Positions 1-64,000 of a DNA stretch of 64,000 bases are shown piece after piece. A program made the position numbers and the translations under genes. The notes beneath the pieces were generated by a model. It did no database searches and was not told the DNA's origin. It worked only from the letters and a program-made list of their open reading frames with translations. Positions within the stretch are counted from its first letter, which is position 1, and every line of letters starts with the position of its first letter. This stretch comes from an uncultured Holophagales bacterium (GTDB lineage: Bacteria; Acidobacteriota; Thermoanaerobaculia; Multivoradales; UBA5704), in contig CAWJGT010000023.1 of NCBI GenBank assembly GCA_963842525.1, forward strand, positions 160,001 through 224,000. Reading direction: 5' to 3'.

Positions 1-134
1 GTTTTTCAGTGTACGCGCTTGCGCCGAAGGGCGCGGACGGCCATATAGGGCATGATTTGGGTTCCAGGTTCGCTACCGCGACACCCTGCCCCCTTTATAG
101 GTTAAATGTCGGACAGCCAGCCGGGCGCGAACCG

Positions 135-355
135 GCACGCGACTCGGCCGGGGAAACGACTTCAGGGGAAAAAGGTGGCGCTCGGCCGCCCCCTTTTGCG
201 CAGAAAGGTGGTGGCCGGCCGCCACCTTTTCGACCCCACGCACGTGCTCGGGCGAGCACGCGACTCGGCCGGGGGAAACGACTTCAGGGGAAAAAGGGTG
301 CGCTCAGCCGCGCCCTTTCGGGCTGAAAGGGTGCGCTCTACCGCGCCCTTTTCGA
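135..355. repeat. Composite REP/BIME-like repeat, two tandem units, each GCACGCGACTCGGCCGGGGAAACGACTTCAGGGGAAAAAGG followed by paired hairpins
   Basis: Units start at ~135 and ~256; a third close copy lies at ~9453-9555. Hairpins AAAGGGTGCG...CGCGCCCTTT are visible. Confidence 0.8.
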
Positions 356-357
356 CC

Positions 358-1653
358 TCACGCACGCGCCCGGGCGAGGGTGGCAGCGACTTCGCGGGCC
401 AGATCGGCGGTGGCGGTTTCGCGGCGGGCGGCTTCCTGGAAAACGAGGAGGGCGGCCAGGGCTTCGCGGGAGATGTCCAGGTCTCGGAAGACGGTCACTG
501 TCTCGTCGGCCAGGTGGCGGACTTCGGTGGCCTCCCCCTCTTCCATGTAGGAGATCGCCAGATCCAGGGCGGCGAGGGCGGCGTCGAAGGCGTTGCCGTC
601 GTCGAGGAACTTCTGGCGGACCTCGGCCAGGAGATCGCGGGCCCGGACTTGGTCTCCCAGGCCGGCGACGATGCGGCCCTCCACCCAATCCAGACGGACT
701 CGGTCGAGAGCGCTTCCGTGGGCTGCGGCTACCGCCTTCAGTTCTGGCAGAAGGTCGGCCGCCTCTTGATGTCGGCCGGCCTTCGACAGGCTGTCCACCA
801 GGTTGTGGCGAACACAGAGGACGAGACGCGGCTCCCGGGCCGGGTCTATGAGTCCGTTTGCCTTCCTCAAGGCCTCGATGGCGGCCTCAGGTTCGCCCAA
901 CTCGATGAGCGCTCCGGCTTTCAAGATGAGACTTCGGCCGGCGAGGTGCGGATCCCGGTGCTCGGGTTGGCCCTCCAGGAAGAGGGCCACGGCCTGGTCG
1001 AGCAGCTCGAAGGCTTCGGGAAAGCGGCGCTGCGCCACGCGAAGGGAGGCCTTCAGGTCCAGGAGGACAGGCTCGTAGCCGAGGGCGTCTTCGGAATCCT
1101 CGGTTCCCGCCTCCCACCAGGAGTCCGACATCTCGAAGCACCGCTCGCCTGCGGGCAGATCGCCCTGCACTCGGCGGGCGTTGCCGAGCCCGGCCCAGGC
1201 AAGGCTTCGGAGCTGGTAGACCCAGCGCTCCTCGAATAGCTCGCTGTCCGAGATCCTGTCCGCCACGTGGACGGCGAGGTCAGCGAGGTGGAGGGCCTCC
1301 GCCGGCTGCTCCGGCGCGGTCTGGCAGCTCCTGCGGACCAGCAGCTCGCAGAGACCCCAGCTCACGAAGCGCGGGTCGGCGTGGAGGCGGGCCAGGCGGT
1401 CCTCCGGATCGAGCGGCGCGAGCTCCTGCAGGAGCCGGGGGGCCTCGGCCTTGGACCGGGCGAGGGCCGCGTCGATTGGACCAAAAACAGGAGGGAGGGC
1501 GTTGGCCTGGTGAAGCTCGAGGAGCCAGCCGCCGACCTCTCTACAGCGGGGACAGAGGTCCAGCAGGTGGAAGAGTTGCTCATTCTGCTCCGCCGTCCGA
1601 TCCGTGGCGAGCAGACGCTCCAAAGCGGCGGCGTCGAGGTGCTTGTGCTCCAT
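358..1653 (-). CDS. TPR-like helical repeat protein with N-terminal zinc-knuckle (anti-sigma-like) motif, 431 aa
   Basis: ATG at 1653 after a GAGGAGG RBS, inside ORF 358..2088. N-terminus HLDAAALERLL...HLLDLCPRC; TPR-like helices AWAGLGNARRVQGDL and LGEPEAAIEALRKA. Confidence 0.75.
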   Translation of the reverse strand: MEHKHLDAAALERLLATDRTAEQNEQLFHLLDLCPRCREVGGWLLELHQANALPPVFGPIDAALARSKAEAPRLLQELAPLDPEDRLARLHADPRFVSWGLCELLVRRSCQTAPEQPAEALHLADLAVHVADRISDSELFEERWVYQLRSLAWAGLGNARRVQGDLPAGERCFEMSDSWWEAGTEDSEDALGYEPVLLDLKASLRVAQRRFPEAFELLDQAVALFLEGQPEHRDPHLAGRSLILKAGALIELGEPEAAIEALRKANGLIDPAREPRLVLCVRHNLVDSLSKAGRHQEAADLLPELKAVAAAHGSALDRVRLDWVEGRIVAGLGDQVRARDLLAEVRQKFLDDGNAFDAALAALDLAISYMEEGEATEVRHLADETVTVFRDLDISREALAALLVFQEAARRETATADLAREVAATLARARA

Positions 1654-1768
1654 GCGATCCCCTCCTCGGATTGTTCTCGGCGGAGAATAATAGCGTAGGT
1701 GCGGAACATCGAGAAGGCTGATGGCGAAAATGCGGGCCGGAAAACCGCCGCCCGGCCCGCAAGCACGC

Positions 1769-2050
1769 TCAAGGACGGCCGTTGGGATCGAGGATGGAGC
1801 CGTTTTCGCTGCCGGGCTCGGAGCTCGTGCTGGCGCCGCTCGACTCAAGGGCGGAGCCGGTCTCGCTCCAGATGGCGGAGAGGAAGCTCCAGAGCTGGGC
1901 GAAGAGGCCCGGGGTTGTCTGGGAGTGCTCGGAGGTTGAGTGGATGGTGTGGCCCAGGGGCAGGGCCTTGGCGTGGGCGGGGGCGAGGAGGATAAGGGCC
2001 AGCAGGGCGAGGGTGAGGATGAACAGGGGACGGGTGGGGTGTCGGGGCAT
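1769..2050 (-). CDS. Small secreted peptide precursor, 93 aa, ending in a GxxLDPNG motif
   Basis: MPRHPTRPLFILTLALLALILLAPAHA is a clear signal peptide with an AxA site, followed by an amphipathic LWSFLSAIW segment and two related motifs SETGSALESSG and SENGSILDPNG. GAGG precedes the ATG. Confidence 0.7.
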   Translation of the reverse strand: MPRHPTRPLFILTLALLALILLAPAHAKALPLGHTIHSTSEHSQTTPGLFAQLWSFLSAIWSETGSALESSGASTSSEPGSENGSILDPNGRP

Positions 2051-2119
2051 TTGGACCTCGTGAGGGCCGCCACGGCTGCGGCCGCCATGGCCGGAGGGGG
2101 CGAGGCCTTCAGGAGGAAG

Positions 2120-2530
2120 TGTGCGCTGCCCTACCTGGAACAGAGCTGAGATGTGGGGGACGGACACAGAGAGACTTCGGGCGGAGCTGCGAGAGGCCGG
2201 CGTGGCGGTAGGGCCGCAACTGCCCGCCTGGATGCGGGGGAGTGGCCGAGGGGCGAAGGGCACCCTTGGCGGGTGAGGGGCCTCACCCAGGAGCAGATAC
2301 ACTGGGAGCTGTAGATCGACCGGCGCCGTGGCGTCGAAGAGGGTGGCATGATCGGGCGGACCTGAGTGGGGGCCGGCGTGGCGGTAGGGGCCTCAACTGC
2401 CCGCCTAGAACTCCACGGAGGGCCGGAGGACACGGGAGCTTACCCCCGGGCCGGCTGCGATAGCCGCCCTCGGGAGGAAACGGGTGGCACGTATTCCGGG
2501 CGCACCTATCCCGGGCACCTATCCCGGGGT
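2120..2530. repeat. Dispersed intergenic repeat family (two partial units)
   Basis: CCCTACCTGGAxCAGAGCTG..GATG..GGGACGGACAC..GGGCGGAGCT..GGCCGGCGTG..CAACTGCCCGCCTGGA recurs at ~7650-7720 + 9295-9440 (split by the IS) and ~9570-9690. Confidence 0.8.
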
Positions 2531-2775
2531 GAGCGCGTGGAAACATGGAGTCCCGCGCTATCGTTCTTCGCCTCCCCCTGTCCTGCTAAACATCTGGTAT
2601 CATTGCAGTGCAGGGCAGTCTTTAGCAGGCGTTAAATTTGTCGCAGAGCCTGGAAGAAGGGCGCCGCAGAGTGCCCTCGGGTTCTGCGAAGCCTGCTGGA
2701 ATTGGGAGTACAGCATCAAGTGCGAAGAGGCTTAGGGGTAACCGGGTGCCACTCCCAGGGCCTTCGGACTGATCA

Positions 2776-3240
2776 TTGAGGAGACAATGCTTGTGCCCAG
2801 AGGACGCTGAAAAGTCTACCTCTCGAACAACTAGCGCAGGAGGTGTGGTTCTCAACCGCGAGGACCACGTTCTAGTTGTAAAGCAAAGAGATGATACTTG
2901 GTCCCTTCCCAAGGGCCATGTAGAACCAGGCGAAGATGTTCTCACCGCTGCACGCAGGGAGATTCTTGAAGAGACTGGATTACGCGAATTACTCTATATT
3001 GCGCCGTTGGGCTCGTACACTCGGCTGAAGAAATTCTCAAGCAGATACAACGGCCCAGAATTGAAAACCATCCATATGTTTCTATTTCGAACTCAAGAGG
3101 AAGAACGCCTGAGTCCGCACGACAAAGACAATCCTGAAGCGAAATGGGTCTCTAAAGAGCACGGTGGCCAAGCTTCTTTCCTACCAAGAGGACTGCGATT
3201 TCTTTCTTGGCATCGTCAGCGGAATCTAGGTACTTACTAG
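2776..3240 (+). CDS. Nudix hydrolase (Ap4A-hydrolase/MutT-like); probable frameshift near 3162, start uncertain
   Basis: SAGGVV...WSLPKGHVEPGEDVLTAARREILEETGL is a full Nudix box. Removing one G at ~3162 gives a typical C-terminus VAKLLSYQEDCDFFLGIVSGI ending at TAG ~3229. Confidence 0.88.
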   Translation: MRRQCLCPEDAEKSTSRTTSAGGVVLNREDHVLVVKQRDDTWSLPKGHVEPGEDVLTAARREILEETGLRELLYIAPLGSYTRLKKFSSRYNGPELKTIHMFLFRTQEEERLSPHDKDNPEAKWVSKEHGGQASFLPRGLRFLSWHRQRNLGTY

Positions 3241-3276
3241 ATACTTTATGCGAGACGCCGCTAGGAGAAACATTGA

Positions 3277-4248
3277 ATGAGTCGACTTATTATTGTAGGT
3301 GGTGCCTCTGGAGCTGGAAAATCATTTTTGCTACAAAACATTGCACTACTCGATCTCACTGTGGTAGTCGTTCGTAAATTGACAACAAGAAAGCCTCGGC
3401 CCTACGAAAGCGCTAGCGGACCGGTTGAAGATCTAGAACTCAGCACGCCGTTAGCGAGCGTCAAGCAATGCGACTATGTCTATCAATATGGCAAAGACTG
3501 GTACGGCGCGCGGCGGCAGGACATCAAACAGGTCCTCTTGGCGGGGAAAAACCCGATTCTCATAGTTCGAAACTGCAGGACTATACATAAGATTCTGCAC
3601 GATTTCCCAGGCGCACTGGTTGTCTATCTTCAATCTGGATTGAGCGGTGACGATCTCAAGGAAAAGCTTCTAGAACAGGGGCGTCAAGATATCGACATCG
3701 ACGAAAGGATGCGACGGAATCTGGCCGACTTTAACGAATATGTTCGTCACATCTACTTGTTTCGTCATGTCCTAATAAATTTTTTCGATGATCTTCTATT
3801 GGATCAAATGCAGGCTATCCTTCAGTATGAGATAACCGATGACGATATTTTGCCAGATTTCGTTTTTGTGTTGATGTCATTCAATCCCGATTTTACAAGT
3901 GTGTACAAAGCTATGTGCGCGGCGGGCATGCTGGTTAAAGGGCGGACCCTGCGCGTGGAGCGCATAGACGCAAAGCTCGGTGATTACAAGATAACAAATG
4001 AGGTGCTTCGCAGTATAAGAAGATCTGCACTTATTCTTTGCGAGGTCTCAGAGGAGCGACCCAATGTTTACTATGAACTTGGCTATGCCCGGGGGCTCGG
4101 AAAGACAGTAATTCCTTGCGCCAGAGCTGGAACAACTCTTCCCTTCGATGTCAAAGACTTTCGTACTATTTTCTACTCCGACCCAATCGATCTACAGGAA
4201 AAACTAGTGGCGGAGTTCATCGCCGCCTTCAACGGAAGTGAGAAATGA
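3277..4248 (+). CDS. Guanylate-kinase-like P-loop kinase fused to a nucleoside deoxyribosyltransferase/N-glycosidase-like (TIR-like flavodoxin fold) domain
   Basis: N-terminal GGASGAGKS Walker A, KLTTRKPRPYE and YQYGKDWYG GK motifs. C-terminal FVFVLMSF...IRRSALILCEVSEERPNVYYELGYARGLGK...LPFDV. Confidence 0.8.
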   Translation: MSRLIIVGGASGAGKSFLLQNIALLDLTVVVVRKLTTRKPRPYESASGPVEDLELSTPLASVKQCDYVYQYGKDWYGARRQDIKQVLLAGKNPILIVRNCRTIHKILHDFPGALVVYLQSGLSGDDLKEKLLEQGRQDIDIDERMRRNLADFNEYVRHIYLFRHVLINFFDDLLLDQMQAILQYEITDDDILPDFVFVLMSFNPDFTSVYKAMCAAGMLVKGRTLRVERIDAKLGDYKITNEVLRSIRRSALILCEVSEERPNVYYELGYARGLGKTVIPCARAGTTLPFDVKDFRTIFYSDPIDLQEKLVAEFIAAFNGSEK

Positions 4249-5582
4249 GGAATACAGCGCAAGGCTTTAGAGATCGCTTCGCTGATGCTCAGGCGTCGAT
4301 TATTATTCTTGGCACCAACCCCCTTATTCCATTTCTTGAAAGTAGCGCGCAATTTTTCGCAGATCTTCTGACTCTTCGAACAAAGCTCAGGCTGAGCATT
4401 CTCTACGAGAGCGACAGCGAGAACTTCAGCCAGTCTTTGTGTGTCGATACTCAGCACTCGGAGAACAGATTTTCATACGAGTCACTTCGAGTTCACAGAA
4501 ATAGAATAAGCGGGACAAAGAAAGAAGGTGAAGGTGGAATTTTTTTAGAGATTGGCGAGTGTTTGAGTGACGACATGCTGAGAAAAGCGGTCCTGAGACG
4601 CGTAACCCTTCGACAGGTCAACTTGAGGCTCCCGCTCAATATCATTTCGGTCGACAGCCGACTATGGTTCTGCGTAGTTACCAATTCCATGCCCGTTATA
4701 GAAGACTATATCGAAATTAAGAAAAATGATCCATTGTATCTGGTCGTTACTGATTTTCTTGATTTTTATACTGACCAGGGAAAAGGAGGGATATATCTTT
4801 CCCAGCCGAAGGAAGAGTTAATCCAGCTTTATGACAAGGAGGCCTACCCTAGGGGTATATTCCCGAGGGCCTGCTTCTACACAACCGAATTTCAGCGTTT
4901 CTCCATCTGGGGTTTCATCTTTAACCGAAGAGGGAAACTGTTGCTGCATAAGCGCAGCATGGCTACTAAAGACGGTCGCGGTCTATGGGATAAGTCAGTC
5001 GGAGGACATGTTGACTTGCTTGATTCGTCAACCTTCATCACGGCCCAACGCGAGTTGGTAGAGGAACTTTTCTTGCCCGAGGCGGAATATTCAAAGCATG
5101 TTCGTGCGGATCTCGGAGACATCATAAACTTTGGCGATTGGAATCCCACAAAACGACCTGAACGTGTATTCAAAAATGCCTTCGCCGGCCTTGGCGCCGC
5201 AGATTGGATTCAGTTTCGCGCAACAGATGGAAAGGGAGAGCCCCTTACGGTGACACGAGTTTCTAACCGAAGAATCCATAGGGACGACGGAAGCGTCAGG
5301 ATTAAAAAAACCGTGTTTAGGAGCGATGTATATTTGTTCATAGCTCCTCCGGAATACTTGGATACTGATGAGCAGATGCGACGGTTGCTCGAAATAGCCG
5401 AACAGAAAGGCGCGGCTTCGGATCACAGGTTGATATCCGTTGGTGACTTCAGGAAGTGGATCGACGATACCGAAAAGGAGGGAAAATCAGATGAAATCTT
5501 CACTGACGACCTGTTATTCATTAATGTTAGTCACCGCAACCTGCTGGAACAATTCGCAGAATTCGTAACGTTCATGTTTTAG
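4245..5582 (+). CDS. Uncharacterised N-terminal domain (possibly DUF5919/PLD-like fold) fused to an IPP-isomerase/YfcD-like Nudix domain
   Basis: ATGA overlap with the upstream gene. C-terminal half has ELIQLYD...IWGFIFNRRGKLLLHKRS...GLWDKSVGGHVD...TAQRELVEEL. Confidence 0.75.
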   Translation: MRNTAQGFRDRFADAQASIIILGTNPLIPFLESSAQFFADLLTLRTKLRLSILYESDSENFSQSLCVDTQHSENRFSYESLRVHRNRISGTKKEGEGGIFLEIGECLSDDMLRKAVLRRVTLRQVNLRLPLNIISVDSRLWFCVVTNSMPVIEDYIEIKKNDPLYLVVTDFLDFYTDQGKGGIYLSQPKEELIQLYDKEAYPRGIFPRACFYTTEFQRFSIWGFIFNRRGKLLLHKRSMATKDGRGLWDKSVGGHVDLLDSSTFITAQRELVEELFLPEAEYSKHVRADLGDIINFGDWNPTKRPERVFKNAFAGLGAADWIQFRATDGKGEPLTVTRVSNRRIHRDDGSVRIKKTVFRSDVYLFIAPPEYLDTDEQMRRLLEIAEQKGAASDHRLISVGDFRKWIDDTEKEGKSDEIFTDDLLFINVSHRNLLEQFAEFVTFMF

Positions 5583-5595
5583 GTGGAGGCAAGCT

Positions 5596-6972
5596 GTGAG
5601 TGGGTGCTTGTACATCCTAACGGGCGCGTCAGGGTGTGGAAAGACGACGCTCTTAAACAGCGTCTGTTCAGGGGCTCTGCAGAAGAAGTATTCAGCAGTT
5701 AAGGCTCCGAAGTACTCGGAACGATCATCGCGCGGGCCGGATGATGATATAGAAACTGTCGAGCGAGTGGAACTCGGGGCCTTCGATCTTGCCTATGTAA
5801 TCAATGGTATCCGATATGGAATACGCATCAGAGATATAGAGGTTCAGATTGAAGCAGGGAAAAACTCATTTATAATACTGAGCGACTTCCGAATTGTCCG
5901 ACGTCTGAAGGCTATGCTCCATCACCGAGCGAAGGCTATATATATAGCGTCCAGTGTTGATACAAGAAGAATTGAAGCCATTCAAGAGGCCCGGTACGGA
6001 TTCAATCCAGACCCCAAACAGCGAAAGCGACTTCAAGTTCAGTTCTCTAGACTGGAGAGCGCTGCTCGCCTCGGTTTATGGAGAAGCGTTTTTGAATGCA
6101 TGGGAGAGCTAGCCAATGACTGGCGAGAGTTTATTCCTGAGGCCAAGTCGACGGAGATCAGAGCGCAAAAGATCCGCGCATTTCATAACAGGTACATCGA
6201 TAACCTGCATCTTTTTGATCACGTTCTGTTGAATTACAACCAAGGTCACCCAGAGGAAATGACAGAGCAGTTGGTTAATATTTTGAAGTGTTCATCCACG
6301 AGAAGGCCCCGGATAAATAGCCGACCAGTTCTGTTTGTTGTAGCCGCTTCTTCGGGTGCAGGCAAAGGCACCCTAATGGAAACACTCAATATGATAGGGA
6401 GAGATCAGGTTGCGATCGTAACCAAAATGGCTCGACGCGACCCGAAGACAAATGACAGAAGAGATGGAATGGTGGCAATTGGGAAAGACGGAGTGTTTCC
6501 TGAAGTATTTGATATGCATTGGACCTTCCATGAGCCGATGCGAAAGCCCACGAAGCGGGGGCGTCGAGAATTAGTGGAGGCCGGAGATGGACAATCCGAC
6601 AGGAGAGAAATGGAGAAATATGCAGGTACGGAGTACGCGATAGGCACAAAGGAAGTGAGAGATAATTTTGAACGCGGGGTTCAGCAGATTGTTATTTCTA
6701 ACATGAAACAGTTCCCGCGATTCCGTGAGTTGTTTGGAGAAAAAGTTGTTTTCCTTTACCTTCATCGATTGGTTAGCGCAAAGGAAATCCGACGTTTTCA
6801 ACTCGAGAATTGCGAAACAAAGGATGAAGCACTCCAGAGGATATTCGAGATTCGCGAAGTACATAAAGATTATATGAAAAAGATAGCTGAGTTCAACCAT
6901 GTCCTTTTGAATACAGCTTATAGAGAAGATCTATTTGACCAGATGTTCCAACTAATTGATTTTTACCGATAA
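5596..6972 (+). CDS. Protein with two tandem guanylate-kinase-like domains
   Basis: Two Walker A motifs (LYILTGASGCGKTT; LFVVAASSGAGKGT), each followed by a degenerate GK segment (KYSERSSR; TKMARRDPK) and each ending in the GK-type strand FDHVLLN / FNHVLLN. RBS GGAGG, GTG start. Confidence 0.8.
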   Translation: MSGCLYILTGASGCGKTTLLNSVCSGALQKKYSAVKAPKYSERSSRGPDDDIETVERVELGAFDLAYVINGIRYGIRIRDIEVQIEAGKNSFIILSDFRIVRRLKAMLHHRAKAIYIASSVDTRRIEAIQEARYGFNPDPKQRKRLQVQFSRLESAARLGLWRSVFECMGELANDWREFIPEAKSTEIRAQKIRAFHNRYIDNLHLFDHVLLNYNQGHPEEMTEQLVNILKCSSTRRPRINSRPVLFVVAASSGAGKGTLMETLNMIGRDQVAIVTKMARRDPKTNDRRDGMVAIGKDGVFPEVFDMHWTFHEPMRKPTKRGRRELVEAGDGQSDRREMEKYAGTEYAIGTKEVRDNFERGVQQIVISNMKQFPRFRELFGEKVVFLYLHRLVSAKEIRRFQLENCETKDEALQRIFEIREVHKDYMKKIAEFNHVLLNTAYREDLFDQMFQLIDFYR

Positions 6973-7030
6973 CAGGAACCTTCTGAGTTTCGCGGGAGTC
7001 TTTTCTGGCATTGGAGAGCCGGCTATGCCT

Positions 7031-7091
7031 GGCCCCTCACCCTCGGGCCACCTCTCCCACTCGCACTCACACCCGCGCGGGAGAGGGGGCG
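7031..7091. repeat. CCCCTCACCC..CCTCTCCC..GGGAGAGGGG REP-like hairpin
   Basis: Related hairpins at ~34370-34421 and, inverted, at ~39866-39921; each lies just past a gene end. Confidence 0.55.
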
Positions 7092-7367
7092 CAAAGACCG
7101 CAAGGACGACTCCAAGGGGGCGGGTAGATGTGCGGTTGCTGCTGGATCGGCTGGTGTCGCGGACGCTGGAGGTATGACTGACGGCGCGGCCGGCGGGACA
7201 ATTCGTGCGTGCGGGCGCTGACCGCGGGGGTGGTGCGCGAGATCCTTTACTGACGGTGGGCAGAGGTGAAGGAGCCCTTGGAAGGGCGGCGGGGGGAGAA
7301 GGGTGGAAGTTGGCCGGCCGGCGGTGGAGACGGATATGGGAGGAGTTCGGTGAACTCGTGCCAAACG

Positions 7368-7541
7368 CAACCGGGCGCTTCTCTGGCGGGGCCGCGGCCG
7401 TATCGGCGGGAGATCAAGGTGCTCTCTGTCGCCGAGGTGGGCCGGCTGCTTTGGGGTGAGGTGCCGGGGACTCTTCCGCGGGATCCGCGGGAGATGCGGG
7501 ACCGGGTGTTGCTGGGGGTCGCATATGTGGCGGGGCTTCGC
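7368..7541 (+). pseudogene. Internal fragment of a tyrosine recombinase paralogous to 33393-34334
   Basis: QPGASLAGPRPYRREIKVLSVAEVGRLLWGEVPGTLPRDPREMRDRVLLGVAYVAGLR aligns with NPGASLAGPRPYRREIKVLTVAEVSRLLWGDAPGTLPKNPVEMRNRVLLGVTYVAGLR. Confidence 0.88.
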
Positions 7542-7849
7542 CCCCACCGACCAAGACACAGGACGGACGCGGACTGTGGCAGGGACAGGCACGGACGGCG
7601 GCTCGGCTGCGGGGCTTCGGTGCGCCGTGAGGTTTGGCCTTGGCCGCTCGGCCTGGCTTTGCCCTACCTGGAGCAGAGCTGGGATGCTGGGACGGATACG
7701 GAGGGTGCTCGGGCGGAGCTTCTATGTGGACCACCGGTGTCAAGCGTCTCAGGGTTGTTCGTCCTCCCCTCCTTTTTGGGTGGTTTCGCCGAGGGCTTCT
7801 GCATCGCGTTGGGGCGTTTGGTCTCCCTTTCAGTTTCTGGCGCTTGCCG

Positions 7850-8075
7850 GTGTGCCAGGACCTGGTCGTCCTTTCCAGCTTCTATCCGTGCTGACCTCAC
7901 CTTTGGGTCAGGCACCAAATGCAGCATGCGCTGCGAGCGACTCAGGCAAGCTTTAGGAGCGGCCCCATCTGAGGAAAACGGTTCGGAAGCCCGAACCAAG
8001 CTCCGCCCCGGGCACGCTCCACCAGTCTTTCTCGGAGACCTCCCCTCTTGTCCCTCCTTACCTGGAATTCTGTTC
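7850..8075 (-). ncRNA. Putative bridge RNA (seekRNA) of the IS110 element; exact ends unknown
   Basis: Two internal-loop structures. 7956-8020 carries guides matching the target flanks (GGGCGGAGCT; CTCAG). 7861-7946 carries a guide matching the donor junction (ATAGAAG). Confidence 0.8.
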
Positions 8076-8079
8076 CAGA

Positions 8080-9207
8080 CTACTTGGTCTTCAGCTCAGC
8101 ACCATCAGGAATCACTCCGTAGTCCAGATAGCGCCACAGCGCGATCAGCAGCTTGCGGGCCAGGGCCACGATCCCCACCCGCCGAGAACGGCGACTCCCA
8201 GGGCCATAGCGCTCCCGAAACCACAAGCTCAGGCGGCTCTGCGGTTGGAAGCGCAACCATCCCCAAGCGATCTCGATCGCCATCACCCGGATCCGGCGAT
8301 TCCCCGCCTTGCTGATCCCCTGTTCGATGTTGACCGTGTCACCACTCTGATAAGGCATCGGCGCCAGACCCGCCAAACCGGCCACCTCTCGACGGTTGCG
8401 GAACTGCCGCCAACCGAAGAATTCCACCACGAACAGCCAACCACTGCTGTCCCCAATCCCCTTGAGCTTTTGCAGCCGCTGCACCTTTTCCGTCGCTTCC
8501 ACTGTGGCCTTCTGGCGAAATCGTTCAACCGCTGCAATCTGACTCTCCAGAAGAGCCAGCCGCTCGCCCTCTCGCCTCAGACGCTCCCGCAAGCTCGAAA
8601 GCAGCCTCTCGCCGTTCCACTGCGTCGCCTGATCCAACTGCTGCAGGAAGCCCTTGCCGACCTTCACTCCCCGAGCCCCCACGCTGGCCAGCAGGCCCTT
8701 GATCCGATTCGTGTGGGCCGTCCGCTCCTGCTTCAGCGACTCAAGCTCCCGGGCCAGGTGACGCTCATCCTCCTGCTCGGGCGTCGGCGCGTGCGCCACC
8801 CCGAACACCTTCTTCTCCCCGCGCTCGTAACGGATCAACAATGACAGCAACTTCTCCACGTCCACCCCATCCGTCTTGGCCCGCCGATGCCGCCGATTCA
8901 CCTCGATGCTCGAGGAGTCCATGACGACGTTTTCCACTCCTTCCGACAGCAGGAACCGATGCAACCAGAACCCATCCCGCCCGGCCTCGTAGCAACTCAC
9001 CACCCGAGCCGACTCCGGCACGCCGAGGCGATGCTTGGCCCGAGCGATCTCCAGCATCAGCCCGTTCAGATCGCCGGCCGCAACCGTCCGCTGACTCGCC
9101 TTGCGTCCAGCCTCCACACCAAACCCCAGCCTCCACTCGCTGGCGCCGAGCTCCAGGGCCATGTGCAACACCGCCTCCGTTCGCGTAGACTCGGTCGTCT
9201 GGTTCAT
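8080..9207 (-). CDS. IS110-family transposase / bridge recombinase, 375 aa
   Basis: RuvC-like DEDD region ALELG...CYEAGRDGFWLHR...RRAKTDGVD; C-terminal KGIG...AGLAPMPYQSG...GISKAGNRRIR...VALARKL. AGGAG RBS before MNQTTEST. Confidence 0.95.
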   Translation of the reverse strand: MNQTTESTRTEAVLHMALELGASEWRLGFGVEAGRKASQRTVAAGDLNGLMLEIARAKHRLGVPESARVVSCYEAGRDGFWLHRFLLSEGVENVVMDSSSIEVNRRHRRAKTDGVDVEKLLSLLIRYERGEKKVFGVAHAPTPEQEDERHLARELESLKQERTAHTNRIKGLLASVGARGVKVGKGFLQQLDQATQWNGERLLSSLRERLRREGERLALLESQIAAVERFRQKATVEATEKVQRLQKLKGIGDSSGWLFVVEFFGWRQFRNRREVAGLAGLAPMPYQSGDTVNIEQGISKAGNRRIRVMAIEIAWGWLRFQPQSRLSLWFRERYGPGSRRSRRVGIVALARKLLIALWRYLDYGVIPDGAELKTK

Positions 9208-9294
9208 CGGGGTTCTCCTTTCTAACCCGTTAAAGTTCCCCGAAACATACAACCGGCGACCCGCTTTTGCATCCCCCCTCGCCCTGCATAGCAT

Positions 9295-9695
9295 CTGAGT
9301 GGGGGCCGGCGTAGCGATGCGGCTTCAACTGCCCGCCTGGAACTCCACGGAGGACCGGAGGCCACGGGAGCTTACGCTCGGGCCGGCAGCCCCTCCCGAG
9401 GAAACGGGTGGCACCTATTCCGGCAGCACCTATTCCGGCAGAACACGGACGGGCACGGCGACTCGGCCGGCCGGGAACGGCTTCAGGGGAAAAAGGGTGC
9501 GCTCTACCGCACCCTTTCGGGCTGAAAGGGGGCGCTCTACCGCACCCTTTTTCGAGGTGCCCTTGCCCCTCGGCTTGGCTTTGTCCTACCTGAAGTAGAG
9601 CTGAGATGCTGGGACGGACACGGAGGGCGCTCGGGCGGAGCTCAGGGTGGCCGGCGTGACGGCAGGGCCTCAACTGCCCGCCTGGATGCGGGTCT
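9295..9695. repeat. Composite repeat block (right half of the IS target repeat, hairpin unit, further repeat unit)
   Basis: 9295-9440 matches 2362-2525; 9453-9555 matches 256-355; 9570-9690 matches 2125-2237 and 7650-7720. Confidence 0.8.
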
Positions 9696-9728
9696 GCCAG
9701 AGGAGGTAGGCCTCCGCCCCAGGCGAGG

Positions 9729-11783
9729 CTACTCCAGAAGGCTCTTGAGGAGGGCATCCCTTGCATCCACGTAGAACTGGATGCTCAGCTTGGCGGCCAT
9801 TTCGTCGGAGAGGTCCATGAGCTGCTTGCGCGCGGAGATGGAGACCAGGAGGGCTGAGGCCCCCTTCTCCACGGCCAACTCGGCGATGTTGACGGCGCCG
9901 TGGACTGGATCGATGGAGCCGCCGAGGTTGAGCTGGCCGACTACGATGAGTCCTCCTTTTACGTTTTTCTGGAGAAGAGCGCTGCAGAGCGCCAACAAGG
10001 CTGCCAGGCCGGTGGCGTTTCCACTTTTGGCGGTGTCGAAGGCTCGGAGCTGCACGGAGAACTCGTGAGAGCGGGGGTCACGGTCTCCCACCAGTTCCTT
10101 GGCGCGTGAGTAGAGGTTCTGCTCGGCGTACTTCACGCTCTCCCGGAAGGATGGCGGGGTGGGTGCATTCAAGATCCTGACTCCGGAGCCGGCTCCGACG
10201 GTGACGTCGATCCTGAAGAGACCGACCGGATCGTTGGCTCCGCCTGGGCTGATTGTCCAGATCTGACCCGGAGGCAGTGGATCGGGTCCGATCTCGTTCT
10301 CGCTCTGGAGCTCTGGGGTCGCCACGAACTTTTCGACGCCTTCCGTCCCGAGGTGATAGCTGAAGTGGGTGTTGCGGAACTCGGCCGAGCCGATCCGCTT
10401 TTGCTGCTCCTTGACGCGGCGCCGACACTCCAGGGCAAGTCGCACCGCCCACTCAAGGTCCTCGTCTGAGACCTGGGACTCTGGATTCGGAAAGACGAGC
10501 TTGAGCAGGCCGGTGACGGTCTTCTGAACGGCTGTGATGTCGCGGCCACTCAATGCCCCTCCCCAAAAGACGCGGTTTTGGAGAACACTTCCACGCCCTT
10601 GCATACGCACGCGGTGCCAACACTCGGAGAGGAAATCGCTCACGAGCCCGAAGTGGTTGGTGAAATGTTCCAGCGGGGAGAGCTTCGGAACGTCCCATCC
10701 GGCGAGATAGGCGTGGATCCGGTCCATGAAGGCGGTGTCGTTCCGCATCTCTGGAGGCAGGGGGCCGAGGAGGTGGCCGATCCGCTGTTGGTGCTCCACG
10801 TCCACGTCGAAGTTGCCGACCATGACGATGCCGCCGTCGGCGCGGATGCTCTCTTTTCCGCGGCTGAACTCGCCGGACTCCATGTAGCCCTTCATGATGT
10901 TGACGCCGTCCTTCTGGTCGAAGGAGACGCCGGAGACCTCGTCGAAGCAGACGACGTCGTACTGGCAGACGAGGCCCCGCTGGCCGGTCGCGTTGTTGAC
11001 GAACATCCGGGCCACCGTCGCCTTGCCGCCGGAGATGAGGTGGGCGTACGGCGAAACCTGCTGGAAGAGGTGGCTCTTGCCGGTGCCACGGGGGCCAAGC
11101 TCGACCATGTTGTAGTTGCGCTCGACGAACGGGACCATGCGCAGGAGCATTATGTCCTGCGCCCGGGGCGTGAGCGCTTCGGGCTCGAGGCCGATGCTGC
11201 GGAGCAGGAACCGCTTCCATTCCTCTGTGGAGAACAGCTCTCGGCCGCGGTAGAGTGGCTCCAAGATCTCGCGCTTGCAGAGCTGGATTTCGCGCAAGCT
11301 GACGACGCCGAATGGCCGGCCGTTCTTCTCCTGGGCGATGGCGGCGTCGTACTCGAGCTCCACCTCGGCGTAGAAGCCGCCGGTGAGCATGCGCTCGTTC
11401 TCGCTCACCAGCCGGCTGTCGATCCGCACGTCGTTGAGCTGCAGGCTCGGAAGGGTGACCAGGTAGGAATCGGTCTTGGCATCGAGCCGTGTCTGGACGA
11501 TGTCGATGATCTTGACCGATCCCTCTTCACGCGCACGGGCTTTGAACAGCTCCTCCTCGCCTGCACGGACCGTACGGTTTGAGAGCTGCCGCTCGACGAT
11601 CTGAAGACCTTCCTGGATCTCCTCTTCGTCGGTGCTGGCGCAGTAGCGGCCGAGCAGGAACTCCACGACGTAGGTCGGGACCGGATACTGGGCCTTGAAT
11701 TTGCGCACCAGGTCTTTGCGAACCACAAAGCCCTCGAAGGCCGTGGCCGCAAGCTGGTCGATGCCATCGAGCACGAAGATCAT
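9729..11783 (-). CDS. brxL: BREX Lon-related AAA+ protein BrxL
   Basis: YPVPTYVVEFLLGRYCA; MVPFVERNYNMVELGPRGTGKSH Walker A; YDVVCFDEV; IMKGYMESGEFSRG; DTAFMDRIH; C-terminal Lon-protease-like domain. Overlaps the pglZ stop. Confidence 0.92.
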   Translation of the reverse strand: MIFVLDGIDQLAATAFEGFVVRKDLVRKFKAQYPVPTYVVEFLLGRYCASTDEEEIQEGLQIVERQLSNRTVRAGEEELFKARAREEGSVKIIDIVQTRLDAKTDSYLVTLPSLQLNDVRIDSRLVSENERMLTGGFYAEVELEYDAAIAQEKNGRPFGVVSLREIQLCKREILEPLYRGRELFSTEEWKRFLLRSIGLEPEALTPRAQDIMLLRMVPFVERNYNMVELGPRGTGKSHLFQQVSPYAHLISGGKATVARMFVNNATGQRGLVCQYDVVCFDEVSGVSFDQKDGVNIMKGYMESGEFSRGKESIRADGGIVMVGNFDVDVEHQQRIGHLLGPLPPEMRNDTAFMDRIHAYLAGWDVPKLSPLEHFTNHFGLVSDFLSECWHRVRMQGRGSVLQNRVFWGGALSGRDITAVQKTVTGLLKLVFPNPESQVSDEDLEWAVRLALECRRRVKEQQKRIGSAEFRNTHFSYHLGTEGVEKFVATPELQSENEIGPDPLPPGQIWTISPGGANDPVGLFRIDVTVGAGSGVRILNAPTPPSFRESVKYAEQNLYSRAKELVGDRDPRSHEFSVQLRAFDTAKSGNATGLAALLALCSALLQKNVKGGLIVVGQLNLGGSIDPVHGAVNIAELAVEKGASALLVSISARKQLMDLSDEMAAKLSIQFYVDARDALLKSLLE

Positions 11784-14170
11784 TCTTCTTCACCTACGAC
11801 AGTATTTTTCCGGGCCACGACGCGGCCCTGAGGGTCCAACAAGACCACGGTCGCCGCGGTTCCTTCGTCATCCGGATTCTCCACGACGAGGGAGCTTTCT
11901 CCTTCAGCACTGACGGGTTTGGGCTGCGCATCCTTGGCAAGGGAACTCGCCGGGTCAGCGGCTTTGGTACGTAGGTCCACCTGCCAATCAGTTCCGGAGG
12001 ACACAACCTGGATGCGGCAACGCAACCCGAGCCACCGGACAGAGACCACGGCCGGCGGCGGGCCGGCCGGCTGGGCAGCGCGCACCACGAAGCCCGGCAC
12101 GACGCACTCCTGCAAGCTTAGACTGCCGTGGGAGTATTCGATTCCCCCGCGGAAGCTGCCGATTCCAGGCGCGAGCGCGATCCGTATGTCGGGATTCCAG
12201 TGCCATGGAGCTGTCGGGAGATCGACCTTCGATCCTGGCTTGAGGATTCCGCAGCGCGTCCATTGGGTTTCTACCAGGTAATGGGGCATTTCCACTTTCG
12301 GGAGATTTCCCGGAACGAGGAGCCAACCATGGTCCGTGACCACGCGGACCTCACGCCAGCCCGCCTCAAGGAGGCACCTGATGCGGTCCACGAGGCCGGC
12401 GATTTCTTCGGAAATGCGGCCCGCGAGCTTCGCCCCCTCTTTGTGCCCTCGCCGGTCAATTTCTCCGCATTCGGTCCATGCACGGCCTGTGGGGTCGCCG
12501 GTATCGTCACCGCGCAAATCCTGAAAGCCTCGCTCGGTCAGGAGCTTGCGGAAGCGCTCGCTGGTCAGCGGCTGGCCCGTGGCGCGGACCAAGGGGCGGA
12601 ACGGATCGCCGTCGATTCCCTCTCCGGTGACGAGATCGGCCACGGGTGAGGCCGCAGGCTTGGCCGTGGGAGTGACCGGAGGCAGGGGAACCCAGCGCCA
12701 GCTCTCTTCGACGAGCAAGCCGTCTGACTCCAGGGCTGTGCGCAAGCGTTTGCCGACATCGAGGCGTAAGCCGTCCGCAAAGACGATGCAGGTTCCCGGC
12801 TCGATCGCAGCCAGCTCCCGAGGTGTCGCGCCCTGGATGTCCCGAGGGTTCTCGCGAACGAGATCCTGGAAGCGCTCGGCTCCCGCTTCAAGCCATGGAT
12901 TGTAGACAGCTTGGACCGCGGTCTTGACGGCGGCCAGATCCGCAGCACTGGCGACCCCTGCGAGAGCGTCGAGAACCGCGGCGTCAGCCCGCCAGCCCTC
13001 GGCCACGTAGGCCCTAGCCATGGCGGGCGCATCCTCGCCTCCGAGCTTCGTCCGTGTCGCACGGGCCAGAAGGGACAGAGGCTCGAGTACCCTTGCGAGC
13101 GGTGCCTGCTCCAGCTTTGCCCAGACCCATCCGCGGCGCTCACCGTGCATCGACTCGAGCTTCTCGATCTCAGTGGCGGCGGCATCCGGCGGGAGCGAGC
13201 CGAGGCGCTCCAGGGTGCTCCGCAGCTCGGCCTCGGCCCTTTCGTTGCATTGGGGCCAGCACTCGCGCTTGAAAAACAGGGAGTCCTCGTCTTTCGGTTT
13301 CGCGCGGCGCATAAGCACCGTCAAGTTCGGGTAAGCCTTCGGCGCCTCCTCGAACCGTGACCACACCAGATCCCACTTCTTGTCCCGCGTTCCCAGACTT
13401 TCCGCCGCCACCAGCTCTCCGTCTTTTTCGGGATCGAAGTGGTAACGCTCCCGGCAAGCATCGCGGAATACCTGCCACTCCTCGGTCGTCCAGCCCTGGC
13501 GCGTCGCCGCGGGCGCATTGAGCCAGCGGAGGAGCTGTTTCACGTGGTCCGGATGGAGGAGGGCGTGGAAGTCGGCCGCGTAGAGAGGGCGCACGCGCAG
13601 CTCTGCCACGGGGGTGTCGGCGAGCTTGGCGAGAGCATGAAGAATGGATTCCCGCGTGGTGGGGTCGCTTACCACGTCGAGCTCAAGCCCGCCGCGCTTG
13701 GAGCTGAGGAAGCCGGAGACGGTCCAGTCCTTCGTATTCTCCTGGGTAAACCACACTCCCCGGTATTGCAGTTCTGCCAGGGGTTGGAGCTCTCGCGGGC
13801 ATTCCTCGACTGCACGAAGCTCTTGCCGACTGACTCCCGGGAGGTACAGGATAGGAACCACTTGCTCGGGCCAGTCCGCCTCTGGAAGCGTGCGCGCGAG
13901 CATGCACTTGAGCCAGATCGCAGGTCCCGTCCGCTCACGCGGTGCATAGGTGCCGAGCGTCAGCAGTTCCGGGAGAGCTTCGCGCAGCCGGTACGCGAGT
14001 GGCTCCCACTGGCGGTCCTTATCCGTCCAGAGGATGACATCTGGCCGAGTCTGATCCTGTGCGTTGTACTCGCTGGCTCGCCGGAGCGCCCGCACCAACT
14101 CGAAGAGAACCGTGCCCTCGCGTAGGTTTGTGGGCTCGCGCTGCGGCGCCGCTGCGGTACTTTTGGCCAT
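11780..14170 (-). CDS. pglZ: BREX PglZ alkaline-phosphatase-like protein (type B-like)
   Basis: ILWTDKDRQW, GPAIWLKC, LYLPGVSR, LAELQYRG; PglZ domain VFADGLRLD, PPVTPTAK, VVTDHGWLL, YSHGSLSLQEC. Confidence 0.92.
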   Translation of the reverse strand: MAKSTAAAPQREPTNLREGTVLFELVRALRRASEYNAQDQTRPDVILWTDKDRQWEPLAYRLREALPELLTLGTYAPRERTGPAIWLKCMLARTLPEADWPEQVVPILYLPGVSRQELRAVEECPRELQPLAELQYRGVWFTQENTKDWTVSGFLSSKRGGLELDVVSDPTTRESILHALAKLADTPVAELRVRPLYAADFHALLHPDHVKQLLRWLNAPAATRQGWTTEEWQVFRDACRERYHFDPEKDGELVAAESLGTRDKKWDLVWSRFEEAPKAYPNLTVLMRRAKPKDEDSLFFKRECWPQCNERAEAELRSTLERLGSLPPDAAATEIEKLESMHGERRGWVWAKLEQAPLARVLEPLSLLARATRTKLGGEDAPAMARAYVAEGWRADAAVLDALAGVASAADLAAVKTAVQAVYNPWLEAGAERFQDLVRENPRDIQGATPRELAAIEPGTCIVFADGLRLDVGKRLRTALESDGLLVEESWRWVPLPPVTPTAKPAASPVADLVTGEGIDGDPFRPLVRATGQPLTSERFRKLLTERGFQDLRGDDTGDPTGRAWTECGEIDRRGHKEGAKLAGRISEEIAGLVDRIRCLLEAGWREVRVVTDHGWLLVPGNLPKVEMPHYLVETQWTRCGILKPGSKVDLPTAPWHWNPDIRIALAPGIGSFRGGIEYSHGSLSLQECVVPGFVVRAAQPAGPPPAVVSVRWLGLRCRIQVVSSGTDWQVDLRTKAADPASSLAKDAQPKPVSAEGESSLVVENPDDEGTAATVVLLDPQGRVVARKNTVVGEEE

Positions 14171-17100
14171 CTATTTCCCTCGCGGGGCCCGCGCGGCGCG
14201 TTTCTCAGTGTTGGTGTAGTGGCAATCGTTCACCCGCTCGCCGGTGAACTCGCCGTTCTTCCAGAACCAGGGGAACTGCTCCTCGGGGCGAAGGCTCTGT
14301 GAGTCGGTGCCGCGGTCCTTGGTCCAGTTGATACGTGGGTCTTTGCGAAGCACGCCAGCTTCCACGAAGGGGCGGATGTTCGTGCGCACACCGTCATTCA
14401 GATCCGGATCCCAGCCGATGGGCTGGGAATCGAGGGGCTTCCAGCGGACGAAGATGTCGTAGGGCGGCTCACCTTCGAGAATTAGGGCAAGTTTCCTCTG
14501 GAGGGTCTCGACCGCTGCAAGGCGGTCTTCTGCGCCAGGCTCCCCGGCTTCCATCCCATGGCGTTGATGTATGATCCAGTCACCGAGTACCGTGTAGGCG
14601 AGGCGCTCAAGGAGTTTGTGGTCCAGTTTGTGATAGTTGACGAGAGCCGCGAAACCGTCGCGCCGTCCGTCCCAGATGTGCCAGATAAAGGGATTCTGAT
14701 GAAAAATTTCGCAGTGCTGCTCGAAGAATCTATCGCGTAGCCAGTTTTCGAGAGAGCTGCCTGAAAACCCTGCCTTATCAAGGAGGCTCAGGCAGCGTGG
14801 CCGGCGTCCACGCAACGTCATAAGCTTGCACGATAAGTCTATGGATTCGGTCCGCAGCAGCCTGCTCGCCACGCACGGGCGGGATGCATACAATTCCGTC
14901 AAGATCGACAAAGCTGAGTAAATCGGCACACCGCTGGGCCAGACCCCTGGCCCGGCTGCTGAGGTGCATAGTTTCATCGACCTCCGCAGGCCAGCGGTAG
15001 CCTAACAGACGCGCCAGCACCACCTGCAATGGCGCACTAGAGGCCTCCGGGCGGCCATGAAACAGCCACTGCGTCGGATCGTCGCTCTCTGGTTCAGGCA
15101 ACCCGCCGGGATATTTCTCGGCGGCCATTTTTTGCCAGTGACTAAGGTCAAAAGGGACCTTACTAACTGTGGCATTGTTCACCTTAACGGACTGCTCTAG
15201 GTCCTTAAGAAAACCCTTGAAGAGAGGAGAGCAGATGAATGCCCATAAAGCTGGAAGATGAGCCTCGTTCTTTGGCACTACGGCGGTCACGTTGCTGTCA
15301 AAAATTTCACCAAAGTACCTGGCGGCCGTGACGCCGCCCATGAGCTTTACGACCACTCCCTGTCTGCCCCATGCGGATCGCCCTTGTAATCTTGCGAAAG
15401 GCGACTCACCTTGCTCAAAGTCTACTGCATAAGAGGCTCCATCGACTAGTCGAGTAGCCCTTGGTGCGCCATGCAGCAATCGCCATCGCGTACCAACACT
15501 TTGCACTTCCCACCAGTTCCGCCGTAGTCGACCGTCATCTCCTGTCTTTATGCCTTGCGGCGCCAAAGCATAAAAGGCAAGAGGAGAATGAGGAGACAGT
15601 GACTTCATGCCGATTCGCGCGTCGGGATTCGTAAGTTGCTCTTTCTGTTCAAATAATAGCGTGATGTCCTCGGTACCAGAACGAAGGGCAGCCTCCTTGT
15701 AGGCATGCTTCTTTGACGCGGAAGCATCCAAGCCGAACGCGACATGTTTAAGGTGAGCAGCTGAGTTAGTGATAACCACTAATGCGGTAGTTGCGGCCCA
15801 GAAATTCATGCGTCGGAACGCATTAGCACCAAGTCGAACGATGACATCCAGTTGCGATTCGCGGAGTAGGCGACTACGAGTGTCAACGTATGCAGGAAGG
15901 AAGAGCCAGTTTTGCGGGGTGACTAGTGCTGCTGAGCCGCCTCTGTCGCAGAGATCCAGGCAGCGAAGTACGAAACCGGTGGCTAGATCGGCCTTACTTT
16001 TACCATAATGTTTCTCAACATGAATCTTAAGCGCGTCGTCCTGCTTGCCCCGGCCGAGGTAGGGAACGTTAGTGATGACCAACGTGTGCGACTGAGCCAA
16101 GATCGCCCCGGCGCTTGCCAATCCCTGCGCTACGATTCCGACCTCAATGGCCTGCGCGTCACTTCTCACCTCCTCGCGAGCAAGCGCGTGTTCTACCAAT
16201 GGCCGCAGCTCGTCAAAGGGTACTTCTTGGAGAACTCTCTGCTCCAACTCTCGCCGCGGATCGATTAGACTTCCAAGGATGGGAGAATCCTTAAACAAAT
16301 GGTAGAGACGCCGGATACCCTGCCGCAGGCGTTCGTCCTTACCTGCCAACTTGAGCCACTCCTCTTCCTTCGCTCCAACCGAAAGTCCTGAGCACGCAAT
16401 ATGGAGCTTAGGCAGAGGTCGATAGCCACCGGCCTCAGGGTAGGTCCAAGCTGAGAGAGCCAAGTTGAAAGCTGCGATCTGCGTGCACCGCTCGTCGATC
16501 TCCAAGCCGAAGAGGTTTTCGCGCACTACCGCCTCACACGCCTGCCGGGCCGATAGCTCCTCCTCGATCCTTCGGAGGGACACGAGAATACGGAAAGCTT
16601 CCACAAGAAAGTGCCCCGAACCGCAGCAGGGGTCGAGCACCGCAATGTCGGCAGCCCGGTCGGGCCACCCATTGAAGGTGCCCGCCGTCGGGCGCCATGG
16701 ACTGCGCTCCTCCGGGCGTATAAATCGTAGATAGCTCCACTCGTAACCGGGAAGCGCACATGCAGCCCGAAGCTCCACTTCGCTCGTTGCCGTGACAGCC
16801 AGATCCGGCTTCTGGGCCAACACCTTTCCCGCCCACCAGGCACCCAAGGTGTTGTGGAGCAGGAACTGCACCATGTACGGCTCGGTAAAGAGCTGCGTAA
16901 CCGCCGGAAGCTCGTCGGCACCAATCTTGTGGCCACTCTTGTTGACTTCCTTCTTCCGTTTTGATTGCCAGAACTGGTAGACCCAGCCCAGGCCGTCGTC
17001 GGCTGTGAAGACCTCGCTCGGAAGCCCGGCGAGAAACCTCTCCAATGGTTGCTGATGCTCAGGCGCCAGACGCACAGAGAGGACGGGATCGTCCGGCCGG

Positions 17101-17536
17101 AAAATCGCGGGCAGCATCCGGGCCGCGAAACGAGCGGCCAAAGTCCATCCGTTCTCCACGCCAGCCTCGGCCGCGAGCTCCTCGCATTCAGCGAGCGTCA
17201 CGGGCACTTCGTGATCGGGGTGGATGAGGAGTTGATTCTCGGCCAAGAAGCGGGCAAAGAGCATCCGGTGCCAGTGTTCGTAGGCACATTCTGAAACCAG
17301 GTGCCCGATCTCCTGTTCGCCGTTCGCCTTGCGGGAGTCACCGAGTTGGCGCGCATGGGCTCGGAGATGGGTCCGGAGCTCTCGATCTCCGCCGGAGTCA
17401 TGGTGGCGAACGGCTCGGCAAGCCCGACGGCCAAGCGCTGGAGCGACGCGCGGGCGCCCTCTTCTGCCTCGTCACGGGCCTTAACCACCGTGTTTTCGAG
17501 CCGGCTTCTGAGTGATTCCGGAAGTGATGACATCAA
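14171..17536 (-). CDS. pglX: BREX adenine methyltransferase PglX, split by two frameshifts (~17385, ~14790)
   Basis: Joined from ORFs 17198-17536, 14778-17264 and 14171-14977: AYEHWHRMLFARFLAEN, ELPAVTQLFTEPYMV, LDPCCGSGHFL (motif I), ITNVPYLGRG (motif IV), PFIWHIWDG, GWDPDLNDGVR. Confidence 0.92.
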
Positions 17537-17549
17537 GCCTGTCCTCTTG

Positions 17550-20500
17550 TCAAACGATCACGGGACCATCGCCGAGCTTTTCGCGGACCGTTGCCTCTGC
17601 CCTCTTGAGCCAGTCCTTGAGCTCCTCACCGTTATGAATCGTTGCCGTGGGAAGCGTGACGCGGACGGCTTTCGGCTCGAGCAGCCGGGCTGCCTCTTCG
17701 AGAGCCCTCGCGAACCGCAGCAGGAGTGCGTCGCGGCGGGTACCCCAGGATTCGAGCGAGATCTCCGCGAGGGAAGCCAACAGCTCCTCCTCAGTACCGA
17801 CACGGATCTCCGGAACTCCGGCCACCTCCTGCCGATTCAGGATGTCTGCCTGCTGCTCCGCTGAGAGACGCTGCCAAGTGTCAGTGGCGGCGAGACGGTC
17901 CTTCTCCTGTCCATAGAGGATTGTATAGGCCTCTCTCTCCTTCTGCAGCGCTTCGCGGAGAGCCTGGACAAGCCTGCCGATGAGCGGTGTTACCGGATCG
18001 GGCTCATTCAACAGTGCCCGGTTCTTCCGCAGAGCATCCACCTGAGGAGCCACTTCGGCAGCGACCGGAAGCGCTCGCGCGTGCATCGCGAGCCTTTCGA
18101 GCACCTGCCAGCGCGGGTGGCGTTTCACGATCAGATCCACCCGGCCGCTCCACTCGGCGTTCCAGGCCGAGAGCTCGTCGCGGGCATCGAACAGGGCAAC
18201 GAGCTGTTCATTGCCCGCAAGTGCGGCGAACTCGTCGAGCCGCGGCGGGTTTGGAACTGAAGGTAGGGGCGCATCCCCGCCGGCGCGCTTGGCCAAGTCT
18301 TTCAGAGCCCGAAGGTAATCGCGGGCCGCAGCTACCTCGTCGTCAGCGGCGGCCTGGATCCCCGCCTCCTGGAAGAGCCTTCGCAAGGCGATTTTCTGGG
18401 GAGCCGTGACCGTGGCGCTTTCACGCCGGAAATCGGCCACGCCCAGATTTTTCTGATCGAGATGCTTATGGTTGAGGGCCCTGGCATCCTGTGCGGCACG
18501 CAGGTGGCTGGTGGCGACCAGGAGGATCAGTGCGCCGTCGATCGCATCCTGGGGCCAGCCATAGGGCGGAGCCTCGAAGTGCTTGCGGATCTCCCGGCCC
18601 CTCTTGCCTCCGGCGACGAAGCCGAGAAGGGCGTGGCAGACCCGGTGCTTCTCGGAATCGCCTGTAAACTCCACAACTGTAAGAGCATCGGCGGCTCCCT
18701 TCTGTGCTCTCTCGATCACCTTGCCCCAGTTCGCATGGTCCGCATGATTGAAGAGAGGGTAGAGGCGCAGCAGGGCATCGGCAGCGGCGTCCTTCACCTT
18801 CTCGGCGAGACTTGAACCGGACTGCTCGCTACCACCAGCGAGAATCACGCGAGCGCCCGCGAGGACCTCCCCGAGGAGCTCGTCGCGTTGCTGCTCGGCG
18901 ATGCGCTGCCGCGTCGCCATACCCTGGCGCGCCTCGTGACCTTCGTTTGTGCCCGGCTTGCCCTTGGCGGCCAGAGTCTCGTCCGCGGCTTTGGCGTTCG
19001 CCAGATGCTTCTTGAGCTCACCGGTCCCATGCTCGGGGAGATACATGATCACGAGAGGGCTCTCGGGACCTGCGGCACGCGCATCGGCGAGGACTGATCT
19101 CTCGTCGTCGGTCCAGCCGTCTCGCACCCAGACAGGCACTTCGGGAACGCCTGTGGGGGGTGCGTCCGGCCCGAAGTGGGGCTGGATCTTGCGTTGGATC
19201 TTGCTCTTGCCATGGACGAGCCTCACACCCTTGAGCGCTTCGGCCACGCGTTCCCGCAGGCGGTCTGCCCGCTCGATGGCGAGCCCGGCGTTGTCGTTCT
19301 GGATGCGGGAGAGGCGGTCGCGGTATTCGCTTTCCCAGGCGGCGCTCTCCCGAGTCTGTATCCGATACTCCTCGCCCACCTGGATCAGCGCCCCCGCCTC
19401 GACCAACTCTTCCAGGAGTGGGGGGATACGGATCTTCCGCAGCTCGTGGCTCCCCTTCTCCAGATCCTCGACAAGGAGATCCGCCAGCATGTCGGGCGTG
19501 GCGCGGAGGCCTGAGTCGGCGCCGGCTTCGGGCCGGAGCTTCCCGATCAGGAAGCAGAGAGCACACAGGCGCGATTTGAGGCGTCCGGACTCGCTGCCGT
19601 CGTCGAGGCGCTCGATCACCTCCTGGATCTCGCGGAGCAATGCTCCCGACTGGACCATCTGCGTCTTGTTCTGGTGGTAGAGAAAGTCCGCCGGAACGAC
19701 GTTCATCAGGTCTTTATCCGCAGTGGCGATCACGGCCTCATAGACGTTGATAAGCTGGTTGCGGAAGCTCGGCCTTGGTCCCGGTGGGATCGATAGCCCG
19801 GAGGGCCAGCTCCCAGAAGCGGCGGCGCGTTGGGAGGAGAGGGTAGTCGGCCACGAGAACCTCGTCATCCTCCGGACGCGGAGCGAGCCGGGTACCGGGA
19901 AGGTGGCGGGAGATCTCACCGCTGGACTCGGTCAGTCGCTGGCGAAGGATCGTTTCCTTGTCGGGCTTCTTGGCCAGCACGATCTTGCGAACGACAGTAT
20001 CCACGTCCCTATCGGAAAGCTCGATCGAAATCCTGAAGCGGGCCTGGAGCTTCTGGAGCTGGGGTGTGCCCGTAATGGCGGTCTGGCCGGTGCCGACGAA
20101 GAGAATGCGGGCGCCGAAGCGCTTCGAGCAGGCTTCCGCGACCTCCTGTACGCGATAGGCCCGTTCGGTGCTGGTCTCGCCGATGTACTGCTGCACCTCG
20201 TCGAGGACAATCAGCGTGGCCGGAAGCTTGCCTCCGGCACCGAGCGCCTCCTCTATGGCGCTGGTCATGTCTGCGTCGGAGATGTCGTTCGGCCGTTGAA
20301 ACTGCGCGGTGATCTGACCGAGGACCGCCTCTTCGCTCGGGGCAAACGTTGGGTGCACGGCGAGGAGAGCCTTGGCGAGGACCGGGGAGACGTAGAGGTC
20401 CTTGAGCTCGCGGTCGAAGGCGCGGCCTTCCGCCTCGATCGCTTTCTGCACGGCGCCGAGGAATCCGTTCCTCTTGAGGAAGAGGACGAACCGGGCGGCG

Positions 20501-21009
20501 GCGTAGTCTTCCGGCAGGCCGGCCGAGCGGAAGATGAGCCCGAGGAGAGCGAGGCGCACGCTGCCTCCGGCCCCGGCCCCCAACTTGCCGCCGGCGGCAT
20601 GGAGGCCGCCGAGCCGCTTGCCCTGGGTGGACAGCTCCCGGAGCTGGGCATGGATGTCGTCGGGAAGATGATAGGCGAGGCCACGGGCGGTGGCGCCGTC
20701 CTGGAACCGATAGTCCGTCCACAGGAAGCGCAGCATCTTCACGAGGTGGGACTTGCCGCTCCCGTAGAAGCCGCTCACCCAGACCGCCGGCTGCTCCTCC
20801 CGGTCGAGGCTCGCGAGGTAGGTCGAGAGGATGCGTTCGAGGCCCTGGGCGTACTGCCCCTCGCACACGAAGGTTTGGAGCTCATGGCGAAGGGTGCGGA
20901 TCTCCTGCTCCGAGCCCGGCTCCGCGACCTCGACGACGCCGTTGTTGACGAGCCGGTTCTCAAGCGGATCCTTGAGGAAGACATCCCGGTTCTTGATGTG
21001 CTGCGTCAT
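17550..21009 (-). CDS. brxC: BREX P-loop ATPase BrxC, frameshift at ~19764
   Basis: MTQHIKNRDVFLKDP...FVCEGQY...WVSGFYGSGKSHLVKML (Walker A), LIVLDEVQQYIG (Walker B), YPLLPTRRRFWE; continues in ORF 17550-19919 with FEAPPYGWPQDAIDG. Confidence 0.92.
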
Positions 21010-21561
21010 GCGCTCTCCAAGCCGCCGGCCGCCGTGATGGGCACCGCATGGTAGTTCCAGCCATCTCGAGCGTCGAGAAGGCGATAGGTGTTGTCCTGGT
21101 ACTCGCCGGGGAAGAAAACGAGGAGGCGGCCCGGAATGGAATTCTGGACCATCTCCATCAGCCTCGCCACCTTCATGAATCCGAAGAGCGCGGCCACGCC
21201 TGTCACGGCGACGACTGTGCAGCTCGTCCGTCTCCTCCAGGACCCGCAGGACCTCGCCGGCCACGGCCGCCTCGAAGTCGGGATGAGGGATCAGGAGCTT
21301 CTGGGGAGACTTGAAGTAGGCCTCGCGGTATTCCTGCTGGGCCATCCAGCGGGCAAAGGCGCCGATCAGGTCGCAGGATCGCCAGCCGTGGCCAGCCTCT
21401 TTCGTGGCGATCTCGAAGCTGGTCAGGTGCAGGCGGAGCCGGCGCTCGTCGGCGGGGTCGTAGACGGCGAACCAGACGCGCTGCTGTCCTGGCAGCGACC
21501 GGTCCCAGGGGAGGGAGACGTACCGGGTGTAGCTCGCGCGCAGTGCTTCAAGTCGATTCAC
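21006..21561 (-). CDS. brxB: BREX BrxB-like (DUF1788) protein, frameshift at ~21222
   Basis: VSLPWDRSL..QRVWFAVYDPADERRLR joined to GVAALFGF...GRLLVFFPGEYQDNTYRLLDARDGWNYHAVPIT; lies between the brxA-like gene and brxC. Confidence 0.85.
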
Positions 21562-22363
21562 GAAGGACTACCTCTTCCTCGGGGGTCAGAAGTCTCGGGA
21601 ATCCTACATCGACAACCGACCCGACGCGACGCAAGTCGATCCTCCCGCGCTGGGAGGCCGCGGCGGCCAACTCGTACAGCGTCTCGGTCGGCACATCCAG
21701 GAGAGCCGTCCAGAAGGTCGAGAAGAGGAGCTGGCCGCGCGCTCCGGCGAGCCGGCCGAGGACGAGAGCATAGACCGCCGCCTCCGGGGAGAGGACGGGA
21801 TGGGCACGCTTGCGGATCTTGCCCTGGGTCAGGTAGCCGGACTGCGTCCAGGAGGAGAGGAGATTTCTGCCGATCGACTGAAGAGTCTTGGGGCTGAAGC
21901 GATCCGGGGCCGCCTGTGCCATCGCCTGGGCGAAGTCACCGGAGCTGACGGGCGAGCCGATCGGGGTCTGCAGGACGACTGCGGCGCTGGTCCGCAGGAG
22001 GGGGTCGCGGGCACACGCACAGAGGACCGCCAGGAGCGGCCGACCGGCTGAATCGACCTCCCAGATTTGGCGAAAGCACCGAAAGACCGTCAGGCGCGGA
22101 TCGAGGCCGTAGAGCTCGCGCAGCTTCTTCCAGGACCAGAGGCGTGTGGAGGCGGTTCCTTTGCCCAGGGCATTCTCTTCGAGAATGGCGGCGCGGTAGG
22201 CGTCGCTCGACGCGCCGGCCGGGGTCGCAGCGAGGAGCTGCTCCAGGTCGGCCAGCATGATGCTGCGGCTGGCATGGGTGCCCCGCTCCCCGGAGCGGAA
22301 GCCGAAGCGGGCCGGGAGGTCGGCGGGGAGGACGTTGTACTGAAGAGGTGCGATTCTCGCCAT
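21548..22363 (-). CDS. brxA: BrxA-like first gene of the BREX operon
   Basis: GTHASRSIML..ENALGKGTASTR..LRELYGLDP..ARDPLLR..NLLSSWTQSG; this type of gene normally precedes DUF1788-brxC; overlaps the brxB start. Symbol assigned by position. Confidence 0.7.
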   Translation of the reverse strand: MARIAPLQYNVLPADLPARFGFRSGERGTHASRSIMLADLEQLLAATPAGASSDAYRAAILEENALGKGTASTRLWSWKKLRELYGLDPRLTVFRCFRQIWEVDSAGRPLLAVLCACARDPLLRTSAAVVLQTPIGSPVSSGDFAQAMAQAAPDRFSPKTLQSIGRNLLSSWTQSGYLTQGKIRKRAHPVLSPEAAVYALVLGRLAGARGQLLFSTFWTALLDVPTETLYELAAAASQRGRIDLRRVGSVVDVGFPRLLTPEEEVVLREST

Positions 22364-22443
22364 CTTGGGTTCCGGACGGCGGGAAGTCTATGGGGTGAGA
22401 AGGGTGGGGGCAAGGGAGGCTTCAGCGGTCTGGTCCTCGCTGA

Positions 22444-23010
22444 TTAAGGTAGAGCTACGCCACCCGCGGGAGTTTGCGCGGACCGAGAGACGAGGCCTTT
22501 CACCAGCAGATCCGCCTGGACCCAGGGCATAGGTGCCCCGTTCTGAAGGAAGCGCAGGCGAATCACGTCCAGGCGGGGAGGCCAGGGTTGGAGGCTCAGC
22601 TCCTCACAGAGGCTCACGAGATCTGCGAGTGGGCCGCGCACACTGAAAAGCACCGGGTTTTCGAGTGCCGCCTCCGTGGCGACTCCTGGGGTGGGTTGCA
22701 GCCGCCGGATCTCGAGGTCGTGAGCCGCGGCGAGGCGCTGCAATCTACTCAGCAAAACGGCCTTTCCCGTAGGCTCCGCGCTCGCGGCAAGAGCTTCTTC
22801 GAGCAGGCGAGCCTCCTCGCGGAACCTGGGAAGTTGCTGCTCGGCTGCTCTACCCTCCTGGATCTTGGTCTGCAACTCGGCGAGCGTTGCTTCCCTGCTC
22901 TGGATGTCGTCCCGGACGGAGGCCGATAGGAGCCAGTGTCCCGCGAAGCCCGTGATCACAGCCGCAGCCAGGAAGGCAGGAAGCCTGGACAGTACATGGG
23001 TGATCTTCAT
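22444..23010 (-). CDS. PilO-like bitopic membrane protein
   Basis: N-terminal TM, coiled coil LQTKIQEGRAAEQQLPRFREE, then LLSRLQRLAAAHDLEIRRLQP...PVLFSVRG. Confidence 0.6.
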   Translation of the reverse strand: MKITHVLSRLPAFLAAAVITGFAGHWLLSASVRDDIQSREATLAELQTKIQEGRAAEQQLPRFREEARLLEEALAASAEPTGKAVLLSRLQRLAAAHDLEIRRLQPTPGVATEAALENPVLFSVRGPLADLVSLCEELSLQPWPPRLDVIRLRFLQNGAPMPWVQADLLVKGLVSRSAQTPAGGVALP

Positions 23011-23576
23011 TGGGCGTCCTCGCTGCCAGGAATTGGGGCCTGGATCTCGAAAACGCCCTCGAAAGCAGCCGCTCCCGGCTCATCGGAGAGTGTGCCGCGC
23101 ACTCCAGTCGCTTGCGCAATTTCCTGGAGCAGAGCGAGAACCGCGGCGCGATCACCAGTAGCCCGGAGACTCATCTCGTCGCCTTCGATGGACAGGCGAT
23201 CGAGACCGGCATTGTGCGCAGTGGCTCCCGACAGTTGCCTCAGCACGAGAAGGACCGTTGCCTCTCGCCTCTCGGAAGTCCTCTTGAAACTTGCGTGATC
23301 AACGAAGTTTTCAAGTTCGATTTTGTGGGCTTTATAGTTTTCGATCTCCTCAATCACGGAGCCCAGAGCCTCGACCTCAGCTTGGGCTGAGGCGATCCAC
23401 TCTATCTGGGCCTCGCGATCCGACCGCAGGACCCGGCCATCGTAGTACACAATGACCAACACGCCGACGACTGCACCGTAGAGAGCCGCACGTGCTTGTG
23501 GATGGAGTTGCTGGTGACGCGCCCAGAGCCAGGAGGCGGCCCGGCGAGAGCCCTGAATCATCTCCTTGAACGCCAT
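23007..23576 (-). CDS. PilN-like bitopic membrane protein
   Basis: TM AALYGAVVGVLVIVYY, coiled coil EVEALGSVIEEIENYKAHKIELE, LDRLSIEGDEMSLRATG; ATGA overlap with the pilO-like gene. Confidence 0.55.
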   Translation of the reverse strand: MAFKEMIQGSRRAASWLWARHQQLHPQARAALYGAVVGVLVIVYYDGRVLRSDREAQIEWIASAQAEVEALGSVIEEIENYKAHKIELENFVDHASFKRTSERREATVLLVLRQLSGATAHNAGLDRLSIEGDEMSLRATGDRAAVLALLQEIAQATGVRGTLSDEPGAAAFEGVFEIQAPIPGSEDAQ

Positions 23577-23681
23577 ACTTCCCCTCATGCTAGCATTTCT
23601 TGAAAGCTCCTGGATTAGCCGACGCCCGGTGAAGCCGGTGCTGGTCACGGTGGCGAGGTCTGGACTGTCCTGATTGGAGAG

Positions 23682-25058
23682 ATGTCCGTGTCGATCTACG
23701 AAGTGGCGAAGTCGGAGCCCTCCTTGGACTGGGAGGACCTCCTGCTTTGCGTCCAGGAGCGACGCGTCATTCCGATTGTCGGTCGAGAGCTTCTCATTTC
23801 GGATACCGATGCCGAGGGACGCAAGCTCCTGCTCGATCATCGGCTCGCCGTCCGGCTTGCAGCCTTGCTGGATCTGCGCGATGGAAGCCTCCCCCCGGAT
23901 GCCGACCTCAATGAGGTCGCGATGGTCTATCTGCAGCAGGGGGGGCAGCGCCGGAGGATCTACTCGAAGCTCAAAGGCCTGCTGGACGCGGAGTCGCCTG
24001 CGGTCCCGGAGCCGCTGCGCAAGCTGGCGGCGATTGACGATTTCCGGTTGTTCCTCAGCACCACGTTCAACTCGCTGCTCGCCACCGCCCTGGACGAGAT
24101 TCGCTTCGGTGGCGCACCTCGCACGGAGCGGGCCGCGTTTTCGCCTCACCTGCAGATTCAGGATCTCCCTTGCGAAGCGCAGCAGCTCGAGGCGCCGCTG
24201 GTCTACCAGCTCTTCGGCACCGCGACTGCGGCGAGCGACTACGCGGTAACCGACGAAGACGTTCTGGAGTTCCTACACACTCTGCAGTCCGAGACGCGCC
24301 GGCCACAGCTTCTTTTCGACAAGCTCAGGACCCATCACCTGCTCTTCATAGGCTGTGGGTTTCCAGATTGGCTGGCCCGTTTCTTCGTGCGTACCGTGAG
24401 CAACCAGAGACTCTTGAATCCACGCGAAACTTCAGAAATTTTAGCTGATAGCCGTCTGCGAGAGGACCCTCCATTGGCGCGCTTTCTTCGGCTCTACAAC
24501 GCCGAGACGTTCGCGGAAGGTCCGGTGGACTTCGTCGATGAGCTCCACGAACGATGGACGCGGAGTCGTTCCCTCGCTTCGCAACCCGTAAGGCCTGTGC
24601 CTAGTCACGCACCAGCCGAGGCGATCTTCCTCAGCTACGCCAGCGAAGATCTCGCTTGCGCCGAGCGCCTCCAGAGGGCCTTCGAGGTGGCGGGATTGGA
24701 CATCTGGTTCAACCGCAGCCACCTTGAGTCCGGCGACGCCTGGGATCTCCGCATCAAAGCCAACATCCGCCGCTGTTGCCTGTTCATCCCCTTGCTGTCG
24801 CGCAGCGCCCAGAGGAGGCGTGAGGGCTACTTCCGCAAGGAGTGGCGTTGGGCCATCGAACGGGCCGAAGGTGTTGATGACGATGTGCCCTTCATCGTAC
24901 CGGTGATCCGGGACGAAATTACCCCCGGGGCACCTGGAATACCCGAGTACTTCTGGACGCGACAGTTCCACCGCCTGAAAGAGGATGAGCCGGAGGCGGA
25001 ACTGGTTCAGCGCGTCCGGGAAATCGTCCGCGAGCTGCGGGTGCGGGAGGCCGGATGA
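23682..25058 (+). CDS. SIR2-like (SIR2_2) domain + C-terminal TIR domain protein
   Basis: WEDLL..RRVIPIVG..FLSTTFNSLL..VYQLFG..YAVTDED..LLFIGCGFPDWLARFF; TIR IFLSYASED..DIWF..GDAWD..LFIPLLS..YFRKEW. Confidence 0.88.
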   Translation: MSVSIYEVAKSEPSLDWEDLLLCVQERRVIPIVGRELLISDTDAEGRKLLLDHRLAVRLAALLDLRDGSLPPDADLNEVAMVYLQQGGQRRRIYSKLKGLLDAESPAVPEPLRKLAAIDDFRLFLSTTFNSLLATALDEIRFGGAPRTERAAFSPHLQIQDLPCEAQQLEAPLVYQLFGTATAASDYAVTDEDVLEFLHTLQSETRRPQLLFDKLRTHHLLFIGCGFPDWLARFFVRTVSNQRLLNPRETSEILADSRLREDPPLARFLRLYNAETFAEGPVDFVDELHERWTRSRSLASQPVRPVPSHAPAEAIFLSYASEDLACAERLQRAFEVAGLDIWFNRSHLESGDAWDLRIKANIRRCCLFIPLLSRSAQRRREGYFRKEWRWAIERAEGVDDDVPFIVPVIRDEITPGAPGIPEYFWTRQFHRLKEDEPEAELVQRVREIVRELRVREAG

Positions 25059-28000
25059 TCGCGGGGGCTAAAGAGGCGGCCGAACCGACAGTCGCTGCTG
25101 ATTCTCAGAACCCTTATTTAGGGCTACGACCCTACGATGAGTGGGATGCCCCCTGGTTCCATGGCCGTGAGCGGGAGGCGGGCGAGCTCCTGCGGCTGGT
25201 TCGCCGCGAGCCACTGACCGTGCTGTTCGGTAAATCGGGATTGGGAAAGACCTCGTTACTCCAGGCGGGACTTTTCCCCCTTTTGCGGCGCAGCGAGTAT
25301 CTGCCCGTTCTGGTCCGCCTCGACCAGGGCGCGACCAGCCCGGAGCTTCCGGCCCAAGTCGCAGCACTCCTCCGAGAGGCGGCTGATGAGGCCAGCCTCG
25401 AGGTAGAGGAACCCGGAGCGGGAGCCACTCTTTGGGAGCACTTTCACCGCCTGCGCGTCTGGAGCCCGCGCAATCGCCTCATTACACCGGTGCTCGTCTT
25501 TGATCAGTTCGAAGAAGTTTTCACCCTCGGCCGAGGGGACCGCCGGGTCGCCGCTTTTCTCGAGGAACTCGCGGATCTGGTAGAGAACCAGATCCCCAGG
25601 GTCGTTCGGAGGCTGCTCGAAGAATCGGGCGAAACACTGCCCTTCTCGTACAACCAAACGCGATGGAGAGTCGTGCTGAGCCTGCGGGAGGACTTTCTGC
25701 CCCAGCTCGAAGACTTGCGGCCGGCCCTCCCGTCCCTTGCTCGCAATCGCTTCCGCCTGCGAGGCCTCTCCGGCCAAGCCGCACTGGAAGCTGTGCTTGG
25801 GCCGGCCATTGGCCTGATCCAGCCCGATGTCGCCGCAGCCGTCGTGCAATTTGTCGCAGCGGCACGGGTCGACGCGGCCGCCAAGGCAGTAGGCAACGCC
25901 GCGCCGGAAGTTGAGCCCTCCCTCCTCGACCTGGTCTGCCACGAGCTCAACCAACGCCGGATCGAGCGCCAGCTTCCGGAGATCACAGCGGACCTCCTAG
26001 CGGAGCAGAAACAAGAGATCCTTTGGGATTTCTACCAGCGCAACGTAGCCGACCTCCGACCCGACGTCCGGGTGTTCATCGAAGAACGCCTGCTCACCGC
26101 CTCGGGATACCGCAGCACAGTGGCAGTCGAGGACGCCCTGCGCTTTCCGGCGGTGGATCGAGAGGTCCTGGAACGCCTGATCGGGAGGCGCCTCCTCCGT
26201 ATCGAGGAGCGGCTCGGCATTCCTCATGTCGAGCTGGTCCACGATGTCCTCACCGAGGTAGTTCTGCAGAGCCGCCAACGCAGGCGACAGCGCGAGGCCC
26301 AGCGCCGCCGCTTCCGGAAAGCGGTGTTCGTGGCGGGCCTCTTTGCCCTGCTTGCAGTGACCTTTGGGGGTGTAGCTTTGATGTCCCTGAGGTCGCGGGA
26401 TGAGGCCAGGGCGCAACGGCGAGAGGTCGAGCGGCGACTGGCCGAGCTCTACGAAGAGCAGGGACGCCAGGAGCCTCTCCCGCGGAGATTGGCAGCGCGC
26501 TCTCCTCTATCTCGGCCAAGCGTACAGGACTGGGCCGGTGAGCGCGTCCCTGCGGATCCTTCTCGGCCAAGCCACGCAGCCCCTGGACCGCCGTCTCACC
26601 TCGCTGGAAGGACACCAGGATGAGGTGTGGGACATCCAACCCTCCCCGGATGGGAAGCAGGCGGTCACGGCAAGCCGTGACGGCACAGCGCGGATTTGGG
26701 ATCACACCAAAGGCCGTCAATTGGCCGTTCTGGCCGGCCACTCGGCAGCTGTAGTATCCGCTCGCTACAGCCCCGACGGCCGACAGATTCTTACCGCCAG
26801 CCGCGATGGCACGGCCGCACTTTGGACCGCTGCCAACGGGCACCTCATCGCCCGTCTCGCCGGGCACAAAGGGGCTGTCTGGACGGCGGAATTCAGCCCG
26901 GACGGGAACTGGATTGCCACCGGCAGCCGCGACGGTACAGCCCGCCTCTGGGATCGGCGAGGGCAGGAGAGGTTCAACCTGACCGGCCACGAGGGGCCGG
27001 TCTCCTGTGTCCTCTTTGCGCCCGATCAGCGGTTCGTCGCCACCGCCTCGTGGGACGGCACAGCGCGGCTCTGGGAGATGTCGACCGGCCGGCCTGTCGC
27101 CACTTTACGTTCGAGCGGGAAACCCCTTCTAAGCCTGGCGCTGAGCCCCGACGGGCAAAAGCTTGCCTCAGTTGCCTCCGACGGCCGGGTGGACCTTTGG
27201 GACCTTCCTATGGGAGCGGTCGTGGCAGTCCTCCGCACGAGCAGCGAGCTCCTGGTTTCGGCTGAGTTCAGCCCCGACGGGACGCGAATCGCTACCGCGA
27301 CCACGACCGGCCGGGCCTTGCTCTGGTCGGTGCCGGAAGGGGAGCTGTTGCGGACCTATGGAGTGGCCGGCCCTGCAGAGCCAGAGAGCGGCGACCTTGC
27401 GACCCGGATGCGTGGCGGTCCCTTCGACCTCGACGAGTCTCTGCTCGCCGGGTCCGTGGATCCAGTCAGCGGCGATCTGCCTGGCGGGGCAAGCTCCATC
27501 TGGACCGCTACCTCCGCCAGATTCTCGGCCGACGGCGACAGCATCCTCATCGGTGGGTCGGACGGGGCCCTGCGGTTCTGGGACCTGGGCAGGCGGCGCT
27601 TCTCCACCGCCGTTGGGCCCGAGGATGACGAGGCCCTGGTCAGCGCCACGGCAACCGCCTCCGACCGCGTGATCACCGAGAGCGCCGGCGGCACGGTTCG
27701 GCTCTGGGATCTTGCTTCGCGCCGGCCCATCGCTGCTTTTGAAGCCGGTGCCTTCTATCCCTCCAGCGGCGATCGGCTCCTGCTCCCCTGGTCCAGTGGC
27801 GGGCAGCTCGTCGAAACCCGCCGAGGTGCAGTGGACTCCGCGCTGCCCACCGGTCTCCTTCGCTACGCCACGTTCGACCCTTCTGGGAAACGATTGTTGA
27901 CCCTTTCCAGCGATTTCCGGGTGCAGCTCTGGGACGCGTCTCAGGGAAGCTCCGTGGCAAGCCTTGGAGAGACTACGCACGGGAGCACCACGGCCCTCAA

Positions 28001-29957
28001 CCAGCGAGTCCAGTTCAGTCCCGATGGACGCCGGGTGGCGACAGTAGGTCCATCGGGAGTCCGTCTGTGGGACGCCGGAACCGGAGGGCAGATCACTGAG
28101 TTTCCGGGTGCCCGCGCAGTGGCTTTCAGCCCAGACGGCCGTCGCCTGCTGATGGAAGGCACGCCTGGCGAAATTTGGAATACTGAAAGCAGCTCCAGTG
28201 GCCCTCTCGCCGCAGCTCCGCCGGTAGCTGGGGACACAGTCCAGCTTGGAATTGCAGGAGAGATTGCCTATCAGGTACGGAGCGCACCCGGAGTCGATCC
28301 CTCGGTTCTCCTCTGGAGCACTCTAGACGGCCGCTGGTTGGGCGTTCTCCCTGGTAAAGCTCTCCAAGGAGCCTGGCTCATGGCGCAGGAGCCCACCGGC
28401 GCCAGGATGGTCGTAAGCGGCGATAATGCCTCATATATCTGGGATCTGCGGACGAAGACGCTCCAGAGGACACTTCCTTTCCGACTCGCGGACATCTCCT
28501 TTCATCCCAGACGTGCTCTTGCCGCCGCAAGGTCGATCGAAGGCAGTGTCTGGCTTCTCGACCTGGAAAGGGGGACAGACTTCCTCGTGGGAACTGCTGA
28601 AACATCACCCGGCACTTCCGCGAGCGGTCTCGCTGGGATCGCTTCGTCAGCAGCAGCCTGGTTTGCCTCGGCCCGATTCAGTCCCGATGGCAAGAGTCTC
28701 TTAACCGCCGGTCCGTCCGGCGCCACGGCCATCTGGGACGTTGAGAGCGGGCGTCTGATCCAGGCGCTTGCAGGGCATGCGGGACCGGTCTGGAGCGCCC
28801 GTTTCGCCAACTCCGGCGATGTGGTGCTCACCGCGGGGGCGGATCAGGCGGCAACGGTCTGGAATGTCAAAACAGCTCACAGCACGGTTCGCCTCCGACT
28901 GGCGGGCCCCCTGGTAGCTGCGGACATCACCAACGACGGCAAGCGTGTCGCAGTGGCGAACGGCAGCGGGGTCGCCGCCTTGTTCGACCTGAAGAGGCCT
29001 CGGCGCGCCGTGCGGCTTTGGGGCTCGCCAGGCCTGCGCTCGGTCCGATTCCGATCTGATGGAGAACTCCTGGCAGGAGGCGGCGAGGACGGGCGCGTCC
29101 GCCTCTGGAGCGCCCTGCGCGGAGGGCGGCCTCGGGCGACTCTGGCCGATCCCCTACGGATGGCACGCAACGGCATTTCTCAGGCGATCGTCGGCCTGGA
29201 CTTCGATGCTGACGGACGACGCATCGTGACCGTTGGAGAGGATCGGGTCTCCCGCATCTGGGATCTCGACGCTTACTCCGTGGTGGGTCGATTCTCCAAC
29301 CGATTCTATGCCCTCCAGGCGGCAGCCCTGGCACCCGGCGCCGAACAGGTCGCCATCGGCGGGGACAGCACGGCTCAGATCTGGAACGTCGGCCGGCCTC
29401 GCCCGTTCACGTCATTGGCGTTGGAGCCACACTCATCGATCTCCGCGATCCTGTTCAGTCGCGATGGATCACAGATCCTGACCGCCGGCCGGCCCCCCAC
29501 GGTTGAGCTCTGGGATACAGAACGCGGTGAGGCAGTAGCGAGCCTCGAAGGCCATGTCGGCACCGTCTGCTGCGCTGACTTCGACCGAGACGGCGATCTG
29601 GCACTCACCGCAGGCGCGGACGGTATGATGAACGTCTGGGACCCCCGACGGGGCAAACGGCTCGCTACCCTCGAGATGCGGGCCTCCAATGCCATTCGTG
29701 CCCGCCTAGCTCCCGATGGGTCCCGCGCGACGGTGGTGTTCGCCGATGGCGTGGTGAGACTCTTCGACATCCCCTTGGAACAAAGGAGCCGCGAGGAAAT
29801 CGACCTCCTCCTGCGCTGCTATGTCCCCCTACGCCTGATCGATGACCGCGTGGCTTCCGCCGCACCGGATCCGTCAGCCTGTCGGCAGGTCTTCACAGTC
29901 GAGCGTCTGGGCCGGAAGCCGGGGTCGTCTCGACCTGGAGAAAGGGTATCACCATGA
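25055..29957 (+). CDS. STAND (nSTAND1-like) NTPase - TM - WD40 repeat protein, frameshift at ~26474
   Basis: NPYLGLRPY..FHGRERE..VLFGKSGLGKTSLLQAGL, VLVFDQFEE, LSLREDFL, ELVHD; TM AVFVAGLFALLAVTFGGVAL; many GH..FSPDG..TASRDGTARLWD repeats in ORF 26400-29957. Confidence 0.9.
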
Positions 29958-32601
29958 AACAGAAGGTAGGCGTGAGCCTCCTCGTCGCATTGGCGCTGGC
30001 AATGAGGCTTTTGGCCATAACGCCCGCGGAGCGAGCCAGGGGGGTGTGGGGGGATTTAGAAGACGCAACGATTTCACTGATGTCGCAAGAGGAGGCACTC
30101 AAGGCTGCAAAGAGCCTGGAATCGCAGTGGCAGAAGGATGCTGCTCTTCACATGGCGGTAATAGAAGCCAGGCTCGGCGATCTCTATCTAGCGGCAGAGG
30201 ACTTTCGACAGGCGGCGTCGTTCTACTCCGAGGCTGCTCGACATGGAAGTACTGTCGAGAGTCACCGCGGAGCACTTCAGGGAGGGAGCCTTTACTTCCA
30301 TGAGATCTATCGGTCTGAGAGATATTCTTCGAGCTTCCCCGTTGAGACTAATTATCTGCTCCGGATCGATCCGGCAACTGGACAGGTGCGGGAGAGGTAT
30401 TTCCTACCAGGCGTGCCGGTGGCCTACCAGGTACGTGGCGAGTGGGGCGCGATTGAGTACCGGATCCCATCGGTGAGTGGCGAGGAGCATCTCGCAAAAA
30501 TCCGGTTAAAAAGGGGACGGCTCGACCTCCCCATCAGCACTATCGGGATGACGGAGGATATGTATCAGGCATTTCGATCAATGGAGGGCGGCTGGGCTTT
30601 GGCCGTCAACTTTCTTTACAAAAAGGACGAGACGGGGAAGGATCGGGAGAGCCGGCGCTTCACCGCGCGTCAAGACCCCTACGCGGATGCCCCGTCCCGA
30701 GCTGCGGACCTGGAACGCGCACTGCGCGCCCAGATTGCTCGAGACCCGACGCAACCCTGGCATTTTTTCTTTCTAGGACAAGCCTTATCTGTTCAAGGGC
30801 GGCATGACGAAGCAGCAGCTAGCTGGGAAAGGATCTTCTCAGGAGGCTTTCCGGAAACCCCATACTGGGAATTCGGCTGGATGGCACGACTTTTCGAGCG
30901 CTATGACCAGAACTCTTGGGCTGACCGAGCCTTTCGAGAATCCCTTGAACGGCGCCGTAAGCTACCACAGCCGGTCGTCTTCGATCATTTTAGTACTTTG
31001 CACGCTCCATTCCGCTATACAGCGACAGTTGAGCCTTCTCCAACCAGGTCCGCCCCCGACCGGGCCTACATCTGGTGGCTGAGAACTCGGGAAATCGTAG
31101 GATTTTCAGACCGTGGACGATTTTCGAGCTCACGCTTGGGCCGACTACTTCGGAAGTCATGGAGATGCGGAGAAAGAGAAGAGAGAGCTGGCTTACCTGG
31201 CGGACATCAACCGAATTCGCGGAGCTCCTATCTTTGTTATTACCGATCTGGCATGGGATGACTACGGCGGATGGCTCCTGCTCGCGAGCCTCGCTGGAGC
31301 ATGTCTCGTTCTCGCCAACTGGCTGCGCCATGTATCACGGAGTCATCTTCTGCCGCTCGGCCACCGTCTACAGGAGTTGGGGAGATCCGAGCCCCTCACG
31401 TCGATCCTACTGGTTGCGGCGCTCGCCACTTCAATGGTGGGTATTGTCTTCGAAAGTCTCTGGCTGTTGGAAGTGAGTATCGCGATGGGCTCGCTGTGTC
31501 TGGCTCATTTCGGCTGGCGTGCTTGGCGCCGGAAGCCAATATTCCGGCATATTTTCAAGCCCGGGTCGCGACCTCTAGCTTCCTTAAACAGGATCAAATG
31601 GGGGGGGCATGGTATCGTGGTCATCGGGTTGATCGGCCTGATCATCGGGACCTTTCTCCATGGGACAGCAATCAGCTACTTAAACCGACAGGACGCCCTC
31701 TATTCAGGGTCCAGTGGAAGTCACCACCAAAGCGAAAGCGGCGAGGTGCGGTTTGCCGAAGCCGTCTCAAGCCATCTTTCTGGAGACCTTGAGCGAGCCA
31801 AGAATATCTATCTCTCACTGCCATCGGATCCACGCGCCCGAAGTAATCTGAAAGCGTTGGAGCAAGGCCGACTACCCTTGAGCTTGAGCAATCAACAAGA
31901 ACTCTATCGAGTCAACTTCAGCTCCCTGCTACTCGAGGCAAGCCGGCAAACCCTACGACCTTGGAAAATCTGGTCGAGTTGGGCTAGCATTGGCTTCTAT
32001 CGGGGAAGTCTTGCCGTGTTTGCGCTTCTGGCTTTTCTTGTCGCCTTTGTCCCGCCCAGGTCTACCTCCTCGACCATCGGCTGGAGAGCCCGGTCTGAGG
32101 CGTGGGGCCGGGCGCGTCATCACCTTCTTGATTCCCGGAGCCCGCGCGAGCCGACCACTTCGAGGTTACCTGGCTTTCACCCTGCTCGTCCTGGCAGCCG
32201 GCCCGATCGCTTGGCTTTGCGTAGGAGGCATCAATCTCCCCTATCCTGGGGCCTATAGTGCGTCCATCGGATATACTCCAGCGGAAGACGCTCTGGTGCC
32301 GGTCCCGGTAGGAATGACAGACCCTGGTGACATCGAAGAACACTTCTATTGGGCCTTCTTCTGGTCCTTTCCATTTGCCAAGGAATTCTGGACGCTGATC
32401 GCGTTGTCACTGCTGACCTCTCTTGCCCTACACCTGGCGTCGTTTCGGGCCGGGGCGCGTCTCGTGAAGGAGACAATCCTCCTTGATTCAGTGCATGAAG
32501 GAACCGCGGGGGTTGGTGGGGAGGATAGGACTGCAAGGACAGCAGGGACAGCCAAGGACGAGAGGAAGGCCCCTGGTGTGCTTACTCCTGAAAAGGGTTG
32601 A
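29954..32601 (+). CDS. Signal-peptide, TPR-containing multi-pass membrane protein; two probable frameshifts (~31120, ~32050-32090)
   Basis: ATGA overlap with the WD40 gene. N-terminal signal; TPR-like ARLGDLYLAAEDFRQAASFYSEA and FFLGQALSVQGRHDEAAASWE. Three overlapping ORFs with TM segments. Confidence 0.55.
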
Positions 32602-32874
32602 GGAGGGGATCCGGCACTCCTCAAAGTGCCGGACGTTGCGGGTGACGAGGGCCAGATCTTGCTCCTGAGCTGTCGCGGCGATGATCAGGTCGGCAGGGGA
32701 TCGCGTCTGGCCGTGCGCCTGGAGCTGTCCTCTGGTCTCGCAAGCACGTTTCGCTGTGTTCTGCTTGCGGTATCATTTGCCTCGTGGCATGACGCACCAG
32801 CAACAGAAGATACACTCTTCCGATATGGCCTTGCAACGCTTCAACGGCAGCGAATATTGGATGGGCTCGCACCG

Positions 32875-33080
32875 CTACTTTCGAAGCTGCCCTGGCTGAT
32901 CGACCACTCCCGGCGCACGCTGGCCATCATCCGCCAGAACATCGGCTTCTCGCTCCTGGTCAAGGCCGTGTTCGTCGTCCTGACCTTCGCCGGCCATGCC
33001 TCTCTCTGGGCGACCATTGCCGCTGCTATGGGGCGTCTCTACTGGTCATCTTCAACGGGCTCCGGCCTGCTGGGGCGGGA
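32875..33080 (+). pseudogene. C-terminal fragment of a heavy-metal P1B-type ATPase (CadA/ZntA-like)
   Basis: LSKLPWLIDHSRRTLAIIRQNIGFSLLVKAVFVVLTFAGHASLWATIAA, then LLVIFNGLRLL in a shifted frame; the rest of the gene is absent. Confidence 0.8.
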
Positions 33081-33123
33081 GGAGACGAGATGAAGCGGGG
33101 CGGATCAGCGGCAGGTCTGGAGG

Positions 33124-33206
33124 CAAGGACAACAAGGACGACAAGGACGATAAGGACCGCGGGGACGAACACGACGGGCAGGGACGGGCAGGGACGGGAC
33201 ACGGAC
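33124..33206. repeat. Short tandem repeats (9-mer CAAGGACRA x~4; 10-mer GACGGGCAGG x~2.5)
   Basis: CAAGGACAACAAGGACGACAAGGACGATAAGGAC and GACGGGCAGGGACGGGCAGGGACGGG; a similar 9-mer run is at ~32527-32561. Confidence 0.7.
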
Positions 33207-33392
33207 AGCGGCGCCGAATTTTGCTTGCTCCTGATCGCTCCTGACCGCTTCTGACCTGGCCCACTTGACAGACTCTGGCCTCACCAGACAGGGTTTTTCT
33301 ATGGACACAAAAGCTCAATCCACCATTTCCAGTAGCAGAGGCGTGACGGCACGGAAGAGTGGACGGATGATCTGGCCATTCTTGATGCTTGG

Positions 33393-34334
33393 ATGTCGGC
33401 TCTGGTCAGCGTTCGGGGGCGATCGCAAGCGACCGCGTGGAGATACCGGCGGCTTGTGGAGCGGCTGCTCAAGGACGTGGCGCAGCCGATTGCGCAACTC
33501 GACCAACGGTTGATCGAGAAGCATCTGCGGCGCCTGCACGTGGCGGGGCGTGGGGAGAGTGTTCGCCGAGGGTTGGTCGTGGCGATCCGGAGCCTGGGCG
33601 AATGGTGCCTGGCGCACGGGATCATCGAGAGCAACCCGGGCGCTTCGCTGGCGGGACCGCGGCCCTACCGGCGGGAAATCAAGGTGCTGACGGTTGCAGA
33701 GGTGAGCCGTCTGCTCTGGGGGGACGCGCCCGGGACGCTGCCGAAGAATCCTGTGGAGATGCGGAACCGGGTGCTGCTGGGGGTGACGTATGTGGCGGGG
33801 CTGCGGGCGTCGGAGATCGGTCCTCTGGAGGCAGAGGGGGTGGTATGGCACGAGGCCGGCCTGATCTTCAGCATTCTGGTGCGGCGCGGGAAGGGCTCGG
33901 GCCAGGACGTCCGGCTGCCGCTTGACCGGCCGGTGTCTCGGATGCTCGGAGTGTGGCTGGCGTCCAGGCCGGCGGGGCGGTTCCTGTGGGGGCGCCCGCT
34001 GACCCGGGGGGCGGTGCGCAATATTTTTCTCGATCGCTGCGCGGAGGTGGGAATCGCGGCGGCGGGCCGGAGGCTTTCGCCACACATCCTTCGACATAGC
34101 CTAGCGACGCATTTGCTTCAGGAAGGTGTGGACATTCGTCAGGTTCAGCTCTTTCTGCGGCATCGGTCGATCGCGACGACGGAGATGTATCTGCATGCGG
34201 ATGTGGACCGTCTGGGGTCGGTGTTGATCCGCAAGAGTCCTCTGGAGCGGGGGCGGCGGAAGAAGGTGGCCCCGCTACGCCAGGCGCTGGAGCAGCTCCT
34301 GGGGAAGCTCGGAGGGTTGGCGCGTCCCACCTGA
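33393..34334 (+). CDS. Tyrosine recombinase/integrase (XerC/D-like)
   Basis: SAM-like N-terminal region; catalytic motifs AGLRASE, RRGKG, SPHILRHSLATHLL, LRHRSIATTEMYLH. Confidence 0.93.
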   Translation: MSALVSVRGRSQATAWRYRRLVERLLKDVAQPIAQLDQRLIEKHLRRLHVAGRGESVRRGLVVAIRSLGEWCLAHGIIESNPGASLAGPRPYRREIKVLTVAEVSRLLWGDAPGTLPKNPVEMRNRVLLGVTYVAGLRASEIGPLEAEGVVWHEAGLIFSILVRRGKGSGQDVRLPLDRPVSRMLGVWLASRPAGRFLWGRPLTRGAVRNIFLDRCAEVGIAAAGRRLSPHILRHSLATHLLQEGVDIRQVQLFLRHRSIATTEMYLHADVDRLGSVLIRKSPLERGRRKKVAPLRQALEQLLGKLGGLARPT

Positions 34335-34753
34335 GCGGAAGGACGAACACGGACGGACACCCCGCCCGGACCCTCACCCCAACCCTCTCCCACCCGCACT
34401 CCCTTCCCTCCGGGAGAGGGCGCCACCGCCCAAAAAGCTGGACTGACCAAAACTCATGTTCTGATCAGTGGTTTTCCACACCGGACGGCAGCGAGGAAAT
34501 GCCCGTCCGGCTTGAGTTTTCTCGCACTGAACCGTCGCCCAGACCCCCCCGCAGCCGGCTCTACCACGGAAAACGAAACCCAGTTTCGTTTTTTGCGGCA
34601 CGGAAAGGCCCGCCGGGATTGGGTTTTCCGCGATTTTGAGGGGGCGAAAAAGTTGGTTCTAACCCCTGTAGAAAGGCAACCGTAGGAAGGTGGTTTGAAC
34701 CGACCGCCGAAGGCGGCGGAGGGGGGCGGGTGGGCGGGGATGAGATCGGCTCG

Positions 34754-36851
34754 GATTGGGTGGGCCCGCTGGAGGTTCGGAGGCCGGCTTTCCACGGCCG
34801 CAGGCTCCGGCGGGCCCACCCGGCCTTAGGCCGAGGCCCCTTGCAGGGGCCGGAGGGGGATGGGCGGGGCGGGGTGGTCGAATAAACCCGGCAGGTTGGC
34901 GGAGCGCTTCGAAGGCATGGCTCCAGCGGCCTGCGGAGACAAGCTGCCGGACCTTGTTGCGGGGGGAGGCCCGGGTAGGTGCCCCCCCTGGTTAACATAG
35001 TGCAGTTCATTATGTTAAGGCGAAGCCCGTAGGCGGGGAGTGGCGCAGGGCGAGGGTCGGATAAAGTCGTTCATTTATCGGACCCTCGCCCGGTGGGAGG
35101 GGGGAGCCGCCCCCGCCGGAGCCAGGGGCGGGCAGCTCCCGGGCCGGAGGGTGGGGGAAATCAAAATGGGGTGGGCGGCCGGGGATTGGGTGGGCGCACC
35201 GGCGGATCGACGACAGGCTTTCCACGACCACAGTCTCCGGGGGGGCCACCCGGCCTTGTTGAAACACGGCCGCCATCCCCACGGCGGAATGGACCTTGAG
35301 AGGGTTGGGTGGCGGGGCGCTGCCATCCCACGGCGGTGCCCGGCGCGCGGGGGGAGGGCTTTGCGCCAGCGTCTTGTGGGGGCGCGCCTTCCAGGAAAGA
35401 TCCGGGGACGCGGGTGGGTGGAGGGACGTTGTCATCCCCACGGCTGGTTGGACCTTGCGCGGGTGGCGGGACGCTGCCATCGCCGCGGCGGCTGTCCGGC
35501 GCGCGGGGTGGTGGGTTTTGCGCCAGCGTCTTTGTGGGGGCGCGCCTTCTCGGGCAGCTCCGCATGGAGACGTTGCCCTCCCCCACCTTCGAATGGAGCT
35601 CGAGCGGGTGGGAGCAGGTTGCGGAGCGTCAGCGAAGTCAAGCTGCGGCGGCGGGGGGAAATCGAAATGCGGGCGGCCGGGAGATTGGGCGGGCGCGCCG
35701 GAGGACCGGAGGACGGCTCTTCACGGCCGCAGGCTTCGGCGTGGCCACCCGGCCTTATGGGTCGAGGCCCCTTGAGGGACCGGAGGTGGATGGGCGGGGC
35801 GGGGTGATCGAATAAACCCGGCAGGTTGGCGCAGCGGTCTTCGAAGGCATGGCTTCAGCGGCCAGCGGAGCCAATCTGCCGGACCTTGCTTGATGGGTGG
35901 AGCGGGTCGCGCACTGTGCACGTGAGTGGTCGGCCTGGGTGGTGGTCACGTGCACTGTGCCGATCCCGCGCGCGGGGGAAATCAAGATGGGTGGGCGGCC
36001 GGGAGATTGGGTGGGCGCGCCGGAGGACCGGAGGACGGCAGTTCACGGCCGCAGGCTTCGGGGCGGCCACCCGGCCTTGTAGGGTGGAGGCTCCGACTGC
36101 GAAGAGGCTGAGCGGAGCGCGGGTGGGAGCAGTTCGGCGAGCAGCTTGCGCGGAGCCGATCTGCGGGGCGGAAAGCTGCGGGGACCACGATGGCTGAGCC
36201 GACAGAGGAGCGGAGGGCGGCGAACCGGACGGGCCGGGGGTGGTTCGCCGACCCGGAGCTGCTCTGTCGGGGCAAGACGGCTCGCAGGTCCTCCCCATCA
36301 AATGGGTGGGCGGCCGGGGATTGGGTGGGCGCACCGGAGGACCGGAGGCCGGCTTTTCACGGCCGCAGGCTTCGGCGCGGCCACCCGGCCTTGCAGGATG
36401 GAGGCTCCGACGGCGAAGAGGCTGAACGGAGAGAGGGCGGGAGCAGTTCGGCGAGCAGCTTGCGCGGAGCCGATCTGCGGGGCGGAAAGGTGGGAGGCCA
36501 CGATGGCCCTACCGCCGATGGAGCGAGTACGTCCCCGCACGGAGCTGCATCGGCGGGGCACGGCGGCTCGCAGATCCTTCCCATCAAATGGGTGGGCGGG
36601 TGTGGAATTGGGTGGGCGCGCCGAAGGACCGGAGGACGGCTGATCACGGCCGTAGGCTTCGGCGCGGCCACCCGGCCTTTTCAAAAGACGGCCGCCGTCC
36701 CCGCCCGTGGGTGGAGCTCGCGCGGGTGGCGGGTGGAAGGTTGCCATCCCCACGGCCAGGTGGATCTCGCGTGGATGGGAGCAGGTTGGCGGAGCGGATG
36801 GCCGGATGGCCGCCCCGAAGGCCGCGGCCGTGAAAAGCCGGCCTCCGGTCC
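34754..36851. repeat. Array of six direct 74-bp imperfect-palindrome repeats plus one inverted partial copy, with partly duplicated spacers
   Basis: Copies at 34754-34827, 35184-35257, 35683-35756, 36005-36078, 36319-36392, 36606-36679; inverted partial copy 36800-36851. Consensus GATTGGGTGGGCGCGCCGGAGGACCGGAGG..TTCACGGCCGCAGGCTTCGGCGCGGCCACCCGGCCTT. Confidence 0.88.
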
Positions 36852-36951
36852 GCCCGCGGGGCGGCGCTGAGTGGGGCCGGTGTGGCAGCATGGTCTCAAC
36901 TGCCCTCCTGGATGATCCACTACAGCCATGGTAAGCTTTCCTTCGATAGCC

Positions 36952-37230
36952 ATGGAAAATCTTAAGATCTGGCTTCTTGTTGCAGCTCTGGTTGCAGTCG
37001 GCGTGCTCGGAGCGACAGTGTCGCATCAGGTGCAGACTATCGCCCATCTTGAAAAGGGCCTCTCCTCACCTCAACCGGCCTCAGCGCCTATAACGGCAGT
37101 AGGAGGCGGCCGTGTATCGAATGAAAGCGGCGGTGCCTACGGCCGAACCGCTGAGGCGCCAACAGAGAGTACGACGACGGAGTTGCTGGTCATAATCCAG
37201 GGCCGCGATCGCTATAAGGCCGGTCTCTAA
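36952..37230 (+). CDS. Short membrane-anchored hypothetical protein, possibly the detached N-terminus of the downstream hydrolase
   Basis: MENLKIWLLVAALVAVGVLG hydrophobic N-terminus; same lower-GC block as the next gene. Confidence 0.35.
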   Translation: MENLKIWLLVAALVAVGVLGATVSHQVQTIAHLEKGLSSPQPASAPITAVGGGRVSNESGGAYGRTAEAPTESTTTELLVIIQGRDRYKAGL

Positions 37231-37349
37231 CGGTGTGTCGCTGAGTTGAATGGTAAAGTAGCCACCGCCGAAGCCCTGGAATCTAGCTGCATGATTAGGC
37301 GTGCTCGAACATCTTGATTATTATCTGAGCCCCTGGGGCCTAAAAGTCG

Positions 37350-38198
37350 ATGACTGAAGAAGAATTGCGGGGAGCTATAAAGGCACGGACAAACGAGAAA
37401 TGGTTGATCTATATTCACGGATTCGCTTCGTCGGCCATGAAATCCCTGGAACGGGTAAACAAAATTGCCGAAGGTGAAAGATTTAATGTTCTTCTCCTAG
37501 ATTGGCCAAGCGGCATTATGTTGGCGGGGTTATGGCCTCGTTATGCTCACGGTAAATACTTGAAGGCAGGAGAGTCAGGGGATATATTTTCTCCATTGCT
37601 TAGAAGGCTATTTTGGACTACCGAATCGAACGCGCCTCAGGTTCGTGAACTTGACTTGGTGTCTCACAGCATGGGCGCTGAAGTTTCACAGAGGATCTTG
37701 CGATCTGTTCCAGGAGGTATTCAAGAAAATATTCTCATTGCTCCGTGTACTTACGCGAAGTACTTCGAGCAGGATCTCAAAGGGCTAGCGTCCAAAGTTG
37801 TGCGCGTTACAGCCTATGGCTCCACAATAGACAAAGTATTGGCCGCTGGTCACGCAGGCAATCAAGGGTACGTGGATGACTCGCGTTCATTGGGGACTCT
37901 TTATCGACATAGATATAACGACGATTACGACCTTATCAATGTAACTTGCCAGTATCCCAACTGGTCTATTTCAAATCTCGTCTACGCACATTTCCCAAAA
38001 ACAGACGATTTCTACGAAGACTTGCATGAGGTGCTGCAGCACAGTGCCATAGAGGAGCGAGCCAACATCATTTGGGTTGAGTTTAAGTACCGCACGCCTC
38101 TGGGGTTTGAAGAGTTCAGATATAGCCTTTGGAACATGGGTGACTGGGCATGCTCTAAAGCGAAGCAGGGTACGATGCGGCCTATACCTAGGCGTTAG
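37350..38198 (+). CDS. Alpha/beta hydrolase, DUF900-like
   Basis: LIYIHGF, LLLDWPS, DLVSHSMGA nucleophile elbow, ILIAP, VTAYGSTIDKVL. Confidence 0.8.
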   Translation: MTEEELRGAIKARTNEKWLIYIHGFASSAMKSLERVNKIAEGERFNVLLLDWPSGIMLAGLWPRYAHGKYLKAGESGDIFSPLLRRLFWTTESNAPQVRELDLVSHSMGAEVSQRILRSVPGGIQENILIAPCTYAKYFEQDLKGLASKVVRVTAYGSTIDKVLAAGHAGNQGYVDDSRSLGTLYRHRYNDDYDLINVTCQYPNWSISNLVYAHFPKTDDFYEDLHEVLQHSAIEERANIIWVEFKYRTPLGFEEFRYSLWNMGDWACSKAKQGTMRPIPRR

Positions 38199-39920
38199 CC
38201 ACCTCACACCTCACCTGCCGAGGGCGTCCTCTCCGCGTCTCCGCTCAGGGATGGAGTTCGCGCGGGGTTGGCGCCGCCGTCCCGCCTGGATGCTTGTGCG
38301 CGGGGCGGCGGCGATTGTGTCAACGCTCAAGTGGAGACGCCTGCGAGGGAGCTCCAGGGACGCGGGTGGGGGGCGGGGCGGTTGCAGTCGCCGCAGCGGG
38401 AGCGACCTCGTGCGGTGGTCAGGCGGCGCTGTCATCCCTCGCGGAGGCTGCGGGGGTCGATAACGTTTCCGGAAACGAAACCCAGCCGGCGGTCGTCGCT
38501 GCGAGGGCTGTCTAGTAAGAGGTGGTCGGGTGGCGTTGTCCTCGCCGCGGCAGGTGCCCGGCGCGCAGAGCGGTGGGGTGCGTCAGCGAGATCATGGTGG
38601 CGCGCCTTCGCGAGTGGCTCCGGGACGGGGGTGGGTGGCGGAGAGACCGCCGCCACCTCGGGAGCTGACCGGAGAGGGTTGGGCGAATGGCGTGGTCCTC
38701 CCCCACCACCCTGGAACAGCGATCGGTCCGGATCTGCGGGCGGAGGGCTTCTTCTTTTCCCACGGACGGTGAGTCCCGCGAGGGTGGGCGGATGGGGGGG
38801 CGTGCTCGTGGAATGCGCATAGACAAACCTAAGTTCTTCTTTCCGGGCTTGCCAGAGCCGCCCGGGCCGCCTCCAGGCCTGCGTGCGGGCCTGCGTAGCC
38901 GCGTGCGGACTTGCGTGCGGCTCGCGCGGCAAATTCTGCGGCCCCCACCCCCCTCCGCCCCCTTCGGTTCAGCTCTCTCGCGGATGGAAATTTCAGAGGA
39001 ACGGAACGAAACCTCAGGGAATCTCGGTATGACGATCTGAAATTTTCTCACTAGATCTCAAATGGAGCTCGGAGCCTGCTTTCGGGACCCAGGGATGAAA
39101 AAGCGTGCCGCTGCCACCCGCCGTCCACTCTCGTCTAGAACCGGGGTCAAGGTGCCGTGGCGACCGGACCCTAGATGGTAGGCTGCCGATGTTGGCCGCT
39201 GGAGTGCCCAGCGCGAACCGACTGGCGAGCCAAGCAGCTGGGCCACTCGATGGCCGTGGGGACTGCTGGGCCGCTTGGCGATCCAGGCGGCTCCAGTGTG
39301 CCTCTGCAAGGCGCTCTGCGGCGTTTCCCGGCCGGCGGCAGTAGCAGCAGGGGGGGCCGCACAGCCAAACGGGTTCACAGGCTCAGGGTAGCTGTCAGAG
39401 AGGCTTGGCTTTGATCGGACCGCTGGAGCACGATCGCGAGCAACGGGCGAGAGGTGAGGGACCCTGCCCACCGGCCGGCGATGACGCAGACGCCTTGCTC
39501 ACAGGAGTGCAGGGTCGAGGCGAGCCGACCAAGCCAGCCAGCGGCATGCTGGGGAGGGCCTCGGGTTCCGCCTTCATGAGGACCGGGACCCCGAGCGGCT
39601 CAACGGCCGGCGCCGCACTCCCGGCCAGTCGTCCATGTTGACACTTTGTTACCCCCAAGTGACCCGGGAGCACTCGTGGAAAATGAAGCCACTGAAAACA
39701 AACCACTTACACGCAGTGACCGGGTCTGGGGGGACGTAGATGAGGCTATGTACCGTATAGGAAGCGGAGAGCGGTACAGCCAGGTCGGCTGGCGCAGCAC
39801 GCTGCGCCCCTACAGCCTTTCCGGAAAGATATCGGATGGACCTGGCTACGAACGCTCCGCCTGCGTCCCCCCTCTCCCGGCGGAAGGGGGGGCGATGGGA
39901 GAGGGGGACAGGGGGTGAGG

Positions 39921-41652
39921 TCACCGTCCCTTGGCCGCCCCGGCGATCAGCTCCCGGGCGTGGGAGAGGGAGAGCTGGGTGACCTTCTTGCCGGCGAGCA
40001 TGCGGGCGACCTCTTCGATGCGGGTTTCGGCGTCCAGCGCCTCGACCCGCACGCTGGTCCGCCCCTCCTCGACCTGCTTGCTGACCTTGAAGTGGAGGTC
40101 TGCATGCGAGGCCACCTGCGGCAGGTGGGTGACGGCGAGGATCTGCCCCAGCTTTCCCCGGGGCGCCCTGGCCAGGCGCTGGAGCTTCTTGCCCAGGGCC
40201 GCGGCCTCGGCGCCGCCGATCCCGGTGTCCACCTCGTCGAAGACCAGGGTTGGCCGCGCTTTCTCCTCGCGGGAGGCGAGCTGCAGGGCGAGATGGATGC
40301 GCGACAGCTCGCCGCCCGAGGCGATGCGCGCCAGCGGACGCGGCTCCTCGCCCGGATTCGGAGCGAAGAGGAAGACGACCTGGTCGACCCCGTCGCGGCC
40401 GAAGTCGACCGCCTCACCGTCCATCAACAGCGGGCTGTCGGACCGGCGCCGCCGCTCCAGGCCGACCGTGAGGCGGGCCCGGCCGAGCCCCAGGTCGCTG
40501 AGCTCTCCTTCGACCCGCTCGACGAGGGCCTTCCCCCACTCCTCTCTCTTCTTCGAAAGGACGAGGGCTGCCTGCCGGTAGTCCGCCAGGGCCGCGGCCA
40601 CCCGCACCTCCAGCTCGTCGCGGTTCTCGGCGTCTCCTTCGAGCTCGGCGAGCTCGGCCTCGATCTCCTGGCGGCGCGCGAGGACGGCCGCGCTGTCGGC
40701 GCCATGCTTGCGGAAAAGACGTTCCAGGAGGGCCAGCCGGTCCTCGATCGCGTCGAGCCGTGCCGGATCGGCTTCGAGGCCGTCGAGCCGCCGGCCGAGC
40801 GCCGCGGCCAGCTCGGCCAGCCGGATGTGCACCTCCTCGAGCTTCCGCAGCCCAGCCGGTCGCCAGCGGCTCCCAGGTCTTGACATCCGCCAGGAGGTCC
40901 TGGCTCTTCCCGATCCTCTCCAGGGCTGAGCCCTCGTCCTCGGAAAGGAGCGAGAAGCAGGTACCGAGGGCGCGGACGATCGACTCGACATTGCGCAGCA
41001 CCGCGCGCTCGGCGTGCAGCTCGGCGTCCTCCCCGGCCCGCAGCTTCGCCGCGTCGATCTCGCCTGCCTGGAACCGGAGGAGGTCCAGCCGCTCGCGGCG
41101 CGCCCGGTCGTCGCCGGTCAGCCGCTCCAGCCGCTCGGCGAGCCTGGCGTGCTCGTCGAACACCGCGGCCACGCGAGCGAGGAGCGGCTCGGCCTCGGGG
41201 CCGCCGCTGCGGTCGAGCAGCCCCTTCTGCAGCTCGGGCTCGACCAGCCCCAGCTCGTCGCGCTGGCCGTGGATGCGCAGGAGATAAGGAGCGAGATCCG
41301 TCAACAGCCGAAGGGTCGTGGGCTGATCGTTGACGAAGACCCGGTTCCGGCCGCTCCGGGCGATCTCGCGGCGGACCAGAACCTCTCCGTCCTCTACCGC
41401 GAGCCCCGCCTCGTCGAGCACCCGTTGCCACTCCGTCCCGGACGGCTCGAAGACCCCGCTCACCGACAGCGTCTCCGCGCCGCTGCGGATCATCTCGCCG
41501 CTCGCCCGCGCTCCGGCGAGGAGGGACAGCGAATCGACGACGATCGACTTGCCCGCGCCCGTCTCGCCGGAAAGGACGTTCAGCCCCGGCCCGAACTCGA
41601 CCGATGCCTCGGCCAGGACGGCCAGGTTGCGGATGTGGATCTCGCGCAGCAC
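39921..41652 (-). CDS. recN: DNA repair protein RecN, frameshift at ~40845
   Basis: MLREIHIRNLAV..GLNVLSGETGAGKS, IHGQ, NPGEEPRPLARIASGGELSR, LVFDEVDTGIGG, QILAVTHLPQVA, EEVARMLAG. Confidence 0.95.
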
Positions 41653-41797
41653 GCGGGGTGTCTACTGGGACTTCGTCCACCGGGGGACGTTAGCGCCGGA
41701 GCATATCAAAAGAGGGGCGGGTACGAGCGGGATTCCCGGTTTCGGGAACGCGAGCTTGTCATGGGGCACCGCGTTTAGTGTATCATTCGCATCTGAC

Positions 41798-42040
41798 ATG
41801 GCTCCCCATACCGTAACTCTACAGCTCCCACCACCGCTTTATGAAGAGCTGGTTCAAAAGGCCGCTGAGGCCCAACGCAGCTTGGAGGCTGAGCCTTGGA
41901 GTTGCTGGTGGCTGTCATGCCCTCGAATGAGACGCTGCCTCCTGACCTTGCCCAGGCCATCGAGGGCCTTTCGGTCCTGGACGAGGACGCACTCTGGCAG
42001 GCGGCTCGCCATCGCTTGGCGACCGATGCCTGGCGCTGAG
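41798..42040 (+). pseudogene. Small antitoxin-like (ribbon-helix-helix-type N-terminus) hypothetical gene, frameshifted/truncated
   Basis: MAPHTVTLQLPPPLYEELVQKAAEAQRSLEAE continuing in another frame as LELLVAVMPSNETLPPDLAQAIEGLSVLDEDALWQAAR. Confidence 0.5.
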
Positions 42041-42118
42041 CCTCAATCGGCCCTCTCTGGTTACAGCGCGCCGTCTGTGGACGGCTGTAGGCTGGCATCC
42101 GCCTAAAGATTGATCCCC

Positions 42119-42514
42119 TCACCCCTTCTTCGGCCCGTTCCACGTCGTCGGCACGAACTCCGGATCCTCCTGCGCCCTTCGTTCGAAGGCGAGGAAGTCG
42201 TAATAGCCGCAGCGGTTCTGGCCCGGGTAGTTGCGGCAGATCTCGGGCCTCGCCTCGTAGACCGTGCAGCGGCGGGTCTTCCGGTCGAGGAAGCGGCAGG
42301 CGGTGCCGTAGACGGGATCGGGCAGGTGGCGCAGGACGATTTCGCCTGGCTCTTCGCTCTTCTTGGTAAACTTCCGGGCTGCGACCTCCAGGCTGACCCC
42401 GAAGTGCTGGGCCAGCCTGGCGACGTCGGAGGGCTCGACCGGGATGCGCGGGTAGGAGCAGCAGTACGCGGGGCACCGGTCGCAACAGTAGAAGATCGGC
42501 AGTGAAGCACCCAT
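42119..42514 (-). CDS. YkgJ-family cysteine-cluster (CxxCxxCC) protein
   Basis: CDRCPAYCC...CRFLD...CTVYEARPEICRNYP. Confidence 0.88.
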   Translation of the reverse strand: MGASLPIFYCCDRCPAYCCSYPRIPVEPSDVARLAQHFGVSLEVAARKFTKKSEEPGEIVLRHLPDPVYGTACRFLDRKTRRCTVYEARPEICRNYPGQNRCGYYDFLAFERRAQEDPEFVPTTWNGPKKG

Positions 42515-42561
42515 TCATGGCATTGTAGCCGCAAAAGACCGACGGCAACGACGGAGATCTC

Positions 42562-44568
42562 ATGAGAGCCAAGACCCTGGCATCGATCCTCACCGCCCTC
42601 CTGCTCGCGCTCGCGAGCGGCACCGTCCGGGCCGCCGAGCCGGACACCGACGTCGTGCCTGTCCCGGACAGCATCGTCGTCAAGAACGTCCCCCCAATCC
42701 AGGGGCGGACCGACGACCTCCTGCCGTACGAGAACATCCGGACGGCGACCGTGGCGGACTGGTTCCCCAAGGAACGCCGGCTCCTCATCCGGACCCGGTT
42801 CGCCCAGTCGGTCCAGCTCCACGAGGTCGGGATGCCGATGGGCGCCCGCAAGCAGCTCACCTTCTACAACGATCCGGTCCTCGGCGGCTCGGTCCGCCCC
42901 AGCGATCCGAGCCAGGTCGTTTTCACCTTGAACGAAGGGGGCGCGGAGAACTTCCAGATCTTCCTGCTCGACCGCTCCACCGGCCAGGCACGCCGGTTCA
43001 CCGACGGCAAGAGCCGCCACCAGGGCGGGCGCTGGTCGCGCGACGGCAAGCTCATCGCCTATGTGAACAACGCGCGCAACGGCCGCGACCTCGACCTCTA
43101 TGTGGCCGATCCGGCGGTGCCGGGCAGCGAGCGGCGGGTGATCGAGCTGCAGGGCTCCTGGGGCACGCTCGACTGGAGCCACGACAACCAGCGCATCCTG
43201 CTCTCCGAGGACATCTCCGCCAACGAGGGGTACCTCCATTGGGTCGACATCGCGACCGGCAAGCTGCACACGATCACGCCGCGCGGCGAGAAGAGGGAGC
43301 CCACGGTCTCCTACCAGGGCGGCCTGTGGTCCAAGGACGACCGCGCGGTCTACACCACCACGGACCGTGATTCCGAGTTCCTCCGCCTCACCCGCCTCGG
43401 TGTGGACGGCAAGGCCACCGTCCTCTCCGGCGACATTCCCTGGGACGTGGACGGCTTCGACCTCTCGGACGACGGCAACCTCCTGGCCTTCTTCACGAAC
43501 GAGGACGGCTTCAGCAAGCTGCACTTCGTCAACCCCGAGACCGGCGCCTCTCTGCCGACGCCGGAGCTGCCGCCCGGCGTGGCCGGAGCCCCGCGCTTCC
43601 GCCCCGGCGCGCACGAGGTGGCCTTCGCCATCAGTTGGGCCCGCTCGCCCTCGGACGTGTACACCTACGATCCCGAGAGCCGGCGGCTCGAGCGCTGGAC
43701 GGCGAGCGAGGCCGGCGGCCTGAACACGGAGGTATTCGCCGTGCCGCAGCTCGTCCGCTATTCGACGTTCGACGAGGCCCGCCCTGGCGAGAAAAGAACG
43801 ATCCCGGCTTTCGTCTACCGGCCGCCGGCGGACCGCTTCCCGGGCCGCCGCCCGGTCTACATCAGCTTCCACGGCGGACCCGAGGGGCAGGCGCAGCCGG
43901 ACTTCCTCGGCAGCGCCAACTACTTCATCAACGAGCTGGGAGTCGTCCTCATCTACCCGAACGTCCGCGGCTCGACCGGCTATGGCAAGACCTACCTCAG
44001 CCTGGACAACGCCGAGAAGCGGGAGGACTCGGTCAAGGACGCCGGCGCGCTGCTCGACTGGATCGCCACCCAGCCCGACCTCGACGCGCAGCGGGTGATG
44101 GTCTCCGGCGGCTCGTACGGCGGCTACATGGTGCTCGCCTCGCTGGTGCACTACGGCGACCGCCTGTGCTGCGCCTATGACACCGTCGGCATCAGCAACT
44201 TCATCACCTTCCTCCAGAATACGAGCGACTACCGGCGGGACCTGCGGCGGGCCGAGTACGGCGACGAGCGCGACCCGAAGATGCGGGCGGTCTTCGAGCA
44301 GATCTCCCCGGCCCGCAAGGCCGACCGCATCCGCCGGCCGCTGCTGGTGGCCCAGGGCGCCAACGACCCGCGGGTGCCGCTGTCGGAGTCCGACCAGATC
44401 GTCGCCGCGGTCGAGAAGAACGGCGTACCGGTCTGGTACGTCATCGCCAAGAACGAGGGGCACGGGTTCCAGAAGAAGACGAATACGGACTACATGCGCC
44501 TGGTCCAGATCCAGTTCATGCGGCAGTACCTGCTGGGGGACGAGGCGGCGGCGAAGACCAGCCGCTGA
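42562..44568 (+). CDS. Secreted S9-family (prolyl oligopeptidase / acylaminoacyl peptidase-like) serine peptidase
   Basis: Signal peptide, beta-propeller region, HGGPEGQ, PNVRGSTGYG, catalytic GGSYGG, NDPRV, EGHGF. Confidence 0.93.
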   Translation: MRAKTLASILTALLLALASGTVRAAEPDTDVVPVPDSIVVKNVPPIQGRTDDLLPYENIRTATVADWFPKERRLLIRTRFAQSVQLHEVGMPMGARKQLTFYNDPVLGGSVRPSDPSQVVFTLNEGGAENFQIFLLDRSTGQARRFTDGKSRHQGGRWSRDGKLIAYVNNARNGRDLDLYVADPAVPGSERRVIELQGSWGTLDWSHDNQRILLSEDISANEGYLHWVDIATGKLHTITPRGEKREPTVSYQGGLWSKDDRAVYTTTDRDSEFLRLTRLGVDGKATVLSGDIPWDVDGFDLSDDGNLLAFFTNEDGFSKLHFVNPETGASLPTPELPPGVAGAPRFRPGAHEVAFAISWARSPSDVYTYDPESRRLERWTASEAGGLNTEVFAVPQLVRYSTFDEARPGEKRTIPAFVYRPPADRFPGRRPVYISFHGGPEGQAQPDFLGSANYFINELGVVLIYPNVRGSTGYGKTYLSLDNAEKREDSVKDAGALLDWIATQPDLDAQRVMVSGGSYGGYMVLASLVHYGDRLCCAYDTVGISNFITFLQNTSDYRRDLRRAEYGDERDPKMRAVFEQISPARKADRIRRPLLVAQGANDPRVPLSESDQIVAAVEKNGVPVWYVIAKNEGHGFQKKTNTDYMRLVQIQFMRQYLLGDEAAAKTSR

Positions 44569-44571
44569 GGT

Positions 44572-45570
44572 CTACGGCGTAAAGATCGCCACGCGGTTGC
44601 GGCCGCTGCGCTTGGCCTTGAGAAGGGCGCTGTCGGCGGCGTGGTAGAGGTCCTGGGGGTTGGCCATGCCCTCGGCGAGCTCGGCGACGCCGAAGGAGCA
44701 GGTCATCGAGATCTTGAGATCACCGTAGCGGTGGTCCAGGCCCACGATCCGGTCGCGCAGCTTCGAGGCCAGGGTCTCTGCCCCCTCGGCGCTGGTCTCG
44801 GGCGCCAGGATCACGAACTCATCGCCCCCGACCCGGGCCAGCATCTGCTCGGGCCGCACCAGGTCGCGCGCCAGCGAGGCCACCTGCTTCAAGACGAAGT
44901 CGCCGCAGAGGTGGCCGTACGTGTCGTTGATCTGCTTGAACTCGTCGAGGTCGAAGATGACCAGCGACAACGGCCGGTTGTGGCGCAGGGCGCGGGCGAG
45001 CTCGCGTTGCACCTCTTCCTCGTACTTGCGCTTGTTGTAGACCTCGGTCAGGCCGTCGCGCGACACCAGCTCGTAGATCGCCAGGTGATAGGCGCTCTCG
45101 ACGTCCTGCTCGTGCAGGAACTTGAAATGCACGGCCGCGGTCTGGAACCGGTCGCCGCTGCGCAGCACGGTCCGGCCATGGATCGGATGGCCGTTGATAT
45201 AGGTGCCGTTGGTGCTCCCCAGGTCCTCGATCGTCACCGTGGAGCCGACGTAGCGCAGCCGCGCATGCTTGCGGGACAACGACATCACCTCGGGCAGGCT
45301 GATCCGGAGCGAGGCCGACCGCCCGATCTCCAGCGTGGTCGCCGGGGACAGGCGGTATCTCGTCCCGAGCCGCTGGCTCTCCGGATGGGCGATCAGGATG
45401 ATGTCGGCCTCCGACTCGAGGAGGGACGGATTCTCTTCGTCCGGAGCCCGGCTGACATTCTGGAAGGTATGGGTGAGCCCGCTCTCCTGCGAGATCGACA
45501 GCTCGTCCGTGTCCGAGCCCCCTCCCCAGGAGGGGCGGTCGCGGGAATCGGACATCTGCGGGTCGCTCAT
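44572..45570 (-). CDS. FHA-domain diguanylate cyclase
   Basis: FHA IGRS..LSRKHA..DLGSTNGTYING; cyclase domain RDGLT..FDLDEFKQINDTYGHLCGD..ARVGGDEF..AKRSGRNR. Confidence 0.92.
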   Translation of the reverse strand: MSDPQMSDSRDRPSWGGGSDTDELSISQESGLTHTFQNVSRAPDEENPSLLESEADIILIAHPESQRLGTRYRLSPATTLEIGRSASLRISLPEVMSLSRKHARLRYVGSTVTIEDLGSTNGTYINGHPIHGRTVLRSGDRFQTAAVHFKFLHEQDVESAYHLAIYELVSRDGLTEVYNKRKYEEEVQRELARALRHNRPLSLVIFDLDEFKQINDTYGHLCGDFVLKQVASLARDLVRPEQMLARVGGDEFVILAPETSAEGAETLASKLRDRIVGLDHRYGDLKISMTCSFGVAELAEGMANPQDLYHAADSALLKAKRSGRNRVAIFTP

Positions 45571-45752
45571 TGGCCTGCGCTCCGGGCTCATGGGTGAAGA
45601 TAAGGCAGGAGTGATCCTACCATATCGGCGCGCCTTCTCCGGAAGGCCGGAGGGTGGGCTCACCCTGAGCGCCCCTGTCCTGGACACGCGGCGCGATTTG
45701 CGTAACAATATTGGCAATCATGCATCAGTGCGGACCTGTCCTGGCGAAAAGA

Positions 45753-47687
45753 ATGGCGATCCACTGGATCCGCGTCCTGCTCGCCGTTCTCTGCGTCCTC
45801 CCCGCTGCCGCGGCCCGCGCGCAGACCAACGCTCCGGCCCATCCCGGGTTTCCGGCCCCGCCCAATGGCAACAACCTAGGCCTCGTCACCAACAGCAAGG
45901 CCCTGGTCGTCGACCTGGACAACAACGGCAGCGCGCAGGAGATCGTGGTGGGCACCAACACCGGCCGGTTGCTCGTGCTCAACCACGACGGGACGGTCCG
46001 CACCGGCTGGACGGGCGGCAAGACCCTGCGCTCCGAGGTCGCCTCCAGCCCGGCGGCCGGCAACCTGGACGCGGACAGCCAGCTCGAGATCGTCGTGGGC
46101 TCGGGCTCGGCGGTCCCGGGCAATGAAGACGGCGAGGTCGTGGCGTTCAACGCCGACGGCTCGGTCCTCTGGCGTTTCTCACCTCTCGACCACTATCCGC
46201 TGGACGGCCTTCCCGACGCCGTGTTCGGCACCCCGGCGCTGGGGGACCTCGACGGCGACGGCAAGGACGACGTCGCCTTCGGCGCCTTCGACTTCCGGGT
46301 CTGGGCGTTGAAGGGGACGAACGGCGCGGTGCTGCCCGGCTGGCCGGTGTTCGTGCGCGACAGCATCTGGAGCTTCCCCGCTCTCGCCGACCTCGACGGG
46401 AACGGCAGCCTCGAGATCATCATCGGCTCGGACGTCCACCTGGAGGGCCCCCCCATCAACACGCCGCAGGGGGGCGCCCTGTGGGTCTTCCGCAGCAACG
46501 GCTCGAATCATCCGGGCTTCCCCCGCTTCCTGACCTATGCCGAGCAGGGGGTCGAGGTCGGCATCCAGGCCTCTCCGGTGGTGGGGGACGTCACGGGGGA
46601 CGGCTGCCCCGACATCGTCGTGGGCACCGGAATGCCCTGGCCCACAGGCACCACGGTCGGCCGCTTCCTGCACGTCTATCAGCGCGACGGCACGATCCCG
46701 CCGGGGTGGCCGAAGGCCCTCGCCGGACAGGTGGTCGGCTCCCCCGCGCTGGGCAACCTGGACGCCGACGCCGCGCTGGAAATCGTCGCGCCGGTGATCA
46801 AGTTCGTGAACGCCGGCGGCTTCGTGGCGCCGAACGAGGGCTACGTCTACGGCTTCAACGGCGACGGAACGCAGATCTTCCAGCTCCGGCCGAAGACCTA
46901 CACGGGAGCCAACGCCGACACGATCGGCGAGCCCATCATCGCCCAGGTCGGGGCCGACAACCCGGCCATCCTGGTCAGCTCGGTCGGCTTCGACGTCGCC
47001 CTGATCTCCAAGACGGGGACGCAGCTCTCCGAGGAAGGCCCGCCCTACGACAAGCTCATCTACACCACGCAGCGGCCGGTCGCCGGGCCGGCGGTCGCCA
47101 ACCTGGACGCCAACGGCACCCTCACGCTGGTCGCCGCGTCCGGGAAGAACGTGGCCGATGCGGACGATCTCGGGGTCTTCGCCTGGGACCTGGGCGCGGT
47201 CGGCGCCCTGCCCTGGCCCCAGTTCCGCCAGGGCCCGAAGCGCACGGGCACGGCGCCCGGGACCACGGGCTGCGCGCTCCCCTCCGAGTCGCTCAACTAC
47301 TTCACCTTGACGCCCTGCCGGGTCTCCGACTCGCGCCAGGCGGGCAACCTCACCTACGGCGGCCCCAAGCTGGTCGCCGGCGAGCAGCGGGAGATCACCT
47401 TCCACAGCAACCCACACACGAGCTGCGGCGTGCCGGGCACGGCCAAGGCGGTGGTCATCAACGTCTCGGTCACCGCGCCCACCCACGCCGGCTCGCTGCG
47501 CCTCTTCCCCGGCGGCGACGGCGTGCCGTCCAGCTCTACCGTCTCCTTTGGACCCAACCAGACGCGCGCCACCAGCGCGGTCATGCCCCTGTCCTTCGAC
47601 GACCGGGGCAACCTGGCCGTCTATGTGGACATGCCGGCCGGCGGGCAGGTGCACGTCATCCTCGACGTCTTCGGCTATTTCCAGTAG
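45753..47687 (+). CDS. Secreted FG-GAP/VCBS repeat protein with C-terminal PCRxxDSR..GYFQ domain
   Basis: Signal peptide; repeated PALGDLDGDGKDD / PALADLDGNGSLEII motifs; C-terminal YFTLTPCRVSDSR..CGVPGTAKAVVINVSV..DVFGYFQ. Confidence 0.85.
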   Translation: MAIHWIRVLLAVLCVLPAAAARAQTNAPAHPGFPAPPNGNNLGLVTNSKALVVDLDNNGSAQEIVVGTNTGRLLVLNHDGTVRTGWTGGKTLRSEVASSPAAGNLDADSQLEIVVGSGSAVPGNEDGEVVAFNADGSVLWRFSPLDHYPLDGLPDAVFGTPALGDLDGDGKDDVAFGAFDFRVWALKGTNGAVLPGWPVFVRDSIWSFPALADLDGNGSLEIIIGSDVHLEGPPINTPQGGALWVFRSNGSNHPGFPRFLTYAEQGVEVGIQASPVVGDVTGDGCPDIVVGTGMPWPTGTTVGRFLHVYQRDGTIPPGWPKALAGQVVGSPALGNLDADAALEIVAPVIKFVNAGGFVAPNEGYVYGFNGDGTQIFQLRPKTYTGANADTIGEPIIAQVGADNPAILVSSVGFDVALISKTGTQLSEEGPPYDKLIYTTQRPVAGPAVANLDANGTLTLVAASGKNVADADDLGVFAWDLGAVGALPWPQFRQGPKRTGTAPGTTGCALPSESLNYFTLTPCRVSDSRQAGNLTYGGPKLVAGEQREITFHSNPHTSCGVPGTAKAVVINVSVTAPTHAGSLRLFPGGDGVPSSSTVSFGPNQTRATSAVMPLSFDDRGNLAVYVDMPAGGQVHVILDVFGYFQ

Positions 47688-47767
47688 GTAGAAAAACAGC
47701 GACTTCATGTGATCAACTTGTCCTTGGGGTCGGCTTGCCGATCCGAGGACACGGGGGTCTTGTGGTC

Positions 47768-48451
47768 ATGCCGACGGCCGAACGCGAGCTGGACGTCTGG
47801 GACCGGCACTGGCGCGGGTTCCGCGGCGAGCGCTCGCTCTTCGGAACGGTGGCGTCGCTCGTGCGCCGGCTCGTGCTCTGCCGGGCGGTTCGCCACTACA
47901 CGGGGCGCTACTTCGCGCCGCAGGGCTGGTTCGCCGATGCGGGGTGCGGCACGGGCCAGGCCTCGGCGCAGATCGAGCCCGCCGCGCGGCGCCTCCTGGG
48001 GCTCGATTTCTCCTTCGAGGCTTTGCTCGAGGCCCGCCGGACCTCTTCCTACCGTGCGCTGGTGCAATGCGACATCCGTCATCTGCCCTTCCGCGACGGC
48101 TCCCTGGCAGGGGTGTGGAACCTGGGGGTCATGGAGCACTTCCATCCGCCGGAGGGCCAGGAGATCCTGCGGGAGCTTGCCCGCACCCTGCGCCCGGGCG
48201 GCACCGCCCTCCTCTTCTGGCCGCCCGAGATGGGCTCGTCGCGCCTGGTCGTCGCCCCCCTCGAGTGGGTCCGCACCCACGTGAGCGGCAGGAAGTTCGA
48301 GCTCTTCCCGGCGGAGGTCAACCGGCTCCGCTCCTTTCGCCACGCCCGGGCCATGCTGCGCGGCGGCGCCCTCGAGCCGGCAGCCGTCCACTTCTCCTTC
48401 CACGATCTCTTCATTCACTTCGTGGTGGTGGGTCGAAAGCTGCCGACGTGA
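47768..48451 (+). CDS. Class I SAM-dependent methyltransferase
   Basis: ADAGCGTG, LGLDFS, CDIRHLPF, GVMEHF, RTLRPGG. Confidence 0.88.
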   Translation: MPTAERELDVWDRHWRGFRGERSLFGTVASLVRRLVLCRAVRHYTGRYFAPQGWFADAGCGTGQASAQIEPAARRLLGLDFSFEALLEARRTSSYRALVQCDIRHLPFRDGSLAGVWNLGVMEHFHPPEGQEILRELARTLRPGGTALLFWPPEMGSSRLVVAPLEWVRTHVSGRKFELFPAEVNRLRSFRHARAMLRGGALEPAAVHFSFHDLFIHFVVVGRKLPT

Positions 48452-50720
48452 CCCGGATCGTCGCGGTCATCGCCGCCTACGACGAGGAGGAGACGATCGA
48501 GGCCCTGGCCCGGCGTCTCCACGTCACCTTCCAGGGTATGGAGGGCGTCGAGGGGGAGATGCTGTTCGTGGTGGAGGGCCGGGACCGGACGCGGGAGATC
48601 CTGGAGCGGCTCTCCGGCGAGATCCCCGGCATTCGCATCCTCTACAGCCCTGAGCCGGCCGGTCTGGGCGCCGCGTTCCGCCGCGGGTTCGCCGCGGTGC
48701 CCGCCGGCGCCGACCTCGTCGTCACCATGGACGCGGACCTCAACCACCAGCCGGAGGAGATCCCCCGCCTCCTCGCCCGCATGCGGGAGTCGGGCTGCGA
48801 CATCCTCGTAGGGTCGCGGCACCTGGACGCCAGCCGGGTCGAGGGGACTCCGATCTGGAAGAGGCTCCTGTCCGGGTCGGTCAACGTGCTGATGCGCTTC
48901 CTCTATGGCGTCAGCGTCCGGGACCAGACCTCCGGCTTCCGCCTCTACAAGGCCGCGGTGGTGCGCCGGGTCGAGATCCGGCGCACCGGCTTCGCCTTCC
49001 TGCCTGAGATCCTGATCCGCGCCTGCCGGATGGGCCTGCGGGTGGACGAAGAGCCGATCCATTTCATCTTCCGCCGCCAGGGCCGCTCCAAGATGGCCTT
49101 CTGGCGGACCAGCCTGAGCTACCTGGCCCTGCTGGGCGCCCGCATCGATGCCCGGACCGCAGCGGTCCTCTGCCTGCTCCTCGCCGGGCTCGCCCTGCGG
49201 CTCGCGCTCACGTTCCCGGCCCACAAGTACGTGGGAGATGCGGACTCGCTGCTGACCGGGATGCGGGCTTTTCATGTGCTGCGCGGCGAGACCCCGGTGT
49301 TCTTCTCCGGGGTGCGCATCGGCTCGATCGAGCCCCATGCCGCAGCGGCGGTCTTCCTGGTCGCGGGCGCCTCGCGCACCACGCTGGCGGCGGTCCCGCT
49401 CCTCTTCGGATTCGGCCTGCTGGCAGCTCTCTTCGGCCTCTACCGGGAGCTCTTCCCGCGCGACGTGGCCCTCTGGGCGCTGGTCTTCGCCGCCTTCCCC
49501 GCCCCTGCCTTCCTGGCCTGGACCTACATGCCGAACGGCTACGCCGCCACCCTGTTCCTGTGCGGGGTCCTCCTCTGGCTGGCCGCCCTGCTGGTGCGGC
49601 GCGGCCCGAGCCGCGCGCTGGTCGTCCTGTTCGGGGTCGCGGCCGGACTGGGCTGGTGGCAATCTTTCCAGACGCTGGGGGTGCTCGGCGCGGCCGGGGT
49701 CTGGCTGCTGTGGAGCCGTCGCGAGCTGTGGCGCCGCCCCCGCCTTTGGGCTCTCGGCCTGGCCGGCTTCGCCCTGGGCGCGTTCCCCTGGATTGCCTAC
49801 AACGTCGTCTGGCCCCTCCGGACCTTCCGCGGCAACTACGCGGCCCGGCCGGCCCAGGGGAGCGAGGCCATCCTCGACAACGCCCACTACTTCCTCACCT
49901 ACAGCCTCCCGGAGATCGTCACCCCCGTCCGAGAGAACTGGGCAGAGCCTTGAAGGATCCGGCCATCGTGCTGCACGACGGCCTGCGTGTCCCCATCCGG
50001 CTCCTCTTCGCCGCCGCGGCCCTGCTGTTCCTTGCTGCGCCCGCGCTGCCCGGACAGCCGGGCCGGGCGGTGCGGCAAAGGGTCGGCTCCTCGCCATGGC
50101 TCCTGTTCGTCCTGGCCATCCTCGCCTACGCGGTGCTCAACATCTTCTCGGAGGCCGGACAGACTAGAGTGACCTCGGTGCGCTACGTGCTGCCGCTTTA
50201 TCTCGTGGTTCCGGGAATGCTCGGGGCGCTCCTGTCGCTCGCCGCCGCGCGGAGCCGGGTGCTGGCCGGTCTGCTCGCCCTCGCGGTCATCCTCTTCAAC
50301 GTCACGGCCTACCACTGGCCCGGGCGGGCTTCGCGCGATGCCTGGCGCGACGGGGCCGAGAGCGACGATCGGCTGGTCGAGCTGCTCCGGCGCCGGGGCG
50401 TCACCGCGGCTGTGGGGGGCTATTGGACGGCCTATCCCATCAACTTCCTGAGCAACGAGCAGATCCTGGCCCTGCCCTGCAACTCGGACCAGTACGCTTA
50501 CCGGGACCGGCGGCCCCCTGATCGCCTCTACCGCTGGGCCCTGGTCTCGGCCTGGCCCGACGAGCTCGAGAGGTGGGCGGCAAGGGCCGGTGTGGCCGGC
50601 TCGCTCGAGCTCGCCGCGCCGCAGCGCGCCGTTCTCGTCCTCGCGGACAAACCCTCCAATCCCATGGCCCAGGAGCGGCTCCTGGGCAACCTCATCGCGA
50701 CCTGCAAGACCCAGGACTGA
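48448..50720 (+). CDS. GT2 (polyprenol-phosphate glycosyltransferase-like) fused to a GT-C-type multi-TM glycosyltransferase; frameshift at ~49945
   Basis: VIAAYDEE, TMDADLNHQP, GSR, DQTSGFR, then many TM helices after GDADS; continues in ORF 49560-50720 with RYVLPLY and GYWTAYPINF. Confidence 0.8.
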
Positions 50721-50726
50721 GCTTTT

Positions 50727-51719
50727 TCAGCGGGGTTTCTCGGCGATCATCGACAGCGGCAGGCTCCAGTACCGGTAGAGCCAGTCTCCCGCGGCCCGGC
50801 TGCGCAGGAGCCGGCAGACCAGCGCGCGGCCCCAGGAGCTGGCGGACAGGCGCCGCAGGGGCCCGGGGGCGCCGGACAGGAAGTCTTTGTCCGGGTACAG
50901 GAGGCGATAGCGGACCGTGCGCGGAGTGAGGCGGCGGCAGCGGAAGCCGTGCTTGCGCAGCGCCGCCTGGTACTCCCGCAGGCTGTAGAAGTTCTCGTTG
51001 ATCCCGGCCTCCGTCTCGACGTTGTGCGGCTTGTTGCCCGGGATCGACTCCTTCTTGCAGGCCTCCGAAACGAACACCAGCCGCCCTCCGGGCCGCAGCA
51101 CGCGCCACACCTCGGCAAAGAGGCGGTCGATGTCCGAGGAGTGGTGGATCGCCGCGCAACTGAACACGGCGTCCGCCCAGCCGTCGGCGAGCGGCAGCCC
51201 GTGGGCGTCGCCGCGCAGCCGCTCGAAATGAATGCCGTCCATCTCCAGGAAGATGTCGGCGGTCTCCAGGCCGAGGAAGCGGGTGGCGAGGACGTCGACC
51301 GCGACGACCTCCGCGGCCCGGCCGAGGGTCTTGAGGAAGCGCGACGACCAGGTGCGGCCCGCGCCCAGGTCCACGACCCGCTGGCCCGCGAAGTCCACGT
51401 GCTCGAAGATCTGGAAGAAGTCGGGGGCCACGTGGGGCCAGGGCTCGTGCGGGAAGCACGGCAGCGCGGTCATGACCGGCACCAGCCCCTCGTGCAGGGG
51501 GCCGGCGAGCTGGATCCATCCCTTGATCTCGCTGGCCAGGACCTCGTCGTCGGGATCGAGGAAGTCCGGGATTCCCCGCTGGATGGTGAAGACGCGGCCG
51601 CAGGAGCAAAGCAGCTCCCCCTCGCGCACCTCCCGGCCGTCCTCCTCGTGCACGGAGAGCGACAGGCCGTTGCCGTGGCAGAAGGGACAGCGGATGCTGC
51701 CGACGAATTCCCGTTTCAC
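50727..51719 (-). CDS. Trm112-like zinc-ribbon + class I SAM methyltransferase
   Basis: CPFC...LLCSCGRVFTIQRGIPDF; VVDLGAG, GDAHGLPL, AIHH, RVLRPGG. Confidence 0.85.
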   Translation of the reverse strand: MKREFVGSIRCPFCHGNGLSLSVHEEDGREVREGELLCSCGRVFTIQRGIPDFLDPDDEVLASEIKGWIQLAGPLHEGLVPVMTALPCFPHEPWPHVAPDFFQIFEHVDFAGQRVVDLGAGRTWSSRFLKTLGRAAEVVAVDVLATRFLGLETADIFLEMDGIHFERLRGDAHGLPLADGWADAVFSCAAIHHSSDIDRLFAEVWRVLRPGGRLVFVSEACKKESIPGNKPHNVETEAGINENFYSLREYQAALRKHGFRCRRLTPRTVRYRLLYPDKDFLSGAPGPLRRLSASSWGRALVCRLLRSRAAGDWLYRYWSLPLSMIAEKPR

Positions 51720-52753
51720 CCTTGACCTCGCCGCGGGGCGGATCGCGAGAGAGGCAACTTGGGAGTGTTCTGGATGTCGAGGCTCACCCCCTGCAGGAGG
51801 AGCTGGAAGCCGAGGATCAGGGGCACGACGGCGACCATCACCGTCCCCGTGGAGGCCGCGATCCCGGTCCTCGCCGACCGCACCCAGTGGACCACCCCCC
51901 AGAGGAACCCGAAGACGGCGAGGGGCAGGCCGGCGACCAGGAAGAGCGAGACCGGCGAGAACTCGCGGACGAAGTACTGCAGCCAGATGCGCCGGAACAG
52001 GGCGGCGAGGAGCTTGCGGGGGAAGCGCACGAGCGCGCTCGCCGCGGACAGGGAGCTGCGCTCGTCGGCATACCTGGCCGGGATCTGCACGTCGCGCACC
52101 ACGGCGCGCACCAGGTTGAGCTCGATCAGCATCGAGGTCTCGAAGAACCAGCGCCGGTCGATGTTCTGCCAGTCGAGCACCTCGAGCGCCCGCCGGTGGA
52201 TCGCCGTGTAGCCGTTGGTCGGGTCAAAGACGTCCCAGTATCCCGACGAGGCCTTGGTCAGGAACGAGAGCCCGAGATTGCCCACCCGGCGCAGCAGCGG
52301 CATCTGCCGGAGCTGCCGGGTATGAAAAAACCGGCTGCCCTTGGTATAGTCGGCCTCCCCCGCCAGGATCGGCTCGATCAGCGGGATCAGGTACCCAGGG
52401 TCCATCTGCTCGTCGCCGTCCATCTTGACGACCACGTCGGCCCCCAGCTCGAAGGCGTGGCGGTAGCCGGTGATCATGGCCGCGCCGACCCCGCCGTTGT
52501 GCTCGTGGCGCAGCAGATGGACCCGTGGATCCGCGAGGCCGCCGACGATCTGCCAGGTCTCGTCGGGGCTGGCGTCGTCGACGACGACGATGTCCGAGAC
52601 GAAGCCAGGAATCTCCCGGACGACGTTCTCGATGTGCCGGGCCACCCGGTAGGCCGGAATGACGACCGCCACCCGCACCGGATGATCTCCGAGCTCGAGG
52701 CGCGTCGGCGTGGCACGGATTTCGTTCAGAGGGCTCGCTGCCAAGGGTTTCAT
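51716..52753 (-). CDS. GT2 glycosyltransferase with C-terminal TM helices
   Basis: VVIPAYR, VVDDASPD, NGGVG, KMDGDEQMDP, KGSRF, DPTNGY. Confidence 0.92.
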   Translation of the reverse strand: MKPLAASPLNEIRATPTRLELGDHPVRVAVVIPAYRVARHIENVVREIPGFVSDIVVVDDASPDETWQIVGGLADPRVHLLRHEHNGGVGAAMITGYRHAFELGADVVVKMDGDEQMDPGYLIPLIEPILAGEADYTKGSRFFHTRQLRQMPLLRRVGNLGLSFLTKASSGYWDVFDPTNGYTAIHRRALEVLDWQNIDRRWFFETSMLIELNLVRAVVRDVQIPARYADERSSLSAASALVRFPRKLLAALFRRIWLQYFVREFSPVSLFLVAGLPLAVFGFLWGVVHWVRSARTGIAASTGTVMVAVVPLILGFQLLLQGVSLDIQNTPKLPLSRSAPRRGQG

Positions 52754-52798
52754 CGCTGGGAGACGAACGGAGTGATATCGTAAGAACAGGCCGTCCCC

Positions 52799-53683
52799 TT
52801 GTCAAACGAAACCACGACCTGCCCCGCCTGCAAGGGCGTCCTGGAGCAGCGGCTGGAGAGCTGGCTGCTGCTCTGCCCCGTGTGCGGGCTCTGGCGTTCG
52901 CGGCTCGGCACCGAGGACCGGCTCCACGAGAGCCAGGCCATCGACGAGTCGCGGCGGGTGGCGGGGCTCGCCGCGCTGCGGGACGAGAACTACCGGCGCA
53001 CTCTCGACACGCTGCGACGGCTCGGCCCCTTGGAGGGCAAGCGGCTCCTGGATGTGGGCTGCGCCTACGGCTGGTTCCTCCGCACCGCCCGGGAGGCGGG
53101 GATGGTCCCGGTCGGGCTCGAGCCGGACCCCGGGATCGCCGCCGCCGCGGCCGGCGACGGCCTGGAGGTCCTGGCCGGCTACTTTCCCGCGGCGGTCCCG
53201 GCCGGGGAGATGTTCGACGTCATCTCCTTCAACGACGTCCTGGAGCACCTGTACGACCTCGATGGCGCGCTCGCCGCGTGCCATCGCCTGCTGCGGCCGG
53301 GGGGGCTGCTGGTCGTCAGCGCGCCCGACAGCCGCGGCACCCTGTTCCGCGTCTCCAGGGCGCTGGCGCGGCTCGGCCGCAAGGACCTCCTCCATCGGCT
53401 GTGGCAGAAGGGGTATCCGAGCCCGCACCTCAGCTATTTCAACCACTCCAACCTGGCGATGTTGACAGGTCGGCACGGTTTCGTGCCGCAGGAACAGCGG
53501 GAGCTGCGCAGCCTGCAGGCCCGCGGTCTATGGTCCCGCCTGCACATGGACCGCCGGCCGTCCCTGCGCTCCGTCCTCTCCTACCTCGTGCTCGCCGCGA
53601 GCCTGCCGGCGCTGGTCCATCTCTTCCCCTCCGACCAGCTCTTGGGCGTCTATGGCCCCGCCGGAGACACGGCGGGCCCGTAG
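52799..53683 (+). CDS. Class I SAM methyltransferase with N-terminal zinc ribbon
   Basis: CPAC..CPVCG; LLDVGCAYGWF; DVLEH; LRPGG; PHLSYF. Confidence 0.88.
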   Translation: MSNETTTCPACKGVLEQRLESWLLLCPVCGLWRSRLGTEDRLHESQAIDESRRVAGLAALRDENYRRTLDTLRRLGPLEGKRLLDVGCAYGWFLRTAREAGMVPVGLEPDPGIAAAAAGDGLEVLAGYFPAAVPAGEMFDVISFNDVLEHLYDLDGALAACHRLLRPGGLLVVSAPDSRGTLFRVSRALARLGRKDLLHRLWQKGYPSPHLSYFNHSNLAMLTGRHGFVPQEQRELRSLQARGLWSRLHMDRRPSLRSVLSYLVLAASLPALVHLFPSDQLLGVYGPAGDTAGP

Positions 53684-53808
53684 GCCACCGCGACGCTTGA
53701 CGACCGCCGCCCCCGGGCCAAACGGGCCAAACGGGGTAACGGCTTGCCACCGGGCCGCCGCCGCCGTACCATCGAGCGCCCCGGCCCGCGAGACACCCCC
53801 GCTACGCC

Positions 53809-55713
53809 ATGGATGACAGAACACCTCCCGACACCGACGCACCGCGGCCTCTCGTGGTCACGGGCATGCACGGCTCCGCCACCTCCCTGGCCGCCTCCTT
53901 GGTGGCCGGCCTGGGCGTCAACCTGGGTGAGCGGCTCCTCGCCGCCGACGCCCACAACCCGGCCGGCTACTTCGAGGACCTGGACTTCGTCGAGCTCCAG
54001 AGCCGCATGATGCTTGCCGCGACTCCCGACGACGACGGCGGCCACCCCGACTGGGGATGGACCGAGCACCAGGCGATCGATCCCCGGGCCCTCGAGCCGT
54101 GGCGGGACGCGGCTCTCTCCCTGGTGGCGGCGCGCGCGAGCCGCGGCCGGCCCTGGGGCTGGAAGAATCCCCGTACGGCGGCCTCCCTCGACTTCTGGGA
54201 TTCCCTGCTGCCCGATGCCCGTTATCTGTTGATCTATCGCTATCCCTGGGAGGTGGCGGACTCGTTGCAGCGCCTGGGGGTCGAGGTCTTCCTCCGCAAC
54301 CCCCGGTATGCCTATGCCATCTGGGAGCTCTACAACCGCCGAATCCTGGAGATCCTGGAACGCGCCCGCGACCGCTGTCTCCTGGTGAGCGCCAACGCTT
54401 TGCTCTCCGACCCGGAGCGACTCGACGGCCTGCTGCGAGACCGCCTGGGGCTCGCCGCACCCGACGGTTACGTCCAATCCAAGGTCCGCCCCGACCTCTT
54501 CCGTTCCGGAGGGCGGGGGTGGGACCCCCTGGTGACCCTCCTGGAGGCGGTCCGCCCCGGGTGCCTGGACCTCCTCCGGGAGCTCGACCGGTGGGCCGAC
54601 CTGCCGTCCGCCGGCCTCTGGGGGGCGCCGCCCCGGGCCAGTTGGAGCGGCGGGCCTGGAGCCCCGCCTTCGGTCTCGGTTGTGGTGCCCTGCTACAACC
54701 ACGGCGAGCTTCTCCTGGAGGCGGTGGCCAGCGCCGAGCAGGCCTGCCGCGAGGAGCCCCTGGAGGTGGTGATCGTCGACGATGGCTCGGACGAGCCGTG
54801 GACCCTGGAGGTCCTGGAAAATCTGCGCCGCCTGGGCTACAGGGTCCTGCGTCAGCCGAACCGCGGCCTGGCGGCTGCGCGCAACGCCGGCGCGGCGGCG
54901 GCCAGCGGCGAGCTCCTCCTCCCCCTGGACGCCGATGATCGGCTGCGGCCGGATTTCCCGGCAGCGGCCCGGCGCGTCCTGGAAGCCGAGGCCGAGGTCG
55001 GGGTGGTCTATTGCGACCACTGGGAGTTCGGCCTGCGCACCGGCCACGTGCGCGCTCCCGACTTCAAGCTGGCGCGTCTGCTTCGCGGCAACTACGTGGC
55101 CGCCTGCGCCTGCCTGCGCCGCCGCGTCTGGGAGGAGTGCGGCGGATGGGACGAGGCCTTGTCCGCCTGGGAGGACTGGGAGCTTTGGATCGGAGCGGCG
55201 GGACGCGGTTGGCGGTTCCACCGCTTCCCCGGCATCGGTTTCGACTATCGCAAGCGGCCGGACTCGATGGCGACCGCCTGCCTCCGCGCCGAGGTGGGGA
55301 TGCCTCTCCAAGAACATATCGTTCGCAAGCACCAAGCGGTCTATCTCCTTCATCTACCGGAGCTTCTCGTCGAGGCCCAGGATGCGGTGCGGGAAGCCGA
55401 CGCCGCCCGCCAGGAGCTCGCCGAGATCCGCAAGGAAACTGATACTGTTCGCCGGGAGCTGGGCCAGGCCCTCCGCCGACTCGAGGAGGAGGAATCGCAG
55501 GGGGAGCAACTCGCCAGCCGGGAGGCACGGCTGGTGCGGGAGCGGGACCGCCTCTATCAGGAGCTCGAGGCCTGGCGCGAGCGGGTGGCCTTCATGGAGG
55601 GGACGTCCGCCTGGCGGATGCGCCGCTGGCTCCTCGCCCTCAAGCGGTCCCGGGGCGGCGCGAGCCGCGTGGGCGCGCCGGCTGGAAAAGATGGAAGAGG
55701 TAGGAAGGGATGA
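53809..55713 (+). CDS. Sulfotransferase-like domain + GT2 + C-terminal coiled coil
   Basis: VVTGMHGSATS, NPAGYFED, WGWKNPR, RYPWEVADSL; GT2 VVVPCYN, VDDGS, NRGLAAARN, LDADD, EDWELW; heptad-rich tail. Confidence 0.85.
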   Translation: MDDRTPPDTDAPRPLVVTGMHGSATSLAASLVAGLGVNLGERLLAADAHNPAGYFEDLDFVELQSRMMLAATPDDDGGHPDWGWTEHQAIDPRALEPWRDAALSLVAARASRGRPWGWKNPRTAASLDFWDSLLPDARYLLIYRYPWEVADSLQRLGVEVFLRNPRYAYAIWELYNRRILEILERARDRCLLVSANALLSDPERLDGLLRDRLGLAAPDGYVQSKVRPDLFRSGGRGWDPLVTLLEAVRPGCLDLLRELDRWADLPSAGLWGAPPRASWSGGPGAPPSVSVVVPCYNHGELLLEAVASAEQACREEPLEVVIVDDGSDEPWTLEVLENLRRLGYRVLRQPNRGLAAARNAGAAAASGELLLPLDADDRLRPDFPAAARRVLEAEAEVGVVYCDHWEFGLRTGHVRAPDFKLARLLRGNYVAACACLRRRVWEECGGWDEALSAWEDWELWIGAAGRGWRFHRFPGIGFDYRKRPDSMATACLRAEVGMPLQEHIVRKHQAVYLLHLPELLVEAQDAVREADAARQELAEIRKETDTVRRELGQALRRLEEEESQGEQLASREARLVRERDRLYQELEAWRERVAFMEGTSAWRMRRWLLALKRSRGGASRVGAPAGKDGRGRKG

Positions 55714-55754
55714 AGTCGGCAGCGATTCGTGCTATCCTTCGTGGAGAGACAAAA

Positions 55755-56237
55755 ATGGAGGACGACATCGTGAAGCGGATCTCTATCGTGAAAGCAACTC
55801 TGCTTGCCTGTGCCACTCTCGCGGCGGTGCTGCCCGACAGCGCCTGGGCCGACGGGCCGTTCCAGTTCTTCGCCACGACCCCCTGCCGGGTGTACGACTC
55901 CCGGTCGGGTGGCGCACCGCCCCTGGCCAACGGTCTTCATTCGATCCGGGTCCAGGGTACCTGCGGCATCCCCGTGGGCGCCAAGGCGGTGGCCCTGAAC
56001 GTGACCGTCGTCGGCCCGAACAGGACCGGCCACATCACCCTCTGGCCGGTGGGAGTCTCGGAGCCCTTGGTGGCGACCCTGAACTTCGTGACCAACGAGC
56101 CAGCGCTGGCGAACGGGGCGATCGTTCCACTCGGCCCGGACAGCGGCGGGGCAAACGATTTGAATTTCCGGTATTCGATGCAGAGTCCTCCCGGCACGGG
56201 CCACATCGTCTTCGACGCCACCGGCTACTTCCAGTAG
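55755..56237 (+). CDS. Small secreted protein consisting of the PCRxxDSR..GYFQ domain
   Basis: Signal peptide ending SAWA; FFATTPCRVYDSR..CGIPVGAKAVALNVTV..DATGYFQ, homologous to the C-terminus of 45753-47687. Start is 55755 or 55770. Confidence 0.8.
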   Translation: MEDDIVKRISIVKATLLACATLAAVLPDSAWADGPFQFFATTPCRVYDSRSGGAPPLANGLHSIRVQGTCGIPVGAKAVALNVTVVGPNRTGHITLWPVGVSEPLVATLNFVTNEPALANGAIVPLGPDSGGANDLNFRYSMQSPPGTGHIVFDATGYFQ

Positions 56238-56316
56238 TAGGGCCTCCATCCACCGGTTCGCCGCGCGCGAGGATCGCCTCCGTGCGCGTGCGACGAACCG
56301 TCCCGGCGGTCGCCAA

Positions 56317-57924
56317 TTGCACGTATTCTTCGGTTCCGAATCGGCCGGGCAACGCCAGCGGCTCGCCGCCACCGCGGCGTTGCTCGTCCTGCTGACCGCG
56401 GCCACCGCCGGCTGGCTCGCGGCAGCGGCCCGCATCCCGTTCACCTCCGACCAGAGCATCATCTCGCTGATGGCGCTCGACATCCTGCAGGAGGGGGTCC
56501 ATCCCGTCTTCTGCTACGGTGCGCAGTACGGCGGCACCCTGGAGCCGCACTACCTGGCTGCCGTCTTCTCCGTCCTGGAACCGTCGCCGCTCGCCTTCCG
56601 GCTCGCCATGGGTGTCCTGGTGATCGGCATCGTCCTCGTGGTCTGGGCCATCGCGCGCTCCTGCTACGGCGAACGGGCCGGTCTGCTCGCCGGCCTCTAT
56701 CTCGCCCTGGGGCCTTCGTTCTTCTTCTACAAGGGGCTCACCTCGGACGGCGCCTACGCCTCCCTGGTCCTGGTCTGCGGCCTGGGCCTCTGGCTGCTGC
56801 TCGTCATCGAGCGCCGGCTCGCCGAGGGCCGGCCCGCAATGCTCCATCAGGCCCTTTTGGGCTGGCTGCTGGGGCTGGCCTGGTGGATCCTCCCCATCTC
56901 GGCCTTCATGGCGGCCGTCGGCGCCGCGGCGGTTGGCGCCGGCGCGACCCGCGCCTGGTTGGCGCCACGCGGTGTGGCTGTCCTGCTGGCGGCGTTCCCG
57001 CTCGGCGGCCTGCCCTGGTGGTGGTACAACCTCCAGACCGGTTGGGCGAGCCTCAAGGCTCCGGAGCTCGCGGCGGCGCCGATCGACGGCATCGCGGCGC
57101 GGCTCGCCTCGCTGTTCCGCGACGGGTGGAGCATCCTCCTGGGTGCCAGCTCGGTCACCACCGGCGAGGTGACCTTCCCGGGCTCGCGCCCTCTCGCCTG
57201 GGCCGTGCTCGCAGCCCTGATCAGCTTCGGCCTCGTCTCGCTGCGGCGGGGTCCGACACCGGCCGCCCGCCATGGCTCGATCGTCTTCCTCGCCGTGCTC
57301 GTCGCCGTGCCCTGCCTTGCCCTCTTCGTCGCCAGGACCGACTTCGCGGAGCCACGCTACCTGCTTCCAGCGTACCTCGGGATCGCTCCTCTGGCGGGCG
57401 GCCTGATCGCGGAGCTGTGGGAGCGGCGGGCTGCCGGAGCCGTCCTGGTAACCGCCCTTCTGCTCGCGCTCAACCTCGGCAGTCAGATCGGGTCGCCCCG
57501 GCTCCAGGGCAGGCTGCGGATCGATGGCAAGATATGGGTCGATAGCAATCCCCGGGAGGTCGTCCGCCGGCTGCGTGAACGGGACGTGGACGCCGTCTAC
57601 GCCTCCTACTGGGTGGCCTACCGGACGACCTTCCTGTCTGGCGGCACGCTGATTGCCGCCCCCTTCGGCAGCGGGAATCGCGGCTTCGTGCGCCACCTCG
57701 AGCACCAGGCCTTCGTGGACCGGCACCCGGCGCCCGCATTCCTGTTGAATGGCGAGGACCGAAGCCGGTTCGAGTCATACCTCTCGCGCTTCGCGGTCCC
57801 GCACCGCCGCGAGTCGTTCGAGGGCTTGACGCTGTTTACCGGCCTGCCCCCGGAGGCGGTCGCCACGATACGGAGCTGCAAGTGCGTCCCGGAAAGCGTC
57901 AAGGCGGGCGACATCCAGCCCTAG
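56317..57924 (+). CDS. GT-C-type (ArnT/PMT-like) multi-TM glycosyltransferase
   Basis: TM-FTSDQS-MALDI..PVFCYGAQYGGTLE, many TM helices, PRYLLP, YWVAYR; resembles the membrane half of 48448-50720. Start uncertain. Confidence 0.78.
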   Translation: MHVFFGSESAGQRQRLAATAALLVLLTAATAGWLAAAARIPFTSDQSIISLMALDILQEGVHPVFCYGAQYGGTLEPHYLAAVFSVLEPSPLAFRLAMGVLVIGIVLVVWAIARSCYGERAGLLAGLYLALGPSFFFYKGLTSDGAYASLVLVCGLGLWLLLVIERRLAEGRPAMLHQALLGWLLGLAWWILPISAFMAAVGAAAVGAGATRAWLAPRGVAVLLAAFPLGGLPWWWYNLQTGWASLKAPELAAAPIDGIAARLASLFRDGWSILLGASSVTTGEVTFPGSRPLAWAVLAALISFGLVSLRRGPTPAARHGSIVFLAVLVAVPCLALFVARTDFAEPRYLLPAYLGIAPLAGGLIAELWERRAAGAVLVTALLLALNLGSQIGSPRLQGRLRIDGKIWVDSNPREVVRRLRERDVDAVYASYWVAYRTTFLSGGTLIAAPFGSGNRGFVRHLEHQAFVDRHPAPAFLLNGEDRSRFESYLSRFAVPHRRESFEGLTLFTGLPPEAVATIRSCKCVPESVKAGDIQP

Positions 57925-57933
57925 GGGGATCGA

Positions 57934-58626
57934 ATGCGAACGACGCTGTTCAACCTGCTCAAGGCCCTGGACGGCTCCGTCGACTTCCCGGAGCCGGTCT
58001 ACGAGTTCGGAGCCTTCCGCGTCCCGGGGCAGGAGCACCTGCCCTACGTGCGCGACTTCTTCCCGGGCAAGAGGTTCGTTGGCTGCGACCTGCGGCCGGG
58101 GCCAGGGGTCGACGAGATCCAGGACCTCCATCGCCTGGCCCTGCCGGACCGATCGATCGGAACGGCGTTGATGTTCGACACCATCGAGCACGTCCGCGAG
58201 CCCTGGCGCGCCATGGCGGAGCTCCACCGGTGTCTCAAGCCAGGCGGCCTCCTGTTGATGAGCTCGGTCTGGTACTTCCCGATCCATGCCTATCCGGACG
58301 ACTACTGGCGCTTCACTGCGAGCGGCTTCTCGACCCTGCTCCAGGACTTCCACCCGCTCGCCGTCGGCATGTGCGGCTTGAAGCGCCTCCCGCACACGGT
58401 CTTCGGCATGGCGTCGCAAGGCCCGATCGACCCCGCCGCCGAGGAGGCGATCCGGGCCGCGTTCGAGAGCTGGAAACGCCACGGGGCGCGATCGTGGAAG
58501 GAGACCATGCTCGAAGTTGCGCCGCCGGTGCTCCTGATCCCGGCCTACGATCTGTTCCTGCGCGTGATGAAGCTGCTGCCCAGGCGTGGACGCGCGACGG
58601 GCAGAGAGCCAACCGGCAGGCCATGA
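57934..58626 (+). CDS. Methyltransferase (type 11-like)
   Basis: YEFGA, VGCDLRPGPGVD, DTIEHV, LKPGG, HAYPDDYWRFT. Confidence 0.85.
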   Translation: MRTTLFNLLKALDGSVDFPEPVYEFGAFRVPGQEHLPYVRDFFPGKRFVGCDLRPGPGVDEIQDLHRLALPDRSIGTALMFDTIEHVREPWRAMAELHRCLKPGGLLLMSSVWYFPIHAYPDDYWRFTASGFSTLLQDFHPLAVGMCGLKRLPHTVFGMASQGPIDPAAEEAIRAAFESWKRHGARSWKETMLEVAPPVLLIPAYDLFLRVMKLLPRRGRATGREPTGRP

Positions 58627-58667
58627 GCCCGCCGCTCGAGCAGTCTGGTCCCTGTGCTTGTATCTGA

Positions 58668-59350
58668 TCACCTCGGCTGCTCACCCTCCCGCCGGGCGAT
58701 GGCGAGGAGCTGGTAGCCGAGGAGGGTCGGCATGAGGCGGGAGAGAGCGAAGAGGATCAGGGTTGCCGAGAGCAGGAGGAACCTGGGGAGGCGGGGAAAG
58801 GCAAGTTGGAGAGGGACGGTCGAGACCTCCTCGCGCACGATCTCGAAGCCGCTGCGCCGGAGCGCCTCGCGCAGCGAGCGCCGGGTGTAGAAATAGCGGT
58901 GCGTGCGGTCCAGGATCCCGCGCTCGGCATAGGGGAACCAGCCGAAGAGCAGGGCCAGCCGCACCGCGAGGTGCGCGATGTTGGGCACCGAGATGAACAG
59001 CAGGCCCCCGGGCGGCAGGGCATCCTTCATGAGGCGAAGCATCCGCGCCGGGTCGTTCAGGTGCTCCAGCACGTCGGCGGCCAGGATCGCGTTCCACCCG
59101 CGGGGCAGGCGCGGCAGGTCCTCGAGGTCCACCAGCGCGCCTCCCGAGAGCTCGCGGCTCAGGGACTCCAGGCAGCCGAGGTCGGATTCGAGACCGATCC
59201 AAAGCAGGTCCCGGCGCCGCACCAGGCGCGCCAGATTGGCGAGCCCGGGGCCCAGCTCGAGGAGGCGCGTCCCTGGAGGCAGGGTGTGCAGCCAGCTCGC
59301 CAGGATGCGGTGGCTGGAACCCGGGAAGTCCTTGAGGGCGTAGCGCTCAG
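58668..59350 (-). CDS. Class I SAM methyltransferase; start codon not evident, possibly fused to the upstream GT2
   Basis: Reading frame extends upstream of 59222 as RYALKDFPGSSHRIL..LLELGPG; ADVLEHL, ISVPNIAH, GILDRTH. Confidence 0.78.
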
Positions 59351-60117
59351 CCGAAGATTGCGAAATGGCGGATCCCCTTCTTGTGCAGCTTGTATTTCAG
59401 CAGCACCCAGAGGATCGAGAAGCCGTACCGGACGCTCCTCCAGAAGCCGATCTGGGAGGCCTCGTCGAAATAGCGGGTGGCGATCGGGGTCTCGCGGATG
59501 CGCATCCCCTTCCAGACCCCCTGCGCGATGATCTCGCTGTCGAAGACGAAGTCGTCCGAATTGGCCGCCAGGTTCACCGCCTCGAGATAGCGCCTGCTGT
59601 AGGCACGCAGACCCGAGTGGTACTCCGACAGGAAGACGTAGAACGCCGCGTTGGCCACCGCCGTGAGGAAGAGGTTCGCGAAGTACTTCCACTTCGGCAT
59701 GCCTCCTTCGATCGGCCGGCCGCCCAGCATCCGGCTGCCGAAGACCGCATCGCAGTCCCCCTGCAGCAGGGGCTTCACCAGCTCCGGGATGTACTTCGGA
59801 TCATACTGGTGGTCCGGATGGACCATGACGACGATGTCCGCCCCGCGCGCGAGCGCCTCGGCATAGCAGGTCTTTTGATTGCCGCCGTAGCCGCGGTTGC
59901 GCGGGTGGACCAGCGTGTGGAGCCCGAGCTGGCCCGCGACCTCGACCGTGCGGTCACGGCTGGCATCGTCGACCAGCACGATGTCGTCCACCCATGCGAG
60001 AGGCAGGTCGCGGTAGGTGCGCTCGAGAGTCTTTTCCGCGTTGTAGGCGGGCATCACCACGCAGACCTTCTGCGTACGAGGAAGAGCTTCCGGCTGCACG
60101 GCGCGAGAGTCTAGCAT
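59347..60117 (-). CDS. GT2 glycosyltransferase (DPM1-like)
   Basis: VVMPAYNAEKTL, VDDASRD, NRGYGGNQKTCY, MVHPDHQYDP, EYHSGLRAY, SDDFVFD. Confidence 0.93.
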   Translation of the reverse strand: MLDSRAVQPEALPRTQKVCVVMPAYNAEKTLERTYRDLPLAWVDDIVLVDDASRDRTVEVAGQLGLHTLVHPRNRGYGGNQKTCYAEALARGADIVVMVHPDHQYDPKYIPELVKPLLQGDCDAVFGSRMLGGRPIEGGMPKWKYFANLFLTAVANAAFYVFLSEYHSGLRAYSRRYLEAVNLAANSDDFVFDSEIIAQGVWKGMRIRETPIATRYFDEASQIGFWRSVRYGFSILWVLLKYKLHKKGIRHFAIFG

Positions 60118-60179
60118 CTGTTGCGGCCATCGATGGGCGCCGATATACTCGCGCCCTCGCGTAGGTATTCCCGCAGAGC

Positions 60180-60479
60180 ATGAGCGAATCGGACGAGACC
60201 ATTCAGGCGAAGCACCTGGGCCGCACGGAGGCCGAGGCCTTCGATCTGCGCCTGCGGGCGATCGAATCGCGCGAGCGCGAGGACCGTCTCGCCCGCCTCG
60301 TTGCGGAGCGCTCCGACCTCTCGGCCGTGGGCACCCCCGCCGGGCACAGCGACACCGCCGCGATCGAGCGGCTGCGGCGCGAGGTCGACCAGCTCGCCAC
60401 CTTCCAGCGCCTGGTCATGCGCTCCAGGGGCTGGCGCCTCGTCCAGACGGTCCGCCGCCTTTTCGGACGGGCCTGGTGA
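60180..60479 (+). CDS. Small coiled-coil hypothetical protein
   Basis: ATG start, heptad pattern, C-terminal SRGWRLVQTVRRLFGRAW; packed tightly against the next gene. Confidence 0.65.
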   Translation: MSESDETIQAKHLGRTEAEAFDLRLRAIESREREDRLARLVAERSDLSAVGTPAGHSDTAAIERLRREVDQLATFQRLVMRSRGWRLVQTVRRLFGRAW

Positions 60480-60482
60480 GCC

Positions 60483-60773
60483 ATGGGGGTGACGCGAGAG
60501 TCGGAGCTCATCGCCCGTCTGGAAGCGCAGGTCGCCGCGCTGGAAGCCCTGCTCGAGCGCCGCTCGCGCGAGCTGAGGCTCTTCCAGGAGCACATGTGCC
60601 ACCGCGACCTGATCGTCCTCTCGCGCATCACCGCCGGGGCCGTTCCCCTCCCCTTCGGACCCTTCGAGCCCGAGTTCTGGCCCGAATCGACGGACCTCAC
60701 CCAGGCCGAAGTCGGAGACACGCTGGAAGCGCTCTGGAGCTCTCTGGCCCCCGACCTGCGCGGGCTGCGCTGA
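60483..60773 (+). CDS. Small hypothetical protein with N-terminal coiled coil
   Basis: LIARLEAQVAALEALLERRSRELR; 3 bp after the previous stop and 5 bp before the GT gene. Confidence 0.6.
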   Translation: MGVTRESELIARLEAQVAALEALLERRSRELRLFQEHMCHRDLIVLSRITAGAVPLPFGPFEPEFWPESTDLTQAEVGDTLEALWSSLAPDLRGLR

Positions 60774-60778
60774 GCCGC

Positions 60779-62623
60779 ATGCGAAAAGCCACGCTGATCA
60801 TCCTCGCCTGGAACCGCTGGGACCTCACCCGGCGCTGTCTGGAGACCTTGCGCGAGACCGACCTCACGGGGGCCGAGGTCGTCGTCGTCGACAACGGATC
60901 GACCGACGAGACGCCGCGGCGGCTGGCCGGGATCCCCTGGGTCCGCACCCTCACCCTGCCGCGCAACCTCGGCTTCGTGCGCGGCAACAACGCCGGCCTC
61001 GAGGTCGCCGATCCCGAATCGGACATCGTCCTGCTCAACAATGACCTCGAGCTCACCCAGCACGACTGGCTGCAGCGGCTGCGCGACTGCGCCCACTCGG
61101 CACCGGACCTGGGGATCGTCGGCTGCCGCCTGGTGCAACCGGGCGGCCTGCTGCTCCATGCCGGCACCTACATCCTGCCGGATACCGTATGGGGCCAGCA
61201 GATCGGGTCCCTCGAGCGGGACATCGGTCAGTACCCGGGCGTGCGCCGCGTCCAGGGGATCGTCTTCGCCTGCGCCTACATCCGGCGCGAGGTGATCAAC
61301 GCCATCGGCGGCCTCGCTCTCGACTTCGAATCGTACTTCGAGGACACCGACTACTGTCTGCGCGCCCGGCAGGCCGGCTTCGCGACCGCGGTCTGCGGCG
61401 AGGTCACCCTGGTCCACGACGAGCACGGCTCCACCCGCGAGCACGAGGGCGCTCTCATGCGCCTGTTCCGGCAGAGCCAGGAGATCTTCCGCAAGAAATG
61501 GAAGAAGGCGCTCTGTGGGAATTACCGGCACGAGCTGCTCTGGCAGTCGATCCTGAACTTCCCGACCGGTTACGCCATGAGCTGCCGGGAGATCCTCCGC
61601 TCCCTCGAACAGGAGGGGGTGCGCACCATCTACCGTTATGTCTACGGTCAGGGCTCCCCCTTCCCCGTGGCCGAGCCCGAGCAGAGCGGCGACTACCGCC
61701 TCAACGTGATCGCCAAGCGCGAGCCGCCGCGCCGCCCGAAGGTGGCCGTGGTCTACGGGCAGGGGGACGTCTTCCAGCGCAACCGGGGCCGCTACAAGGT
61801 CGGCTACACGATGCTGGAGGTCGACGGCTTCCCGCCCGAGTGGGTACGGCAGGCCAACGAGATGGACGAGGTCTGGGTGCCGACCGATTTCAACCGCCGG
61901 GGGCTCCTCGAGAGCGGCCTGAAGCGGCCGGTCCACGTCATCCAGCTCGGCATCGACACCGACTATTTCCATCCCCGCATCCAGGCCCATCCCAACCCCA
62001 TGGAAGAGCTCGTCTTCCTCTCGATCTTCGAGTGGGGCGAGCGCAAGGAGCCCTGGCTCCTCCTGCGGGCCTTCAACGAGACGTTCTCGGCCCGCGAGCC
62101 GGTGCGCCTGCTCTGCAAGGTGATCAACAAAGACGGCGGCCTGCGCCTCAAGGACGAGATCCGCAAGCTGAGGCTCAAGGAGAGCGGCGGCAGGATCTCC
62201 TGGCTGCTCAACTTCGAGTTCCCCCACTACCAGCTCGGCTCGCTCTACCGCTCCGCCGACTGCTTCCTCGCGGCCAGCCGCGGCGAGGGATGGGACATGC
62301 CCCTGATGGAAGCCATGGCGTGCGGCCTGCCGGCCATCGCCACCGACTGGGGGGCCCATACCGAGTTCGTCCACGAGGGGATCGCCTATCCATTGCGCAG
62401 CCGCCAGACGGTCCCGGCGGTCGCCAAGTGCCCCTACTACGCCGGCTTCTCCTGGGCCGACCCGGATCCCGAGCACCTCCGGCACCTGCTGCGCGAGGTC
62501 TACGAGAACCGGGACGAGGCGCGGCGGCGCGGCCAGGCGGCAGCGAAGGAGGTGGCGGCGCGCTGGAGCTGGCAGAGCACCGCACGTAAGATCGTCACCC
62601 GGCTGGAAGCAATTGGAGCGTGA
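60779..62623 (+). CDS. GT2 + GT4 bifunctional glycosyltransferase
   Basis: GT2 IILAWN, VDNGSTD, NLGFVRGNN, LLNND, YFEDTDYC; GT4 DEVWVPT, WGERK, RGEGWDMPLMEAMACGLP. Confidence 0.92.
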   Translation: MRKATLIILAWNRWDLTRRCLETLRETDLTGAEVVVVDNGSTDETPRRLAGIPWVRTLTLPRNLGFVRGNNAGLEVADPESDIVLLNNDLELTQHDWLQRLRDCAHSAPDLGIVGCRLVQPGGLLLHAGTYILPDTVWGQQIGSLERDIGQYPGVRRVQGIVFACAYIRREVINAIGGLALDFESYFEDTDYCLRARQAGFATAVCGEVTLVHDEHGSTREHEGALMRLFRQSQEIFRKKWKKALCGNYRHELLWQSILNFPTGYAMSCREILRSLEQEGVRTIYRYVYGQGSPFPVAEPEQSGDYRLNVIAKREPPRRPKVAVVYGQGDVFQRNRGRYKVGYTMLEVDGFPPEWVRQANEMDEVWVPTDFNRRGLLESGLKRPVHVIQLGIDTDYFHPRIQAHPNPMEELVFLSIFEWGERKEPWLLLRAFNETFSAREPVRLLCKVINKDGGLRLKDEIRKLRLKESGGRISWLLNFEFPHYQLGSLYRSADCFLAASRGEGWDMPLMEAMACGLPAIATDWGAHTEFVHEGIAYPLRSRQTVPAVAKCPYYAGFSWADPDPEHLRHLLREVYENRDEARRRGQAAAKEVAARWSWQSTARKIVTRLEAIGA

Positions 62624-63636
62624 CCCCCCAAACGCCCCTGATGCCGATCTCTCCTTCTCCCCGGCTCTCGGTCGTCGTCCCGACCCACGACACCCGCGAG
62701 CTGACCCTGCGCTGCCTGGAGTCGCTGGCTCGCGCGGCCCCTCCGGACGCGGAGGTGATCGTGGTCGACGATGGCAGCCGCGACGGCACCGCCGAAGCGG
62801 TCGCGGCGCGCTTCCCCACCGCGCTCGTCCTGCGCAACGACGCGCCGGCCGGCTTCACCCGGGCCGCCAACCGCGGCCTGGCCCGGACAGGGGGAGATAT
62901 CCTGCTGCTCCTCAACAGCGACACCGAAGTGGAGGGTCCTGCTCTCGCGGCGCTCACAGCGCGCTTCGCCGCGGAGCCGTCGCTCGGCGTGGTCGGGGCG
63001 GCGCTCCACTATCCGGACGGCAGCCCCCAGTGGAGCGGCGGGATGGAGCCATCCCTCGCCTGGCTCTTCGCGCTGTCCAGCGGCCTGCCGGTGCTGCTGG
63101 GACGGCTCCCGCTCTACCGGCGCGCCCGGCCCCTCGCGCCGGGGGATGCCCCAAGGCGCGTGAGCTGGGTCACCGGGGCGGCGCTGGCGATCCGGCGCGC
63201 GGCCTGGCAGCAGGCGGGGCCGCTCGACGAGAGCTTCCGCTTCTACGGCCAGGACCTCGACCTCTGCCTGCGCGTCCGGCAGGCCGGCTGGGAAGTGCAG
63301 ATCGCGCCAGGGTTCCGAGTCCTCCATCATCATGGAGCGACCATCGGCCGCAGTGTTGGAACGATGGACACGATGAGCACGATGGGAGCGGTGGGCCGTC
63401 AGCATCCGGAGCTCCTGTGGACCGACCTGCTGCGCTGGGCGCGGAAGCACCGGAGCGCGAGGTGGGTCGCGCGGGCGCGGAGTGCCCTGTTCTGGGGCGC
63501 CGCCCTGCGGCTCGCGGGACGGGGGCTCGCCCGCCCCTTCCTCCCCGCAGGGCAGCGGGAGGCGTGGCGGGCGGACAGCCGGGCGTTCCGCGAGGCGCTA
63601 CGGGCGCTCCGCCGCGAAAGGCTCAGTCGGGAATGA
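62620..63636 (+). CDS. GT2 glycosyltransferase (rhamnosyltransferase-like)
   Basis: VVVPTH, VVDDGSRDG, GFTRAANRG, LLNSD, WVTGAAL, LDESFRFYGQDLDLC. Confidence 0.9.
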   Translation: MTPQTPLMPISPSPRLSVVVPTHDTRELTLRCLESLARAAPPDAEVIVVDDGSRDGTAEAVAARFPTALVLRNDAPAGFTRAANRGLARTGGDILLLLNSDTEVEGPALAALTARFAAEPSLGVVGAALHYPDGSPQWSGGMEPSLAWLFALSSGLPVLLGRLPLYRRARPLAPGDAPRRVSWVTGAALAIRRAAWQQAGPLDESFRFYGQDLDLCLRVRQAGWEVQIAPGFRVLHHHGATIGRSVGTMDTMSTMGAVGRQHPELLWTDLLRWARKHRSARWVARARSALFWGAALRLAGRGLARPFLPAGQREAWRADSRAFREALRALRRERLSRE

Positions 63637-64000
63637 AGGTGCAGATCAAGAAACCCGGGGTCTCTCGCTGGTTGGGCATCGTCCTGGGGGCGGCTCTTCT
63701 GGCGGTGTTGCTCCTCCTCGCGCACCCCGGCCGTCTCCTTGCTACCCTGCGAGCCGGCGATCCACTGCCTGCCGCTGCCGCCGTGGTGCCGTTCGCGGCC
63801 GTGCTCCTCCTGGAAGCCCTGCGGATCGCGCTGCTCTTCGAGCCCTACAACCTGGGCTATGGGACAGCGCTGCGTGTCACGTTGGCAAGCATGTTCTTCG
63901 GCAGCTTTACGCCAGGCACCCTGGGGGGAGAGGTCTACAAGGTCTACTTTGCACATCGCAGGGCACCCGGGCTGGCCCGTCCGATCGCGCTCACGGTCCT
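63633..64000 (+). CDS. Lysylphosphatidylglycerol-synthase TM / flippase-like membrane protein, truncated by the window end
   Basis: ATGA overlap with the GT2 gene; MKVQIKKPGVSRWLGIVLGAALLAVLLL..MFFGSFTPGTLGGEVYK. Confidence 0.75.
   Translation, partial: MKVQIKKPGVSRWLGIVLGAALLAVLLLLAHPGRLLATLRAGDPLPAAAAVVPFAAVLLLEALRIALLFEPYNLGYGTALRVTLASMFFGSFTPGTLGGEVYKVYFAHRRAPGLARPIALTV

What the first reader, a model, noticed from the sequence alone, without database searches (positions are those of the whole stretch)
2776..6972. Unassigned four-gene nucleotide-processing operon (2 Nudix, 3 guanylate-kinase-like, 1 N-glycosidase-like domain) beside BREX: candidate new defence system
Seen: four tightly packed co-oriented genes (ATGA overlap at 4245-4248, 13-bp gap before gene 4), visibly more AT-rich than the flanks, bounded by repeats and an integrase relic, under 3 kb from brxL. 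Every recognisable domain acts on nucleotides. Established: GK folds bind or phosphorylate NMPs; Nudix enzymes cleave NDP-X/(d)NTPs; the NDT/MilB/RCL fold removes bases from nucleosides or NMPs and is related to TIR; several anti-phage systems work by nucleotide depletion or nucleotide signals. Inference: a system that senses or makes a non-canonical nucleotide, for example a phage-modified dNMP, and then destroys a nucleotide pool. I know of no named system with this composition.
Basis: partly seen in the sequence, partly recalled or inferred. Interest (0 to 1): 0.88.

Follow-up and report, generated by a model that had tools for sequence, protein, structure and literature searches.

The report
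Kinase–Nudix candidate anti-phage operon
A foreign four-gene cassette beside a BREX system belongs to a rare, widely scattered gene module (a Nudix hydrolase plus guanylate-kinase-like proteins with swappable NAD- or nucleotide-cleaving parts) that I found described nowhere and that looks like a new type of anti-phage defence, though no function has been tested.

Summary
Window 2776-6972 carries four tightly packed co-oriented genes in a 47% GC island (flanks 62-70%), 2.76 kb from brxL. It has 2 Nudix, 3 guanylate-kinase (GK)-fold and 1 NDT/DNPH1-like domain. Gene 1 is frameshifted. The "integrase relic" is really an intact multi-copy IS110 transposase.

Comparative genomics redefines the unit. 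The conserved core is gene 3 (a PLD/TrmB-like N-domain, here called Xn, plus an IDI/YfcD-like Nudix) followed by two GK-fold domains (gene 4, fused or split). This order occurs in 38 of 42 evaluable loci from seven bacterial phyla and a Thorarchaeota genome.

Around the core sit swappable parts. A third GK is fused to an NDT-like domain (gene 2 here), a deaminase or a CHAT protease. Xn is fused to TIR, SIR2 or a "conflict" glycosyltransferase. Xn-Nudix is itself fused to STAND-TPR, a protein kinase or a CAP12-type TIR.

Flanking genes are not conserved. The family was not found in phage, plasmid or viral collections. PADLOC has no model for the core, and ten literature searches found no description.

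Best reading (0.55): an undescribed, mobile, nucleotide/NAD-centred defence-type system. The mechanism is only inferred. Two likely relevant Aravind-lab papers could not be read.

The parts
2580..7000 (.). Low-GC (about 47%) horizontally acquired island carrying the four-gene cassette
   Evidence: Composition. No DNA match elsewhere in its own genome or in 20 relatives for about 2300-7000. DNA homology to L001 is limited to the four genes.
2776..3240 (+). g1: MutT-like Nudix hydrolase, frameshifted near nt 3160. The homologous C-terminus continues in frame +1 to the stop at 3227-3229. Accessory gene, shared only with L001.
   Evidence: PF00293 1.6e-22. PADLOC PDC-S07 1.3e-7. 56% identity to L001. 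Frameshift.
3277..3858 (+). g2 N-terminal domain 'GKe': GK-fold P-loop domain with an intact Walker A (GASGAGKS) and NMP-site Arg/Tyr
   Evidence: TIGR03263 6.3e-12. PDB profile hit to guanylate kinase 4.5e-14. VIA Z 19.4, rmsd 2.6, 179 aligned to 2qor_A. Invariant K15, R38, R144.
3859..4248 (+). g2 C-terminal domain: NDT/DNPH1/MilB-like (TIR-related fold) predicted N-glycosidase effector with an invariant Glu267 in NVYYELGYA
   Evidence: Profile hits to NDT 6qai 8.6e-6 and Rcl 2.9e-5, with the Glu aligned. PADLOC PDLC00733 2.7e-12. VIA Z 13.9 ties between MilB and TIR.
4245..4808 (+). g3 N-terminal domain 'Xn': PLD/TrmB-effector-domain-like, without an HKD motif. Shared adaptor or sensor module.
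   Evidence: Model pLDDT 91. VIA Z 9.6, rmsd 3.3, 128 aligned to TrmBL2 5bpd_A 131-264. hhalign to the C-domain of TIR/SIR2/GT4 proteins: 87.5%, E 3.6e-6.
4809..5582 (+). g3 C-terminal domain: IDI/YfcD-like Nudix with invariant R269, E270, E273, E274
   Evidence: VIA Z 18.1 (rmsd 2.4, 171 aligned) to 1hx3_A and Z 15.0 to 2fkb_A. PF00293 6.2e-7. Invariant columns.
5596..6300 (+). g4 N-terminal half 'GKa': GK/PhnN-like kinase domain with a canonical Walker A (GASGCGKT) and an expanded helical insert
   Evidence: TIGR02322 PhnN 2e-9. PDB guanylate kinase hits down to 5.3e-10. Invariant G15, K16, R43, R46.
6301..6972 (+). g4 C-terminal half 'GKb': GK-like domain with an atypical Walker A, GxxGxGK followed by G/A/D instead of S/T
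   Evidence: TIGR03263 2.8e-8. Alignment of 29 GKb domains. Invariant K257, R281.
6980..6998 (+). Terminator-like hairpin plus T-run just after the g4 stop (consensus match only)
   Evidence: The number of such sites in the region is not above the shuffles.
249..2275 (.). Left flank: multi-copy element of about 2 kb (85-91% identical copies on three other contigs)
7664..9346 (-). Right flank: IS110-family insertion sequence (transposase 8080-9294). A 99% identical copy in the same orientation lies 1.5 kb before the window start.
9729..22363 (-). Neighbouring type 1 BREX locus (BrxL, PglZ, PglX in 2 ORFs, BrxC in 2 ORFs, BrxB, BrxA). Not part of the system.

Best explanation
The cassette is a member of an undescribed, horizontally mobile, nucleotide/NAD-centred conflict system, most likely anti-phage defence.

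The conserved core has three domains' worth of protein encoded in fixed order, often with overlapping stop and start codons:
- g3, which joins a PLD/TrmB-like adaptor or sensor domain (Xn) to an IDI/YfcD-like Nudix hydrolase.
- Two GK-fold P-loop kinase domains, GKa and GKb (g4).

Effector domains are attached to this core through two recurring handles:
- Xn is fused to TIR, SIR2, CAP12-type TIR or a 'conflict' GT4 glycosyltransferase.
- A third GK paralogue (GKe) is fused to an NDT/DNPH1-like N-glycosidase, a cytidine/dCMP deaminase or a CHAT protease.

In this window the effector is g2 (GKe-NDT-like). g1 is an extra, now frameshifted, MutT-like Nudix.

Inferred working model:
- On infection the kinase pair and the Nudix make and turn over a phosphorylated nucleotide or sugar-phosphate. 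Nudix products (NMP, ribose phosphate) are the natural substrates of GK/PhnN-fold kinases.
- Through Xn and GKe, by ligand binding or by like-with-like domain contacts, this switches on the effector.
- The effector cuts the N-glycosidic bond of NAD+ or a (d)NMP. This drains an essential pool and aborts phage growth.

Shown: domain identities, conserved gene order, modular fusions, foreign origin, and not found in the viral collections searched. Inferred: every biochemical step, and the defence role itself.
For: 1. Conserved order. Of 42 loci with at least 1500 nt downstream of a g3 homologue, 38 have at least 1 GK-like domain and 37 have at least 2, on the same strand. In 34 of the 38 the first follows at a gap of -58 to +53 nt; in the other four at 276-699 nt. 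By record titles these come from Acidobacteriota, Planctomycetota, Bacteroidota, Chloroflexota, Pseudomonadota, Bacillota, Verrucomicrobiota and a Thorarchaeota MAG.

2. Metagenome proxy. 56 of 119 listed g3-family clusters share the exact longest-contig length with a g4-family cluster; 21 of 119 share it with a g2-family cluster.

3. Effector swapping.
- GT4-conflict PF20706 (1.5e-75), SIR2_2 (2.3e-20) and TIR_2 (1.5e-9) proteins upstream of g3 share one C-domain. It is homologous to the g3 N-domain (hhalign 87.5%, E 3.6e-6, 151 columns).
- GKe is fused to a deaminase (PF00383 2.9e-12) in L027 and to CHAT (P0209).
- g3 relatives are fused to STAND+TPR, TPR, Pkinase or CAP12/PycTIR TIR (3.9e-28).
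- One neighbour is a caspase-PNP-STAND protein.

4. No conserved flanks. Among 119 neighbour proteins no Pfam family occurs more than 3 times, and resolvase, recombinase and integrase are among the commonest. Defence models hit some neighbours: mads, AriA, AbiLi, type III MTase, SoFic, PDC-S41.

5. Foreign DNA. This is a low-GC island both here and in L001. It has no DNA match in 20 relatives and lies between IS elements beside BREX.

6. Not viral. No match for g3 or g4 in 50,697 phage records. No match for g3 in 72,556 plasmids. No relative among IMG/VR contigs.

7. Catalytic residues are kept.
- Nudix R269/E270/E273/E274 are invariant in 42 sequences.
- Walker A Lys is invariant in all three GK domains.
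- NDT-type Glu267 is invariant and aligns with the YELG Glu of Rcl/DNPH1.

8. g3-g4 contact. Complex prediction gave weak support: score 0.48 against a best control of 0.00. The mark was reached by 58 of 80 solved complexes and 2 of 110 mismatched pairs. At 0.60 or under it was reached by only 7 of those 80 and by both passing mismatches. The runs agree in at least 96% of contacts, and the partner's pLDDT is at least 83.

9. Precedent. The NDT-like effector of retron Ec86 depletes NAD+ (review PMC13276650, passages read).
Against: - No experiment exists, and no expression data were examined.
- Defence-island enrichment was not measured statistically. The PADLOC summary gives family counts, not the share of neighbours or loci with a hit, and many neighbours are ordinary metabolic genes.
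- Three archaeal loci (L006, L007, L010) have a g3 homologue without GK genes, so g3 can stand alone.
- The copy in this window may be decaying. g1 is frameshifted, and the adjacent BREX has split pglX and brxC.
- GKb lacks the Walker A Ser/Thr and might be inactive.
- The Xn fold assignment rests on one VIA match (Z 9.6) and weak Foldseek PLD hits (prob 0.60-0.80).
- Structure cannot tell the g2 C-domain from a TIR (ties at Z 13.3-13.9).
- The complex prediction is only weak support.
- Two Aravind-lab papers that may describe such systems were not held.
Confidence: 0.55

Rival explanations
1. A metabolic operon for nucleotide or nucleoside salvage, sanitation, or biosynthesis of a nucleoside-type secondary metabolite. 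The N-glycosidase, kinases and Nudix enzymes act in series on a small-molecule pathway, as MilB/BlsM-type hydrolases do in nucleoside-antibiotic clusters.
For: All domains are classical small-molecule nucleotide enzymes. The g2 C-domain is structurally as close to MilB (Z 13.9, rmsd 3.4, 129 aligned) as to anything else, and the profile weakly hits CMP N-glycosidase 4jen (0.005). Some neighbours are metabolic genes.
Against: No biosynthetic or transport gene is conserved next to the core: no Pfam family occurs in more than 3 of 119 neighbours. The module is fused or adjacent to TIR, SIR2, CAP12-TIR, CHAT, caspase, STAND-TPR and 'conflict' GT4 domains, which make no sense in a biosynthetic route. 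It has a patchy cross-phylum distribution and low-GC island status.
Confidence: 0.12
2. A pool-restoring or counter-counter-defence module rather than a killer. The Nudix and kinases process ADP-ribose or other breakdown products of NADases. This would either recycle them for the host or remove the ADP-ribose that phage NAD+-reconstitution pathways need, so that NAD+ depletion by TIR/SIR2/NDT-like partners becomes irreversible.
For: The core is repeatedly coupled to NAD-cleaving domains (TIR, SIR2, CAP12-TIR, NDT-like). GKa is PhnN-like, a ribose-bisphosphate kinase family (2e-9). Two neighbours are NrtR-type Nudix regulators. Phage pathways that rebuild NAD+ exist (search listings and abstracts of 10.1101/2024.02.11.579819 and PMC13464706).
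Against: Many loci have the core without any recognisable NADase. Other partners, such as the deaminase and CHAT protease, are unrelated to NAD+. No substrate evidence exists.
Confidence: 0.13
3. A selfish addiction or toxin-antitoxin-like cargo of mobile elements. The N-glycosidase or kinase is a toxin held in check by a Nudix 'antidote', with no dedicated anti-phage role.
For: The island lies between IS elements. Resolvase, recombinase and integrase genes are among the neighbours. A Nudix that reverses a kinase product would be a plausible antidote. The family is rare: 85 clusters at E <= 1e-30 among 1.84 billion representatives.
Against: It was not found on 72,556 plasmids or in phage or viral collections. 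Three to five gene systems with STAND/TPR sensors are atypical for simple addiction modules.
Confidence: 0.1
4. A decaying, non-functional remnant in this particular genome. The family may be functional elsewhere, but this copy is inert.
For: g1 is frameshifted. The neighbouring BREX genes pglX and brxC are each split into two ORFs. IS elements crowd the region.
Against: g2, g3 and g4 are full length and keep every invariant family residue. g1 is not part of the conserved core. The frameshift could be an assembly error.
Confidence: 0.1

Closest known systems
Retron Ec86 (Eco1) NDT-like effector
   Same: A nucleoside-deoxyribosyltransferase-like domain is used as a defence effector. It is reported to deplete NAD+ when released (review PMC13276650, passages read). 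The g2 C-domain has the same NDT-type core motif with the catalytic-position Glu.
   Different: No reverse transcriptase gene was seen in the ORFs of the island, and Rfam found no structured RNA. Here the NDT-like domain is fused to a GK-fold domain and partnered with a Nudix and two kinases.
Anti-phage dCTP deaminase / AvcD-type proteins (P-loop kinase-like domain + cytidine deaminase; architecture recalled from Tal 2022 and Hsueh 2022, not read here)
   Same: An N-terminal P-loop nucleotide-kinase-like domain is fused to a nucleotide-degrading catalytic domain. The L027 paralogue of g2 is exactly GK + dCMP/cytidine deaminase. The review passages describe dCTP deaminase as a nucleotide-pool defence.
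   Different: Neither g2 nor the L027 protein listed a dCTP-deaminase model in PADLOC; the hits listed were other models. g2 carries an N-glycosidase-like domain instead of a deaminase and sits in a multi-gene system.
DNPH1/Rcl, MilB and nucleoside 2-deoxyribosyltransferases
   Same: Best sequence-profile matches of the g2 C-domain: 6qai 8.6e-6, Rcl 2.9e-5, DNPH1 4.3e-5. Fold matches at Z 12.1-13.9. The Glu in YELG is conserved.
   Different: The Pfam PF05014 score (19.9) is below the cut-off of 28.8. Only about 50 residues align by sequence. The substrate is unknown, and TIR domains match the fold equally well.
Signal-based defence systems (CBASS, Pycsar, Thoeris, type III CRISPR with CAAD-Nudix)
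   Same: The logic is modular: a conserved enzyme core plus interchangeable effectors (TIR, SIR2) carrying a common sensor or adaptor domain. The PADLOC 'Effector TIR' model PDLC00733 matches the g2 C-domain (2.7e-12). A Nudix acts downstream of CAAD in type III CRISPR (review passage).
   Different: There is no cyclase, CD-NTase, TIR signal generator or Cas10. The core enzymes are GK-fold kinases and a Nudix, which are not known as signal generators in any described system.
STAND/Avs-type NTPase defence proteins
   Same: Some g3 relatives are the C-terminal part of STAND NTPase + TPR proteins of 1058-1175 aa, as effector domains are in Avs-like proteins.
   Different: The window's g3 has no STAND or TPR part. 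Two kinase genes always follow, which Avs systems lack.
Housekeeping guanylate kinase (Gmk), PhnN, IPP isomerase and YfcD
   Same: Same folds. GK: Foldseek E 5.5e-11, 25% identity to E. coli Gmk. IDI: Z 18.1. YfcD: Z 15.0.
   Different: All curated equivalog cut-offs are missed by far, for example 45.5 against 160 bits for Gmk and 24.4 against 127 for IDI. The position of the IDI catalytic Cys, as I recall the IDI motif, is Gly253 in g3. Instead g3 keeps the hydrolase REx2EE motif.

Membership tests
Nudix hydrolase superfamily (g1, g3) | Pfam PF00293 above the gathering score, and a Nudix box with REx2EE glutamates | tested here: met
   g1 scores 80.4 bits and g3 29.9 bits against a cut-off of 21.1. 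g3 R269, E270, E273 and E274 are invariant in 42 sequences. The g3 box has one extra residue and Phe at the final Gly position (read).
IPP isomerase type 1 (g3 C-domain) | Curated equivalog score, and a catalytic Cys in the WxNSxCxHP-type motif (motif recalled) | tested here: not met
   NF002995 scores 24.4 bits against a cut-off of 127. The motif reads WDKSxGGH with invariant Gly253 at the Cys position. The fold is the same (Z 18.1).
Guanylate kinase (Gmk) proper (g2 N, g4 N, g4 C) | Curated equivalog or Pfam score | tested here: not met
   For g2, TIGR03263 scores 45.5 against 160.45 and PF00625 scores 22.8 against 25.2. For g4, TIGR03263 scores 33.6 against 160.45.
GK-fold P-loop kinase class | GK fold, Walker A GxxGxGK[ST], and NMP-site Arg residues | tested here: met
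   g2 gives VIA Z 19.4, rmsd 2.6, 179 aligned to 2qor_A and Foldseek 5.5e-11. The Walker A Lys and the Arg residues are invariant. Exception: GKb has G/A/D in place of S/T after the Lys. g4 was not folded.
NDT / DNPH1 / MilB N-glycosidase family (g2 C-domain) | Pfam PF05014 above cut-off | tested here: not met
   19.9 bits against a cut-off of 28.8.
NDT / DNPH1 / MilB N-glycosidase family (g2 C-domain) | Conserved core motif with the nucleophile Glu, and the fold | tested here: met
   Profile hits to 6qai 8.6e-6 and Rcl 2.9e-5, with Glu267 aligned to the YELG Glu (the catalytic role of that Glu is recalled). MilB Z 13.9 and NDT Z 13.6.
TIR domain (g2 C-domain) | Match to TIR sequence models, and the fold | tested here: inconclusive
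   No Pfam TIR model was listed at E <= 1. PADLOC PDLC00733 'Effector TIR' matches profile positions 289-363 of 388 only. ThsB scores 0.007. The fold ties with TIR domains at Z 13.3-13.9. Relatives P0214 and P0225 carry a separate true TIR_2 domain N-terminal to this domain.
PLD superfamily / TrmB effector-binding domain (g3 N-domain) | Fold similarity, and an HKD catalytic motif | tested here: inconclusive
   VIA Z 9.6, rmsd 3.3, 128 aligned to 5bpd_A 131-264. Foldseek PLD hits 7e0m_A (prob 0.80) and 9fhk_B (prob 0.60). No HxK...D motif appears in the alignment. The domain was not folded alone.
Any system in PADLOC-DB v2.0.0 | Core proteins match a system model | tested here: not met
   g3 matches 0 families at E <= 1. 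g4 has only P-loop-local hits (mad3 7.9e-6 over 56 residues). g1 matches the single-gene candidate PDC-S07 at 1.3e-7. The library dates from 2023.
BREX (as an accessory gene set) | Co-occurrence with brx/pgl genes in related loci | tested here: not met
   No Brx/Pgl model appears among the 25 families listed, of 140 matched, for 119 neighbour proteins from 44 loci. An IS110 element separates the cassette from brxL here.
Retron (type II, NDT-like effector) | Reverse transcriptase gene and msr/msd RNA next to the effector | tested here: not met
   The four ORFs of the island are all assigned to other families. There is no Rfam match at E <= 1 apart from one chance-level leader hit.

The most novel reading that the evidence does not exclude
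GKa and GKb are the signal generators of a new class of immune signalling. On infection they phosphorylate a Nudix-derived nucleotide or sugar-phosphate stepwise into a second messenger not known before. This messenger is read by two unrelated receiver modules: the PLD/TrmB-like Xn domain and the catalytically retired GKe domain. These in turn switch on TIR, SIR2, NDT-like, deaminase, CHAT or glycosyltransferase effectors, and the g3 Nudix resets the signal. That would make NMP-kinase-fold enzymes a fourth family of defence signal synthases, beside CD-NTases, cyclases and TIRs.
Probability: 0.2. Interest if true: 0.9.

Novelty: new variant of a known kind. Interest (0 to 1): 0.72.

Why it matters
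If it is a defence system, its core has no counterpart among described systems: a Nudix hydrolase with a new adaptor or sensor domain, plus two GK-fold kinases. It would add kinase-driven nucleotide chemistry to bacterial and archaeal immunity.

The family is small and sharply defined: 85 clusters at E <= 1e-30 among 1.84 billion representatives. It comes with a ready-made natural experiment, in which the same core is wired to TIR, SIR2, NDT-like, deaminase, CHAT, glycosyltransferase and STAND-TPR parts. This makes the mechanism directly testable with a handful of point mutants and metabolite measurements.

It also defines two reusable modules, the Xn domain and the effector-linked GK domain. 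These can be used to find further systems. The GK-NDT-like fusion may be a new enzyme activity on NAD+ or (d)NMPs.

Tried and rejected
Literature.
They combined guanylate kinase, Nudix, anti-phage/antiphage, TIR, SIR2, GT4, conflict systems, SLATT/SLOG, deoxyribosyltransferase and defense island. None returned a paper describing a GK + Nudix system. One search was badly chosen: 'GT4' pulled in hepatitis and plant papers.
- I read passages only of PMC9503650, PMC7159879 and PMC13276650. Neither of the first two describes this module. PMC9503650 only notes sporadic SLOG-guanylate kinase fusions in phages.
- Burroughs 2015 (NAR) and Nicastro 2023 (NAR) could not be read (not held). Their DOI and PMC ids were recalled. 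A prior description there cannot be excluded. Supplements were not consulted.

Ideas rejected.
- The shared C-domain of the GT4/SIR2/TIR proteins is not a membrane anchor, although PADLOC calls the best model 'TIR-TM' (4.2e-33). No hydrophobic segment was found in that region.
- Rfam found nothing upstream of or within the island: one chance-level hit, E 0.37. No tRNA lies in the window.
- Promoter and terminator consensus counts are not above the shuffles.
- The ESM Atlas search with the Xn domain gave only sub-0.9 hits to unnamed clusters, with DUF5919 on 15% of one. This is a lead only.
- The first tblastn test for the g1 frameshift missed it because the second segment is short. It was found by frame-wise alignment.
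- Loci L048-L080 (33 of 80) match only g3 residues about 179-292, the Nudix core. They are unrelated Nudix genes, mostly of Acidobacteriota, and were left out of all tallies.

Neighbour scan.
- 194 non-core ORFs of at least 180 aa came from 44 loci. L009, L037 and L046 were dropped as near-duplicates.
- I kept the two nearest ORFs on each side plus any inside the core, giving 134.
- I then dropped 15 to fit the 50,000-residue limit: L001:8423, L001:15536, L004:8865, L006:6324, L013:2559, L014:2594, L024:7012, L026:6766, L026:12802, L026:15486, L029:12844, L029:16169, L031:12831, L035:6324 and L036:3191. Six of these had been scanned singly. That left 119.
- My ORF caller missed the g3 ORF in L012 and the GK ORFs in L045 and L046, which tblastn does show.

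No RNA-seq or read data were looked at.

Full report
WHAT IS THERE.

The window holds four co-oriented ORFs:
- g1, 2776-3240 (TTG start, 154 aa)
- g2, 3277-4248 (323 aa)
- g3, 4245-5582 (445 aa)
- g4, 5596-6972 (GTG start, 458 aa)

The g2/g3 ATGA overlap at 4245-4248 was read directly from the sequence. So was the 13-bp g3/g4 spacer, which has a GGTGGAGG run. GC is 0.43-0.49 from 2751 to 7000 against 0.62-0.71 on both sides.

Domain assignments:
- g1 is Nudix (PF00293, 1.6e-22).
- g2 is GK-like at the N-terminus (TIGR03263 6.3e-12) and NDT-like at the C-terminus (PF05014 8.5e-4, below cut-off).
- g3 has an unassigned N-terminal 200 residues plus Nudix (6.2e-7).
- g4 has two GK/PhnN-like P-loop halves.

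g1 is broken. Its frame-0 product matches the L001 homologue up to about nt 3159. The homologous C-terminal stretch then continues in frame +1 to a stop at 3227-3229 (alignment scores 31 and 50 against 14 for the third frame).

SURROUNDINGS.

BrxL lies at 9729-11783(-). PADLOC confirms a type 1 BREX locus up to BrxA at 21548-22363, with PglX and BrxC each split into two ORFs.

Between g4 and brxL sits an intact IS110-family transposase gene, not an integrase relic (8080-9294(-)).

A genome-wide DNA search gave the following:
- The stretch from about 2300 to 7000 has no match anywhere else in the 9.95-Mb genome or in 20 relatives.
- Positions 249-2275 are a multi-copy element, with 85-91% identical copies on three other contigs.
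- Positions 7664-9346 are an IS with at least 10 copies. One is a 99% identical copy in the same orientation, 1.5 kb before the window start.

It is therefore not proof of an attachment site.

There is no tRNA gene and no Rfam family.

RELATIVES AND THE REAL UNIT.

g3 has 206 relatives in the 5.8-billion-protein collection. These are mostly unnamed metagenome proteins of 430-460 aa. A profile search of 1.84 billion representatives finds only 85 clusters at E <= 1e-30 and 147 at E <= 1e-10.

Scanning one genome for each of 185,579 species gave 94 matches, of which 80 loci were kept. L048-L080 match only the Nudix core and were set aside.

In L001-L047, tblastn and domain mapping show the g3 homologue followed on the same strand by GK-like domains:
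- 38 of 42 evaluable loci have at least one GK-like domain, and 37 have at least two. In 34 of the 38 the first follows at a gap of -58 to +53 nt; in the other four at 276-699 nt.
- The GK domains are either fused as in g4 or split into two genes of about 200 aa.
- The exceptions are three archaeal loci and L046. For L046, tblastn does show a GK match that my ORF caller missed.

As an independent proxy, 56 of 119 listed g3-family clusters share their exact longest-contig length with a g4-family cluster.

g2-type genes (GK + NDT-like) occur in 13 of 47 loci, upstream or downstream of the core. g1 occurs only in L001.

L001, an Acidobacteriota MAG by its title, carries the same four genes at 56-75% protein identity. 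There too they form a 44-50% GC island in 63-68% GC DNA. DNA homology to the window stops at the ends of the four genes.

MODULARITY.

Immediately upstream of g3, ten loci encode proteins whose N-terminal halves are 'GT4-conflict' glycosyltransferase (PF20706, 1.5e-75), SIR2_2 (2.3e-20; ThsA-like in PADLOC) or TIR_2 (1.5e-9). They share a soluble C-terminal domain of about 150-200 aa. A profile-profile comparison shows this domain is homologous to the N-terminal domain of g3 (87.5% probability, E 3.6e-6, 151 columns). I call it Xn.

The third GK paralogue (GKe) carries one of the following:
- an NDT-like domain (g2 and 12 other loci);
- a cytidine/dCMP deaminase (L027, 2.9e-12);
- a CHAT protease (P0209);
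- unassigned domains.

One more variant has a Ser/Thr protein kinase domain joined to a GK-cluster protein (L012).

g3 relatives are themselves fused to TPR, Ser/Thr kinase, STAND NTPase + TPR, or a CAP12/Pycsar-type TIR (3.9e-28). One neighbour is a caspase-PNP-STAND protein.

Among 119 neighbour proteins no Pfam family recurs more than three times, and resolvase, recombinase and integrase are among the commonest. PADLOC hits among them include mads components, AriA, AbiLi, a type III methyltransferase, SoFic and PDC-S41. The output does not say how many loci have such a hit, so I make no enrichment claim.

Neither g3 nor g4 matches any of 50,697 phage records. g3 matches none of 72,556 plasmids. 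No relative was confirmed in IMG/VR.

STRUCTURES AND ACTIVE SITES.

The g3 model has mean pLDDT 91.
- Residues 186-445 superpose on E. coli IPP isomerase (Z 18.1, rmsd 2.4, 171 aligned) and on YfcD (Z 15.0, rmsd 2.5, 161 aligned).
- Residues 1-188 superpose on the C-terminal domain of TrmBL2 (Z 9.6, rmsd 3.3, 128 aligned).
- Foldseek also lists PLD-fold proteins at low probability. The Xn fold call is therefore tentative.
- g3 keeps the hydrolase residues R269, E270, E273 and E274 in all 42 aligned sequences. It has Gly where IPP isomerase has its catalytic Cys (the IDI motif is recalled).

The g2 model has mean pLDDT 89.
- It has a GK domain (Z 19.4, rmsd 2.6, 179 aligned to 2qor_A; Foldseek 5.5e-11 to E. 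coli Gmk).
- Its C-domain ties between TIR domains, MilB and deoxyribosyltransferases at Z 13.3-13.9.
- Sequence profiles place the C-domain with NDT, Rcl/DNPH1 and, weakly, MilB and Cap12 (8.6e-6 to 0.11). The invariant Glu267 sits on the YELG Glu.
- The PADLOC 'Effector TIR' hit (2.7e-12) covers only the C-terminal part of that profile.
- Relatives such as P0214 and P0225 have a true TIR_2 domain in front of this NDT-like domain. It is therefore a distinct domain, not a TIR.

All three GK domains keep the Walker A lysine and the NMP-site arginines. GKb has G, A or D instead of Ser/Thr after the lysine in 29 aligned domains.

A complex prediction for g3 with g4 gave weak support:
- The score was 0.48 against a best control of 0.00.
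- The mark was reached by 58 of 80 solved complexes and 2 of 110 mismatched pairs. At 0.60 or under it was reached by only 7 of the 80 and by both passing mismatches.
- The runs agree in at least 96% of contacts, and the partner's pLDDT is at least 83.

INTERPRETATION.

Several features together are the signature of prokaryotic conflict (defence) systems rather than of salvage or antibiotic pathways:
- a fixed core;
- two recurring 'handle' domains (Xn and GKe) that carry a changing set of classical immune effectors (TIR, SIR2, CAP12-TIR, NDT-like, deaminase, CHAT, GT4-conflict);
- fusion to STAND-TPR sensors;
- no conserved flanks;
- a patchy cross-domain distribution;
- foreign base composition;
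- not found in the viral collections searched.

I put 0.55 on that reading.

How it works is inference. Nudix products (NMPs, ribose phosphates) are what GK/PhnN-fold kinases phosphorylate. The core could therefore make and reset a phosphorylated nucleotide-like molecule, or run an ATP-consuming cycle. Xn and GKe could bind that molecule, or could recruit effectors by like-with-like contacts.

In this window the output would be N-glycosidic cleavage of NAD+ or a (d)NMP by g2. The precedent is the retron Ec86 NDT-like effector, reported to deplete NAD+ (review passage). The recurrent NADase partners point at least as much to NAD+/ADP-ribose chemistry.

Rival readings are metabolic pathway (0.12), NAD-product processing or counter-counter-defence (0.13), addiction module (0.10), and an inert decaying copy in this genome (0.10).

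NOVELTY AND LIMITS.

PADLOC (2023 models) has nothing for g3 and only P-loop-local hits for g4. NCBIfam has no equivalog. Ten literature searches found no description.

Two Aravind-lab papers that catalogue nucleotide-centred systems were not available. The Pfam family name 'GT4-conflict' shows that at least one partner domain has been noticed before.

I rate the finding a new variant of a known kind, namely modular nucleotide/NAD-targeting defence with an unprecedented core. The bolder reading is kinase-made second-messenger signalling, at about 0.2.

Noticed in passing
window 14171-17264 (-) and 17550-21561 (-): In the neighbouring BREX locus, PglX is split into two ORFs (14778-17264 matches profile positions 90-913; 14171-14977 matches 915-1121). 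BrxC is also split in two (19738-21561 and 17550-19919), and the first of these ORFs also carries a BrxB match. This could be frameshifts, phase variation or assembly errors.
   Followed up: partly
window 23682-25058 (+) and 26400-29957 (+): Beyond BREX lie further defence-like genes. One is a 458-aa protein with a C-terminal TIR-like match (Aga_TIR-PNTD, 3.4e-7). Another is a 1185-aa protein matching the retron type XIII HEAT-ARM effector model (7e-20). The window looks like a defence island.
   Followed up: no
window 249-2275: A multi-copy element of about 2 kb (85-91% identical copies on contigs C25, C4 and C3; 71-79% in same-genus genomes). Its long ORF (358-2088, minus strand) has only sub-threshold TPR hits. 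It may be an unclassified mobile element or an expanded gene family.
   Followed up: partly
window 7664-9346 and G000:C23:156767-158449: Two 99% identical IS110 copies in the same orientation bracket a segment of about 9.2 kb that contains the cassette. At least 8 further copies (76-88% identical) lie elsewhere in the genome.
   Followed up: partly
window 7013-7097 (palindrome 7062-7091): A short repeat with palindromic core. Dozens of copies (about 80-93% identical) occur across same-genus and same-family genomes. It is REP-like and lies right at the island's right edge.
   Followed up: no
P0214, P0225 (one search hits): Proteins of about 314-323 aa with a true TIR_2 domain followed by an NDT-like domain that is 45-48% identical to the g2 C-domain. 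This TIR + NDT-like two-domain architecture may be the one behind PADLOC's 'Effector TIR' model.
   Followed up: partly
L006, L007, L010 (archaeal loci): Methanosarcina and Methanobacteriota genomes carry full-length g3 homologues (44-50% identity) with no GK genes nearby. Two of them are next to an AI-2E family transporter gene. g3 may have a stand-alone role there.
   Followed up: no
L014:2594-5719 and L013:2559-4220: A caspase (Peptidase_C14) + PNP_UDP_1 phosphorylase + STAND ATPase protein sits directly upstream of the STAND-TPR-Xn-Nudix fusion in Anaerolineae loci.
   Followed up: no
L026:12802-14259, L029:12844-14247, L031:12831-14264: A conserved 467-485 aa protein with no Pfam or PADLOC match is inserted between GKb and a further GK-cluster gene in three Clostridia/Christensenella loci.
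   Followed up: no
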